Part shown: piece after piece, positions 1 to 64,000 of the stretch
How the letters are laid out: the number at the start of each line of letters is the position of its first letter
Position numbering within the stretch: position 1 is the first letter of the stretch
NCBI RefSeq assembly: GCF_036365525.1
Contig: NC_090416.1
Span: forward strand, 16,650,945-16,714,944
Length of the DNA: 64,000 nt
Source: Heterodontus francisci
Taxonomy: Eukaryota
Reading direction: 5' to 3'
Translations under genes and position numbers: made by a program
Notes under the pieces: generated by a model
Seen by the model: only the letters and a program-made list of their open reading frames with translations
Database searches by the model: none
Told to the model about the DNA's origin: nothing

Positions 1-630
1 CTAGTTCTGCTCTCGCCCGCAAGTGGAAACGTCTCGCCATATCGAGTCCTTTCATAACCTTAAAGGCCTCCATCAGGTCCTACCCCCCCCCCCCCCCCCC
101 CCCCCCCCCAGCCCCTCTCAGTCATCCCTTTTCAACCTATCCTGGTACCCTATCTCAGTACTGGTACCATCCCAGCACATCTTTTCTTGCACCTTCTCCA
201 GTGTCATTTTATAATATGGAGACAGGAACAGTGCACAGTAATTCCAAGTGTGGTCTAACTGAGGTTCCCTACAAGTTTGACTTAATGTATCTGCTTCTCA
301 ATTCTATCCCTCGAGAAATTAACCCCGGTGTTTGGATTGCTTTTTATATGGCCTTATTCAGCAGCATTGCTGCAGTTACTCTATAACCCTCGATCCACAA
401 CCCTATTTAGACTCTTTCTTCCCCACCTCCCCCTCCCTCCAGGACTAGGTGACCTCATTCATCCTCCCAAAAAGTAGCACCTCACACTTATCCATACTGA
501 CCTTCATTTGCCAATTACACACCCATTCTGCATGTCACTTCATGTCCTGTCATTTGTGATGGACCTAATATTAACTGCAGCCTCCCCCAATTTGGAGTCA
601 TCAGCAAACTCTCAAATTGTACCTGGTGCT
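1..630 (-). mobile_element. Highly degenerate CR1 RT fragment, minus strand; recurs near 15500-16190, 31660-32260, 49440-50150
   Basis: The reverse complement contains AGACCACACTTGGAATTACTGTGCAC (RPHLEYC-like) and TTTGCTGATGACTCCAAATTGGG (FADDSKLG). Confidence 0.7.
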
Positions 631-699
631 AGTCTGTCCCGTGCCATCCCATCTCTCGGACCGGGATAGTGAGCAATTCTCCCTGGGAGGGACGGTATT

Positions 700-1270
700 T
701 TATTCCAAACAGAGGCTTTTCCTGTAAATCACATACAATGATGGTCTAGTATGGGAGAAACTACACTTTAGGATGGGAGGGTTGTTGAGAGGGTGCAGAG
801 GAGGTTTACCGGAATGGTTCCAGGGATGGGGGAATTCTAGTTATAAGGTCAGCCTGGAGAAGCTGGGCTTGTTTTCCTTGGAGCGAAGGAGATTGCAGGG
901 AGATTTAATAGAGGTGGACAAGATTATGACAGATCTGGATAGAGTAGACAAGGAAAAACAGTTCCCATTAACTGATGGTACAAGGGATAGGGGACACAGA
1001 TTGAAAGTTTTGGGCAAGGGATACAAGGGGGGGGGGGATGTGAGGAAGAATTTATTTATTTTTAAATGCAGTGAGTGACAATGACCTGGAACTCACTGCC
1101 TACCAGAGTGGTGGAAGCAGGAGACAATGATTTCAGTAAGAAACTTGGGTGGGGGGGGGGGGGGGGGGACACTTAAATTCGCAGGGTGCCCCGGGGGGAT
1201 TGGGACATACTGGATTGCACCACGGGGAGCTGTCATGGATCCGAGGGGCCGAATAACCTCCTTCTGCGCC
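700..1270 (+). mobile_element. Degenerate CR1 3' fragment just beyond the 3' end of each IgL gene
   Basis: LEKLGLFSLERRRLQGDLIEV motif. Confidence 0.85.
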
Positions 1271-1458
1271 AGAAATAAAATCGAAGACGTTTAAAATAGT
1301 TAACTCTGCTTGAATATTTTTTATTAAATCTGCCCAAAAGAAAAATCCTCAAATCGCCAATATTCGTACAGTTAACCACTGACTTGCACCAATATCCACC
1401 TCAACTCACCCCCAAACCCCCACAAAAAAATAACAGAGCAATTTGAATTCATGTCATC

Positions 1459-1464
1459 TTTATT
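1459..1464 (-). terminator. Putative polyadenylation signal AATAAA of IgL cluster 1 (equivalents at 17029-17034, 33121-33126, 51008-51013)
   Basis: AATAAA about 330 nt after the C stop, followed by a GT/T-rich tract on the minus strand. Confidence 0.7.
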
Positions 1465-1793
1465 AAAACAGCCACACACACAGAGATACACTTTTCAATT
1501 CTAACAAATGGTACTACTGAGAGAAAGGAGAGAGGGAGTAGAACCCATCCAGCTCCAAATGGGAATGTACTCCCGGGATAGGTGTTCCTGATATTCACTG
1601 TCACCCACCTGCGCCCCCCAGTTAAAATTGGATCCAAAATTGGATCGTTAAACTGCGATTGAAGTGACTGTTTCAACATCGTTGGCCACATTTGCTACAG
1701 TGATTACATTGTAAAACAACAACAACAACATTCCACATATTGAATAATATTTCATCAGCAATAAATCAAACTCTAAGCCCCAGTTGCCCCCTC

Positions 1794-2122
1794 TCAGTCG
1801 GAACAAGCGGTGGAGCTGATGGTTTTGAGGAGAGGTGAGCTCAGAGAGCCGTGGTCCACACTGCAGGTATAGCTGGAGCCCTTATTCCAGGCAGTGGCGG
1901 GGACTCTCAGGTAACTGCTCAGGCTGTAGCTTTGATCACTGTCCGTGGACACGGTGCCTGTGGTCACCCCGCTGTCTGTCTCTTTATCATCCACTCTCCA
2001 GAGAACCCGCACGAAACCCGGCTTAAAGCGGCTCACCAGGCAGGACAGAGTAGCCCATCCGGAGTCTATTTCTTCCGAGGAAGGAGGGAGCAGGAGAACT
2101 GATGGTTTCCGATCCTCACTAC
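1794..2122 (-). CDS. Ig light chain constant exon, cluster 1 (shark type I/NS5, sigma-cart-like)
   Basis: Acceptor cacacag|GT at 2122 (phase 1). Translates (S)SEDRKPSVLLLPPSSEEIDSGWATLSCLV...VLW...YSLSSYL...W...YTCSVDH...TACSD*, a C1-set domain with a near-terminal inter-chain Cys. TGA at 1794-1796. Confidence 0.97.
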
Positions 2123-3124
2123 CTGTGTGTGAGAGACAGGGTGGAAGAAAGGAATCTCACTGTTAGTATCAATCATTTTTTCTAAAAGGCACATCCAGAA
2201 TTAGTAACACATACTATAATTTAAAACAAACATTTAACTTGACTTCAGACTTAGGTAGAGACAGTAAATAATATAATAGCCTGAGTGTTTCCAGCACTCG
2301 ATTTCAGATTTCCAGCATCTGCAGGATTTTGCTTTGATTGGATTAAAATTAAATATTTAGTCCAATCTTAACTCCCTGTCAATTGAGAGCTGGACTTGTA
2401 CATGGATTCGAGACATTCAGATAAATTAATTAACTGAATATTAAATACAACAGACAATATCGAATTGTTTAAAATTCAGGGGCAGATTAAAATCAAAAGT
2501 TTAAAAATTGAGGAAGTTTCACATTTCGGATAGGCTGTACTGGAGGTCTTATGGAGGTGCTCGGAGTATGTATTGGGAGTAACTCAACCTCCCAGATCCA
2601 CACTCAGAGTTCGGTGATCACCTCACCAGGAAAAATTCTTTATTTATAAAAAAAGAGTTTTAAAAGTAATAAAGTTCGGGGCGGTTTCCATTTAGAAAGT
2701 AGGTTAGACACTTCACATGAAGGAATGACAGTCGGAAGGAGGGGGCTGGGAAGGGAGACGGGGGGTCGGGGCTAGTGGGACCGGGTGCGTTAGGAACAGA
2801 CAAGATGGGGGTGCGCAGAATGAGGCCATTCGGTCCATCGAGTCCGTGCCGCTGCCTAATCCACCTCCCAACTTTGGGAGTCTTTTTTTGAGGTGGGGGA
2901 GGGGGTGTTAGTGTCAAACTCGACCCCCTTTGAGTGTGAGTAAAATTCATGTTTGTAAATCTTCCAGCAACACCCGGGGCAGGCTCGCTATTTATACAAC
3001 AGTGCAGCGAATAGACGGAGAAGTCCACACCTGCACACTGCAGACCTGGCCGAACAGACTCCAGGGGCTGAATGGCCTTTCTCCCCTGTTCATTCTGCAT
3101 TTTTTTTTGCCAATGGAGTTTTTC

Positions 3125-3270
3125 CTCGGTTCTGAGGAAAGGTCAGAGACCCGAAACTGTTCACCGTTTCTCCCTCTCTCTCCGCAGAGGCTGCCCAGAC
3201 CTGCTGAGTATTTCCAGCATCTTCTGTTTTTTTATTTCAGATTTCCAGCATCCGCAATTGTTTTGCTGCT
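3125..3270 (+). mobile_element. Penelope-derived terminal-repeat fragment in the J-C intron
   Basis: CTGAnGA...GAAAC...GCTGCCCAGACCTGCTGAGTATTTCCAGCAT...TTCAGATTTCCAGCATC. A shorter copy lies at 2280-2335. The assignment is from recall. Confidence 0.55.
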
Positions 3271-3449
3271 ATTTTAGTGTTTATTTTTCTACCCTCCAGA
3301 ATCCAAATTCCCAGCACTGAATCAGTGGACAGAAAAATAAAAATCTGACCCAATTTTTTTTCACCGTTATCAGGGCAGATCCGATTCTGCAACAATAAAT
3401 GAATAAATAATTGAAACAATATGAATGATAGGATGAGGGAATTACTTAC

Positions 3450-3486
3450 TCCGTAAACTCAGGGCGGTCCCAGGTCCGAAGGTAAA
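3450..3486 (-). CDS. IgL J segment, cluster 1 (FTFGPGTALSLR)
   Basis: FGxG motif and donor A|GTAAGT. The phase matches the C exon. Preceded by an RSS. Confidence 0.96.
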
Positions 3487-3525
3487 CACAGTGCAGTGTT
3501 TTAATGGGACGGGTCACCTAAAACC
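3487..3525 (-). other. J recombination signal sequence, 23-bp spacer, cluster 1
   Basis: On the + strand: heptamer CACAGTG 3487-3493, 23 nt, nonamer CCTAAAACC 3517-3525 (7/9 match to ACAAAAACC). Confidence 0.92.
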
Positions 3526-3840
3526 CAGGCTGGGAAGAAAGAGGGGAAAATATTAATAATCTGTCCTTTATCACATTCCCTTTCACATTCTGCCTTTCAC
3601 AGGGGCCGGAATGCTGAGAGTCTGGAGAAAGATTTTCACAGATCAGTGAGGAAACCCTGAGAATATCAGTGTTTACCAACCCAGCTAATAGTCCAAATAT
3701 TGGGGAAAATCCAAATAAACCCATGGAAACCCAGTGAGATTTTCCACAAGTTACATAAGGAATATTTCTGAAGCTCATTACACAGTCTCAGGCAGGAATA
3801 TTTCAGTTGCTGTTGGAATTCTGAGTGGTTCTGTTGATAC

Positions 3841-3868
3841 AGTTTTTGTATTGCCCTGTCTCACTGTG
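3841..3868 (-). other. V recombination signal sequence, 12-bp spacer, cluster 1
   Basis: CACAGTG, 12 nt, ACAAAAACT on the minus strand. Confidence 0.96.
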
Positions 3869-4196
3869 TATGTAGCTGCTGAGTATTCCGCGGCAGCACA
3901 GTAATAGACGGCGGAGTCTCCCGGTTCCAAGCTGCCGATGGTCAGAATGTGACTGTTACTGGAGGTGTCTCTGGAAGGTTTAAAACGGTCCGTGAAGCCG
4001 GTGCCTCGATTGATGCTCCCATCTTTATAGTGCACTAACACCCACACCGGAGCCTCCCCGGGTCGCTGTCGGTACCAGCTCATGTAGTAACTGCCCACAT
4101 TGCCGTTCTGCATCGCACACTTTAACTCGGAGGTCTCACCGGCGGAGACTGGGTCTGAAATTGGGGTCTGATTGAGGACAGGAACCGCCAGGACAC
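3869..4196 (-). CDS. IgL V exon, cluster 1
   Basis: Acceptor ttgaag|GT. Translates VLAVPVLNQTP...LKC...WYRQRPG...DRF...DSAVYYCAAAEYSAAT with V-set Cys/Trp/Cys. Ends at the heptamer. Confidence 0.97.
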
Positions 4197-4359
4197 CTTC
4201 AACACAAAACACAAGAGAGAGAAAAAAACATTCAGTTTATTGGAGCAAAAAAAACACACTGATAAATAAACAGGCCGGGCTACCAAATCCCTTTGCTTCC
4301 TAATCTAATGGTTTACAAATGAATAATTGAGTAACGCTCTGTTAACATAAGTCTCTCAC

Positions 4360-4408
4360 CTGTTAAATGGAGTAGCAGGGTCCCCAGGAGATACATTACT
4401 GCAGCCAT
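4360..4408 (-). CDS. IgL leader exon, cluster 1 (MAAVMYLLGTLLLHLT-G)
   Basis: ATG at 4408, hydrophobic signal peptide, donor G|GTGAGA, phase 1 matching the V exon. Confidence 0.93.
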
Positions 4409-4513
4409 TCCCTCCGGGGGGGAAAAAAACCCGTGAAGAATTAGAGAGCAGGGTTTTACTGTAACTCCAGAAAGTGGATCCAGTTACAGTGCCGGACAAG
4501 GTGAGACCAGTAT

Positions 4514-4538
4514 CTATTATATGAACCTGTATGCAAAT
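4514..4538 (-). promoter_or_regulatory. IgL promoter: octamer ATTTGCAT (4531-4538) and TATA-like TATAAT, cluster 1
   Basis: Perfect octamer in light-chain orientation about 125 nt upstream of the ATG. Confidence 0.9.
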
Positions 4539-5899
4539 ACAGGGAGGGTTGAGAGGAGCAGGGGCGGCGGGGGGGCGGGGGGCGGGGGGTGGACCAGACC
4601 AGATTTTTTTTATTGAGCCTCTATTGGTCCCCAATTAAACATTTCCATGTATTTATTTCCACCGAGTTGAGGGTTAATTCACAATAATTTCTGATTTTAA
4701 CCCCCCCCCTTCTCATGTCAAGAGTGTGAGATTTAAAAGAACAACTGTAGAAATTGCACATTTTATCCCAGATGGGCAAAGACAAAAGCCCTTCAGAATC
4801 CAGTGCCTTGAATTCATCCAGAACAAGTTTAACCCAGCGATCGTTAAGGATTTGTTTTTTTTTTATATTTGGGTCTGCAATGTGTACTTAAACACATATC
4901 TTTATATCCAACACGCTGGTGTTTGCAACAAAGCAGTTCATTGGAAGGATTGGAATGGAAGAGATTGACTGGACTGCTTCTCTCAGCTGCTCTTTTTTCC
5001 TATCCGCCACTGTACAAGTGCACTGCTTGTCCTGGCGTTTGAGCCGAGTGTAGGGTCAAAACACTCGTTTCTCACTCAGGCCGACGTTCAGAAACAGCCA
5101 GAATCAACTCCAATATCCGTTTTAATTGGTAATGCAACGAGGAGTGAGATTCTGACCCGGCAAGCTGACTGCTCGGCTAGTTTCTGTGTTGTGTCCGGAT
5201 CCTGTGTTAAGTCCAGTTTCAATGAAATGTGTTTTCCTGCTGCAACAGTTCCTGCCCTGACTTTTTTTTGTTGCAACTAAACCACATGTATCGGAACCTC
5301 AGTCCCAGGAATACATTTGTTTTAACATTCCATTTCAGATGTTTTATGTCAATCACTCGATGCCAAGGGAAAACGTGCAACAAGTAGCTGGTGAGAGGAG
5401 TTAGTTTCTTTAAAATGAATATTTTCTATCTTTATTTTAAATTCACTTCATGGGATATGGGCATCACTTGGCCCTGCCCGCATTTATTGCCCATCCCTCA
5501 TTGCCGTTGAGAAGGTGGTGGTGGAGCCGCCTTCTTGAACTGCTGCAGTGCAGTGGTTTTTTACAACAGAACGTCCATTTCTGAGGGCAGTTAAGAGTCA
5601 ACCACATTGCCGTGGGTCTGGAGTCACATGTAGGCCAGACGAAGTGAGGACGGCAGATTTCCTTCCCTAAAAGGACATTTGTGAACCAGATGGTTTTTTG
5701 TTAATGAACATTCAATGGTAGTTTTATGGTCACCATTACTGAGACTAGGTTTCAATTCCAATTTTTAAAAATTAATTAGTTGAATTTAAATTCCATGGTG
5801 GGATTTGAACACGTGTCTCCAGAGCATTATCCTGGGCCTCTGGATTAGTAATATCTAGTGACATTATTACTACGCCACCTTGTGATGGATCAATATTAA

Positions 5900-6255
5900 T
5901 TCTAGAAATGTGATAGGATTTGAGCCAGTGAAAGGGGGAAGGTGGGAAGAAGAACAGCAGGGAAGGTCTGTGACAGGGGTGGAGGGCAGGAGAGATTAAA
6001 TGACAAAAAGGGTTTCAAGGTGCAAAGCCAAAGGGAGTGGTAATGAAAGATGTGTCTGGACGAGGTGTGAATGACAGGTACTGAACACAAGGTAAAGGAA
6101 ATAAGAGGTAAACAAGAGAGATAAAATAACAAATCAGCAAACAAAAAGGGAAACAAAAATGAGGGCAGGGGGGTTACAAACTAAAATTGTAGAATTCAGT
6201 GTTGAGTCCGGAAGGCTGTAGACTGCCCAGTCGAAAGATGAGGTGCTGTTCCTGG
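5900..6255 (-). mobile_element. Penelope-like element 3' fragment; recurs in all units
   Basis: The reverse complement of about 6190-6252 encodes EQHLIFRLGSLQPSGLNTEF, typical of the Penelope GIY-YIG C-terminus. Confidence 0.7.
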
Positions 6256-6519
6256 AGTTAGTCTCCTAATACTGACATGTTCAGTCAAGTCAGTGTCGAC
6301 TAGCTGCCTCCTAGACAGAGAATTTGACTCCTCCCCAATTAAAAATCCGTTTCTGATTGGTCTCCACAGCAGAAACAGACCCACCTCCCTCCCCTCCCAC
6401 CAGGCAGATTCTCTGGGTCATTTTCAACTAAACCTAACCTGCATTACTATAGAGACCTCAGGATGTCCTAAAGACAGACAAATAAACACCTGTTTTGAAG
6501 TCTGGTCATTGTAACATCA

Positions 6520-6682
6520 TAACCCAATGCACAATGGAAATAAATATTTGGAAATGATCAATCAGGGACAATTATATTTTTAATAAAGTGTTTTCCCCTG
6601 CTCCCCTTGACCCCCTCCCTGTATTTGCATATTGACTAATACATAGATACTTGTATTCTCCGGGTTCCCGGAGTTACAGTAA
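6520..6682 (+). promoter_or_regulatory. Inverted, diverged paralog of the IgL promoter with intact octamer (6623-6630), unit 1
   Basis: Colinear blocks shared with the reverse complement of about 4459-4680: TGGAAATAAATA..TGGAAATG, CCCCTGCTCC, CCCTCCCTGTATTTGCATA, ATAGATACT, GGAGTTACAGTAA. Confidence 0.75.
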
Positions 6683-6764
6683 TCTTGTTGAAGTGAAAGC
6701 ACAATTGCTAAATGTGTGAGAAGCTGAACTCAGCTTTGCTCGTGTAGTTGAATAGAGGGTGCAC

Positions 6765-6860
6765 ATATGTAGTTAAATGGAGTCATCCACGTATGTAGTT
6801 AAATGGAGTCATCCACGTATGTAGTTAAATGGAGTCATCCACGTATGTAGTTAAATGGAG
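6765..6860 (+). repeat. 26-bp tandem repeat GTATGTAGTTAAATGGAGTCATCCAC (copy number varies among units)
   Basis: About 3.7 copies here and in unit 2, about 2.7 in unit 3, about 1.7 in unit 4. Confidence 0.9.
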
Positions 6861-7117
6861 AGTGCCAGTGTGCAGTAAAATGGGGTTGTGCACATGTCTA
6901 ATGGAAAGCAGTTCAGCACCTCTAGGTTCATAGAATCTCTCACTTTGCACAGCAGATGTCACATGGCTGCAGCTTTGCCCAGGGAGCCTACCCGGTTCAC
7001 ACAGGATAGGCCAGGTGTTAAAGCAAGAGCATTTGGTGTTGCCTATTGAAGCTTGCACAATGGTTAAAGGAAAATACAATTAAAGTTCACAAGATGGGAA
7101 TCTTGTAAAGTGTCAGC

Positions 7118-7640
7118 CATGGCCTCGTGGGTTCAAGTCCCAATCCAGAGACTTGAGCACAAAAAACAGTCTCACATTCCCCGTGTAGTACTGAGGGAGC
7201 GCTGCACTGTCGGAGGTTCAGTACTAAGAGAGTGCGGCACTGTCGGAGGGTCAGTACTGAGGGAGTGCTGCACTGTCGGAGGATCAGTACTGAGGGAGTG
7301 CTGCACTGTCAGAGGGTCAATACTGAGAGAGTGCTGCACTGTCAGAGGGTCAGTACTGAGGGAGTGCTGCACTGTCTGAGGTGCTATCTTCACAAGTCCC
7401 CCTCAGGTGGACATTATCGATCCCATGACTCTATTTGAAGGAGAGCAGGTGCCCTGGACAATATATATTCCAACATTAACACCTAAAACTGTAACTGGTC
7501 ATTATCACATTGCTATTTGTGGGAGCTTGCTGTGTAAATGACTGTCAGATTTCCTGCATTTCAACAGTGACTACATTTCAAAACACACTTCAAAAGTACG
7601 TCATTAGATGTAAACCACTTTGGGGCAGCCTAGTGATCAG
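7118..7640 (+). mobile_element. DeuSINE (SacSINE1-like) with internal minisatellite; recurs in all units
   Basis: B box GGTTCAAGTCC, Deu-like core and tail (GGTCATTATCACATTGCT...GTAAA..CTTTGGG). The family assignment is from recall. Confidence 0.65.
7188..7376 (+). repeat. 33-bp minisatellite, about 6 copies
   Basis: Unit GTACTGAGGGAGTGCTGCACTGTCGGAGGGTCA. Confidence 0.95.
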
Positions 7641-7859
7641 ACCACTCTGTCTCTCCATCTGTCTATCTGTCTATGTATCTGACCACTCATCNNNNNNNNN
7701 NNNNNNNNNNNNNNNNNNNNNNNNNNNNNNNNNNNNNNNNNNNNNNNNNNNNNNNNNNNNNNNNNNNNNNNNNNNNNNNNNNNNNNNNNNNNNNNNNNNN
7801 NNNNNNNNNNNNNNNNNNNNNNNNNNNTAGTTCCAGACCGGTAAGTTTAAAAAACTTAC

Positions 7860-8032
7860 TTCGGGGATTCTCGCACCAGGCTCGGAGGGCGGAGTTAACC
7901 TCGGGAATTTTCGGAGCAAACTCGGAGATTCTCGGTCAGACTCGGAGGCCGGAATTAATCTCGGGGATTCTCGGACAGAGTCGGAGGGCGTGGTTAACCT
8001 CGGTGATTCTCGGACAGACTCGGAGGGCGGAG
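7860..8032 (+). repeat. About 39-bp GC-rich tandem repeat upstream of CR1 ORF1 (also 24243-24390, 40830-41140, 57390-57562)
   Basis: Unit ACTCGGAGGGCGGAGTTAACCTCGGGGATTCTCGGACAG. Confidence 0.88.
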
Positions 8033-8214
8033 TTTGTGTCGATGGGCCGAAGGGCCTGTTTCTGTGCTGTATCTCTAAATAAAAATAAAAATAAAAAAAT
8101 AAAATAATATTTATAGTCGAAATCCAGCACTAGGGGCCATATATTTAATTATAACAATTTAGTAAGGATTTAATAAGTATTTATTTTATATTAATTAACT
8201 AATTAGTGATAGAA

Positions 8215-9135
8215 ATGTCAGTTAAAGGGGTGAAGTGCTTCACCTGTGAGATGTGGGAAGTCCGTGACACTTCCAGTATTCCGGGCGACTCCGCCTGCAG
8301 GAAGTTTACCCAGTTGCAGCTCCTCACAGACCACATGGATCGGTTGGTGCGGCAACTGGATGCACTTAGGAGCATGCAGGTGGCAGAGAGCGTCATAGAC
8401 AGGAGTTTTAGAGAAGTGGTTACACCCAATGTGCAGGCAGATAGATGGGAGACCGCTAGAAGGGGCAGGCAGTCAGTGCAGGAATCCCCTGTGGCTATCC
8501 CCCCTCGCTACACCATTTTGGATACGGTTGGGGGGGATGGCCTAGCAGGGGAAAACAACAGCAGCAGCCAGAGCAGTGGCACCACAGCTATCACTGTTGT
8601 TCAGCAGGGAGGGACAAAGCGCAAAGAACAATAGTTATCGGGGACTCTATAGTCAGGGGCACAGATAGGCGCGAATGTGGACGTGAAAGAGACTCCAGGA
8701 TGGTATGTTGCCTCCCTGGTGCCAGGGACAAGGATGTCTCTGAATGGACAGGGGGCATTCTGAAGGGCGAGGATGCACAGCCAGAGGTTGTGGTACACAT
8801 CGGTACCAATGACAGAGGCAGGAAGAGTGATGAGGTCCTGCAGGGGGAGTTTAGGGAGTTAGGTAGAAAGTTAAAAAAACAGGACCTCTAGGGTTGTCAT
8901 CTCTGGATTAGTCCCTGTGCCACGTGCCAGTGAGGCTAGAAATAGGAAGATAGTGCAGCTAAACACGTGGCTGAGCAGCTGGTGTAGAAGGGAGGGTTTC
9001 AGATATCTGGACCATTGGGCTCTCTTCAGGGACAGATGGGACCTGTACAAGAAGGACGGGTTGCATCTAAACTGGAGGGGCACTAATATCCTGGCTGCAA
9101 AGTTTGCTAGCGTCACTCGGGAGGGTTTAAACTAG
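8215..9135 (+). pseudogene. CR1 ORF1 (zinc finger/leucine zipper and esterase), frameshifted
   Basis: Split over ORFs 8206-8634, 8700-8891 and 8917-9135. Ends REGLN*. Confidence 0.88.
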
Positions 9136-12074
9136 TGTGGCAGGGGGGTGGGAACCAGAGCAGTGGGACAGCTAGAAAAATAAATGAGGAGGACATAGTA
9201 AATAAGGCCAGTAAGACTAAGAGGAAGAGCAGGCAGGAAGATGTTGCTGAGCACAGCGGGACTGGTGGTCTGAAGTGCATTTCTTTCAATGCGAGAAGTA
9301 TAACAGGTAAGGCAGATGAACTTAGAGCTTGGATTAGTACTTGGAAATATGATGTTGTTGCTATTACAGAGACTTGGTTGAGGGAAGGGCAGGATTGGCA
9401 GCTAAATGTTCCAGGCTTTAGAAGCTTCAGGCGGGATAGAGGAGGATGTAAAAGGGATGGGGGAGTTGCATTACTGGTTAAGGAGAATATCACAGCTGTA
9501 CTGCGGGAGGACACCTCAGAGAGGTCATGCAGCGAGGCAATATGGGTGGAGCTCAGGAATAGGAAGGGTGCAGTCACGATGTTGGGGGTTTACTACAGGC
9601 CTCCCAACAGCCAGCGGGAGGTAGAGGACAAGATATGTAGACAGATTTTGGAAAGATGTAAAGGTAACAGGGTTGTGGTGGTGGGTGATTTTAACTTCCC
9701 CTATATTGACTGGGACTCACTTAGTGCTAGGGGCTTGGATGGGGCATAATTTGTGAGGAGCATCCAGGAGGGCTTCTTGAAGCTGTATGCAGACAGTCCA
9801 ACTAGGGATAGGGCCATTCTGGACCTGGTATTGGAGAATCAGCCCGGCCAGGTGGTCGAAGTTTCAGTGGGGGAACATTTCGGGAGCAGTGACCATAATT
9901 CCATATGTTTTAAGGTACTTGTGGATAAGGATAAGAGTAGTCCTCGGGTGAAGGTGCTAAATTGGGGGAAGGCTAATTATAACAATATTAGGCAGGAATT
10001 GAAGAATTTAGATTGGGGGCGGCTGTTTGAGGGTAAATCAACATCTGACATGTGGGAGTCTTTCAAACGTCAGCTGATTAGAATCCAGGACCAGCATGTT
10101 CCTGTGAGGAAGAAAGACAAGTTTGGCATGTTTGGGGAAATTTGGATAACACTGGATATTGTGAGCCTAGTCAAAAAGAAAAAGGAAGCATTTGTGAGGG
10201 CTGGAAGGCTAGGAACAGACGAAGCACTTGAGGAACATAAAGACAGTGGGAAGGAACTTAAGCAAGGAGATAGGAGGGCTAAAAGGGGTCATAAAAGGTC
10301 ATTGGCAAACAGGATTAAGGAGAATCCCAAGGCTTTGTATACATATATAAAGAGCAAGAGGGTAACCAGGGAAAGGGTTGGCCCACTCAAGGATAGAGAT
10401 GGGAATCTATGTGTGGAGCCAGAGGAAGTGGGCGAGGTGCTAAATGAGTACTTTGCATCAGTATTCACCAAAGAGAAGGACTTGGTGGATGATGAGCCTA
10501 GGGAAGGGAGTGCAGATAGTCTCAGTCATCTTATTGTTAAAAAGGAGGAGGTGTTGGGTGTTTTGCAAAGCATTAAGGTAGATAAGTCCCCAGGGCCTGA
10601 TGGGATCTACCCTAGAATACTGAGGGAGGCAAGGGAAGAAATTGATGGTTTCTTGTCAGAAATCTTTGCATCATTTTTGGCTACAGGTGAGGCCCCAGAG
10701 GACTGGAGAATAGCCAATGCTGTTCCTTTGTTTAAGAAGGGTGGCAAGGATAATCCAGGAAATTATAGGCCGGTGAGCCTTCCGTCAGTGGTAGGGAAAC
10801 TATTAAAGAGGATTATTCGGGACAGGATTTACTCCCATTTGGAAACAAACGAACTTATTAGTGAGAGACAGCATGGTTTTGTGAAGTGGAGGTTGTGTCT
10901 TACTAATTTGAATGAGTTTTTTGAGGAAGTGACGAAGAAGATTGATGAAGGAAGAGCAGTGGATGTTATCTATATGGACTTTATTAAAGCCTTTGAGAAG
11001 GTCCCGCATGGCAGACTGGTACAAAAGGTAATGTCACATGGGATCAGATGTGAGCTGGCAAGATGGATACAGAACTGGCTCGGTCATAGAAGACAGAGGG
11101 TATCAGTGGATGGGTGTTTTTCTGAATGGAGGGATGTGACTAGTGGTGTTCCGCAGGGATCAGTGCTGGGACCTTTGCTGTTTGTAGTATATATAAATGA
11201 TTTGGAGGAAAATGTAGCTGGTCTGATTAGTAAGTTGGCGGACGACACAAAGGTTGGTGGAGTTGCGGATAATGATGAGGATTGTCAGAGGATACAGCTG
11301 GATATAGATCGGTTGGAGACTTGGGTGGAGAAATGGCAGATGGAGTTTAATCTGGACAAATGTGAGGTAATGCATTTTGAAAGGACTAATGCAGGTGGGA
11401 GGTATACAGTAAATGGCAGAACCGTTAGGAGTATTGACAGACAGAGAAATCTGGGCGTTGCGGTCCACAGGTCACTGAAAGTGGCAACGCAGGTGGATAA
11501 GGTAGTCAGGAAGGCATACGGCATGCTTGCCATCATTGGTCGGGGCATAGAGTATAAAAATTGGCAAGTCATGTTGCAGCTGTACAGAACCTTAGTTAGG
11601 CCACACTTAGAATACTGCGTGCAATTCTGGTCGCCACACTACCAGAAGGACGTGGAGGCTTTGGAGAGGGTACAAAGGAGGTTTATCAGGATGTTGCCTG
11701 GTCTGGAGGGCATTAACTATGAGGAGAGGTTGGAAAAAGTCGGATTGTTTTCACTGGGACGACGGAGGTGGAGGGGCGACATGATAGAGGTTTACAAAGT
11801 TATGAGCGGCATGGACAGAGTGGATAGTCAGAAGCTTTTTCCCAGGGTGGAAGAGTCAGTTACTAGGGGACATAGGTTTAAGGTGCGAGGGGCAAAGTTT
11901 AGAGGGGATGTGCGAGGCAAGTTTTTGACACAGAGGGTGGTGAGTGCCTGGAACTTGCTGCCAGGGGAGGTGGTGGAAGCAGATACGATAGCGACGTTTA
12001 AGAGACATCTTGACAAATACATGAATAGGAAGGAAATAGAGGGATTTGGGCCCCGGAAGTGCAGAAGGTGTTAG
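9135..12074 (+). pseudogene. CR1 ORF2 endonuclease/reverse transcriptase with one in-frame stop (TAA 9747-9749)
   Basis: ORFs 9135-9749 and 9753-12074 are in the same frame. The RT motif reads LADD here and FADD in units 2 and 4. Confidence 0.93.
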
Positions 12075-12409
12075 TTTAGGCAGGCATCAAGATCGGTGCA
12101 GGCTTGGAGGGCCGAATGGCCTGTTCCTGTGTGGTACTGTTCTTTGTTNNNNNNNNNNNNNNNNNNNNNNNNNNNNNNNNNNNNNNNNNNNNNNNNNNNN
12201 NNNNNNNNNNNNNNNNNNNNNNNNNNNNNNNNNNNNNNNNNNNNNNNNNNNNNNNNNNNNNNNNNNNNNNNNNNNNNNNNNNNCTCGCTCTATCTATTTG
12301 TCTGTCTGTCCATCTCTATCTATCTGTCTGTCCATCTCTGTCTGTCTGTCTGTCTATCCCTCAGTACTGACCCTTTGACAGTGCGGCACTCCCTCAGTAC
12401 TGACCCTTT

Positions 12410-13630
12410 GGGAACTGAATATTCCAGGGTATTTGACAGTTTGGAATGACAGGAAGCAAGGAAAAGGAGGTGGTGTAGTTCAGTTAATAAAGGATGAGAT
12501 CAGTACAGTAGTGAGAAATGATCTTGTATCAGAAAATCAAGATGTGGAATCAGTTTGGGTGGAGATATGAAATAGCATAAATTCATACAGTAGCTGCACT
12601 GTGGGACAGAGTATAAATCAAGAAATAAGGGGGGCTTGTAAGGAAAATACTGCAGTAATCCTGGGTGATTTTAATCTTCATATAAATTGGAGTAATCAAA
12701 CTGGTAAAGTTAGATAGAGGATGAGTTCATGGAGTGTACTCAGGACAGTTTCTTAGAACAATACACTCTGGAACCAATCCGGGAGCAGGATATTTTAGAC
12801 CTGGTAATGTGTAAGGAGACGGAATTAATTAATGACCTCTTAGTAAAGGAAGAATAGAAAAGCAGAATATTATTTACATGGAGAGAGACTGCAGAATGCT
12901 GCAGTACAGAGGGATCTGGGTGTCCTTGTACATGAATCACAAAATGTTAACATGCAGGTTCAGAAAGTAATTAGGAAGAGAAATGGAATGTTTGTATTTA
13001 TTGCAATGGGGATGGAATATAAAACTAGGGCCATCTTGCTACAACTGTACCGGGTATTGGTGAGACCGCACCTAGAATACTGCATGCAGTTTTGGTCTCC
13101 TTATTTAAGGAGGGATATACTTGCATTGGAAGCAGTTCAGAGAAGGTTCACTTGGCTGATTCCTGGGATGAAGGGATTGTCTGATAAGGAAAGGTTGAGC
13201 AGGTTGGGCCTGTTTGGAGTTTAGAAGAATGAGAGGTGATCTTATTGAAATGTGAAAGGTTCTGAAGGGGTTTGACGGGGTAGATACTGAGAGGATGTTT
13301 CCCCTCATGGGAGAATCTAGAACTAGGGGGAACAGTTACAGAATACGGGGTCTCCCATTTAAGACGGAGATGAGGAGGAATTTCTTCTCTGAGGGTCATT
13401 AATCTTTGGAATTCTCTTCCCCAGGGAGCAGTGGAGGCTGGGTCATTGAATATATTCAAGGCTGAGTTGGAGAGTTTTTTGATCTCCAAGGGAGTTGAGG
13501 GTTATGGTGGGGGGCAGACAGGAAAGTGGAGATAAGGTCACAATCAGATCATCCATGATCTTATCGAATGGCGGAACAGTCTCGATGGCCCGAATGGCCT
13601 TCTCCTGTTCTTATTTCTTATGCTTTTATG
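12410..13630 (+). mobile_element. Older, internally deleted CR1 (endonuclease fragment fused to RT 3' end); recurs in each unit
   Basis: GDFN-like fragment, then LVRPHLEYC..W ORF pieces and a CR1 tail GGCC...CCTGTTCTTATTTCTTATG. Confidence 0.85.
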
Positions 13631-14664
13631 TTGAAGATATCGTACCTGCTGTATTCAATAGCTGTCCAGGTCTTTAAATCCCAAAGTGGCCGTAACTGTT
13701 CCTATCTGTGCAGAGAGCCCTTGACAGTAATATAATATAATGAAAATGGCCTGGCTGAAACTCCCCGGGTCTGGATATCTCAGTACAGATCGGGGAAGGG
13801 ATGGTCGGAGTGCTGGAAACTGGACCTTCCCAGCAAGTGTCCTGTAAGGGAACTGAATGACCTCAACGAAGGAACGAGTTCACAGAGGGAGATGAGGCTG
13901 ATGTGATTGCAGTGTGTGCGAACAAGAGGAGGCCATTCAGCCCTTCGAGACTGCTGTACCATTCCATTAGATCATAGCTGGTCTGTACCTTAACCCCATA
14001 TACCCTGCCTTAGCTCCATAGTCCTTGCTGCCCTTACCCAATAAAAATCTATCAACCACAATCTTTATAACTCCAATTTTTAATGAAGTGCATTTCTATA
14101 GCGTCTTTCACAACCTCAGGATGTTCCCAAAGTGCTTCGCAGCCAATGAAATACCTTGTAAAGCAATGTTGGGAAATGAAGACTGGGATGTAGAGCAGGA
14201 GGAGTTCAGTTCAGTTCTCCTGAGGGGCCCAGTCCAGATAATGGGTTGTTTTGTTGTAAATGTGTGACGTGTCCAAGAATGTAACCGTTTAATGGTGTGT
14301 CTGAGATTTCCGTCCTGTTTCTGTGTGTTTCAGAGCAGGGGAACTGGGCCCAGATGCTGCTGCTCTCTGCTGCTTATCAGACAGTGAACAGGGAGGTTTC
14401 GGTTCCTCCCCGAGGCTCCTCTCCCACCCCCTGCAGCGAGTGACCACACCACCTGCACCACATCACAAACAAGACAAAAACAGCATCGATTTGGGTATCA
14501 GGATCTAAAATAAGGCTTTCAGAACACCGCCCAGGTCCCCTGTGGTTGATGACGAGGGCCTGATCTGAGCTGCATTCAGTGCCATTCTCAGACCCAGTCT
14601 GGAACCTGGCTGTTCGGCCATGTGAATCATCAACATTGTAGATTTAACTGGACTGATAAACGTT

Positions 14665-14830
14665 TGATGGCCTTTAAGATACTCCTTAAAACCTACCTCT
14701 TTGACCGAGCTTTTGGTCACCTGCTCTAATATCTCCGAATGTGGCTCAGCATTAAACTTTGTTTGCTGACGCCCCTTGCGACGTTTTATTACATTAAAGG
14801 CGCCATATAAATGCAGATTGGTGGTTGTTT
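14665..14830 (+). mobile_element. L2-like LINE 3' end, followed by a degraded DeuSINE-like copy (about 14930-15250)
   Basis: CTCCTTAAAACCTACCTCTTTGACC (LLKTYLF) and tail AAAGGCGCCATATAAATGCAG. Confidence 0.55.
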
Positions 14831-17363
14831 GCAGATGACAATTCGTTGAAGACCTTAATAACTAACCGACTGCAGGCCATGAAGTACATCAACTAAAGCC
14901 ACAATTAAAACTCAAGGCTTCTGATGTAAGTACAATACTGAAGGAATACCGCACTGCCGGAGGGGCTATCTGTCACTTGGAATCTGCCCTCTGTTAAAGA
15001 TACTGCAACCCCCATTTATAAAAGAGTTGGGGAGTTCTCCCCCACCCCCGTGTCTTGGCTGATATTTATCCTTCAATCAATATCACAAAAAAAGATCACC
15101 TGGGTCATTATCTCATTGTTATGTGTGTGGGATCATGCTGTGCACAAATTGTCTGCTGTGTTTCCTACATTGCAACAGTTGACTAGACTTCAAAAAAAAT
15201 ACTTGGTTGGCTGTAAAGCGCTGTGGGACATTCTGAAGCTGTGAAAGGAGGCTCACTGTCACCTTCTCAGGGGGACAAATAGTGATGGACAATAAATGGC
15301 TGGTCTTACCAGAGATGCCCACATCTCGAGAATGAAGAAGTGCAGGTTCTGTCTCTCTGGACGCTGTGATGTCCCCTTGTAAAACATACTGAAACTAAAT
15401 AGTTCTAAAAACATCTGCATAAATACAGCATCCTCAGACTCGAGATGAGGATTAAACCTACATTTAATACCTCTTTAAGTGCGTGGCCCCTTTAAGGTGT
15501 GCTGAGGGACTGGGCTTTTCCAGCACTCTCTGTCCATTTACTCTTTGAGGTGATGCAACCGATACTCTCTCCACAGCCGGGGGCTCAGTTAACAGCCCTT
15601 CCCTCTTATGGCCCCTAGTTCTGCTCTCACCCGCAAGTGGAAACGTCTCGCCTTATCGAGTCCTTTCATAACCTTAAAGGGCTCCATCAGGTCCTACCCT
15701 CCCCCCCTCTCAGTCTTCTCTTTTCAACCTATCCTGGTAGCCTATCTCAGTACTGGTACCATCCCAGCACATCTTTTCTTGCACCTTCTCCAGTGTCATT
15801 TTATAATATGGAGACGGGAACAGTGCACAGTAATTCCAAGTGTGGTCTAACTGAGGTTCCCTACAAGTTTGACTTAATGTATCTGCTTCTCAATTCTATC
15901 CCTCGAGAAATTAACCCCGGTGTTTGGATTGCTTTTTATATGGCCTTATTCAGCAGCATTGCTGCAGTTACTCTATAACCCTCGATCCACAACCCTATTT
16001 AGACTCTTTCTTCCCCACCTCCCCCTCCCTCCAGGACTAGGTGACCTCATTCATCCTCCCAAAAAGTAGCACCTCACACTTATCCAGACTGACCTTCATT
16101 TGCCAATTACACACCCATTCTGCATGTCCTGTCATTTGTGATGGACCTAATATTAACTGCAGCCTCCCCCAATTTGGAGTCATCAGCAAACTGATCCCGT
16201 GCCATCCTATCTCTCGGACCGGGATAGTGAGCAGTTCTCCCTGGGAGGGACGGTATTTTATTCCAAACAGAGGCTTTTCCTGTAAATCACATACAATGAT
16301 GGTCTAGTATGGGAGAAACTACACTTTAGGATGGGAGGGTTGTTGAGAGGGTGCAGAGGAGGTTTACTGGAATGGTTCCAGGGATGGGGGAATTCTAGTT
16401 ATAAGGTCAGCCTGGAGAAGCTGGGATTGTTTTCCTTGGAGCGAAGGAGATTGCAGGGAGATTTAATAGAGGTGGACAAGATTATGACAGATCTGGATAG
16501 AGTAGACAAGGAAAAACAGTTCCCATTAACTGATGGTACAAGGGCTAGGGGACACATATTGAACGTTTTGGGCAAGGGATACAAGGGGGGGGGGGGATGT
16601 GAGGAAGAATTTATTTATTTTTAAATGCAGTGAGTGACAATGACCTGGAACTCACTGCCTACCAGAGTGGTGGAAGCTGGAGACAATGATTTCAGTAACA
16701 AACTGGGGTGGGGGGGGGGGGACACTTGAAGGAAATAAATTCGCAGGGGGCCACGGGGGTGCGGAGAGTGGGACTGACTGGATTGCACTACGGGGAGCTG
16801 GCACGGACCCGAGGGGCCGAATAGCCTCCTTCTGTGCCAGAAATGAAATCGAATTCGTTTAAAATAGTTAACTCTGCTTGAATATTTTTTTTTAAATCTG
16901 CCCAAAAGAAAATTCCTCTAATCGCCATTATTCGTACAGTTAACCACTGACTTGCACCAATATCCACCTCAACTCACCCCCACCCCCTCCCCACAAAAAA
17001 TAACAGAGCAATTTGAATTCATGTCATCTTTATTAAAACAGCCACACACAGAGAGATACATTTTTCAATTCTAACAAATGGTACTACTGAGAGAAAGGAG
17101 AGAGGGAGCAGAACCCATCCAGCTCCAAATGGGAATGTACTCCCGGGATAGGTGGTCCTGATATTCACTGTCACCCACCTGCGCCCCCCAGTTAAAATTG
17201 GATCCAAAATTGGATCGTTAAACTGCGATTGAAGTGACTGTTTCAACATCGTTGGCCACATTTGCTACAGTGATTACATTGTAAAACAACAACAACAACA
17301 TTCCACATATTGAATAATATTTCATCAGCAATAAATCAAACTCTAAACCCCAGTTGCTCCCTC

Positions 17364-17692
17364 TCAGTCGGAACAAGCGGTGGAGCTGATGGTTTTGAGG
17401 AGAGGTGAGCTCAGAGAGCCGTGGTCCACACTGCAGGTATAGCTGGAGCCCTTATTCCAGGCAGTGGCGGGGACTCTCAGGTAACTGCTCAGGCTGTAGG
17501 TTTGATCACTGTCCGTGGACACAGTGCCTGTGGTCACCCCGCTGTCTGTCTCTTTATCATCCACTCTCCAGAGAACCCGCACGAAACCCGGCTTAAAGCG
17601 GCTCACCAGGCAGGACAGAGTAGCCCATCCCGAGTCTATTTCTTCTGAGGAAGGAGGGAGCAGGAGAACTGATGGTTTCCGATCCTCACTAC
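17364..17692 (-). CDS. IgL constant exon, cluster 2
   Basis: Same as cluster 1 except DQT for DQS. Acceptor and stop are intact. Confidence 0.97.
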
Positions 17693-19026
17693 CTGTGTGT
17701 GAGAGACAGGGTGGAAGAAAGGAATCTCACTGTTAGTATCAATCATTTTTTCTAAAAGGCACATCCAGAATTAGTAACACATACTATAATTTAAAACAAA
17801 CATTTAACTTGACTTCAGACTTAGGTAGAGACAGTAAATAATACAATAGCCTGAGTGTTTCCAGCACTCGATTTCAGATTTCCAGCATCTGCAGGATTTT
17901 GCTTTGATTGGATTAAAATTAAATATTTAGTCCAATCTTAACTCCCTGTCAATTGAGAGCTGGACTTGTACATGGATTCGAGACATTCAATATAAATTAA
18001 TTAACTGAATATTAAATACAACAGACAATATCGAATTGTTTAAAATTCAGGGGCAGATTAAAATCAAAAGTTTAAAAATTGAGGAAGTTTCACATTTCGG
18101 ATAGGCTGTACTGGAGGTCTTATGGAGGTGCTCGGAGTATGTATTGGGAGTAACTCAACCTCCCAGATCCACACTCAGAGTTCGGTGATCACCTCACCAG
18201 GAAAAATTCTTTATTTATAAAAAAAAGTTTTAAAAGTAATAAAGTTCGGGGCGGTTTCCATTTAGAAAGTAGGTTAGACACTTCACATGAACGAACGACA
18301 GCTGAAGGAGGGGGCTGGGAAGGGAGACGGGGACTGGGGGGTCGAGAGACCGGGTGCGTTAGGAACAGACAAGATGGGGTGGGGGGGGCGCAGAATGAGG
18401 CCATTCGGTCCATCGAGTCCCTGCCGCTGCCTAACCCCACTTCCCAACTTTGGGAGTCTTTTTTTGAGGTGGGGGAGGGGGTGCTAGTGTCAAACTCGAC
18501 CCCATTTGACTCTGAGTAAAATTCCTGTTTGTAAATCTTCCAGCAACACCCGGGGCAGGCTCGCTATTTATACAACAGTGCAGCGAATAGACGGAGAAGT
18601 CCACACCTGCACACTGCAGACCTGGCCGAACAGACTCGAGGGGCTGAATGGCCTTTCTCCCCTGTTCATTCTGCATTTTCTTTTGCCAATGTAGTTTTTC
18701 CTCGGTTCTGAGGAAAGGTCAGAGACCCGAAACTGTTCACCGTTTCTCCCTCTCTCTCCGCAGAGGCTGCCCAGACCTGCTGAGTATTTCCAGCATCTTC
18801 TGTTTTTTTTATTTCAGATTTCCAGCATCCGCAATTGTTTTGCTGCTATTTTAGTGTTTATTTTTCTACCCTCCAGAATCCAAATTCCCAGCACTGAATC
18901 AGTGGACAGAAAAATAAAAATCTGACCCAATTTGTTTTCACCGTTATCAGGGCAGATCCGATTCTGCAACAATAAATGAATAAATAATTGAAACAATATG
19001 AATGATAGGATGAGGGAATTACTTAC

Positions 19027-19063
19027 TCCGTAAACTCAGGGCGGTCCCAGGTCCGAAGGTAAA
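19027..19063 (-). CDS. IgL J segment, cluster 2
   Basis: FTFGPGTALSLR with GTAAGT donor. Confidence 0.96.
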
Positions 19064-19102
19064 CACAGTGCAGTGTTTTAATGGGACGGGTCACTTAAAA
19101 CC
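19064..19102 (-). other. J 23-RSS, cluster 2
   Basis: CACAGTG, 23 nt, CTTAAAACC (6/9). Confidence 0.88.
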
Positions 19103-19417
19103 CAGGCTGGGAAGAAAGAGGGGAAAATATTAATAATCTGTCCTTTATCACATTCCCTTTCACATTCTGCCTTTCACAGGGGCCGGAATGCTGAGAGGCT
19201 GGAGAAAGATTTTCACAGATCAGTGAGGAAACCTTGAGAATATCAGTGTTTACCTACCCAGCTAATAGTCCAAATATTGGGGAAAATCCAAATAAACCCA
19301 TGGAAACCCAGTGAGATTTTCCACAAGTTACATAAGGAATATTTCTGAAGCTCATTACACAGTCTCAGGCAGGAATATTTCAGTAGCTGTTGGAATTCTG
19401 AGTGGTTCTGTTGATAC

Positions 19418-19445
19418 AGTTTTTGTATTGCCCTTTCTCACTGTG
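19418..19445 (-). other. V 12-RSS, cluster 2
   Basis: CACAGTG, 12 nt, ACAAAAACT. Confidence 0.96.
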
Positions 19446-19773
19446 TATGTAGCTGCTGAGTATTCCGCGGCAGCACAGTAATAGACGGCGGAGTCTCCCG
19501 GTTCCAAGCTGCCGATGGTCAGAATGTGACTGTTACTGGAGGTGTCTCTGGAAGGTTTAAAACGGTCCGTGAAGCCGGTGCCTCGATAGATGCTACCACT
19601 TGTATAGTGCACTAACACCCACACCGGAGCCTCCCCGGGTCTCTGTCGGTACCAGCTCATGTAGTAACTGCCCACGTTGCCGTTCTGCATTGCACACTTT
19701 AACTCGGAGGTCTCACCGGCGGAGACTGGGTCTGAAATTGGGGTCTGATTGAGGACAGGAACCGCCAGGACAC
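19446..19773 (-). CDS. IgL V exon, cluster 2
   Basis: Intact V-set ORF. CDR2 region VHYTSGSIYRG, 3' end YYCAAAEYSAAT. Confidence 0.97.
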
Positions 19774-19937
19774 CTTCAACACAAAACACAAGAGAGAGAG
19801 AAAAACACATTCAGTTTATTGGGGCAAAAAAGCACACTGATAAATAAACAGGCCGGGCTACCAAATCCCTTTGCTTCCTAATCTAATGGTTTAAAAATGA
19901 ATAATTGAGTAACGTTCTGTTAACATAAGTGTCTCAC

Positions 19938-19986
19938 CTGTTAAATGGAGTAGCAGGGTCCCCAGGAGATACATTACTGCAGCCAT
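19938..19986 (-). CDS. IgL leader exon, cluster 2
   Basis: Same leader and donor as cluster 1. Confidence 0.93.
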
Positions 19987-20091
19987 TCCCTCCGGGGGGG
20001 AAAAAAACCCGTGAAGAATTAGTGAGCAGGGTTTTACTGTAACTCCAGAAAGTGGATCCAGTTACAGTGCCGGACAAGGTGAGACCAGTAT

Positions 20092-20116
20092 CTATTATAT
20101 GAACCTGTATGCAAAT
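20092..20116 (-). promoter_or_regulatory. IgL promoter octamer (20109-20116) and TATA-like box, cluster 2
   Basis: ATTTGCAT on the sense strand. Confidence 0.9.
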
Positions 20117-21113
20117 ACAGGGAGGGTTGAGAGGAGCAGGGGCGGCGGGGGGTGGGGGGGGGGTGGTGGGGGGGGGGGGGGGGGGGTGGGAGTGGACCAG
20201 ACCAGATTTTTTTTATTGAGCCTCTATTGGTCCCCAATTAAACATTTCCATGTATTTATTTCCACCGAGTTGAGGGTTAATTCACAATAATTTCTGATTT
20301 TAACCCCTCCTTCTCATGTCAAGAGTGTGAGATTTAAAAGAACAACTGTCGAAATTGCACATTTTATCCCAGATGGACAAAGACAAAAGCCCTTCAGAAT
20401 CCAGTGCCTTAAATTCATCCAGAACAAGTTTAACCCAGCGATCGTTAAGGATTTGTTTTTTTTTTATATTTGGGTCTGCAATGTGTACTTAAACACATAT
20501 CTTTATATCCAACACGCTGGTGTTTGCAACAAAGCAGTTCATTAGAAGGATTGGAATGGAAGAGATTGACTGGACTGCTTCTCTCAGCTGCTCTTTTTTC
20601 CTATCCGCCACTGTACAAGTGCACTGCTTGTCCTGGCGTTTGAGCCGAGTGTAGGGTCAAAACACTCGTTTCTCACTCAGGCCGACGCTCAGAAACAGCC
20701 AGAATCAACTCCAATATCCGTTTTAATTGGTAATGCAACGAGGAGTGAGATTCTGACCGGGCAAGCTGACTGCTCGGCTAGTTTCTGTGTTGTGTCCGGA
20801 TCCTGTGTTAAGTCCAGTTTCAATGAAATGTGTTTTCCTGCTGCAACAGTTCCTGCCCTGACTTTTTTTTGTTGCAACTAAACCACATGTATCGGAACCT
20901 CAGTCCCAGGAATACATTTGTTTTAACATTCCATTTCAGATGTTTTATGTCAATCACTCGATGCCAAGGGAAAACGTTCAACAAGTAGCTGGTGAGAGGA
21001 GTTAGTTTCTTTAAAATTAATATTTTATATCTTTTTATTTAAAATTCACTTAATTGGATGTGGACATCACTTGGCCCTGCCCGCATTTATTGCCCATCCC
21101 TCATTGCCGTTGA

Positions 21114-21465
21114 GGGCGGCACAGTGGCGCAGTGGTTAGCACTGCAGCCTCACAGCTCCAGGGACCGGGTTCGATTCCGGGTACTGCCTGTGTGGAGTTT
21201 GCAAGTTCTCCCTGTGTCTGCGTGGGTTTTCTCCGGGTGCTCCGGTTTCCTCCCACAAGCCAAAAGACTTGCAGGTTGATAGGTAAATTGGCCATTATAA
21301 ATTGTCACTAATATAGGTAGGTGGTAGGGTAATATAGGGACAGGTGGGGATGTTTGGTGGGAATATGGGATTAGTGTCGGATTAGTATAAATGGGTGGTT
21401 GATGTTCGGCACAGACTCGGTGGGCCGAAGGGACTGTTTCATTGCTGTATCTCTAATCTAATCTA
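21114..21465 (+). mobile_element. tRNA-derived SINE, HE1/V-SINE-like, unit 2
   Basis: A box TGGCGCAGTGG, B box GGTTCGATTCC, V-domain-like core, CR1-like tail ending (CTAAT)n. Absent from units 1 and 4. The family name is from recall. Confidence 0.88.
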
Positions 21466-22454
21466 AAGGTGGTGGTGGAGTCGCCTTCTTGAACTGCTAC
21501 AGTGCAGTGGTTTTTGTACAACAGAACTGAGGGCAGTTAAGTGTCAACCACATTGCCGTGGGTCTGGAGTCACATCTGGGCCAGACCAGGTGAGGAAGGC
21601 AGATTTCCTTCCCTAAAAGGACATTTGTCAACCAGATGGTTGTTTGTTAATGAACATTCAATTTATGGTCACCATTACTGAGACTAGGTTTCAATTCCAA
21701 TTTTTCTTTTTATTAATTAGTTGAATTTAAATTCCATGGTGGGATTTGAACACGTGTCTCCAGAGCATTATCCTGGGCCTCTGGATTAGTAATATCTAGT
21801 GACATTACTACTACGCCACCTTGTGATGGATCAATATTCATTCTAGAAATGTGATAGGATTTGAGCCAGTGAAAGGGGGAGCGTGGGAAGACGAACAGCA
21901 GGGAAGGTCTGTGACAGGGGTGGAGGGCAGGAGAGATTAAATGACAAAAAGGGTGTCAAGGTGCAAAGCCAAAGGGAGTGGTAATAAAAGATGTGTCTGG
22001 AGGAGATGTGAATGGCAGGATCGGAACACAAAGTAAAGGAAATAAGAGGTAAACAAGAGAGATAAAATAACAAATCAGCAAAGAAAAGGGCAACAAAAAT
22101 GAGGGCAGGGGGGTTACAAACTAAAATTGTAGAATTCAGTGTTGAGTCCGGAAGGTTGTAGAGTGCCCAGTCGAAAGATGAGGTGCTGTTCCTGCAGTTA
22201 GCCTCCGATTACTGACATGTTCAGTCAAGTCAGTGTCGACTAGCTGCCCCCTAGACAGAGAATTTCACCCCTCCCCCATTCAAAATCCATTTCTGATTGG
22301 TCTCCACAGCAGAAACAGACCCACCTCCCTCCCCTCCCACCAGCAGATTCTCTGGGTCATTTTCAACTAACCCTAACCTGCATTACTATAGAGACCTCAG
22401 GATGTCCTAAAGACAGACAAATAAACACCTGTTTTGAAGTTTTGTCATTGTAAC

Positions 22455-22560
22455 ATCGTAATAAAGTGTTTTCCCCTGCTCCCCTTGACCCCCTCCCTGT
22501 ATTTGCATATTGACTAATATATAGATACTAGTCTTCTCCGGGTTCCCGGAGTTACAGTAA
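22455..22560 (+). promoter_or_regulatory. Inverted IgL promoter paralog, unit 2 (octamer 22501-22508, upstream block deleted)
   Basis: Same blocks as unit 1, with a deletion of about 60 bp 5' of the octamer. Confidence 0.7.
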
Positions 22561-23065
22561 TATTGTTGAAGTGAAAGCACAATTGCTAAATGTGTGAGAA
22601 GCTGAACTCAGCTTTGCCCATGTAGTTGAATGGAGAGTGCACATATGTAGTTAAATGGAGTCATCCTCGTATGTAGTTAAATGGAGTCATCCGCGTATGT
22701 CGTTAAATGGAGTCATCCACGTATGTAGTTAAATGGAGTGTGCCAGTGTGTAGTAAAAAGGGGTTGCACACATGTCGAATGGAAAGAAGTTCAGCACCTC
22801 TAGGTTCATAGAATCTCTCACTTTGCACAGCAGATGTCACATGGCTGCAGCTTTGCCCAGGGAGCCTACCCGGTTCACACAGGATAGGCCAGGTGTTAAA
22901 GCAAGAGCATTTGGTGTTGCCTATTGAAGCTTGCACAGCGGTTAAAGGAAAATACAATTAAAGCTCACAAGATGGGAATCTTGTAAAGTGTCAGCCATGG
23001 CCTCGTGGCTTCAAGTCACAATCCAGAGACTTGAGCACAAAAAGCAGTCTCACATTCGCCGTGTA

Positions 23066-23285
23066 GTACTGAGGGAGTGCTGCACTGTCAGAGGGTCAGT
23101 ACTGAGTGAGTGCCGCACTCAGAGGGTCAGTACTGAGGGAGTGCTGCATTGTCAGAGGGTCAGTCCTGAGGGAGCGCTGAACTGTTGGAGGGTCAGTACT
23201 GAGGGAGTGCTGAACTGTTGGAGGGTCAGTACTGAGGGAGTGCTGCACTGTCGGAGGGTCAGTACTGAGGGAGTGCTGCACTGTC
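23066..23285 (+). repeat. 33-bp minisatellite, about 7 copies
   Basis: Same unit. Confidence 0.93.
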
Positions 23286-24206
23286 TGAGGTGCCATATTC
23301 ACAAGTCCCCCTCAGGTGGACATTATCGATCCCATGACTCTATTTGAAGGAGAGCAGGTGCCCTGGACAATATATATTCCAACATTAACACCTAAAGCTG
23401 TAACTGGTCATTATCACATTGCTATTTGTGGGAGCTTGCTGTGTAAATGACTGTCAGATTTCCTGCATTTCAACAGTGACTACATTTCAAAACACACTTC
23501 AAAAGTACGTCATTAGATGTAAACCACTTTGGGGCAGCCTAGTGATCAGACCTCTCTGTCTCTCCATCTGTCTATCTNNNNNNNNNNNNNNNNNNNNNNN
23601 NNNNNNNNNNNNNNNNNNNNNNNNNNNNNNNNNNNNNNNNNNNNNNNNNNNNNNNNNNNNNNNNNNNNNNNNNNNNNNNNNNNNNNNNNNNNNNNNNNNN
23701 NNNNNNNNNNNNNNNNNNNNNNNNNNNNNNNNNNNNNNNNNNNNNNNNNNNNNNNNNNNNNNNNNNNNNNNNNNNNNNNNNNNNNNNNNNNNNNNNNNNN
23801 NNNNNNNNNNNNNNNNNNNNNNNNNNNNNNNNNNNNNNNNNNNNNNNNNNNNNNNNNTTCTCTCCATATCTATCTATCTCTCTATCTATCTATCTATCTA
23901 TCTGTCTATCCATCTATCTGTCCATCTCTTGCTATCTATCTATCTATCTGTTTATCTATCTGTCTGTTTATCTATCGATCTGTCCATATATATCGATCNN
24001 NNNNNNNNNNNNNNNNNNNNNNNNNNNNNNNNNNNNNNNNNNNNNNNNNNNNNNNNNNNNNNNNNNNNNNNNNNNNNNNNNNNNNNNNNNNNNNNNNNNN
24101 NNNNNNNNNNNNNNNNNNNNNNNNNNNNNNNNNNNNNNNNNNNNNNNNNNNNNNNNNNNNNNNNNNNNNNNNNNNNNNNNNNNNNNNNNNNNNNNNNNNN
24201 NNNNNN

Positions 24207-27200
24207 NGCGGAGTTCCAGACCGGTAAGTGCAAAAACCTTACTTCGGGGATTCTCGGACAGACTCGGAGGGCGGAATTAACCTCGGTGATTCTCGGACAG
24301 ACTCGGAGGGCGGAGTTAACCTCGGGGATTCTCGGACAGACTCGGAGGGCGGAGTTAACCTCGGGGATTCTCGGACAGACTCGGAGGGCGGTGTTCTCCT
24401 CGATGGGTCGAAGGGCCTGTTTCAGTGCTGTATCTCTAAATAAAAAATAAAAATAAATAAAATAATATTTATAGTAGAAATCTAGCACTGGGGACCATAT
24501 CGTTTATTATAACAATTTAGTAAGGATTTAATAAGTATTTATTTTATATTAATTAACTAATTAGTGATAGAAATGTCAGTTAAAGGGGTGAAGTGCTTCA
24601 CCTGTGAGATGTGGGAAGTCCGTGACACTTCCAGCATTCCGGGCGACTCCGCCTGCAGGAAGTTTACCCAGTTGCAGCTCCTCACAGACCACATGGATCG
24701 GTTGGAGCGGCAACTGGAAGCACTTGGGAGCATGCAGGTGGCAGAGAGCGTCATAGACAGGAGTTTTAGAGAAGTGGTTGCACCCAATGTGCAGGCAGAT
24801 AGATGGGTGACCGCTAGAAGGAGCAGGCAGTCAGTGCAGGAATCCCCTGTGGCTATCCCCTTCTCCAACAAGTATACAGTTTTGGATACTGTTGGGGGGG
24901 ATGGCCGAGCAGGGGAAAACAACAGCAGCAGCCAGAGCAGTGGCACCACGGCTATCACTGTTGTTCAGCAGGGAGGGACAAAGCGCAAAGAACAATAGTT
25001 ATAGGGGACTCTATAGTCAGGGGCACAGATAGGCGCATCTGTGGACGTGAAAGAGACTCCAGGATGGTATGTTGCCTCCAGGGTGAAGGATGTCTCTGAA
25101 CGGACAGGGGGCATTCTGAAGGGCGAGGGTGAACAGCCAGAGGTTGTGGTACACATCGGTACCAATGACAAAGGCAGGAAGAGTGCTGAGGGCCTGCAGG
25201 GGGAGTTTAGGTAGTCAGGTAGAAAGTTGTAATCTCTGGATTAAACCCTGTGCCACGTGCCAGAGAGGATAGAAATAGGAAGATAGTGCAGCTAAACACG
25301 TGGCTGAGCAGCTGGTGTAGAAGGGAGGGTTTCAGATATCTGGACCATTGGGCTCTCTTCAGGGACAGATGGGACCTGTACAAGAAGGACGGGTTGCATC
25401 TAAACTGGAGGGGCACTAATATCCTGGCTGCAAAGTTTGCCAGCGTCACTCGGGAGGGTTTAAACTAGTGTGGCAGGGGGGTGGGAACCAGAGCAGTGGG
25501 ACAGCTAGAAAAATAAATGAGGAGGACATAGTAAATAAGGCCAGTAAGACTAAGTGGAAGAGCAGGCAGGAAGATGTTGCTGAGCACAGCGGGACTGGTG
25601 CTCTGAAGTACATTTCTTTCAATGCGAGAAGTATAGCAGGTAAGGTAGATGAAATTAGAGCTTGGATTAGTACTTGGAAATATGATGTTGTTGCTATTAC
25701 AGAGACTTGGTTGAGGGAAGGGCAGGATTGGCAGCTAAATGTTCCAGGCTTTAGAAGCTTCAGGTGGGATAGAGGGGGATGTAAAAGGGGTGGGGGAGTT
25801 GCATTACTGGTTAAGGAGAATATCACAGCTGTACTGCGGGAGGACACCTCAGAGGGGTCATGCAGCGAGGCAATATGGGTGGAGCTCAGGAATAGGAAGG
25901 GTGCAGTCACGAAGTTGGGGGTTTACTACAGGCCTCCCAACAGCCAGCGGGAGGTAGAGGACAAGATATGTAGACAGATTTTGGAAAGATGTAAAGGTAA
26001 CAGGATTGTGGTGGTGGGTGATTTTAACTTCCCCGATATTGACTGGGACTCACTTAGTGCTAGGGGCTTGGATGGGGCAGAATTTGTGAGGAGCATCCAG
26101 GAGGGCTTCTTGAAACAGAATGTAGATAGTCCAACTAGGGATGGGGCCATTCTGGACCTGGTATTGGGGAATGAGCCCGGCCAGGTGGTCGAAGTTTCAG
26201 TGGGTGAACATTTCGGGAGCAGTGACCATAATTCCATAAGTTTTAAGGTACTTGTGGATAAGGATAAGAGTAGTCCTCGGGTGAAGGTGCTAAATTGGAG
26301 GAAGGCTAATTATAACAATATTAGGCAGGAATTGAAGAATTTAGATTGGGGGCGGCTGTTTGAGGGTAAATCAACATCTGACATGTGGGAGTCTTTCAAA
26401 CGTCAGCTGATTAGAATCCAGGACCAGCATGTTCCTGTGAGGAAGAAAGACAAGTTTGGCATGTTTCGGGAAATTTGGATAACACTGGATATTGTGAGCA
26501 CAGTCAAAAAGGAAAAGGAAGCATTTGTAAGGGCTGGAAGGTTAGGAACAGACGAAGCACTTGAGGAATATAAAGACAGTGGGAAGGAACTTAAGCAAGG
26601 AGTTAGGAGGGCTAAAAGGGGTCATAAAAAGTCATTGGCAAACAGGATTAAGGAGAATCCGAAGTCTTTTTATACATGTATAAAGAGCAAGAGGGTACCA
26701 GGGAAAGGGTTGGCCCACTCAAGGATAGAGATGGGAATCTATGTGTGGAGCCAGAGGAAATGGGCGAGGTGCTAAATGAGTACTTTGCATCAGTATTCAC
26801 CAAAGAGAAGGACTTGGTGGATGATGAGCCTAGGGAAGGGAGTGCAGATAGTCTCAGTCATGTCATTATTAAAAAGGAGGAGGTGTTGGGTGTCTTGCAA
26901 AGCATTAAGGTAGATACGTCCCCAGGGCCTGATGGGATCTACCCTAGAATACTGAGGGAGGCAATGGAAGAAATTGCTGGGGCCTTGACAGAAATCTTTG
27001 CATCATCATTGGCTACAGGTGAGGCCCCAGAGGACTGGAGAACAGCCAATGTTGTTCCTTTGTTTAAGAAGGGTGGCAAGGATAATCCAGGAAATTATAG
27101 GCCGGTGAGCCTTACGTCAGTGGTTGGGAAATTATTAGAGAGGATTCTTCGGGATAGAATTTACTCCCATTTGGAAACAAACGAACTTATTAGCGAGAGA

Positions 27201-28492
27201 CAGCATGGTTTTGTGCTGGGGAGGTCATGTCTTACTAATTTGATTGAGTTTTTTGAGGAAGTGACGAAGATGATTGATGAAGGAAGGGCAGTGGATGTTA
27301 TCTAAATGGAATTTATTAAAGCCTTTGACAAGGTCCCGCATGGCAGACTGGTACAAAAGATAAAGTCACACGGGATCAGAGGTGAGCTGGCAAGATGGAT
27401 ACAGAACTGGCTCGGTCATAGAAGACAGAGGGTATCAGTGGATGGGTGTTTTTCTGAATGGAGGGTTGTGACTAGTGGTGTTCCGCAGGGATGAGTGCTG
27501 GGACCTTTGCTGTTTGTAGTATTATAAATGATTTGGAGGAAAATGTAGCTGGTCTGATTAGTAAGTTTGCGGACGACACAAAGGTTGGTGGAGTTGCGGA
27601 TAATGATGAGGATTGTCAGAGGATACAGCTGGATATAGATCGGTTGGAGACTTGGGCGGAGAAATGGCACATGGAGTTTAATCCGGACAAATGTGAGGTA
27701 ATGCATTTTGGAAGGACTAATGCAGGTGGGAGGTATACAGTAAATGGCAGAACCCTTAGGAGTATAGACAGACAGAGAGATCTGGGCGTGCAGGTCCACA
27801 GGTCACTGAAAGTGGCAACGCAGGTGGATAAGGTAGTCAAGAAGGCATACGGCATGCTTGCCATCATTGGTCGGGGCATAGAGTATAAAAATTGGCAAGT
27901 CATGTTGCAGCTGTACAGAACCTTAGTTAGGCCACACTTAGAATATTGCTTGCAATTCTGGTCGCCACACTACCAGAAGGACGTGGAGGCTTTGGAGAGG
28001 GTACAGAGGAGGTATACCAGGATGTTGCCTGTTCTGGAGGGCATGAGCTATGAGGAGAGGTTGGAAAAACTCGGATTGTTTTCACTGGAACGATGGAAGT
28101 GGAGGGGCGACATGATAGAGGTTTACAAAGTTATGAGCGGCATGGACAGAGTGGATAGTCAGAAGCTTTTTCCCAGGGTGGAAGAGTCAGTTACTAGGGG
28201 ACATAGGTTTAAGGTGAGAGGGGCAAAGTTTAGAGGGGATGTGTGAGGCAAGTTTTTTACACAGAGGGTGGTGAGTGCCTGGAACTTGCTGCCAGGGGAG
28301 GTGGTGGAAGCAGATACGATAGCGACGTTTAAGAGACATCTTGACAAATACATGAATAGGAAGGGAATAGAGGGATATGGGCCCCGGAAGTGCAGAAGTT
28401 GTTAGTTTAGGCAGGCATCAAGATCGGTGCAGGCTTGGAGGGCCGAATGGCCTGTTCCTGTGTGGTACTGTTCTTTGTTCTTGTTCTTTGTT
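24207..28492 (+). mobile_element. CR1 LINE, unit 2 (frameshifts and stops)
   Basis: ORFs 24564-28246 are homologous to unit 1. (TGTTCTT)-type tail. Confidence 0.95.
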
Positions 28493-28735
28493 CTCTCTGT
28501 CTATCTGTCCATCTCTCTGTCTATCTATCTGTCTATCTGTCTATCTGACTATCTATCTATCGATTTATCTATCTGTCCATATCTATCTATCTATGTATCT
28601 ATCTATCTGTCTATCTATCCACCTGTCCATCTCTCTCGCTCTATCTATTTGTCTGTCTGTTTATCTCTATCTATTTGTCTGTCTGTCCATCTCTATCTAT
28701 CTGTCTGTCCATCTCTGTCTGTCTGTCTGTCTATC
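28493..28735 (+). repeat. (TCTA/TCTG)n microsatellite after the CR1 tail (also 61703-61925; N-filled in units 1 and 3 and on the 5' side of each CR1)
   Basis: Directly visible tetranucleotide array. Confidence 0.95.
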
Positions 28736-31700
28736 CCTCAGTACTGACCCTTTGACAGTGCGGCACTCCCTCAGTACTGACCCTTTGGGAACTGAATATT
28801 CCAGGGTATTTGACAGTTTGGAATGACAGGAAGCAAGGAAAAGGAGGTGGTGTAGTTCAGTTAATAAAGGATGAGATCAGTACAGTAGTGAGAAATGATC
28901 TTGGCTCAGAAAATCAAGATGTGGAATCAGTTTGGGTGGAGATATGAAATAGCAAAAATTCATACAGGAGCTGCACTGTGGGACAGAGTATAAATCAAGA
29001 AATAAGGGGGGGGCTTGTAAGGAAAATACTGCAGTAATCCTGGGTAATTTTAATCTTCATATAAATTGGAGTAATCAAACTGGTAAAGTTAGATCGAGGA
29101 TGAGTTCATGGAGTGTACTCAGGACAGTTTCTTAGAACAATACATTCTGGAACCAATCCGGGAGCAGGCTATTTTAGACCTGGTAATGTGTAAGGAGACG
29201 GAATTAATTAATGACCTCTTAGTAAAGGAAGAATAGAAAAGTAGAATATTATTTACATGGAGAGAGACCGCAGAATGCTGCAGTACAGAGGGATCTGGGT
29301 GTCCTTGTACATGAATCACAAAATGTTAACGTGCAGGTACAGCAAGTAATTAGGAAGGCAAATGGAATGTTGGTATTTATTGCAATGGGGATGGAGTATA
29401 AAAGTAGGGACATCTTGCTACAACTGTACCGGGCATTGGTGAGACCGCACCTAGAATACTGCATACAGTTTTGGTCTCCTTATTTAAGGAGGGATATACT
29501 TGCATTGGAAGCAGTTCAGAGAAGGTTCACTTGGCTGATTCCTGGGATGAAGGGATTGTCTTATTAGGAAAGGTTGAGCAGGTTGGGCCTGTTTAGAGTT
29601 TAGAAGAATGAGAGGTGATCTTATTGAAATGTGTAAGGTTCTGAAGGGGCTTAATTGGGTGGATGGTGAGAGGATGTTTCCCCTCGTGGGGGAATCTGGA
29701 ACTAGGGGGAACAGTTACAGAATACGGGGTCTCCCATTTAAGACGGAGATGAGGAGGAATTTCTTCTCTGAGGGTCATTAATCTTTGGAATTCTCTTCCC
29801 CAGGGAGCAGTGGAGGCTGGGTCATTGAATATATTCAAGGCTGAGTTGGAGAGTTTTTTGATCTACAAGGGAGTTGAGGGTTATGGTGGGGGGCCGAGAG
29901 GAAAGTGGAGATAAGGTCACAATCAGATCATCCGTGATCTTATCGAATGGCAGAACAGTCTCGATGGGCCGAATGGCCTTCTCCTGTTCTTATTTCTTAT
30001 GCTTTTATGTTGAAGATATCGTACCTGCTGTATTCAATAGCTGTCCAGGTCTTTAAAGCCCAAAGTGGCCGTAACTGTTCCTATCTGTGCAGAGAGCCCT
30101 TGGCAGTAATATAATATAATGAAAATGGCCTGGCTGAAACTCCCCGGGTCTGGATATCTCAGTACAGATCGGGGAAGGGATGGTGGGAGTGCTGGAATCT
30201 GGGCCTTCCCAGCAAGTGTCCTGTAAGGGAACTGAATGACCTCAACGAAGGAACGAGTTCACAGAGGGAGATGAGGCTGATGTGATTGTAGTGTGTGCGA
30301 ACAAGAGGAGGCCATTCAGCCCTTCGAGACTGCTGTACCATTCCATTAGATCATAGCTGGTCTGTACCTTAACCCCATATACCCTGCCTTAGCTCCATAG
30401 TCCTTGCTGCCCTTACCCAATAAAAATCTATCAACCACAATCTTTATAACTCCAATTTTTAATGAAGTGCATTTGTATAGCGTCTTTCACAACCTCAGGA
30501 TGTTCCCAAAGTGCTTCGCAGCCAATGAAATACCTTGAAAAGCAATGTTGGGAAATGAAGACTGGGATGTAGAGCAGGAGGAGTTCAGTTCAGTTCTCCT
30601 GAGGGGCCCAGTCCAGATAATGGGTTGTTTTGTTATAAATGTGTGACGTGTCCAAGAATGTAACCGTTTAACAGTGTTTCTCGGATTTCCGTCCTGTTTC
30701 TGTGTGTTTCAGAGCAGGGGAACTGGGCCCAGATGCTGCTACTCTCTGCTGCTTATCAGACAGTGAACAGGGAGGTTTCGGTTCCTCCCCGGGGCTCCTC
30801 TCCCACCCCCTGCAGCGAGTGACCACACCACCTGCACCACATCACAAACAAGACAAAAACAGCATCGATTTGGGTATCAGGATCTAAAATAAGGCTTTCA
30901 GAACACCGCCCAGATCCCCTGTGGTTGATGACGAGGGCCTGATCTGAGCTGCATTCAGTGCCATTCTCCGACCCAGTCTGGAACCTGGCTGTTCGGCCAT
31001 GTGAATCATCAACATTGTGGATTTAACTGGACTGATAAACGTTTGATGGCCTTTAAGATACTCCTTAAAACCTACCTCTTTGACCGAGCTTTTGGTCACC
31101 TGCTCTAATATCTCCGAATGTGGCTCAGCATTAAACTTTGTTTGCTGACACTCCTTGCGACGTTTTATTACATTAAAGGCGCCATATAAATGCAGATTGG
31201 TTGTTGTTTGCAGATGACAATTCGTTGAAGACCTTAATAACTAACCGACTGCAGGCCATGAAGTACATCAACTAAAGCCACAATTAAAACTCAAGGCTTC
31301 TGATGTAAGTACAGTACTGAAGGAATACCGCACTGCCGGAGGGGCTATCTGTCACTTGGAATCTGCCCTCTGTTAAAGATACTGCAACCCCGATTTAGAA
31401 AAAGAGTTGGGGAGTTCTCCCCCATCCCCGTGTCTTGGCTGATATTTATCCTTCAATCAATATCACAAAAAAAAGATCAGCTGGGTCATTCTCTCATTGT
31501 TATTCGTGTGGGATCATTCTGTGCACAAATTGGCTGCTGTGTTTCCTACATTGCAACAGTTGACTAGACTTCAAAAAAAAATACTTGGTTGGCTGTAAAG
31601 CGCTGTGGGACATTCTGAAGCTGTGAAAGGAGGCTCACTGTCACCTTCTCAGGGGGACAAATGGCCCCTAGTTCTGCTCTCACCCGCAAGTGGAAACGTC

Positions 31701-33455
31701 TAGCCTTATCGAGTCCTTTCCTAACCTCAAAGGCCTCCATCAGGTCCTACCCTCCCCCCCTCTCAGTCTTCTCTTTTCAACCTATCCTGGTAGCCTATCT
31801 CAGTACTGGTACCATCCCAGCACATCTTTTCTTGCACCTTCTCCAGTGTCATTTTATAACATGGAGACGGGACAGTGCACAGTAATTCCAAGTGTGGTCT
31901 AACTGAGGTTCCCTACAAGTTTGACTTAATGTATCTGCTTCTCAATCCTCTCCCTCGAGAAATTAACCCCGGTGTTTGGATTGCTTTTTATATGGCCTTA
32001 TTCAGCAGCATTGCTGCAGTTACTCTGGAACCCTCGATCCACAACCCAATTTAGACTCTTTCTTCCCCACCTCCCCCTCCCTCCAGGACTAGGTGACCTC
32101 ATTCATCCTCCCAAAAAGTACCACCTCACACTTATCCATACTGACCTTCATTTGTCAATTACACACCCATTCTGCATGTCACTTCATGTCCTGTCATTTA
32201 TGATGGACCTAATATTAACTGCAGCCTCCCCCAATTTGGAGTCATCAGCAAACTCTCAAATTGTACCTGGTGCTAGTCTGTCCCGTGCCATCCCATCTCT
32301 CGGACCAGGATAGTGAGCAGTTCTCCCTGGGAGGGACGGTATTTTATTCCAAACAGAGGCTTTTCCTGTAAATCACATACAATGATGGTCTAGTATGGGA
32401 GAAACTACACTTTAGGATGGGAGGGTTGTTGAGAGTGTGCAGAGGAGGTTTACTGGAATGGTTCCAGGGATGGGGGAATTCTAGTTATAAGGTCAGCCTG
32501 GAGAAGCTGGGATTGTTTTCCTTGGAGCGAAGGAGATTGCAGGGAGATTTAATAGAGGTGGACAAGATTATGACAGATCTGGATAGAGTAGACAAGGAAA
32601 AACAGTTCCCATTAACTGATGGTACAAGGGCTAGGGGACACAGATTGAACGTTTTGGGCAAGAGATACAGGTGCGGGGGAGGGGGGGTGGTGGTTGTGAG
32701 GAAGAATTTATTTATTATTAAATGCAGTGAGTGACAATGACCTGGAACTCACTGCCTACCAGAGTGGTGGAAGCAGGAGACAATGATTTCAGTAAGAAAC
32801 GGGGCAGGGGGAAGGGGCACTTGTAGGAAATAAATTCGCAGGGGGCCACGGGGGGATTGGGACTGACTGGATTGCACTACGGGGAGCTGGCACGGGTCCG
32901 AGGGGCCGAATAACCTCCTTCTGTGCCAGAAATAAAATCGAATTCGTTTAAAATAGTTAACTCTGCTTGAATATTTTTTTATTAAATCTGCCCAAAAGAA
33001 AAATCCTCAAATCGCCAATATTCGTACAGTTAACCACTGACTTGCACCAATATCCACCTCAACTCACCCCCCCCCCCTCCCCAGAAGAAAAATAACAGAG
33101 CAATTTGAATTCATGTCATCTTTATTAAAACAGCCACACACAGAGAGATACACTTTTCAATTCTCACAAATGGTACTACTGAGAGAAAGGAGAGAGGGAG
33201 CAGAACCCATCCAGCTCCAAATGGGAATGTACTCCCGGGATAGGTGGTCCTGATATTCACTGTCACCCACCTGCGCCCCCCAGTTAAAATTGAATCCAAA
33301 ATTGGATCGTTAAACTGCGATTGAAGTGACTGTTTCAACATCGTTGGCCACATTTGCTACAGTGATTACATTGTAAAACAACAACAACAACATTCCACAT
33401 ATTGAATAATATTTCATCAGCAATAAATCAAACTCTAAACCCCAGTTGCCCCCTC

Positions 33456-33784
33456 TCAGTCGGAACAAGCGGTGGAGCTGATGGTTTTGAGGAGAGGTGA
33501 GCTCAGAGAGCCGTGGTCCACACTGCAGGTATAGCTGGAGCCCTTATTCCAGGCAGTGGCGGGGACTCTCAGGTAACTGCTCAGGCTGTAGGTTTGATCA
33601 CTGTCCGTGGACACGGTGCCTGTGGTCACCCCGCTGTCTGTCTCTTTATCATCCACTCTCCAGAGAACCCGCACGAAACCCGGCTTAAAGCGGCTCACGA
33701 GGCAGGACAGAGTAGCCCATCCGGAGTCTATTTCTTCCGAGGAAGGAGGGAGCAGGAGAACTGATGGTTTCCGATCCTCACTAC
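33456..33784 (-). CDS. IgL constant exon, cluster 3
   Basis: Intact C1-set ORF ending TACSD*. Confidence 0.97.
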
Positions 33785-35121
33785 CTGTGTGTGTGAGAGA
33801 CAGGGTGGAAGAAAGGAATCTCACTGTTAGTATCAATCATTTTTTCTAAAAGGCACATCCAGAATTAGTAACACAGACTATAATTTAAAACAAACATTTA
33901 ACTTGACTTCAGACTTAGGTAGAGACAGTAAATAATATAACAGCCTGAGTGTTTCCAGCACTCGATTTCAGATTTCCAGCATCTGCAGGATTTTGCTTTG
34001 ATTGGATTAAAATTAAATATTTAGTCCAATCTTAACTCCCTGTCAATTGAGAGCTGGACTTGTACATGGATTCGAGACATTCAGATAAATTAATTAACTG
34101 AATATTAAATACAACAGACAATATCGAATTGTTTAAAATTCAGGGGCAGATTAAAATCAAAAGTTTAAAAATTGAGGAAGTTTCACATTTCGGATAGGCT
34201 GTACTGGAGGTCTTATGGAGGTGCTCGGAGTATGTATTGGGAGTAACTCAACCTCCCAGATCCACACTTAGAGTTCGGTGATCACCTCACCAGGAAAAAT
34301 TCTTTATTTAAAAAAAAAGAGTTTTAAAAGTAATAAAGTTCGGGGCGGTTTCCATTTAGAAAGTAGGTTAGACACTTCACATGAACGAACGACAGTCGGA
34401 AGGAGGGGGCTGGGAAGGGAGACGGGGGCTGGGGGGTAGTGGGACCGGGTGCGTGAGGAACAGACAAGATGGGGGGAGGGGGCGCAGAATGAGGCCATTC
34501 GGTCCATCGAGTCCCTGCCGCAGCCTAACCCCACTTCCCAACTTTGGGAGTCTTTTTTTGAGGTGGGGGAGGGGGTGCTAGTGTCAAACTCGACCCCCTT
34601 TGAGTGTGAGTAAAATTCCTGTTTGTAAATCTTCCAGCAACACCCGGGGCAGGCTCGCTATTTATACAACAGTGCAGCGAATAGACGGAGAAGTCCACAC
34701 CTGCACACTGCAGACCTGGCCGAACAGACTCGAGGGGCTGAATGGCCTTTCTCCCCTTTTCATTCTGCATTTTTATTTTGCCAATGGAGTTTTTCCTCGG
34801 TTCTGAGGAAAGGTCAGAGACCCGAAACTGTTCACCGTTTCTCCCTCTCTCTCCGCAGAGGCTGCCCAGACCTGCTGAGTATTTCCAGCATCTTCTGTTT
34901 TTTTAATTTCAGATTTCCAGCATCCGCAATTGTTTTGCTGCTATTTTAGTGTTTATTTTACTACCCTCCAGAATCCAAATTCCCAGCACTGAATCAGTGG
35001 ACAGAAAAATAAAAATCTGACCCATTTTTTTTTCACCGTTATCAGGGCAGATCCGATTCTGCAACAATAAATGAATAAATAATTGAAACAATATGAATGA
35101 TAGGATGAGGGAATTACTTAC

Positions 35122-35158
35122 TCCGTAAACTCAGGGCGGTCCCAGGTCCGAAGGTAAA
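35122..35158 (-). CDS. IgL J segment, cluster 3
   Basis: FTFGPGTALSLR with donor intact. Confidence 0.96.
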
Positions 35159-35197
35159 CACAGTGCAGTGTTTTAATGGGACGGGTCACCTAAAACC
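35159..35197 (-). other. J 23-RSS, cluster 3
   Basis: CACAGTG, 23 nt, CCTAAAACC. Confidence 0.92.
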
Positions 35198-35512
35198 CAG
35201 GCTGGGAAGAAAGAGGGGAAAATATTAATAATCTGTCCTTTATTACATTCCGTTTCACATTCTGCCTTTCACTGGGGCCGGAATGCTGAGAGTCTGGAGA
35301 AGAATTTTCACATATCAGTGAGGAAACCCTGAGAATATCAGTGTTTACCTACCCAGCTAATAGTCCAAATATTGGGGAAAATCCAAATAAACCCATGGAA
35401 TTCCAGTGAGATTTTCCACAAGTTACATAAGGAATATTTCTGAAGCTCATCACACAGTCTCAGGCAGGAATATTTCAGTAGCTGTTGGAATTCTGAGTGG
35501 TTCTGTTGGTGC

Positions 35513-35540
35513 AGTTTTTGTATTGCCCTGTCTCACTGTG
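35513..35540 (-). other. V 12-RSS, cluster 3
   Basis: CACAGTG, 12 nt, ACAAAAACT. Confidence 0.96.
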
Positions 35541-35869
35541 CTTGTAGCCTGCTGAGCCATCGTAGGCAGCACAGTAATAGACGGCGGAGTCTCCCGGTTC
35601 CAAGCTGCCGATGGTCAGAATGTGACTGTTACTGGAGGTGTCTCTGGTAGGTAGAAAACGGTCCGTGAAGCCGGTGCCTCGATAGATGCTACCACTTGTA
35701 TCGTGGGCTAACACCCACACCGGAGCCTCCCCGGGTCTCTGTCGGTACCAGCTCATGTAGTAACTGCCCACGTTGCCGTTCTGCATCGCACACTTTAACT
35801 CGGAGGTCTCACCGGCGGAGACTGGGTCTGAAATTGGGGTCTGATTGAGGACAGGAACCGCCAGGACAC
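35541..35869 (-). CDS. IgL V exon, cluster 3
   Basis: Intact V-set ORF. CDR2 region AHDTSGSIYRG, FR3 RFLPTRD, 3' end YYCAAYDGSAGYK. One nt longer than the other V exons. Confidence 0.97.
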
Positions 35870-36035
35870 CTTCAACACAAAACACAAGAGAGAGAAAAAA
35901 AACACCTTCAGTTTATTGGAGCAAAAAAAACACACTGATAAATAAACAGGCCGGGCTACCAAATCCCTTTGCTTCCTAATCTAATGGTTTACAAATGAAT
36001 AATTGAGTAACGTTCTGTGAACATAAGTCTCTCAC

Positions 36036-36084
36036 CTGTTAAATGGAGTAGCAGGGTCCCCAGGAGATACATTACTGCAGCCAT
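36036..36084 (-). CDS. IgL leader exon, cluster 3
   Basis: Same leader and donor. Confidence 0.93.
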
Positions 36085-36189
36085 TCCCTCCGGGGGGGAA
36101 AAAAACCCGTGAAGAATTAGTGAGCAGGGTTTTACTGTAACTCCAGAAAGTGGATCCAGTTACAGTGCCGGACAAGGTGAGACCAGTAT

Positions 36190-36214
36190 CTATTATATGA
36201 ACCTGTATGCAAAT
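36190..36214 (-). promoter_or_regulatory. IgL promoter octamer (36207-36214) and TATA-like box, cluster 3
   Basis: ATTTGCAT on the sense strand. Confidence 0.9.
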
Positions 36215-37210
36215 ACAGGGAGGGTTGAGAGGAGCAGGGGCGGCGGGGGGGTGGGGGGTGGGGGGGGGGGGGGGTGGGGGGTGGTGGGAGTGGACCAGAC
36301 CAGATTTTTTTTATTGAGCCTCTATTGGTCCCCAATTAAACATTTCCATGTATTTATTTCCACCGAGTTGAGGGTTAATTCTCAATAATTTCTGATTTTA
36401 ACCCCCCCTTCTCATGTCAAGAGTGTGAGATTTAAAAGAACAACTGTAGAAATTGCACATTTTATCTCAGATGGGCAAAGACAAAAGCCCTTCAGAATCC
36501 AGTGCCTTAAATTCATCCAGAACAAGTTTAACCCAGCGATCGTTAAGGATTTGATTTTTTAAATATTTGGGTCTGCAATGTGTACTTAAACACATATCTT
36601 TATATCCAACACGCTGGTGTTTGCAACAAAGCAGTTCATTGGAAGGATTGGAATGGAAGAGATTGACTGGACTGCTTCTCTCAGCTGCTCTTTTTTCCTA
36701 TCCGCCACTGTACAAGTGCACTGCTTGTCCTGGCGTTTGAGCCGAGTGTAGGGTCAAAACACTCGTTTCTCACTCAGGCCGACGTTCAGAAACAGCCAGA
36801 ATCAACTCCAATATCCGTTTTAATTGGTAATGCAACGAGGAGTGAGATTCTGACCGGGCAAGCTGACTGCTCGGATAGTTTCTGTGTTGTGTCCGGATCC
36901 TGTGTTCAGTCCAGTTTCAATGAAATGTGTTTTCCTGCTGCAACAGTTCCTGCCCTGACTTTTTTTTGTTGCAACTAAACCACATGTATCGGAACCTCAG
37001 TCCCAGGAATACATTTGTTTTAACATTCCATTTCAGATGTTTTGTGTCAATCACTCGATGCCAAGGGAAAACGTTCAACAAGTTGCTCGTGAGAGGAGTT
37101 AGTTTCTTTAAAATGAATATTTTCTATCTTTTTATTTAAAATTCACTTAATTGGATATGGGCATCACTTGGCCCTGCCCGCATTTATTGCCCATCCCTCA
37201 TTGCCGTTGA

Positions 37211-37563
37211 GGGCGGCACAGTGGCGCAGTGGTCAGCACTCCAGCCTCACAGCTCCAGGGACCCGGGTTCGATTCTGGGTACTGCCTGTGAGGAGTTTGC
37301 AAGTTCTCCCTGTGTCTGCGTGGATTTTCTCCGGGTGCTCCGGTTTCCTCCCACAAGCCAAAAGACTTGCAGGTTGATAGGTAAATTGGCCATTATAAAT
37401 TGTCACTAATATAGGTAGGTGGTAGGGTAATATCGGAACAGGTGGGGATGTTTGGTGGGAATATGGGATTAGTGTAGGATTAGTATAAATGGGTGGTTGA
37501 TGTTCGGCACAGACTCGGTGGGCCGAAGGGACTGTTTCATTGCTGTATCTCTAATCTAATCTA
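37211..37563 (+). mobile_element. tRNA-derived SINE, HE1/V-SINE-like, unit 3
   Basis: Same element at the same site as in unit 2. Confidence 0.88.
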
Positions 37564-38557
37564 AAGGTGGTGGTGGAGTCGCCTTCTTGAACTGCTACAG
37601 TGCAGTGGTTTTTGTACAACAGAACTGAGGGCAGTTAAGAGTCAACCACATTGCCGTGGGTCTGGAGTCACATGTAGGCCAGACCAGGTGAGGACGGCAG
37701 ATTTCCTTCCCTAAAAGGACATTTGTGAAACAGATGGTTTTTTGTTAATGAACATTCAATTTATGGTCACCATTACTGAGACTAGGTTTCAATTCCAATT
37801 TTTCTTTTAATTAATTAGTTGAATTTAAATTCCATGGTGGGATTTGAACACGTGTCTCCAGAGCATTATCCTGGGCCTCTGGATTAGTAATATCTAGTGA
37901 CATTACTACTACGCCACCTTGTGATGGATCAATATTAATTCTAGAAATGTGATAGGATTTGAGCCAGTGAAAGGGGGAGTGTGGGAAGAAGAACAGCAGG
38001 GAAGGTCTGTGACAGGGGTGGAGGGCAGGAGAGATTAAATGACAAAAAGGGTGTCAAGGTGCAAAGCCAAAGGGAGTGGTAATGAGAGATGTGTCTGGAG
38101 GAGGTGTGAATGGCAGGATCGGAACACAAAGTAAAGGAAATAAGAGGTAAACAAGAGAGATAAAATAACAAATCAGCAAAGAAAAGGGCAACAAAAATGA
38201 GGGCAGGGGGGTTACAAACTAAAATTGTAGAATTCAGTGTTGAGTCCAGAAGGCTGTAGAGTGCCCAGTCGAAAGATGATGTGCTGTTCCTGCAGTTAGC
38301 CTCCGATTACTGACATGTTCCGTCAAGTCAGTGTCGACTAGCTGCCCCCTAGACAGAGAATTTGATCCTTCCCCATTAAAAATCCGTTTCTGATTGGTCT
38401 CCACAGCAGAAACAGACCCACCTCCCTCCCCTCCCACCAGGCAGATTCTCTGGGTTCCTTTTCAACTAAACCTAACCTGCATTACTATAGAGACCTCAGG
38501 GTGTCCTAAAGACAGAAAAATAAACACCTGTTTTGAAGTCTGGTCATTGTAACATCG

Positions 38558-38720
38558 TAACCCAATGCACAATGGAAATAAATATTTGGAAATGTTTAAT
38601 CAGGGACAAATATATTTTTAATAAAGTGTTTTCCCCTGCTCCCCTTGACCCCCTCCCTGTATTTGCATATTGACTAATATATAGATACTAGTATTCTCCG
38701 GGTTCCCGGAGTTACAGTAA
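38558..38720 (+). promoter_or_regulatory. Inverted IgL promoter paralog, unit 3 (octamer 38661-38668)
   Basis: Same blocks as unit 1, with TATA-like TAATATATAG. Confidence 0.72.
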
Positions 38721-39224
38721 TCTTGTTGAAGTGAAAGCACAATTGCTAAATGTGTGAGAAGCTGAACTCAGCTTTGCCCATGTAGTTGAATAGAGGGTGC
38801 ACATATGTAGTTGAATAGAGTCATCCACGTATGTAGTTAAATGGAGTCATCCACGTATGTAGTTAAATGGAGTGTGCCAGTGTGTAGTAAAATGGAGTGT
38901 GCCAGTGTGCAGTAAAATGGGGTTGTGCACATGTCTAATGGAAAGCAGTTCAGCACCTCTAGGTTCATAGAATCTCTCACTTTGCTCGGCAGATGTCACA
39001 TGGCTGCAGCTTTGCCCAGGGAGCCTACCCGGTTCACACAGGATAGGCCAGGTGTTAAAGCAAGAGCATTTGGTGTTGCCTATTGAAGCTTGCACAGCGG
39101 TTAAAGGAAAATACAATTAAAGCTCACAAGATGGGAATCTTGTAAAGTGTCAGCCATGGCCTCGTGGGTTCAAGTCCCAATCCAGAGACTTGAGCACAAA
39201 AAACAGTCTCACATTCGCCGTGTA

Positions 39225-40073
39225 GTACTGAGGGAGTACTGCACTGTCGGAGGGTCAGTACTGAGGGAGTGCTGCACTGTCGGAGGGTCAGTACTGAGGG
39301 AGTGCTGCACTGTCGGTGGGTCAGTACTGAGGGAGTGCTGCACTGTCGGAGGGTCAGTACTGAGGGAGTGCTGCATTGTCAGAGGGTCAGTACTGAGGGA
39401 GTGCTGCACTGTCGGAGGGTCAGTACTGAGGGAGTGCTGCACTGTCGGAGGGTCAGTACTGAGGTAGTGCTGCACTGTCGGAGGGTCAGTACTGAGGGAG
39501 TGCTGCACTGTCGGAGGGTCAGTACTGAGGGAGTGTTGCACTGTCGGAAGGTCAGTACTGAGGGAGTGCTGCACTGTCGGAGGGTCAGTACTGAGGGAGT
39601 GCTGCACTGTCGGAGGGTCAGTACTGAGGGAGTGCTGCACTGTCGGAGGGTCAGTACTGAGGGAGTGCTGCACTGTCGGAGGGTCAGTACTGAGGGAGTG
39701 CGGCACTGTCGGAGGGTCAGTACTGAGGGAGTGCTGCACTGTCAGAGGGTCAGTACTGAGGGAGTGCTGCACTGTCAGAGGGTCAGTACTGAGGGAAAGC
39801 TGTATTGTCAGAGGGTCAGTTCTGAGGGAGTGCTGCACCGCCAGAGGGTCAGTTCTGAGGGAGTGCGGCACTGTCGGAGGGTCAGTACTGAGGCAGTGCC
39901 GCACTGTCAGAGGGTCAGTACTGAGGGAAAGCTGTATTGTCAGAGGGTCAGTTCTGAGGGAATGCGGCACTGTCGGAGGGTCAGTACTGAGGCAGTGCCG
40001 CACTGTCAGAGGGTCAGTACTGAGGGAGTGCTGCAGTGTCAGAGGGTCAGTACTGAGGGAGTGCTGCACTGTC
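39225..40073 (+). repeat. 33-bp minisatellite, about 26 copies
   Basis: Same unit, expanded. Confidence 0.96.
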
Positions 40074-40797
40074 TGAGGTGCCATATTCACAAGTCCCCCT
40101 CAGGTGGACATTATCGATCCCATGACTCTATTTGAAGGAGAGCAGGTGCCCTGGACAATATATATTCCAACATTAACACCTAAAACTGTAACTGGTCATT
40201 ATCACATTGCTATTTCTGGGAGCTTGCTGTGTAAATGACTGTCAGATTTCCAGAATTTCAACAATTTCAAAACACACTTCAAAAGTACGTCATTAGATGT
40301 AAACCACTTTGGGGCAGCCTCGGGATCAGACCTCTCTGTCTCTCCATCTNNNNNNNNNNNNNNNNNNNNNNNNNNNNNNNNNNNNNNNNNNNNNNNNNNN
40401 NNNNNNNNNNNNNNNNNNNNNNNNNNNNNNNNNNNNNNNNNNNNNNNNNNNNNNNNNNNNNNNNNNNNNNNNNNNNNNNNNNNNNNNNNNNNNNNNNNNN
40501 NNNNNNNNNNNNNNNNNNNNNNNNNNNNNNNNNNNNNNNNNNNNNNNNNNNNNNNNNNNNNNNNNNNNNNNNNNNNNNNNNNNNNNNNNNNNNNNNNNNN
40601 NNNNNNNNNNNNNNNNNNNNNNNNNNNNNNNNNNNNNNNNNNNNNNNNNNNNNNNNNNNNNNNNNNNNNNNNNNNNNNNNNNNNNNNNNNNNNNNNNNNN
40701 NNNNNNNNNNNNNNNNNNNNNNNNNNNNNNNNNNNNNNNNNNNNNNNNNNNNNNNNNNNNNNNNNNNNNNNNNNNNNNNNNNNNNNNNNNNNNNNNN

Positions 40798-43700
40798 TTT
40801 CAGACCGGGAAGTATAAAAAACTTACTTTGGGGATTCTCGCACCACGCTCGGAGGGCGGAGTTAACCTCGGGGATTTTCGGAGCAGACTCGGAGATGCTC
40901 GGATCGACTCGGAGATTCTCGGACAGATTCGGAGGGCGGAGTTCACCTCGGTGATACTCGGGGCAGCCACGGAGGGCGGAGTTAACCTCGGGGTCTCTCG
41001 GAGCAGACTCGGAAGGCGGAGTTAATCTCGGGGATTCTCGGAGCAGACTCGGAAGGTGGAGTTAACCTCGGGGATTCTCGGACAGTCTCGGATGGCGGAG
41101 TTAACCTCGGGGATTCTCGGACAGACTCGGCGGGCGGAGTTCATGTCGATGGGCCGAAGGGCCTGTTTCAGTGCTGTATCTCGAAATAAAAATAAAAAAA
41201 TAAAAAATAAAATAATATTTATAGTAGAAATCTAGCACTAGGGACCATGTAGTTAATTATAACAATTTAGTAATGATTTAATAAGTATTTATTTTATATT
41301 AATTAACTAATTAGTGATAGAAATGTCAGTTAAAGGGGTGAAGTGCTTCACCTGTGAGATGTGGGAAGTCCGTGACACTTCCAGTATTCCGGGCGACTCC
41401 GCCTGCAGGAAGTTTACCCAGTTGCAGCTCATCACAGACCACATGGATCGGTTGGAGCGGCAACTGGATGCACTTAGGAGCATGCAGGTGGCAGAGAGCA
41501 TCATAGACAGGAGTTTTAGAGAAGTGGTTACACCCAATGTGCAGGCAGATAGATGGGTGACCGCTAGAAGGGGCAGGCAGTCAGTGCAGGAATCCCCTGT
41601 GGCTATCCCCCTCGCTACATCATTTTGGATACTGTTGGGGGGGATGGCCTATCAGGGGAAAACAACAGCAGCAGCCAGAGCAGTGGCACCACGGCTGGCA
41701 CTGTTGTTCAGCAGGGAGGGACAAAGCGCAGAAGAGCAATAGTTATAGGGGACTCTGTAGTCAGGGGCACAGATCGGCGCTTCTGTGGACGTGAAAGAGA
41801 CTCCAGGATGGTATGTTGCCCACCTGGTGCCAGGGTCAAGGATGTCTCTGAACGGACAGGGGGCATTCTGAAGGGCATGGGTGAACAGCCAGAGGTTGTG
41901 GTACACATCGGTACCAATGACATAGGCAGGAAGAGTGATGAGGTCCTGCAGGGGGAGTTTAGGGAGTTAGGTAGAAAGTTAAAAAAAACAGGATTCTTGG
42001 GTTGTAATCTCTGGATTAGTCCCTGTGCCACGTGCCAGAGAGGCTAGAAATAGGAAGATAGTGCAGCAAAACACATGGCTGAGCAGCTGGTGTAGAAGGG
42101 AGGGTTTCAGATATCTGGACCATTGGGCTCTCTTCAGGGACAGATGGGACCTGTACAAGAAGGACGCTTTGCATATAAACTGGAGGGGCACTAATATCCT
42201 GGCTGCAAAGTTTGCTAGCGTCACTCGGGAGGGTTTAAACTAGTGTGGCAGGGGGGTGGGAACCAGAGTAGTGGGACAGCTAGAAAAATAAATGAGGAGG
42301 ACATAGTAAATAAGGCCAGTAAGACTAAGTGGAAGAGCAGGCAGGGAGATGTTGCTGAGCACAGCGGGACTGGTGCTCTGAAGTGCATTTTTTTCAATGC
42401 GAGAAGTATAACAGGTAAGGCAGATGAACTGAGAGCTTGGATTAGTACTTGGAAATATGATGTTGTTGCTATTACAGAGACTTGATTGAGGGAAGGGCAG
42501 GATTGGCAGCTAAATGTTCCAGGCTTTAGAAGCTTCAGGCGGGATAGAGGGGGGTGTAAAAGGGATGGGGGAGTTGCATAACTGGTTCAGGAGAATATCG
42601 CAGCTGTACTGCGGGAGGACACCTCAGAGAGGTCATGCAGCGAGGCAATATGGGTGGAGCTCAGGAATAGGAAGGGTGCAGTCACGATGTTGGGGGTTTA
42701 CTACAGGCCTCCCAACAGCCAGCGGGAGGTAGAGGAGCAGATATGTAGACAGATTTTGGAAAGATGTAAAGGTAACAGGGTTGTGGTGGTGGGTGATTTT
42801 AACTTCCCCTATATTGACTGGGACTCACTTAGTGCTAGGGGCTTGAATGGGGCAGAATTTGTGAGGAGCATCCAGGAGGGCTTCTTGAAACAGTATGTAG
42901 ATAGTCCAACTAGGGATAGGGCCATTCTGGACCTGGTATTGGGGAATGAGCCCGGCCAGGCAGTCGAAGTTTCAGTGGGGGAACATTTCGGGAGCAGCGA
43001 CCATAATTCCATATGTTTTCAGGTACTTGTGGATAAGGATAAGAGTAGTCCTCGGGTGAAGGTGCTAAATTGGGGGAAGGCTAATTATAACAATATTAGG
43101 CAGGAATTGAAGAATTTAGATTGGGGGCGGCTGTTTGAGGGTAAATCAACATCTGACATGTGGGAGTCTTTCAAACGTCAGCTGATTAGAATCCAGGACC
43201 AGCATGTTCCTGTGAGCAAGAAAGACAAGTTTGGCATGTTTCGGGAAATTTGGATAACACTGGATATTGTGAGCCTAGTCGAAAAGAAAAAGGAAGCATT
43301 TGTAAGGGCTGGAAGGCTAGGAACAGACGAAGCACTTGAGGAATATAAAGACAGTGGGAAGGAACTTAAGCAAGGAGTTAGGAGGGCTAAAAGGGGTCTT
43401 AAAAAGTCATTGGCAAACAGGATTAATAAGAATCCAAAGGCTTTTTATACATATATAAAGAGCAAGAGGGTAACCAGGGAAAGGGTTGGCCCACTCAAGG
43501 ATAGAGAAGGGAATCTATGTGTGGAGCCAGAGGGAATGGGCGAGGTGCTAAATGAGTACTTTGCATCAGTATTCACCAAAGAGAAGGACTTGGTGGATGA
43601 TGAGCCTAGGGAAGGGAGTGCAGATAGTCTCAGTCATCTCATTATCAAAAAGGAGGAGGTGTTGGGTGTCTTGCAAAGCATTAAGGTAGATACGTCCCCA

Positions 43701-45009
43701 GGGCCTGATGGGATCTACCCTAGAATACTGAGGGAGGCAAGGGAAGAAATTGCTGGGGCTTGACAGAAATCTTTGCATCATCATTGGCTGCAGGTGAGGC
43801 CCAAGAGGACTGGAGAATAGCCAATGCTGTTCCTTTGTTTAAGAAGGGTGGCAAGGATAATCCAGGAAATTATAGGCCGGTGAGCCTTACGTCAGTGGTA
43901 GGTAAATTATTAGAGAGGATTCTTCGGGACAGAATTTACTCCCATTTGGAAACAAACGAACTTATTAGCGAGAGACAGCATGGTTTTGTGCAGGGGATGT
44001 CATGTCTTACTAATTTGATTGAGTCTTTTGAGGAAGTGACGAAGATGATTGATGAAGGAAGGGCAGTGGATGTTATCTATATGGACTTTATTAAAGCCTT
44101 TGAGAAGGTTCCGCGTGGCAGACTGGTACAAAAGGTGAAGTCACACGGGATCAGAGGTGAGCTGGCAAGATGGATACAGAACTGGCTCGGTCATAGAAGA
44201 CAGAGGGTATCAGTGGAAGGGTGCTTTTCTGAATGGAGGGATGTGACTAGTGGTGTTCCGCAGGGATGAGTGCTGAGGAGTATTGACAGACAGAGAAATC
44301 TGGGCGTATAGGTCCACAGGTCACTGAAAGTGGCAACGCAGGTGGATAAGGTAGTCAAGAAGGCATACGGCATGCTTGCCATCATTGGTCGGGGCATAGA
44401 GTATAAAAATTGTCAAGTCATGTTGCAGCTGTACAGAACCTTAGTTAGGCCACACTTAGAATATTGCGTGCAATTCTGGTCGCCACACTACCAGAAGGAC
44501 GTGGAGGCTTTGGAGAGGGTACAAAGGAGGTTTACGGATGCTGCCTGGTCTGGAGGGCATTAACTATGAGGAGAGGTTGGAAAAAGTCGGTTTGTTTTCA
44601 CTGGAACGACGGAGGTGGAGGGGCGACATGATAGAGGTTTACAAAGTTATGAGCGGCATGGACAGAGTGGATAGTCAGAAGCTTTTTCCCAGGGTGGAAG
44701 AGTCAGTTACTAGGGGACATCGGTTTAAGGTGCGAGGGGCAAAGTTTAGAGGGGATGTGCGAGGCAAGTTTTTGACACAGAGGGTGGTGAGTGCCTGGAA
44801 CTTGCTGCCAGGGGAGGTGGTGGAAGCAGATACGATAGCGACGTTTAAGAGACATCTTGACAAATACTTGAATAGGATGGGAATAGAGGGATATGGCCCC
44901 GGAAGTGCAGAAGGTGTTAGTTTAGACAGGCATCAAGATCGGTGCAGTCTTGGAGGGTCGAATGGTCTGTTCCTGTGTGGTACTGTTCTTTGTTCTTGTT
45001 CTTTGTTCT
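40798..45009 (+). mobile_element. CR1 LINE, unit 3 (about 258-bp internal deletion removing the RT FADD motif)
   Basis: The junction GTGCTG|AGGAGTATT near 44275 joins unit-1 equivalents 11168 and 11427. Confidence 0.95.
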
Positions 45010-47632
45010 CTCTGTCNNNNNNNNNNNNNNNNNNNNNNNNNNNNNNNNNNNNNNNNNNNNNNNNNNNNNNNNNNNNNNNNNNNNNNNNNNNNNNNNNNNN
45101 NNNNNNNNNNNNNNNNNNNNNNNNNNNNNNNNNNNNNNNNNNNNNNNNNCTCGCTCTATCTATTTGTCTGTCTGTTCATCTCTATCTATCTGTCTGTCCA
45201 TCTCTGTCTGTCTGTCTGTCTATCCCTCAGTACTGACCCTTTGACAGTGCGGCACTCCCTCAGTACTGACCCTTTGGGAACTGAATATTCCAGGGTATTT
45301 GACAGTTTGGAATGACACGAAGCAAGGAAAAGGAGGTGGTGTAGCTCAGTTAATCTTGGATCAGAAAATCAAGATGTGGAATCAGTTTGGGTGGAGATAT
45401 GAAATAGCAAAAATTCATACAGTCGCTGCACTGTAAGACAGAGTATAAATCAAGAAATAAGGGGGGCTTGTAAAGAAAATACTGCAGTAATCCTGGGTGA
45501 TTTTAATCTTCATATAAATTGGAGTAATCAAACTGGTAAAGTTAGATAGAGGATGAGTTCATGGAGTGTACTCAGGACAGTTTCTAAGAACAATACATTC
45601 TGGAACCAATCCGGGAGCAGGATATTTTAGACCTGGTAATGTGTAAGGAGACAGAATTAATTAATGACCTCTTAGTAAAGGAAGAATAGAAAAGTAGAAT
45701 ATTATTTACATGGAGAGAGACTGCAGAATGCTGCAGTACAGAGGGATCTGGGTGTCCTTGTACATGAATCACAAAATGTTAACATGCAGGTTCAGCAAGT
45801 AATTAGGAAGGCAAATGGAATGTTGGTATTTATTGCAATGGGGATGGAGTATAAAAGTAGGGACATCTTGCTACAACTGTACCGGGCATTGGTGAGAACG
45901 CACCTAGAATACTGCATACAGTTTTGATCTCCTTATTTAAGGAGGGATATACTTGCATTGGAATCAGTTCAGAGAAGGTTCACTTGGCTGATTCCTGGGA
46001 TGAAGGGATTGTCTTGTAAGGAAAGGTTGAGCAGGTTGGGCCTGTACTCACTGGAGTTTAGAAGAATGAGAGGTGATCTTGTTGAAACATATAAAGTCCT
46101 GAAGGGGCTTAATTGGGTGGATGGTGAGAGGATGTTTCCCCTCGTGGGGGAATCTAGAACTAGGGGGAACAGTTACAGAATACGGGGTCTCCCATTAAAG
46201 ACGGAGATGAGGAGGAATTTCTTCTCTGAGGGTCATTAATCTTTGGAATTCTCTTCCCCAGGGAGCAGTGGAGGCTGGGTCATTGAATATATTCAAGGCT
46301 GAGTTGGAGAGTTTTTTGATCTCCAAGGGAGTTGAGGGTTATGGTGGGGGGCGGAGAGGAAAGTGGAGTTAAGGTCACAATCAGATCATCCATGATCTTA
46401 TCGAATGGCGGAACAGGCTCGAGGGGCCGAATGGCCTTCTCCTGTTCTTATTTCTTATGCTTTTATGTTGAAGATATCGTACCTGCTGTATTCAATACCT
46501 GTCCAGGTCTTTAAAGCCCAAAGTGGCCGTAACTGTTCCTATCTGTGCAGAGAGCCCTTGGCAGTAATATAATATAATGAAAATGGCCTGGCTGAAACTC
46601 CCCGGGTCTGAATATCTCAGTACAGATCGGGGAAGGGGTGGTGGGAGTGCTGGAATCTGGGCCTTCCCAGCAAGTGTCCTGTAAGGGAACTGAATGACCT
46701 CAACGAAGGAACGAGTTCACAGAGGGAGATGAGGCTGATGTGATTGCAGTGTGTGCGAACAAGAGGAGGCCATTCAGCCCTTCGAGACTGCTGTACCATT
46801 CCATTAGATCATAGCTGGTCTGTACCTTATTCCCATATACCCTGCCTTAGCTCCATAGTCCTTGCTGCCCTTACCCAATAAAAATCTATCAACCACAATC
46901 TTTATAACTCCAATTTTTAATGAAGTGCATTTCTATAGCGTCTTTCACAACCTCAGGATGTTCCCAAAGTGCTTCGCAGCCAATGAAATACCTTCAAAAG
47001 CAATATTGGGAAATGAAGACTGGGATGGAGAGCAGGAGGAGTTCAGTTCAGTTCTCCTGAGGGGCCCAGTCCAGATAATGGGTTGTTTTGTTGTAAATGT
47101 GTGACGTGTCCAAGAATGTAACCGTTTAACAGTGTTTCTCGGATTTCCGTCCTGTTTCTGTGTGTTTCAGAGCAGGGGAACTGGGCCCAGATGCTGCTGC
47201 TCTCTGCTGCTTATCAGACAGTGAACAGGGAGGTTTCGGTTCCTCCCCGGGGCTCCTCTCCCACCCCCTGCAGCGAGTGACCACACCACCTGCACCACAT
47301 CACAAACAAGACAAAAACAGCATCGATTTGGGTATCAGGATCTAAAATAAGGCTTTCAGAACACCGCCCAGGTCCCCTGTGGTTGATGACGAGGGCCTGA
47401 TCAGGGCTGCATTCAGTGCCATTCTCAGACCCAGTCTGGAACCTGGCTGTTCGGCCATGTGAATCATCAACATTGTGGATTTAACTGGACTGATAAACGT
47501 TTGATGGCCTTTAAGATACTCCTTAAAACCTAGCTCTTTGACCGAGCTATTGGTCACCTGCTCTAATATCTCCGAATGTGGCTCAGCATTAAACTTTGTT
47601 TGCTGACGCCCCTTGCGACGTTTTATTACATT

Positions 47633-48730
47633 TCTTTTCTTTTGGGCCTCCTTATCTCGAGAGACAATGGATACGCGCCTGGAGGTGGTCAGTGGTTTGT
47701 GAAGCAGCGCCTGGAGTGGCTATAAAGGCCAATTCTGGAGTGACAGGCTCTTCCACAGGTGCTGCAGAGAAATTTGTTTGTTGGGGCTGTTGCACAGTTG
47801 GCTCTCCCCTTGCGCCTCTGTCTTTTTTCCTGCCAACTACTAAGTCTCTTCGACTCGCCACAATTTAGCCCTGTCTTTATGGCTGCCCGCCAGCTCTGGC
47901 GAATGCTGGCAACTGACTCCCACGACTTGTGATCAATGTCACACGATTTCATGTCGCGTTTGCAGACGTCTTTATAACGGAGACATGGACGGCCGGTGGG
48001 TCTGATACCAGTGGCGAGCTCGCTGTACAATGTGTCTTTGGGGATCCTGCCATCTTCCATGCGGCTCACATGGCCAAGCCATCTCAAGCGCCGCTGACTC
48101 AATAGTGTGTATAAGCTGGGGGTGTTGGCCGCTTCAAGGACTTCTGTGTTGGAGATATAGTCCTGCCACCTGATGCCAAGTATTCTCCGAAGGCAGCGAA
48201 GATGGAATGAATTGAGACGTCGCTCTTGGCTGGCATACGTTGTCCAGGCCTCGCTGCCGTAGAGCAAGGTACTGAGGACACAGGCCTGATACACTCGGAC
48301 TTTTGTGTTCCGTGTCAGTGCGCCATTTTCCCACACTCTCTTGGCCAGTCTGGACATAGCAGTGGAAGCCTTACCCATGCGCTTGTTGATTTCTGCATCT
48401 AGAGACAGGTTACTGGTGATAGTTGAGCCTAGGTAGGTGAACTCTTGAACCACTTCCAGAGCGTGGTCGCCAATATTGATGGATGGAGCATTTCTGACAT
48501 CCTGCCCCATGATGTTCGTTTTCTTGAGGCTGATGGTTAGGCCAAATTCATTGCAGGCAGACGCAAACCTGTCGATGAGACTCTGCAGGCATTCTTCAGT
48601 GTGAGATGTTAAAGCAGCATCGTCAGCAAAGAGGAGTTCTCTGATGAGGACTTTCCGTACTTTGAACTTCGCTCTTAGACGGGCAAGGTTGAACAACCTG
48701 CCCCCTGATCTTGTGTGGAGGAAAATTCCT
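47633..48730 (-). mobile_element. 5'-truncated RTE-clade (BovB-like) LINE, unit 3 only, with TTACATT target-site duplication
   Basis: Open 335-aa ORF (47689-48696) with LFADD, YLGS, LLYGSEAW, RLRWLGHV and a C-terminal CxxC..H..C. TSD at 47626-47632 and 48731-48737. Empty sites in units 1 and 2. Confidence 0.93.
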
Positions 48731-51342
48731 TTACATTAAAGGCGCCATATAAATGCAGATTGGTGGTTGTTTGCAGATGACAATTCGTTGAAGACCTTAA
48801 TAACTAACCGACTGCAGGCCATGAAGTACATCAACTAAAACCACAATTAAAACTCAAGGCTTCTGATGTAAGTACAGTACTGAAGGAATACCGCACTGCC
48901 GGAGGGGCTATCTGTCACTTGGAATCTGCCCTCTGTTAAAGATACTGCAACCCCTATTTAGAAAAAGAGTTGGGGAGTTCTCCCCCATCCCCGTGTCTTG
49001 GCTGATATTTATTCTTCAATCAATATCACAAAAAAAATCACCTGGGTCATTATCTCATTGTTATGTGTGTGGGATCATGCTGTGCACAAATTGGCTGCTG
49101 TGTTTCCTACATTGCAACAGTTGACTAGACTTCAAAAAAAAAAACTTGGTTGGCTGTAAAGCGCTGTGGGACATTCTGAAGCTGTGAAAGGAGGCTCACT
49201 ATCACCTTCTCAGGGGGACAACTAGTGATGGACAATAAATGGCTGGTCTTACCAGAGATGCCCACATCTCGAGAATGAAGAAGTGCAGGTTCTGTCTCTC
49301 TGGACGCTGTGATGTCCCCTTGTAAAACATATTGAAACTAAATAGTTCTAAAAACATCTGCATAAATACAGCATCCTCAGACTCGAGATGAGGATTAAAC
49401 CTGCATTTAATACCTCTTTAAGTGCGTGGCCCCTTTAAGGTGTGCTGAGGGACTGGGCTTTTCCAGCACTCTCTGTTCATTTACTCTTTGAGGTGATGCA
49501 ACCGATACCCTCTCCACAGCCGGAGGCTCAGTTAACAGCCCTTCCCTCTTATGGCCCCTAGTTCTGCTCTCACCCACAAGTGGAAACGTCTAGCCTTATC
49601 GAGTCCTTTCATAACCTTAAAGGCCTCCATCAGGTCCTACCCTCCCCCCCTCTCAGTCTTCTCTTTTCAACCTATCCTGGTAGCCTATCTCAGTACTGGT
49701 ACCATCCCAGCACATCTTTTCTTGCACCTTCTCCAGTGTCATTTTATAATATGGAGACAGGAACAGTGCACAGTAATTCCAAGTGTGGTCTAACTGAGGT
49801 TCCCTGCAAGTTTGACTTAATGTATCTGCTTCTCAATTCTATCCCTCGAGAAATTATCCCCGGTGTTTGGATTGCTTTTTATATGGCCTTATTCAGCAGC
49901 ATTGCTGCAGTTACTCTATAACCCTCGATCCACAACCCAATTTAGACTCTTTCTTCCCCACCTCCCCCTCCCTCCAGGACTAGGTGACCTCATTCATCCT
50001 CCCAAAAAGTAGCACCTCACACTTATCCATACTGACCTTCATTTGCCAATTACACACCCATTCTGCATGTCACTTCATGTCCTGTCATTTGTGATGGACC
50101 TAATATTAACTGCAGCCTCCCCCAATTTGGAGTCATCAGCAAACTCTCAAATTGTACCTGGTGCTAGTCTGTCCCGTGCCATCCCATCTCTCGGACCAGG
50201 ATAGTGAGCAGTTCTCCCTGGGAGGGACGGTATTTTATTCCAAACAGATGCTTTTCCTGTAAATCACATACAATGATGGTCTAGTATGGGAGAAACTACA
50301 CTTTAGGATGGGAGGGTTGTTGAGAGTGTGCAGAGGAGGTTTACTGGAATGGTTCCAGGGATGGGGGAATTCTAGTTATAAGGTCAGCCTGGAGAAGCTG
50401 GGATTGTTTTCCTTGGAGCGAAGGAGATTGCAGGGAGATTTAATAGAGGTGGACAAGATGATGACAGATCTGGATAGAGTAGACAAGGAAAAACAGTTCC
50501 CATTAACTGATGGTACAAGGGCTAGGGGACACAGATTGAAAGTTTTGGGCAAGAGATACAGGGGGGGGGGGGGCGGGGGGGATGTGAGGAAGAATTTATT
50601 TATTTTTAAATGCAGTGAGTGACAATGACCTGGAACTCACTGCCTACCAGAGTGGTGGAAGCGGGAGACAATGATTTCAGTAAGAAACTGGGGTGGGGGG
50701 GAGGGGGGACACTTAAATTCGCAGGGGGCCCCGGGGGGATTGGGACATACTGGATTGCACCACGGGGAGCTGTCATGGATCCGAGGGGCCGAATAGCCTC
50801 CTTCTGTGCCAGAAATGAAATCGAATTCGTTTAAAATAGTTAACTCTGCTTGAATATTTTTTTATTAAATCTGCCCAAACGAAAAATCCTCAAATCGCCA
50901 ATATTCGTACAGTTAACCACTGACTTGCACCAATATCCACCTCAACTCACCCCCACGCCCCCCCCCCCCCACCAAAAAATAACAGAGCAATTTGAATTCA
51001 TGTCATCTTTATTAAAACAGCCACACACACAGAGATACACTTTTCAATTCTAACAAATGGTACTGCTGAGAGAAAGGAGAGAGGGAGCAGAACCCATCCA
51101 GCTCCAAATGGGAATGTACTCCCGGGATAGGTGGTCCTGATATTCACTGTCACCCTCCTGCGCCCCCCAGTTAAAATTGGATCCAAAATTGGATCGTTAA
51201 ACTGCGATTGAAGTGACTGTTTCAACATCGTTGGCCACATTTGCTACAGTGATTACATTGTAAAACAACAACAACAACATTCCACATATTGAATAATATT
51301 TCATCAGCAATAAATCAAACTCTAAACCCCAGTTGCCCCCTC

Positions 51343-51671
51343 TCAGTCGGAACAAGCGGTGGAGCTGATGGTTTTGAGGAGAGGTGAGCTCAGAGAGCCG
51401 TGGTCCACACTGCAGGTATAGCTGGAGCCCTTATTCCAGGCAGTGGCGGGGACTCTCAGGTAACTGCTCAGGCTGTAGGTTTGATCACTGTCCGTGGACA
51501 CGGTGCCTGTGGTCACCCCGCTGTCTGTCTCTTTATCATCCACTCTCCAGAGAACCCGCACGAAACCCGGCTTAAAGCGGCTCACCAGGCAGGACAGAGT
51601 AGCCCATCCGGAGTCTATTTCTTCCGAGGAAGGAGGGAGCAGGAGAACTGATGGTTTCCGATCCTCACTAC
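51343..51671 (-). CDS. IgL constant exon, cluster 4
   Basis: Intact C1-set ORF. Confidence 0.97.
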
Positions 51672-52998
51672 CTGTGTGTGAGAGACAGGGTGGAAGAAAG
51701 GAATCTCACTGTTAGTATCAATCATTTTTTCTAAAAGGCACATCCAGAATTAGTAACACATACTATAATTTAAAACAAACATTTAACTTGACTTCAGACT
51801 TAGGTAGAGACAGTAAATAATATAATAGCCTGAGTGTTTCCAGCACTCGATTTCAGATTTCCAGCATCTGCAGGATTTTGCTTTGATTGGATTAAAATTA
51901 AATATTTAGTCCAATCTTAACTCCCTGTCAATTGAGAGCTGGACTTGTACATGGATTCGAGACATTCAGATAAATTAATTAACTGAATATTAAATACAAC
52001 AGACAATATCGAATTGTTTAAAATTCAGGGGCAGATTAAAATCAAAAGTTAAAAAATTGAGGAAGTTTCACATTTCGGATAGGCTGTACTGGAGGTCTTA
52101 TGGAGGTGCTCGGAGTATGTATTGGGAGTAACTCAACCTCCCAGATCCACACTCAGAGTTCGGTGATCACCTCACCAGGAAAAATTCTTTCTTTAAAAAA
52201 AAAAGTTTTAAAAGTAATAAAGTTCTGGGCGGTTTCCATTTAGAAAGTAGGTTAGACACTTCACATGAACGAACGACAGCCGGAAGGAGGGGTTTGGGAA
52301 GGGAGACGGGATCTGGGGGGTAGAGGGACCGGGTGCGTTAGGAACAGACAAGATGGGGGGGCGCAGAATGAGGCCATTCGGTCCATCGAGTCCGTGCCGC
52401 AGCCTAACCCACTTCCCAACTTTGGGAGTCTTTTTTTGAGGTGGGGGAGAGGGGTGCTGGTGTCAAACTCGACCCCCTTTCAGTGTGAGTAAAATTCCTG
52501 TTTGTTAATCTTCCAGCAACACCCGGGGCAGGCTCGCTATTTATACAACAGTGCAGCGAATAGACGGAGAAGTCCACACCTGCACACTGCAGACCTGGCC
52601 GAACAGACTCCAGGGGCTGAATGGCCTTTCTCCCCTGTTCATTCTGCATTTTTTTTTGCCAATGGAGTTTTTCCTCGGTTCTGAGGAAAGGTCAGAGACC
52701 CGAAACTGTTCACCGTTTCTCCCTCTCTCTCCGCAGAGGCTGCCCAGACCTGCTGAGTATTTCCAGCATCTTCTGTTTTTTTATTTCAGATTTCCAGCAT
52801 CCGCAATTGTTTTGCTGCTATTTTAGTGTTTATTTTTCTACCCTCCAGAATCCAAATTCCCAGCACTGAATCAGTGGACAGAAAAATAAAAATCTGACCC
52901 AATTTTTTTTCACCGTTATCAGGGCAGATCCGATTCTGCAACAATAAATGAATAAATAATTGAAACAATATGAATGATAGGATGAGGGAATTACTTAC

Positions 52999-53035
52999 TC
53001 CGTAAACTCAGGGCGGTCCCAGGTCCGAAGGTAAA
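52999..53035 (-). CDS. IgL J segment, cluster 4
   Basis: FTFGPGTALSLR with donor intact. Confidence 0.96.
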
Positions 53036-53074
53036 CACAGTGCAGCGTTTTAATGGGACGGGTCACCTAAAACC
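53036..53074 (-). other. J 23-RSS, cluster 4
   Basis: CACAGTG, 23 nt, CCTAAAACC. Confidence 0.92.
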
Positions 53075-53389
53075 CAGGCTGGGAAGAAAGAGGGGAAAAT
53101 ATTAATAATCTGTCCTTTATTACATTCCCTTTCACATTCTGCCTTTCACAGGGGCCGGAATGCTGAGAGTCTGGAGAAAGATTTTCACATATCAGTGAGG
53201 AAACCCTGAGAATATCAGTGTTTACCTACCCAGCTAATAGTCCAAATATTGGGGAAAATCCAAATAAACCCATGGAATTCCAGTGAGATTTTCCACAAGT
53301 TACATAAGGAATATTTCTGAAGCTCATTCCACAGTCTCAGGCAGGAATATTTCAGTAGCTGTTGGAATTCTGAGTGCTTCTGTTGGTGC

Positions 53390-53417
53390 CGTTTTTGTAT
53401 TGCCCTGTCTCACTGTG
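53390..53417 (-). other. V 12-RSS, cluster 4
   Basis: CACAGTG, 12 nt, ACAAAAACG. Confidence 0.95.
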
Positions 53418-53745
53418 TATGTAGCTGCTGAGCCATCCCAGGCAGCACAGGAATAGACGGCGGAGTCTCCCGGTTCCAAGCTGCCGATGGTCAGAATGTG
53501 ACTGTTACTGGAGGTGTCTCTGGAAGGTTTAAAACGGTCCGTGAAGCCGGTGCCTCGATAGATGTCATCATCTGTTTCGTGCAATAGCACCCACACCGGA
53601 GCCTCCCCGGGTCTCTGTCGGTACCAGCTCATGTGGTAACTGCCCACGTTGCCGTTCTGCATCGCACACTTTAACTCGGAGGTCTCACCGGCGGAGACTG
53701 GGTCTGAAATTGGGGTCTGATTGAGGACAGGAACCGCCAGGACAC
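53418..53745 (-). CDS. IgL V exon, cluster 4
   Basis: Open V-set ORF. CDR1 SYH, CDR2 region LHETDDDIYRG, 3' end YSCAAWDGSAAT. Confidence 0.96.
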
Positions 53746-53907
53746 CTTCAACACAAAACACAAGAGAGAGAAAAACACATTCAGTTTATTGGAGCAAAAA
53801 AACACACTGATAAATAAACAGGCCGGGCTACCAAATCCCTTTGCTTCCTAATCTAATGGTTTACAAATGTATAATTGAGTAACGTTCTGTTAACATAAGT
53901 CTCTCAC

Positions 53908-53956
53908 CTGTTAAATGGAGTAGCAGGGTCCCCAGGAGATACATTACTGCAGCCAT
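53908..53956 (-). CDS. IgL leader exon, cluster 4
   Basis: Same leader and donor. Confidence 0.93.
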
Positions 53957-54061
53957 TCCCTCCGGGGGGGAAAAAAACCCGTGAAGAATTAGAGAGCAGG
54001 GTTTTACTGTAATTCCAGAAAGTGGATCCAGTTACAGTGCCGGACAAGGTGAGACCAGTAT

Positions 54062-54086
54062 CTATTATATGAACCTGTATGCAAAT
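54062..54086 (-). promoter_or_regulatory. IgL promoter octamer (54079-54086) and TATA-like box, cluster 4
   Basis: ATTTGCAT on the sense strand. Confidence 0.9.
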
Positions 54087-56075
54087 ACAGGGAGGGTTGA
54101 GAGGAGCAGGGGCGGCGGGGGGGTGGGGGGGGGGGTGGGGTGGTGGACCAGACCAGATTTTTTTTATTGAGCCTCTATTGTTCCCCAATTAAACATTTCC
54201 ATGTATTTATTTCCACCGAGTTGAGGGTTAATTCACAATAATTTCTGATTTCAACCCCCACCCCCTTCTCATGTCAAGAGTGTGACATTTAAAAGAACAA
54301 CTGTAGAAATTGCACATTTTATCCCAGATGGGCAAAGACAAAAGCCCTTCAGAATCCAGTGCCTTAAATTCATCCAGAACAAGTTTAACCCAGCGATCGT
54401 TAAGGATTTGTTTTTTTTTAATATTTGGGTCTGCAATGTGTACTTAAACACATATCTTTATATCCAACACGCTGGTGTTTGCAACAAAGCAGTTCATTGG
54501 GAGGATTGGAATGGAAGAGATTGACTGGACTGCTTCTCTGAGCTGCTCTTTTTTCCGATCCGCCACTGTCCAAGTGCACTGCTTGTCCTGGCGTTTGAGC
54601 CGAGTGCAGGGTCAAAACACTCGTTTCTCACTCAGGCCGACGTTCAGAAACAGCCAGAATCAACTCCAATATCCGTTTTAATTGGTAATGCAACGAGGAG
54701 TGAGATTCTGACCGGGCAAGCTGACTGCTCGGATAGTTTCTGTGTTGTGTCCGGATCCTGTGTTAAGTCCAGTTTCAATGAAATGTGTTTTCCTGCTGCA
54801 ACAGTTCCTGCCCTGACTTTTTTTTGTTGCAACTAAACCACATGTATCGGAACCTCAGTCCCAGGAATACATTTGTTTTAACATTCCATTTCAGATGTTT
54901 TATGTCAATCACTCGATGCCAAGGGAAAACGTTCAACAAGTAGCTCGTGAGAGGAGTTAGTTTCTTTAAAATGAATATTTTCTATTTTTATTTTAAGTTC
55001 ACTTCATGGGATATGGACATCACTTGGCCCTGCCCGCATTTATTGTCCATCCCTCATTGCCGTTGAGAAGGTGGTGGTGGAGCCGCCTTCTTGAACTGCT
55101 CCAGTGCAGTGGTTTTTGTACAACAGAACGTCCATTTCTGAGGGCAGTTAAGAGTCAACCACGTCCCGTGGGTCTGGAGTCACATGTAGGCCAGACCAGG
55201 TGAGGACGGCAGATTTCCTTCCCTAAAAGGACATTTGTGAAACAGATGGGTTTTTTGTTAATGAACATTTAATGGTAGTTTTATGGTCACCATTACTGAG
55301 ACTAGGTTTCAATTCCAATTTTTTATTGTTAATTAGTTGAATTTAAATTCCATGGTGGGATTTGAACTCGTGTCTCCAGAGCGTTATCCTGGGCCACTGG
55401 ATTTGTAATATCTAGTGACATTACTACTACGCCACCTTGTGATGGATCAATATTAATTCTAGAAATGTGATAGGATTTGAGCCAGTGAAAGGGAGAGGGT
55501 GGGAAGAAGAACAGCAGGGAAGGTCTGTGACACGGGTGGAGGGCAGGAGAGATTAAATGACAAAAAGTGTTTCAAGGTGCAAAGCCAAAGGGAGTGGTAA
55601 TGAAAGATGTGTCTGGACGAGGTGTGAATGGCAGGTACTGAACACAAGGTAAAGGAAATCAGAGGGAAACAAGAGAGATAAAATAACAAATCAGCAAAAA
55701 AAAAGGGAAATAAAAATGATGGTAGGGGGGTTACAAACTAAAATTGTAGAATTCAGTGTTGAGTCCGGAAGGCTGTAGAGTGCCCAGTCGAAAGATGAGG
55801 TGCTGTTCCTGGAGTTAGTCTCCTATTACTGACATGTTCAGTCAAGTCAGTGTCGACTAGCTGCCCCCTAGACAGAGAATTTGACCCCTCCCCCATTAAA
55901 AATCCGTTTCTGATTGGTCTCCACAGCAGAAACAGACCCACCTCCCTCCCCTCCCACCAGGCAGATTCTCTGGGTCATTTTCAACTAACCCTAACCTGCA
56001 TTACTATAGAGACCTCAGGGTGTCCTAAAGACAGACAAATAAACACCTGTTTTGAAGTCTGGTCATTGTAACATC

Positions 56076-56239
56076 GTAACCCAATGCACAATGGAAATAA
56101 ATATTTGGAAATGATTAATCAGGGACAAATATATTTTTAATAAAGTGTTTTCCCCTGCTCCCCTTGACCCCCTCCCTGTATTTGCATATTGACTAATATA
56201 TAGATACTAGTCTTCTCCGGGTTCCCGGAGTCACAGTAA
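56076..56239 (+). promoter_or_regulatory. Inverted IgL promoter paralog, unit 4 (octamer 56180-56187)
   Basis: Same blocks as unit 1. Confidence 0.72.
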
Positions 56240-56692
56240 TCTTGTTGAAGTGAAAGCACAATTGCTAAATGTGTGAGAAGCTGAACTCAGCTTTGCTCGT
56301 GTAGTTGAATAGAGGGTGCACATATGTAGTTAAATGGAGTCATCCACGTATGTAGTTAAATGGAGTGTGCCAGTGTGCAATAAAATGGGGTTGTGCACAT
56401 GTCTAATGGAAAGCAGTTCAGCACCTCTAGGTTCATGGAATCTCTCACTTTGCACAGCAGGTGTCACATGGCTGCAGCTTTGTCCAGGGAGCCTACCCGG
56501 TTCACACAGGATAGGCCAGGTGTTAAAGCAAGAGCATTTGGTGCTGCCTATTGAAGCTTGCACAGCGGTTAAAGGAAAATACAATTAAAGCTCACAAGAT
56601 GGGAATCTTGTAAAGTGTCAGCCATGGCCTCGTGGGTTCAAGTCCCAATCCAGAGACTTGAGCACAAAAAACAGTCTCACATTCCCCGTGTA

Positions 56693-56914
56693 GTACTGAG
56701 GGAGCGCTGCACTGTCGTAGGGTCAGTACTGAGGGAGTGCGGCACTGTCGGAGGGTCAGTACTGAGGGAGTGCTGCACTGTCGGAGGGTCAGTACTGAGG
56801 GAAAGCTGTATTGTCGGAGGGTCAGTACTGAGGGAGTGCTGCACTGTCAGAGGGTCAGTACTGAGAGAGTGCTGCCCTGTCAGAGGGTCAGTACTGAGGG
56901 AGTGCTGCACTGTC
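56693..56914 (+). repeat. 33-bp minisatellite, about 7 copies
   Basis: Same unit. Confidence 0.93.
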
Positions 56915-57357
56915 TGAGGTGCCATATTCACAAGTCCCCCTCAGGTGGACATTATCGATCCCATGACTCTATTTGAAGGAGAGCAGGTGCCCTGGACAAT
57001 ATATATTCCAACATTAACACCTAAAGCTGTAACTGGTCATTATCACATTGCTATTTGTGGGAGCTTGCTGTGTAAATGACTGTCAGATTTCCTGCATTTC
57101 AACAGTGACTACACTTCAAAACACACTTCAAAAGTACGACATTAGATGTAAACCACTTTGGGGCAGCCTAGGGATCAGACCTCTCTGTCTCTCCATCTGT
57201 CTATCTNNNNNNNNNNNNNNNNNNNNNNNNNNNNNNNNNNNNNNNNNNNNNNNNNNNNNNNNNNNNNNNNNNNNNNNNNNNNNNNNNNNNNNNNNNNNNN
57301 NNNNNNNNNNNNNNNNNNNNNNNNNNNNNNNNNNNNNNNNNNNNNNNNNNNNNNNNN

Positions 57358-60300
57358 GAGTTCCAGACCGGTAAGTATAAAAAACTTACTTCGGGGATTC
57401 TCGCACCAGGCTGGGAGGGCGGAGTTAACCTCGGGAATTTTCGGAGCAAACTCGGAGATTCTCGGTCAGACTCGGAGGGCGGAGTTAACCTCGGTGATTC
57501 TCGGACAGAGTCGGAGGGCGTGGTTAACCTCGGTGATTCTCGGACAGACTCGGAGGGCGGAGTTTGTGTCGATGGGCCGAAGGGCCTGTTTCTATGCTGT
57601 ATCTCTAAATAAAAATAAAAATAAAAAAATAAAATAATATTTATAGTCGAAATCCAGCACTAGGGACCATATAGTTAATTATAACAGTTTAGTAAGTATT
57701 TAATAAGTATTTATTTTATATTAATTAACTAATTAGTGATAGAAATGTCAGTTAAAGGGGTGAAGTGCTTCACCTGTGAGATGTGGGAAGTCCGTGACAC
57801 TTCCAGCATTCCGGGCGACTCCGCCTGCAGGAAGTTTACCCAGTTGCAGCTCCTCACAGACCACATGGATCGGTTGGAGCGGCAACTGGATGCAATTAGG
57901 AGCATGCAGGTGGCAGAAAGCGTCATAGACAGGAGTTTTGGTGAAATGGTTACACCCAAGGTGCAGGCAGATCGATGGGTGACCGCTAGAAGGGGCAGGC
58001 AGTCAGTGCAGGAATCCCCTGTGGCTATCCCCCTCTCGAACAAGTATACAGTTTTGGATACTGTGGGGGGGGGGGGGATGGCCTATCAGGGGAAAACAGC
58101 AGCAGCAGCCAGAGCAGTGGCACCACGGCTGGCACTGTTGTTCAGCAGGGAGGGACAAAGCGCAAAGAACAATAGTTATGGTGGACTCTATAGTCAGGGG
58201 TACAGATAGGCGCATCTGTGGACGTGAAAGAGACTCCAGGATGGTATGTTGCCTCCCTGGTGCCAGGGACAAGGATGTCTCTGAATGGACAGGGGGCATT
58301 CTGAAGGGCGAGGATGCACAGCCAGAGGTTGTGGTACACATCGGTACCCATGACAGAGGCAGGAAGAGTGATGAGGTCCTGCAGGGGGAGTTTAGGGAGT
58401 TTGGTAGTAAGTTAAAAAAAACAGGACCTCTAGGGTTGTAATCTGTAGATTAGTCCCTGTGCCACGTGCCAGAGAGGCTAGAAATAGGAAGATACTTCAG
58501 CTAAACACGTGGCTGAGCAGCTGGTGTAGAAGGGAGAGTTTCAGATATCTGGACCATTGGGCTCTCTTCAGGGACAGATGGGACCTGTACAAGAAGGACG
58601 GGTTGCATCTAAACTGGAGGGGCACTAATATCCTGGCTGCAAAGTTTGCTAGCGTCACTCGGGAGGGTTTAAACTAGTGTGGCAGGGGGGTGGGAACCAG
58701 ATTAGTGGGACAGCTAGAAAAATAAATGAGGAGGACATAGTAAATAAGGCCAGGAAGACTAAGAGGAAGAGCAGGCAGGAAGATGTTGCTGAGCACAGGG
58801 GGACTGGTGGTCTGAAGTGCATTTCTTTCAATGCGAGAAGTATAGCAGTTAAGGCAGATGAACTTAGAGCTTGGATTAGTACTTGGAAATATGATGTTGT
58901 TGCTATTACAGAGACTTGGTTGAGGGAAGGGCAGGATTGGCAGCTAAATGTTCCAGGCTTTAGAAGCTTCAGGCGGGATAGAGGGGGATGTAAAAGGGAT
59001 GGGGGAGTTGCATTACTGGTTAAGGAGAATATCGCAGCTGTACTGCGGGAGGACACCTCAGAGAGGTCATGCAGCGAGGCAATATGGGTGGAGCTCAGGA
59101 ATAGGAAGGGTGCAGTCACGATGTTGGGGGTTTACTACAGGCCTCCCAACAGCCAGCGGGAGGTAGAGGACAAGATATGTAGACAGATTTTGGAAAGATG
59201 TAAAGGTAACAGGTTTGTGGTGGTGGGTGATTTTAACTTCCCCTATATTGACTGGGACTCACTTAGTGCTAGGGGCTTGGATGGGGCATAATTTGTGAGG
59301 AGCTTCCAGGAGGGCTTCTTGAAACAGTATGTAGATAGTCCAACTAGGGATAGGGCCATTCTGGACCTGGTATTGGAGAATCAGCCCGGCCAGGTGGTCG
59401 AAGTTTCAGTGGGGGAACATTTAGGGAACAGTGACCATTATTCCATAAGTTTTAATATACTTGTGGATAAGGATAAGAGTAGTCCTCGGGTGAAGGTGCG
59501 AAATTGGGGGAAGGCTAATTATAACAATATTAGGCAGGAATTGAAGAATTTAGATTGGGGGGCGGCTGTTTGAGGGTAAATCAACATCTGACATGTGGGA
59601 GTCTTTCAAACGTCAGCTGATTAAAATCCAGGACCAGCATGTTCCTGTGAGCAAGTAAGACAAGTTTGGCATGTTTCGGGAAATTTGGATAACACTGGAT
59701 ATTGTGAGCCTAGTCAAAAAGAAAAAGGAAGCATTTGTGAGGGCTGGAAGGCTAGGAACAGACGAAGCACTTGAGGAACATAAAGACAGTGGGAAGGAAC
59801 TTAAGCAAGGAGATAGGAGGGCTAAAAGGAGTCATAAAAGGTCATTGGCAAACAGGATTAAGGAGAATCCCAAGGCTTTTTATACATATATAAAGAGCAA
59901 GAGGGTAACCAGGGAAAGGGTTGGCCCACTCAAGGATAGAGATGGGAATCTATGTGTGGAGCCAGAGGAAATGGGCGAGGTGCTAAATGAGTACTTTGCA
60001 TCAGTATTCACCAAAGAGAAGGACTTGGTGGATGATGAGCCTAGGGAAGGGAGTGCAGATAGTCTCAGTCATCTCATTATTAAAAAGGAGGAGGTGTTGG
60101 GTGTTTTGCAAAGCATTAAGGTAGATAAGTCCCCAGGGCCTGATGGGATCTACCCTAGAATACTGAGGGAGGCAAGGGAAGAAATTGATGGGTTCTTGTC
60201 AGAAATCTTTGCATCATTTTTGGCTACAGGTGAGGCCCCAGAGGACTGGAGAATAGCCAATGCTGTTCCTTTGTTTAAGAAGGGTGGCAAGGATAATCCA

Positions 60301-61702
60301 GGAAATTATAGGCCGGTGAGCCTTCCGTCAGTGGTAGGGAAACTATTAAAGAGGATTATACGGGACAGGATTTACTCCCATTTGGAAACAAACGAACTTA
60401 TTAGTGAGAGACAGCATGGCTTTGTAAAGTGGAGGTTGTGTCTTACTAATTTGATTGAGTTTTTTGAGGAAGTGACGAAGATGATTGATGAAGGAAGGGC
60501 AGTGGATGTTATCTATATGGATTTTATTAAAGCCTTTGAGAAGGTCCCGCATGGCAGACTGGTACAAAAGGTAATGTCACATGGGATCAGATGTGAGCTG
60601 GCAAGATGGATACAGAACTGGCTCGGTCATAGAAGACAGAGGGTATCAGTGGATGGGTGTTTTTCTGAATGGAGGGATGTGACTAGTGGTGTTCCGCAGG
60701 GATCAGTGCTGGGACCTTTGCTGTTTGTAGTATATATAAATGATTTGGAGGAAAATGTAGCTGGTCTGATTAGTAAGTTTGCGGACGACACAAAGGTTGG
60801 TGGAGTTGCGGATAATGATGAGGATTGTCAGAGGATACAGCTGGATATAGATCGGTTGGAGACTTGGGCGGAGAAATGGCAGATGGAGTTTAATCTGGAC
60901 AAATGTGAGGTAATGCATTTTGAAAGGACTAATGCAGGTGGGAGGTATACAGTAAATGGCAGAACCCTTGGGAGTATTGACAGACAGAGAGATCTGGGCG
61001 TACAGGTCCACAGGTCACTGAAAGTGGCAACGCAGGTGGATAAGGTAGTCAAGAAGGCATACGGCATGCTTTCCATCATTGGTCGGGGCATAGAGTATAA
61101 AAATTGGCAAGTCATGTTGCAGCTGTACAGAACCTTAGTCAGGCCACACTTAGAATATTGCGTGCAATTCTGGTCGCCACACTACCAGAAGGACGTGGAG
61201 GCTTTGGAGAGGGTACAAAGGAGGTTTACGGATGCTGCCTGGTCTGGAGGGCATTAACTATGAGGAGAGGTTGGAAAAAGTCGGATTGTTTTCACTGGGA
61301 CGACGGAGGTGGAGGGGCGACATGATAGAGGTTTACAAAGTGATGAGTGGCATGGCCAGAGTGGATAGTCAGAAGCTTTTTCCCAGGGTGGAAGAGTCAG
61401 ATACTAGGGGACACAGGTTTAAGGTGCAAGGGGCAAAGTTTAGAGGGGATGTGCGAGGCAAGTTTTATACACAGAGGGTGGTGAGTGCCTGGAACGTGCT
61501 GCCAGGGGAGGTGGTGGAAGCAGATACGATAGCGACGTTTAAGTGACATCTTGACAAATACATGAATAGGAAGGGAATAGAGGGATATGGCCCCGGAAGT
61601 GCAGAAGGTGTTAGATTAGGCAGGTATCAAGATCGGTGCAGGCTTGGAGGGCCGAATGGCCTGTTCCTGTGTGGTACTGTTCTTTGTTCTTGTTCTTTGT
61701 TC
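57358..61702 (+). mobile_element. CR1 LINE, unit 4 (disabled)
   Basis: ORFs 57736-61546. Shares the TAA stop at 59289-59291 with unit 1. Confidence 0.95.
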
Positions 61703-64000
61703 TCTCTGTCTATCTGTCCATCTCTCTGTCTATCTAACTGTCTATCTATCTATCTGACTATCTATCTATCGATTTATCTATCTGTCCATATCTATCTATC
61801 TATGTATCTATCTATCTGTCTATCTATCCACCTGTCCATCTCTCTTGCTCTATCTATTTGTCTGTCTGTCCATCTCTATCTATCTGTCTGTCCATCTCTG
61901 TCTGTCTGTCTGTCTGTCTGTCTATCCCTCAGTACTGACCCTTTGACAGTGCGGCACTCCCTCAGTACTGACCCTTTGGGAACTGAATATTCCAGGGTAT
62001 TTGACAGTTTGGAATGACAGGAAGCAAGGAAAAGGAGGTGGTGTAGTTCAGTTAATAAAGGATGAGATCAGTACAGTGGTGAGAAATGATCTTGTATCAG
62101 AAAATCAAGATGTGGAATCAGTTTGGGTGGAGATATGAAATAGCAAAAATTCATACTGGAGCTGCACTGTGGAACAGAGTATAAATCAAGAAATAAGGGG
62201 GGCTTGTAAGGAAAATACTGCAGTAATCCTGGGTGATTTTAATCTTCATATAGATTGGAGTAATCAAACTGGTAAAGTTAGATCGAGGATGAGTTCATGG
62301 AGTGTACTCAGGACAGTTTCTTAGAACAATACATTCTGGAACCAATCCGGGAGCAGGATATTTTAGACCTGGTAATGAGTAAGGAGACGGAATTAATTAA
62401 TGACCTCTCAGTAAAGGAAGAATAGAAAAGTAGAATATTATTTACATGGAGAGAGACTGCAGAATGCTGCAGTACAGAGGGATCTGGGTGTCCTTGTACA
62501 TGGATCACAAAATGTTAACATGCAGGTTCAGCAAGTAATTAGGAAGAGAAATTGAATGTTGGTATTTATTGCAATGGGGATGGAGTATAAAAGTAGGGAC
62601 ATCTTGCTACAACTGTTCCGGGTATTGGTGAGACCGCACCTAGAATACTGCATACAGTTTTGGTCTCCTTATTTAAGGAGGGATATACTTGCATTGGAAG
62701 CAAGGTTCACTTGGCTGATTCCTGGGATGAAGGGATTGTCTTGTGAGGAAAGGTTGAGAAGGTTGGGCCTGTACTCATTGGAGTTTAGAAGAATGAGAGG
62801 TGATCTTATTGAAAAGTGTAACGTTCTGAAGGGGTTTGACGGGGTAGATACTGAGAGGATGTTTCCCCTCGTGGGGGAATCTAGAACTAGGGGGAACAGT
62901 TACAGAATACGGGGTCTCCCATTTAAGACGGAGATGAGGAGGAATTTCTTCTCTGAGGGTCATTAATCTTTGGAATTCTCTTCCCCAGGGAGCAGTGGAG
63001 GCTGGGTCATTGAATATATTCAAGGCTGAGTTGGAGAGTTTTTTGATCTCCAAGGGAGTTGAGGGTTATGGTGGGGGGCAGACAGGAAAGTGGAGATAAG
63101 GTCACAATCAGATCATCCATGATCTTATCGAATGGCAGAACAGGCTCGAGGGGCCGAACGGCCTTCTCCTGTTCTTATTTCTTATGCTTTTATGTTGAAG
63201 ATATCGTACCTGCTGTATTCAATAGCTGTCCAGCTCTTTAAAGCCCAAAGTGGCCGTAACTGTTCCTATCTGTGCAGAGAGCCCTTGGCAGTAATATAAT
63301 ATAATGAAAATGGCCTGGCTGAAACTCCCCGGGTCTGGATATCTCAGTACAGATCGGGGAAGGGGTGGTGGGAGTGCTGGAATCTGGGCCTTCCCAGCAA
63401 GTGTCCTGTAAGGGAACTGAATGACCTCAACGAAGGAACGAGTTCACAGAGGGAGATGAGGCTGATGTGATTGCAGTGTGTGCGAACAAGAGGAGGCCAT
63501 TCAGCCCTTCGAGACTGCTGTACCATTCCATTAGATCATAGCTGGTCTGTACCTTCACCCCATATACCCTGCCTTAGCTCCATAGTCCTAGCTGCCCTTA
63601 CCCAATAAAAATCTATCAACCACAATCTTTGTAACTCCAATTTTTAATGAAGTGCATTTCTATAGCGTCTTTCACAACCTCAGGATGTTCCCAAAGTGCT
63701 TCGCAGCCAATGAAATACCTTGAAAAGCAATGTTGGGAAATGAAGACTGGGATGTAGAGCAGGAGGAGTTCAGTTCAGTTCTCCTGAGGGGCCCAGTCCA
63801 GATAATGGGTTGTTTTGTTATAAATGTGTGACGTGTCCAAGAATGTAACCGTTTAACGGTGTTTCTCGGATTTCCGTCCTGTTTCTGTGTGTTTCAGAGC
63901 AGGGGAACTGGGCCCAGATGCTGCTGCTCTCTGCTGCTTATCAGACAGTGAGCAGGGAGGTTTCGGTTCCTCCCCGGGGCTCCTCTCCCACCCCCTGCAG

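What the first reader, a model, noticed from the sequence alone, without database searches (positions are those of the whole stretch)
4459..6690. Every IgL cluster has an inverted 'twin' octamer promoter pointing away from V
Seen: + strand 6520-6682 is colinear with the reverse complement of the real promoter. It includes an exact 19-nt match CCCTCCCTGTATTTGCATA around the octamer, plus ATAGATACT and GGAGTTACAGTAA near the likely start site, while the sequence between blocks has diverged. Weaker homology links 6299-6345 with the reverse complement of 5119-5180 (ACTAGC..AGAAT.T.ACTCCTC..CCAATTAAAA). The octamer is perfect in all four units. No leader or V exon follows. Inference: this is the relic of an ancient head-to-head gene duplication in which the motif blocks were preferentially retained, possibly acting as a B-cell enhancer, a divergent sterile-transcript promoter or an accessibility element.
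Basis: partly seen in the sequence, partly recalled or inferred. Interest (0 to 1): 0.72.

Follow-up and report, generated by a model that had tools for sequence, protein, structure and literature searches.

The report
Decayed inverted shark antibody promoter copy
Upstream of each of four tandem horn-shark antibody light-chain genes sits an old, backwards-facing copy of the gene's own promoter, and it looks more like a slowly decaying leftover than a preserved control element.

Summary
The window holds four tandem ~16-kb type I (sigma-2/NS5) IgL V-J-C clusters of a horn shark (Heterodontus), all on the minus strand. The inverted twin is real: 6495-6682 (+) aligns with the true promoter 4700-4456 (-) at 139/183 identity, score 102 against a best of 51 in 500 shuffles, with a perfect octamer in 4 of 4 units.

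'Motif blocks preferentially retained' is not supported. Matches are no more clustered than under uniform decay (runs test p=0.33; longest run p=0.13-0.18). The twin diverges between units as fast as its flanks (0.030 vs 0.032). Unit 2 has lost 61 bp of it. An intact octamer in four ~97%-identical copies is expected (p~0.6). The weaker upstream link is borderline.

No V relic follows. A possible decayed leader lies at 6963-7004, but its significance depends on scoring. The twin is about nine times more diverged than the clusters are from each other, so it predates their amplification.

Best reading: a neutral relic of an old inverted duplication, copied as a passenger. A residual enhancer or sterile-promoter role is not excluded; no other shark genome or stranded RNA was available.

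The parts
6495..6682 (+). Twin: inverted paralog of the IgL V promoter (unit 1)
   Evidence: 139/183 identity with the reverse complement of 4456-4700; score 102 vs max 51 in 500 shuffles
6623..6630 (+). Perfect octamer ATTTGCAT of the twin; counterparts at 22501, 38661, 56180
6637..6646 (+). TATA-like AT-rich stretch of the twin (TAATATATAG in units 2-4, one T>C change in unit 1)
   Evidence: Seen in the sequence; function not tested
4456..4700 (-). True V promoter arm, octamer at 4531-4538; carries a C-rich stretch (~30 nt) and a ~22-nt segment that the twin lacks
   Evidence: lies directly upstream of the spliced leader exon
4360..4408 (-). Leader exon (16 codons plus 1 base, GT donor)
   Evidence: Splice joint 4196/4360 in runs X5-X7; same leader as H. 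francisci proteins P0001, P0003, P0005
3841..4196 (-). Type I (sigma-2) V exon (3869-4196) and 12-bp-spacer RSS (3841-3868)
   Evidence: 96% best identity to H. francisci light chains; RSS read
3450..3525 (-). 23-bp-spacer RSS (3487-3525) and J segment (3450-3486)
   Evidence: V-J joints with non-templated letters in X5-X7
1797..2122 (-). C exon
   Evidence: J-C splice joint
6319..6356 (+). Possible further upstream homology with the reverse complement of 5088-5153 (borderline)
   Evidence: 11, 15 and 287 of 600 shuffles reach the score under three scorings; 34 of 500
5440..6260 (.). Repetitive DNA filling the spacer between the arms (SINE/retroelement-like by recall; boundaries approximate)
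   Evidence: Many repeat contigs of DNA run X1 pile on 5340-6249; 352-bp insertion at 5511 in units 2 and 3; no Pfam match in six frames
6762..6860 (.). 26-bp minisatellite, 3.8 copies, beginning 80 nt after the end of the twin
   Evidence: two copies fewer in unit 4 (52-bp gap)
6924..7037 (+). Candidate further relic, inconclusive: TATA-region-like 6924-6954, leader-like 6963-7004 (starts with the same 10 nt as the true leader, no GT donor), intron-like 7021-7037
   Evidence: Shuffle p from 0.001 to 0.32 depending on query and scoring; reverse-complement controls often score as high
7187..7381 (.). 33-bp tandem array inside a SINE-like repeat that starts near 7110 (family and start recalled, not tested)
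   Evidence: inverted related copies near 12357-12410
8460..12071 (+). LINE (GDSL-like ORF1 fragment, reverse-transcriptase ORF2) occupying the space where a twin V-J-C would lie
   Evidence: RVT_1 E=5.5e-31; Lipase_GDSL_2 E=0.004, below its cut-off
22434..22560 (+). Twin of unit 2, with a 61-bp deletion (coordinates approximate)
38533..38720 (+). Twin of unit 3 (coordinates approximate)
56052..56239 (+). Twin of unit 4 (coordinates approximate)

Best explanation
The twin is a non-functional relic of an old inverted duplication of the type I IgL V promoter region. It is most simply the 5' end of a second, oppositely oriented V gene or cluster that died. SHOWN: it is homologous to the true promoter, it is inverted, it is present in 4 of 4 units, and it is about nine times more diverged than the units are from each other. 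INFERRED: (1) the duplication happened once, before the 16-kb cluster was tandemly amplified, probably more than 100 million years ago; (2) the downstream V (and J-C, if ever copied) was lost by deletion and retroelement insertion; (3) the fragment was then copied passively with each cluster; (4) the 'blocks' mark sites frozen by selection in the real promoter, plus chance, and slow shark substitution rates let the relic stay recognisable. It may still bind Oct factors incidentally, but nothing indicates that selection keeps it.
For: Match pattern fits uniform decay: runs test p=0.33; longest run p=0.13 by permutation and 0.18 by simulation at the matching divergence; octamer kept by chance p=0.10, or 0.32 if only the twin lineage drifts. 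Pairwise divergence between units: twin 0.030, surrounding non-coding DNA 0.032; variable columns 7 of 127 against 43 of 678 in flanks, Fisher p=0.84. The real-promoter side 4456-5430 is more conserved between units than the twin side 6261-7180 (35 of 972 vs 50 of 805, p=0.014); gene conversion could also cause this. Twin 2 lost 61 bp; 4 of the 7 variable columns in the twin lie between the TATA-like stretch and the end of homology. Downstream lie a minisatellite, a repeat and a LINE, and no V. The leader-like stretch at 6963 would fit a dead gene: 8 of 1000 shuffles and 1 of 103 genomic windows reach its score under one scoring, and its first five codons rank 2nd of 24,169 positions with a profile of 16 leaders. 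H. francisci had the lowest substitution rate of the species compared in PMC3692497 (passages read).
Against: The tests have low power: 7 variable sites cannot separate real-promoter-like constraint (rate 0.037) from none (Fisher p=0.43). The octamer is perfect after ~0.29 substitutions per site, and a TATA-like stretch remains at a similar distance. The 61-bp deletion in unit 2 stops 42 bp short of the octamer. Homology ends sharply, with its last 13 nt identical, where a core promoter would end. One RNA-type run (X5) has contig cover inside 6614-6795. The leader relic is not robust: 15 to 268 of 2000 shuffles across five scorings, reverse-complement controls as high or higher in three of four scorings, and rank 5 when Heterodontus leaders are left out of the profile.
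Confidence: 0.62

Rival explanations
1. Co-opted regulatory element: after losing its gene, the twin was kept as an Oct-dependent upstream enhancer or divergent sterile promoter that helps open each minicluster for V-J rearrangement or boosts V transcription.
For: Perfect octamer in 4 of 4 units. TATA-like stretch in three units, a CCAAT at -99 and an E-box at -136 in unit 1. The unit-2 deletion spares the core 88 bp. Contig cover inside 6614-6795 in run X5 (unstranded, one run, one sample). Inverted octamer-binding duplicates act as enhancers in the mouse IgH 3' regulatory region (PMC4000994, passages).
Against: No excess conservation between units and no excess clustering of matches. Substitutions fall in the TATA-to-start region, and 61 bp are deleted in one unit. 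A chance perfect octamer is expected 0.63 times per unit, so an octamer alone says little.
Confidence: 0.18
2. Passenger promoter of a living neighbour: the ancestral locus had two head-to-head type I clusters; the amplified 16-kb unit captured only the neighbour's promoter, and an intact gene driven by a twin-like promoter still exists elsewhere, for example at the end of the array or in the other leader subfamily.
For: H. francisci has a second type I subfamily with a different leader (P0008-P0011, 83-87% V identity), and that leader type is the consensus of loose ends at 4198 in run X5. Two long-functional promoters would keep octamer and TATA spacing.
Against: All four twins are followed by the same non-genic sequence. 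The two subfamilies are close in protein sequence, whereas the promoters differ by 0.29 substitutions per site. If the 6963 stretch is a leader relic, the gene decayed in place.
Confidence: 0.1
3. Promoter-only inverted duplication by template switching: a replication error copied a few hundred bases backwards and never included a leader or V. The result is also neutral; only the origin differs from the best explanation.
For: Homology stops sharply at 4456/6682, next to small hairpins in both arms (DNA folds of -7.6 and -8.1 kcal/mol, no shuffle control). No V relic.
Against: The leader-like stretch at 6963-7004, if real, shows that more than the promoter was copied.
Confidence: 0.07
4. The two arms are the long terminal inverted repeats of an old Tc1/mariner-like DNA transposon (about 4459-6679) whose left end now serves as the IgL promoter.
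For: The best match lies at the outer ends, with TA just outside a common CTGTAACTCC start in units 1-3; arm length ~200 bp.
Against: No Pfam transposase match in six read-through frames of 4690-6503. The flanking TA is itself part of the inverted symmetry. An octamer upstream of V is general to fish light-chain genes (PMC5241823, passages), so no transposon donor is needed. DNA contigs do not pile up on the arms as they do on the known repeats (90% likeness only).
Confidence: 0.03

Closest known systems
Type I / sigma-2 / NS5 IgL V-J-C miniclusters of cartilaginous fish (PMC5192425, passages read)
   Same: [quoted passage not shown]
   Different: The review describes promoters only in association with V segments and segments in one orientation. 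An upstream inverted promoter copy is not mentioned in the passages read.
Relic or pseudogene V segments that keep a promoter (e.g. torafugu V1b, listed as a pseudogene with a perfect octamer and TATA; PMC5241823 Table 1, passage read)
   Same: An octamer/TATA region persisting at a dead V locus.
   Different: Here the V exon is gone entirely; only the promoter and perhaps a leader trace remain, and the relic was amplified with the functional cluster.
Teleost IgL clusters with V in opposite orientation to J-C (PMC5241823, PMC5192425, passages read)
   Same: An oppositely oriented V transcription unit beside a V-J-C cluster is the arrangement the twin would have belonged to.
   Different: Teleost inverted V segments are intact and can rearrange by inversion; no V or RSS was found after the twin.
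Mouse IgH 3' regulatory region palindrome, hs3a-hs1.2-hs3b (PMC4000994, passages read)
   Same: Inverted duplicate elements with octamer-factor sites at an Ig locus.
   Different: hs3a and hs3b are virtually identical, proven DNase-hypersensitive enhancers 3' of C. The twin is 76% identical, lies 5' of V, derives from a promoter and has no functional data.

Membership tests
Type I (sigma-2/NS5) IgL minicluster (host gene) | V sequence of the type I family | tested here: met
   Best hits are H. francisci light chains at 83-96%; a skate protein named 'type I immunoglobulin light chain' at 67%
Type I (sigma-2/NS5) IgL minicluster (host gene) | Single V-RSS12, RSS23-J and C in one orientation, rearranged and spliced | tested here: met
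   V-J, leader-V and J-C joints in X5-X7 and not in DNA run X1
Functional IgL V promoter (twin) | Octamer ATTTGCAT | tested here: met
   4 of 4 units
Functional IgL V promoter (twin) | TATA-like element downstream of the octamer | tested here: inconclusive
   TAATATATAG in units 2-4, altered in unit 1; no strong consensus
Functional IgL V promoter (twin) | Followed by an intact leader exon and V exon | tested here: not met
   No V by tblastn or Pfam; the leader-like stretch is 7 nt short and has no GT donor
Functional IgL V promoter (twin) | Initiates transcription in B cells | not testable with these tools
   Only unstranded contigs were available; they cannot show start or strand
Relic of a duplicated V gene | Significant homology to the 5' region of a functional paralog | tested here: met
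Relic of a duplicated V gene | Remnants of coding exons | tested here: inconclusive
   Leader-like 6963-7004: p 0.008-0.13 by scoring, reverse-complement controls as high
Relic of a duplicated V gene | Neutral rate of change | tested here: inconclusive
   0.030 vs 0.032 in flanks and a 61-bp deletion fit neutrality, but power is too low to exclude constraint
Ig enhancer (IgH 3'RR hs3a/hs3b type) | B-cell DNase/ATAC hypersensitivity and enhancer activity | not testable with these tools
   No chromatin or reporter data
Ig enhancer (IgH 3'RR hs3a/hs3b type) | Arrangement conserved across species | not testable with these tools
   No other shark genome could be reached
Tc1/mariner-type DNA transposon | Transposase remnant between the inverted repeats | tested here: not met
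   0 Pfam families in six read-through frames
Tc1/mariner-type DNA transposon | TA target-site duplication and dispersed copies | tested here: inconclusive
   TA present but part of the symmetry; no genome for a search for old copies

The most novel reading that the evidence does not exclude
Each shark type I IgL minicluster carries an orphan, inverted octamer promoter, left from a lost second V gene and co-opted more than 100 million years ago as a cluster-autonomous 5' enhancer or divergent non-coding promoter that licenses that cluster for rearrangement. It would be conserved in other elasmobranchs, would give a handle on how single miniclusters are activated and excluded, and would show that shark light-chain clusters once had teleost-like inverted V segments.
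Probability: 0.15. Interest if true: 0.65.

Novelty: new member of a known kind. Interest (0 to 1): 0.24.

Why it matters
As a neutral relic it is a modest evolutionary marker. It records that the horn-shark type I light-chain cluster once had an oppositely oriented partner or extra V, before the clusters were tandemly amplified, and it could help order duplication events across sharks. If it were instead a conserved, active element, it would be a testable candidate for the cis-control that activates shark miniclusters one at a time. I found no description of it in 10 full-text searches (seven aimed at Ig regulation or organisation, seen as listings only). The library lacks most subscription papers, including the original horn-shark light-chain genomic studies (recalled), so absence from print is not shown.

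Tried and rejected
(1) No whole genome is held for this window, so there was no genome-wide search for other copies and no look at the end of the array.

(2) The exact 19-mer in metagenome contigs gave 7 loci; none shares more than 23 nt with the shark region, so they are treated as chance.

(3) Earlier findings: nothing in four look-ups.

(4) Rfam on 1-16000: one match at E=0.99, far below its gathering score; rejected.

(5) Run search: no RNA holder listed on record; all 13 rows carry one species label, so no cross-species test was possible. I laid 4 of the 13 runs (X5, X6, X7, X1; one sample, possibly the source of the window). The RNA-type runs have no cover in bins 6432-6613 and 6796-6977, and X6 and X7 have none in 6614-6795. 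This lack of cover is not used as evidence: the data are contigs, unstranded, and drop rare or unstable RNA. Tables of variants, joints and pieces were truncated.

(6) A rough estimate of the mRNA 5' reach from bin depths (4467-4468 in X5 and X6, 4447 in X7) is not used, because contigs cannot show a start.

(7) Transposon reading: no transposase.

(8) V or C relic downstream of the twin: none; the gapped DNA alignment of V to 7107-7377 runs through the tandem repeat and was discarded.

(9) A UTR-leader-intron hit at 7382-7691 (13 of 300 shuffles) is a gappy alignment ending in a microsatellite; rejected.

(10) The inverted hit 73-129 / 4541-4598 falls on C/G-rich low-complexity sequence; not followed.

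(11) PMC2192082 (skate type I genes) is held only as abstract and references, so no outgroup promoter could be read. No supplements were opened.

Full report
CONTEXT. Self-alignment shows four tandem units of about 16 kb at 93-97% identity. Each holds, on the minus strand, a leader, V exon, 12-bp RSS, 23-bp RSS, J and C exon. The V protein's best matches are Heterodontus francisci light chains at 83-96%, then other sharks and rays at up to 75%, including a skate 'type I' chain. These are type I (sigma-2/NS5) clusters, which are split in the horn shark (PMC5192425, passages). Runs X5-X7 show leader-V, J-C and V-J joints that DNA run X1 lacks, so genes of this family are rearranged and spliced (one sample, possibly the source of the window).

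OBSERVATION. The twin is real. Window 6495-6682 (+) aligns to 4700-4456 (-) with score 102; 500 dinucleotide shuffles gave mean 30.0 and max 51. A global alignment has 139 of 183 columns identical, K2P 0.29. The 19-nt exact match and a 68-nt ungapped block at 71% are confirmed. The octamer is perfect in 4 of 4 twins and 4 of 4 true promoters. The weaker upstream link is borderline: 34 of 500 shuffles reach it, and 11, 15 and 287 of 600.

IS IT SELECTIVELY RETAINED? Three tests say 'not detectably'. First, the blocks are what uniform decay gives: 65 runs against 67.8 expected (p=0.33); longest run p=0.13 by permutation and 0.18 in simulations at 25% divergence (0.07 and 0.02 at 30% and 35%, which give lower identity than observed); octamer retention p=0.10. 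Because the true promoter is itself constrained, only the twin lineage is free to change at those sites, which raises the chance of an intact octamer to about 0.32. Second, the twin diverges between units at 0.030 against 0.032 for surrounding non-coding DNA; variable columns are 7 of 127 against 43 of 678 (p=0.84; the 61 columns deleted in unit 2 are left out of the 127). Third, twin 2 has lost 6520-6580, and 4 of the 7 variable columns lie between the TATA-like stretch and the end of homology, one inside GGAGTTACAGTAA. Eight invariant bases in four such copies have probability 0.54-0.64. Against my reading, power is low: the twin's rate cannot be told from the true promoter's 0.037 either (p=0.43), and the core 88 bp with the octamer survives in all four units.

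AGE. The twin is about nine times more diverged from the true promoter than the units are from each other, so one duplication preceded the tandem amplification. Dating is inference. The mammalian neutral rate quoted in PMC4422223 divided by the factor of 2.4 in PMC3692497 gives roughly 160 million years. The shark rate assumed in PMC4422223 (2.2e-10) gives about 660 million years, older than Ig genes, so it is too slow for this sequence (passages). Either way the event is old enough that other galeomorph sharks may carry an ortholog, which makes the comparative test decisive.

WHAT FOLLOWS THE TWIN. There is no V or C relic by tblastn or Pfam. Next come a 26-bp minisatellite (6762-6860), a repeat with a 33-bp array (7187-7381) and a LINE. 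At 6963 the first 10 nt of the true leader recur in the twin's orientation; across the window this 10-mer occurs only there and at the true leader, once each per unit. The stretch reads M-A-A-A-L, ends 42 nt later at ACAG without a GT donor, and is flanked by a TATA-region-like match (6924-6954) and an intron-like match (7021-7037). Support is mixed. The leader query is reached by 8 of 1000 shuffles and 1 of 103 genomic windows under one scoring, but by 15 to 268 of 2000 across five scorings, and the reverse-complement control scores higher in three of four, because the minisatellite holds a 12-mer matching the leader's end in the opposite orientation. The TATA-region match is reached by 2 to 43 of 2000 shuffles; the whole chain by 2, 74 and 19 of 600. 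These were post hoc searches. I treat the relic as plausible but unproven.

EXPRESSION. Only unstranded contigs were available. X5 and X6 have pieces upstream of the true promoter (4722-5374), and X5 has cover inside bin 6614-6795 (mean word depth 3.57). Such data cannot show start, strand or level, so they neither support nor exclude a sterile transcript from the twin.

MECHANISM. Best explanation (0.62): a neutral relic of an inverted duplication, probably of a V gene or whole cluster, truncated by deletion and repeat insertion and copied as a passenger. Rivals: co-opted enhancer or sterile promoter (0.18); captured promoter of a still-living head-to-head neighbour (0.10); promoter-only template-switch duplication (0.07); transposon terminal repeats (0.03; no transposase, and the octamer is general to fish V promoters per PMC5241823).

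COMPARISON AND NOVELTY. The host genes are known. The twin fails the test for a functional V promoter (no intact leader-V) and fits a relic, a known kind of object at Ig loci. It resembles teleost inverted V segments in geometry and the mouse hs3a/hs3b palindrome in being an inverted octamer-site duplicate, but lacks the intact V of the former and the near identity and proven activity of the latter. I found no description of it in ten searches of an open-access library, which lacks most subscription papers. Papers were seen as search listings, except passages of PMC5192425, PMC5241823, PMC4000994, PMC12227049, PMC3692497 and PMC4422223 and the abstract of PMC2192082. Repeat family labels (SINE, retroelement) for 5440-6260 and 7110-7480 are recalled, not tested.

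VERDICT. The duplication origin is supported, preferential retention is not supported, and function is untested. Interest 0.24.

Noticed in passing
window 2122/4140 (- strand), joint: Runs X5 (1 contig) and X6 (2 contigs) splice from a cryptic GT donor 57 nt into the V exon straight to the C exon. Counted by hand, this joint is in frame and would encode leader + first 19 V-exon codons + C, a V-less light chain that needs no rearrangement. Absent from X7 and from DNA run X1.
   Followed up: partly
window 3530-3680 (- strand): A 151-nt GT-AG intron is spliced out of the V-J spacer in X5, X6 and X7 (3, 6 and 1 contigs; not in DNA run X1). Its acceptor lies 4 nt before the J-RSS nonamer, so unrearranged clusters give spliced germline transcripts.
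   Followed up: partly
window 6772-6861 vs 4362-4373: The 26-bp minisatellite unit contains a 12-mer identical to the end of the leader exon, in the orientation opposite to the twin and at about the distance where a twin leader would end. Chance or a local inversion; unresolved.
   Followed up: partly
window 4457-4490 (-) and 6645-6685 (+): Both arms can form a small hairpin just before the end of homology, sharing the 3' arm but with different 5' arms. The true promoter's extra ~22 nt looks like a short inverted copy of adjacent sequence (no shuffle control).
   Followed up: partly
window 4198-4360, loose ends: The consensus leader in run X5 is the second subfamily type (as in P0008-P0011), not the type found in all four window units, so other type I clusters with unknown upstream regions contribute many of the transcripts.
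   Followed up: no
window 4722-5374: RNA-type contigs cover the 0.7 kb upstream of the true promoter in X5 and X6; this could be divergent transcription from the true promoter. The region is also more conserved between units than the twin side.
   Followed up: no
window 3869-4196 and counterparts: The V exon is the most variable part of the unit (29 of 321 columns, clustered near CDR2 and CDR3) and the C exon is nearly invariant (5 of 321), as expected for diversifying selection.
   Followed up: no
window 8460-12071 and counterparts: A LINE with a long open ORF2 was amplified as part of the 16-kb unit; the unit-3 copy appears to have lost an internal piece.
   Followed up: no
window 39224-40078: The 33-bp tandem array is expanded to roughly 26 copies in unit 3, against about 6 in unit 1.
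   Followed up: no

Follow-up and report, generated by a model that had tools for sequence, protein, structure and literature searches.

The heptamer U UUA AAC and -1 ribosomal frameshifting are textbook matters; GGGUUUA is the heptamer of the yeast L-A virus, and a G UUA AAC variant occurs in equine arteritis virus. On mammalian ribosomes, U_UUA_AAC is among the heptamers most prone to shifting (PMC5009743; here and below, statements about cited articles refer to the portions of their text that were available). The coronavirus ORF1a/1b junction (IBV type) has a heptamer (PMC5009743) identical in sequence and phase to that of the CR1 junction described below, and its downstream ORF encodes the polymerase. 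It differs in requiring a pseudoknot, of which none is conserved at the CR1 junction. In CR1, a nuclear LINE, the stop codon moreover abuts the heptamer. The -2/-1 frameshift signal of PRRSV nsp2 combines GG_GUU_UUU with CCCANCUCC; as in CR1, a short linear motif set off by a 10-nt spacer takes the place of a downstream fold (PMC4937337). PCBP and nsp1beta bind the C-rich, unstructured motif of PRRSV, which tolerates spacers of 9–11 nt only (PMC4937337). Its candidate CR1 counterpart is instead a G-run, for which PRRSV is the closest parallel.

Translation of ORF2 from the two-gene RNA of LINEs has been called unclear (PMC3708506). According to a review legend, ORF2 of the Dictyostelium elements TRE5-A and TRE3-A depends on a -1 frameshift (PMC5911963); these are APE-type LINEs like CR1, but belong to a different clade and have a different ORF1. 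SART1 and mammalian L1 share with CR1 a bicistronic RNA and produce a separate ORF2p by reinitiation, which in SART1 involves a UAAUG overlap together with a downstream RNA element (PMC3708506), while initiation of L1 ORF2 is AUG-independent (PMC5009743). No slippery heptamer is described for either element in the available portions of these two articles. Chicken CR1, turtle PsCR1 and ZfL2-1 have the same esterase ORF1 and endonuclease–reverse transcriptase (RT) ORF2 as the element studied here (PMC3905857, PMC4316615), in articles silent on the translation of ORF2.

Our literature search returned no report of a CR1 frameshift, within a scope that stopped short of the 1997 full-length CR1 papers (Haas, Kajikawa), which may mention the overlap. 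The word ‘frameshift’ does not occur in the available text of PMC3905857, PMC4316615, PMC3708506 or an avian CR1 preprint, and CR1 goes unmentioned in the first two-thirds of the text of the 2016 frameshifting review. New in this analysis is the G-run at a fixed 10-nt spacing, which is invariant or nearly so at synonymous positions and has no conserved fold.

The CR1 copy and its junction

The window (the whole 64,000-nucleotide stretch of DNA analysed here) contains a CR1 element and three further copies of its ORF1–ORF2 junction:

8105..8214, + strand: CR1 5′ untranslated region, the part common to dispersed copies (the true 5′ end may be farther upstream)
8215..9135, + strand: ORF1, with a Cys-rich N-terminus, an SGNH/GDSL esterase and a C-terminal REGLN-stop
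9279..9731, + strand: AP-type endonuclease domain of ORF2 (PF03372, E 1.1e-15)
9750..12074, + strand: remainder of ORF2, past a copy-specific stop (9747-9749)
10743-11408, + strand: reverse transcriptase within ORF2 (PF00078, E 5.5e-31)
12075..12148, + strand: CR1 3′ untranslated region (dispersed-copy alignments stop at 12148)
25454..25468, + strand: junction in array unit 2
42229..42243, + strand: junction in array unit 3
58663..58677, + strand: junction in array unit 4

Alignments to dispersed copies begin at 8105 in 17 of the 39 loci compared; at the 3′ end, where a hairpin or microsatellite tail was sought, a masked stretch starts at 12149. The ORF1 of the window copy is homologous to turtle, lizard and frog proteins. 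The esterase model PF13472 matches the intact homolog L038 above the cut-off (E 3e-14) and gives a weak match, below the cut-off, to the last 86 ORF1 codons of the window. Judged by its Pfam layout, with an esterase in ORF1 and an endonuclease and RT in ORF2, this is an esterase-bearing CR1 LINE. The copy is dead: indels disrupt ORF1, of which the final 86 codons are open, and a stop lies inside ORF2.

The junction 15-mer occurs four times in the window, against 0.15 expected. As the original prediction had held in calling the other three sites duplicates, the four are units of a tandem array with a period of ~16.4 kb and are 94.5–97.4% identical; 29 of the best 40 genome matches lie inside this array. 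The copy at 25454 has CAG in place of the upstream -1 stop, and its first in-frame methionine is codon 310. Because the window sites are array units and the copy is dead, the junction mirrors the parent element and not a live locus. Rfam gave no match within the window, and no relative was found among the viral contigs searched.

The junction reads as originally described, and its coordinates match the sequence. ORF1 ends GAG GGT TTA AAC TAG (9121-9135), and ORF2 lies in the -1 frame, open from 9111 past a TAG at 9108-9110. The first in-frame ATG, at 9579, is downstream of the NARS (9288) and ITETW motifs, and the two overlapping heptamers named in the original prediction, GGGTTTA and TTTAAAC, are both in phase. 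In the -1 frame, the junction translates as GGFKLVWQGGG, followed by the linker and the endonuclease. The parts of the junction are:

9123..9129, + strand: second heptamer, G GGU UUA (6/27 lineages)
9126..9132, + strand: slippery heptamer, U UUA AAC
9133..9135, + strand: ORF1 stop codon, immediately 3′ of the heptamer
9136..9142, + strand: seven variable bases (0.02-0.88 bits per column, length constant), completing a fixed 10-nt spacer together with the stop codon
9143..9148, + strand: G-run, candidate unstructured 3′ stimulator
9126..9287, + strand: -1-frame lead-in to ORF2, FKL and then a hydrophilic, ATG-free linker of 54 codons
9579..9581, + strand: first in-frame ORF2 ATG, within the endonuclease

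Conservation of the heptamer and stop codon

Conservation was assessed in 27 representative lineages, comprising 10 from the own genome and 17 metagenome loci. Comparison of diverged ORF1 proteins with the own genome gave nine further groups, separated by eye. The metagenome scan yielded 45 loci; the 17 reaching the junction were used, 26 ended before it, and two were excluded: L107, which keeps the heptamer but has an altered stop and a disrupted frame, and L108, whose junction is unrecognisable. Junctions in the 17 loci were assigned to the best short-motif match around the site that ORF1 predicts. Although this procedure is partly circular, the assigned site shares the reading frame of the preceding esterase helix in 15 of them. 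The 27 rows are mutually related and were grouped by eye. In the phylogeny, an ORF1 esterase tree that omits three rows with broken frames, they separate into several deep branches, namely the window family's own clade, one of bird/reptile type, one containing the chimaera protein and a distant one with identities of about 35–40%. Codon identity at shared 4-fold sites is 0.21–0.30 between three groups, indicating that these sites are saturated, and 44–50% within groups.

TTAAA is present in 27/27 lineages, with T at -7 and C at -1 in 26/27 each. The exact heptamer U UUA AAC is found in 25/27, the exceptions being one G UUA AAC and one U UUA AAU, and a stop codon follows immediately in 25/27 (TAG 17, TAA 7, TGA 1). 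The terminal Leu is TTA in all 27 lineages, against 57 of 420 background Leu codons (14%), and the terminal Asn is AAC in 26, against 70 of 154 (45%). At 31 other conserved alignment columns, which served as a control, the commonest codon accounts for 28–77%. The codon preceding TTA AAC specifies eight amino acids (G, A, T, S, C, H, Y and F), and its third base is T in 26/27 lineages, with TCG as the lone exception; as we read the alignment, the base at this position, -7, matters only for -1 re-pairing. On these codon comparisons, the constraint at the end of ORF1 is on nucleotides, beyond any amino-acid need. The proposal of an in-phase U UUA AAC signal is thereby upheld, with synonymous positions constrained across deeply diverged CR1 lineages. 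The second heptamer, proposed as an overlapping slip site, fared differently; present in just six of the 27 lineages, it is lineage-specific and likely incidental.

At the protein level, an LN C-terminus occurs in 83 of 120 ORF1 homologs listed, from sharks, rays, coelacanth, a teleost, frogs, turtles, lizards and a snake; the frog, turtle, lizard, coelacanth and teleost homologs were compared as proteins alone, by this LN ending. The residue before LN is compatible with a T-ending codon in 81 of the 83, against 42/83 and 52/83 at the two positions preceding it. The hydrophobic positions -6 and -7 score alike (80/83), so this test was not counted as evidence.

The G-run and its spacer

The second part of the signal is a G-run that begins exactly 10 nt past the heptamer in 25 of 26 lineages. 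G is found at +11 in 25/26, +12 in 26/26, +13 in 25/26, +14 in 24/25 and +15 in 22/25. In the ORF2 frame, +11 and +14 both fall at the third position of a codon. The codon completed by the first G of the run specifies any of seven different amino acids, and the codon that follows is GGG in 23/25 lineages, against a background Gly usage of 36%. Since it is fixed at synonymous positions, the G-run too is a nucleotide signal.

Local folding across 25 lineages showed no excess stability (mean z -0.14), nor is any ordinary hairpin or pseudoknot conserved, as judged by a folding program without pseudoknot modelling in a G/A-rich region with few pairing partners. The 3′ segment in particular, whose folding the original prediction had suggested as a check, did no better than shuffled sequences in 5/5 stretches (z -0.14 to +0.91). 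Of the G-rich stimulator first suggested, what stands is a short G-run at fixed spacing; a conserved folded structure does not. Natural G-quadruplex stimulators of frameshifting were not known as of the 2016 review (PMC5009743). A G-quadruplex was considered and set aside, being predicted in just 8/25 lineages and absent from the young intact family. A long-range partner for the G-run was likewise rejected: the positions of the best duplex differ between families and one family is without any C-run, in a scoring where the site was located by pattern in 7/14 long loci. By column conservation, the G-run is conserved as a linear element, not as a conserved fold.

Taken across these lineages, the junction signal is real, deeply conserved and two-part. 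In its sequence features it resembles a -1 frameshift site whose stimulator is non-canonical; the lack of a structured stimulator sets it apart from the canonical class.

Reading frame and start of ORF2

The original prediction described ORF2 as lacking an AUG. A protein search gave 30 copies of the window family, of which 28 retain an intact heptamer and 26 have the endonuclease in the -1 frame. Twenty-one are free of stops as far as the ETW motif, and 18 of these have no methionine before it; judging from these copies, AUG absence is a trait of the family, not decay of a single copy. In a young family, ORF2 is open for 963 codons from FKL in 6/10 copies, and the first methionine in the same six is codon 85, beyond both NARS and ETW. 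Three young copies examined have an intact ORF1 and contain no CTG, GTG or TTG before codon 55, the near-cognate codons there being ACG, ATC, AAG and AGG only.

Of the 24 lineages in which the endonuclease is visible, 21 have it in the -1 frame, 19 of these without a stop; the remaining three are individual copies apparently disrupted by indels. The distance from FKL to ETW ranges from 63 to 120 codons. An in-frame AUG upstream of NARS is present in 11 of 21 lineages, absent from nine and ambiguous in one. The AUG-less ORF2 is thus confirmed for young intact copies, which have no AUG before the endonuclease, but does not extend to these 11 lineages. UAAUG overlaps the ORF1 stop in 2/27 lineages (2 of the 7 with TAA), and an AUG lies two bases past the stop in four related bird-type loci. 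At the stop overlap, the codon reads ATG in 2/27 lineages and GTG in 1/27, and elsewhere AAT, GAT, GGT, GTT, GTC and others. This free variation means that the taGUG named in the original prediction as a potential restart site is not a conserved start codon.

Mechanism of ORF2 expression

We consider a programmed -1 frameshift yielding an ORF1–ORF2 fusion to be the best reading of this junction, with a probability of roughly two in three. The signal at the end of an esterase-type CR1 ORF1 would have two parts: U UUA AAC and, beyond the stop codon and seven free bases, the G-run. The slow stop codon and the G-run would pause the ribosome, and tRNA-Leu and tRNA-Asn would re-pair from UUA AAC to UUU AAA. 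A minority of ribosomes would thus slip back one base and produce the fusion, predicted to read ...REGLN-LVWQGGG... across the frames in the window family, while most would terminate and release ORF1p, giving a high ratio of ORF1p to ORF2p. The G-run would act as a sequence contacted by a protein or the ribosome, not as a fold. In the fusion, the variable linker before the endonuclease would join the ORF1 and ORF2 parts; ORF2 has no recognised protease, so that the product would remain uncleaved. DxExNPGP is the 2A/StopGo motif, and it is absent from the 24 ORF2 linkers checked by eye. A search for a natural in-frame ORF1–ORF2 protein, a weak test, found none among candidates of 715–2040 aa, where two unrelated gene models were the only hits.

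More specifically, it is possible, and we put this forward tentatively, that CR1 RT is made as a gag-pol-like fusion by an ancient -1 frameshift with a stimulator of a new kind, a bare G-run 10 nt past the heptamer–stop that may be read by a trans factor or by the ribosome entry channel. Candidates for such a factor are a host G-tract protein or ORF1p itself.

Termination–reinitiation with an optional AUG seems unlikely, and is the alternative that fits the observations best. Ribosomes would restart beside the ORF1 stop, held there by the heptamer and G-run, and make a free ORF2p; they would use an AUG in lineages that have one and some other codon in the rest. This mechanism remains a real one because L1 and SART1 use it and because many lineages retain the early AUG before NARS described above. 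It would also suit the placement of the stop right after the heptamer in 25/27 lineages, an arrangement that tandem slippage does not strictly require. The UAAUG of SART1 finds a match in the two TAA lineages noted above, but an AUG next to the stop is not conserved, as the rarity of ATG and GTG at the overlapping codon shows. Nor does reinitiation explain why the conserved bases, T at -7 among them, spell an X XXY YYZ word in phase. UGGGA is a calicivirus-type upstream reinitiation motif; in the window family it falls on Trp-Asp codons, whose residues differ in the frog, turtle and lizard proteins. The frameshift and reinitiation routes could also run side by side.

A hybrid of the two is quite improbable. 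In it, ORF1p would be released and the unrecycled ribosome would slide back one base on the slippery word and resume with no methionine, so that a free ORF2p would begin at Leu. Such a slide would cover the heptamer, the adjoining stop, the -1 register and the absent AUG together and would sidestep an uncleaved fusion, but the long variable linker is more easily read as a joint between domains than as a free N-terminus, and we know of no natural example of a post-termination -1 slide.

Among poly(A) hexamers UUUAAA is a minor one, and 3′ processing is helped by G-tracts. The least probable explanation, that the junction is an RNA-processing signal (either this weak hexamer backed by a G-rich element 3′ of it, or a splice acceptor, with TAG supplying the AG) and that ORF2 is reached otherwise, accounts for neither the exact spacer nor the phase, and is further disfavoured by stops that are TAA or TGA in 8/25 lineages, so that the acceptor AG is not conserved, by contigs from four runs compared with a young copy, which span the junction gaplessly in two (three of the four runs being RNA by presumption, and contigs being unable to show RNA ends), and by the finding that 0 of 8 listed contig joints have GT..AG ends.

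The LINE cases studied so far point to reinitiation. If the -1 frameshift is correct, CR1 would be a major animal LINE group with a retroviral strategy, and its ORF2p would be redefined as an esterase–endonuclease–RT fusion. The frameshift would explain how intact CR1 copies lacking an ORF2 start codon function, and would bear on the annotation of active copies. A fold-free G-run stimulator would, if real, add a further stimulator type. The CR1 signal is short and fully specified, at 22 nt. CR1 LINEs are dominant in bird, reptile and shark genomes.

A sister family with a stop-start overlap

In a sister CR1 family (loci L137–L156 and L098), the sequence TAA TG creates an in-frame UAAUG stop-start overlap. 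This overlap coexists with an intact heptamer and G-run, making the family a natural test case for −1 frameshifting versus termination-reinitiation.

Homologs of the ORF1 protein

Two gene models, P0030 and P0091, continue from the ORF1 esterase into FKL (the first ORF2 residues read in the −1 frame at the heptamer) and the linker that follows, so that the −1 frame word is visible at the protein level in other organisms. The esterase–FKL joining in these models probably arises via copy-level indels. A further homolog, P0012, is labelled Pseudomonas aeruginosa, shares 65% identity with the window CR1 ORF1 and has the same C-terminus, REGLN; it is probably host DNA within a bacterial record.

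Young copies and the tandem array

ORF2 is open over 963 codons in six of the ten copies read from a young CR1 family of the Heterodontus francisci genome, and ORF1 is intact in all three young-family copies examined. Recent activity of this family (L169, L171, L172, L173, L175 and L179) is likely.

The whole window (1–64000) is included in a tandem array of ∼16.4-kb units spanning about 16.28–16.86 Mb of its contig. The array contains at least 29 units, which are 94.5–97.4% identical.

Other repeats in the window

Short tandem repeats lie just upstream of the CR1 copy; of 39 dispersed CR1 copies, 3 are preceded by the same repeats, with 66–70% identity. In the window they are followed by an A-rich tail, similar to a LINE/SINE 3′ end, immediately ahead of the shared boundary at 8105, and the whole segment covers 7829–8104. 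The repeat features are:

7829–8035, short tandem repeats
12408–12817, fragment of a different, older endonuclease-type LINE, matching part of L038 (a locus with an intact ORF1 homolog) at 64% identity
21118–21189, tRNA-like sequence lacking a valid anticodon, probably a SINE head
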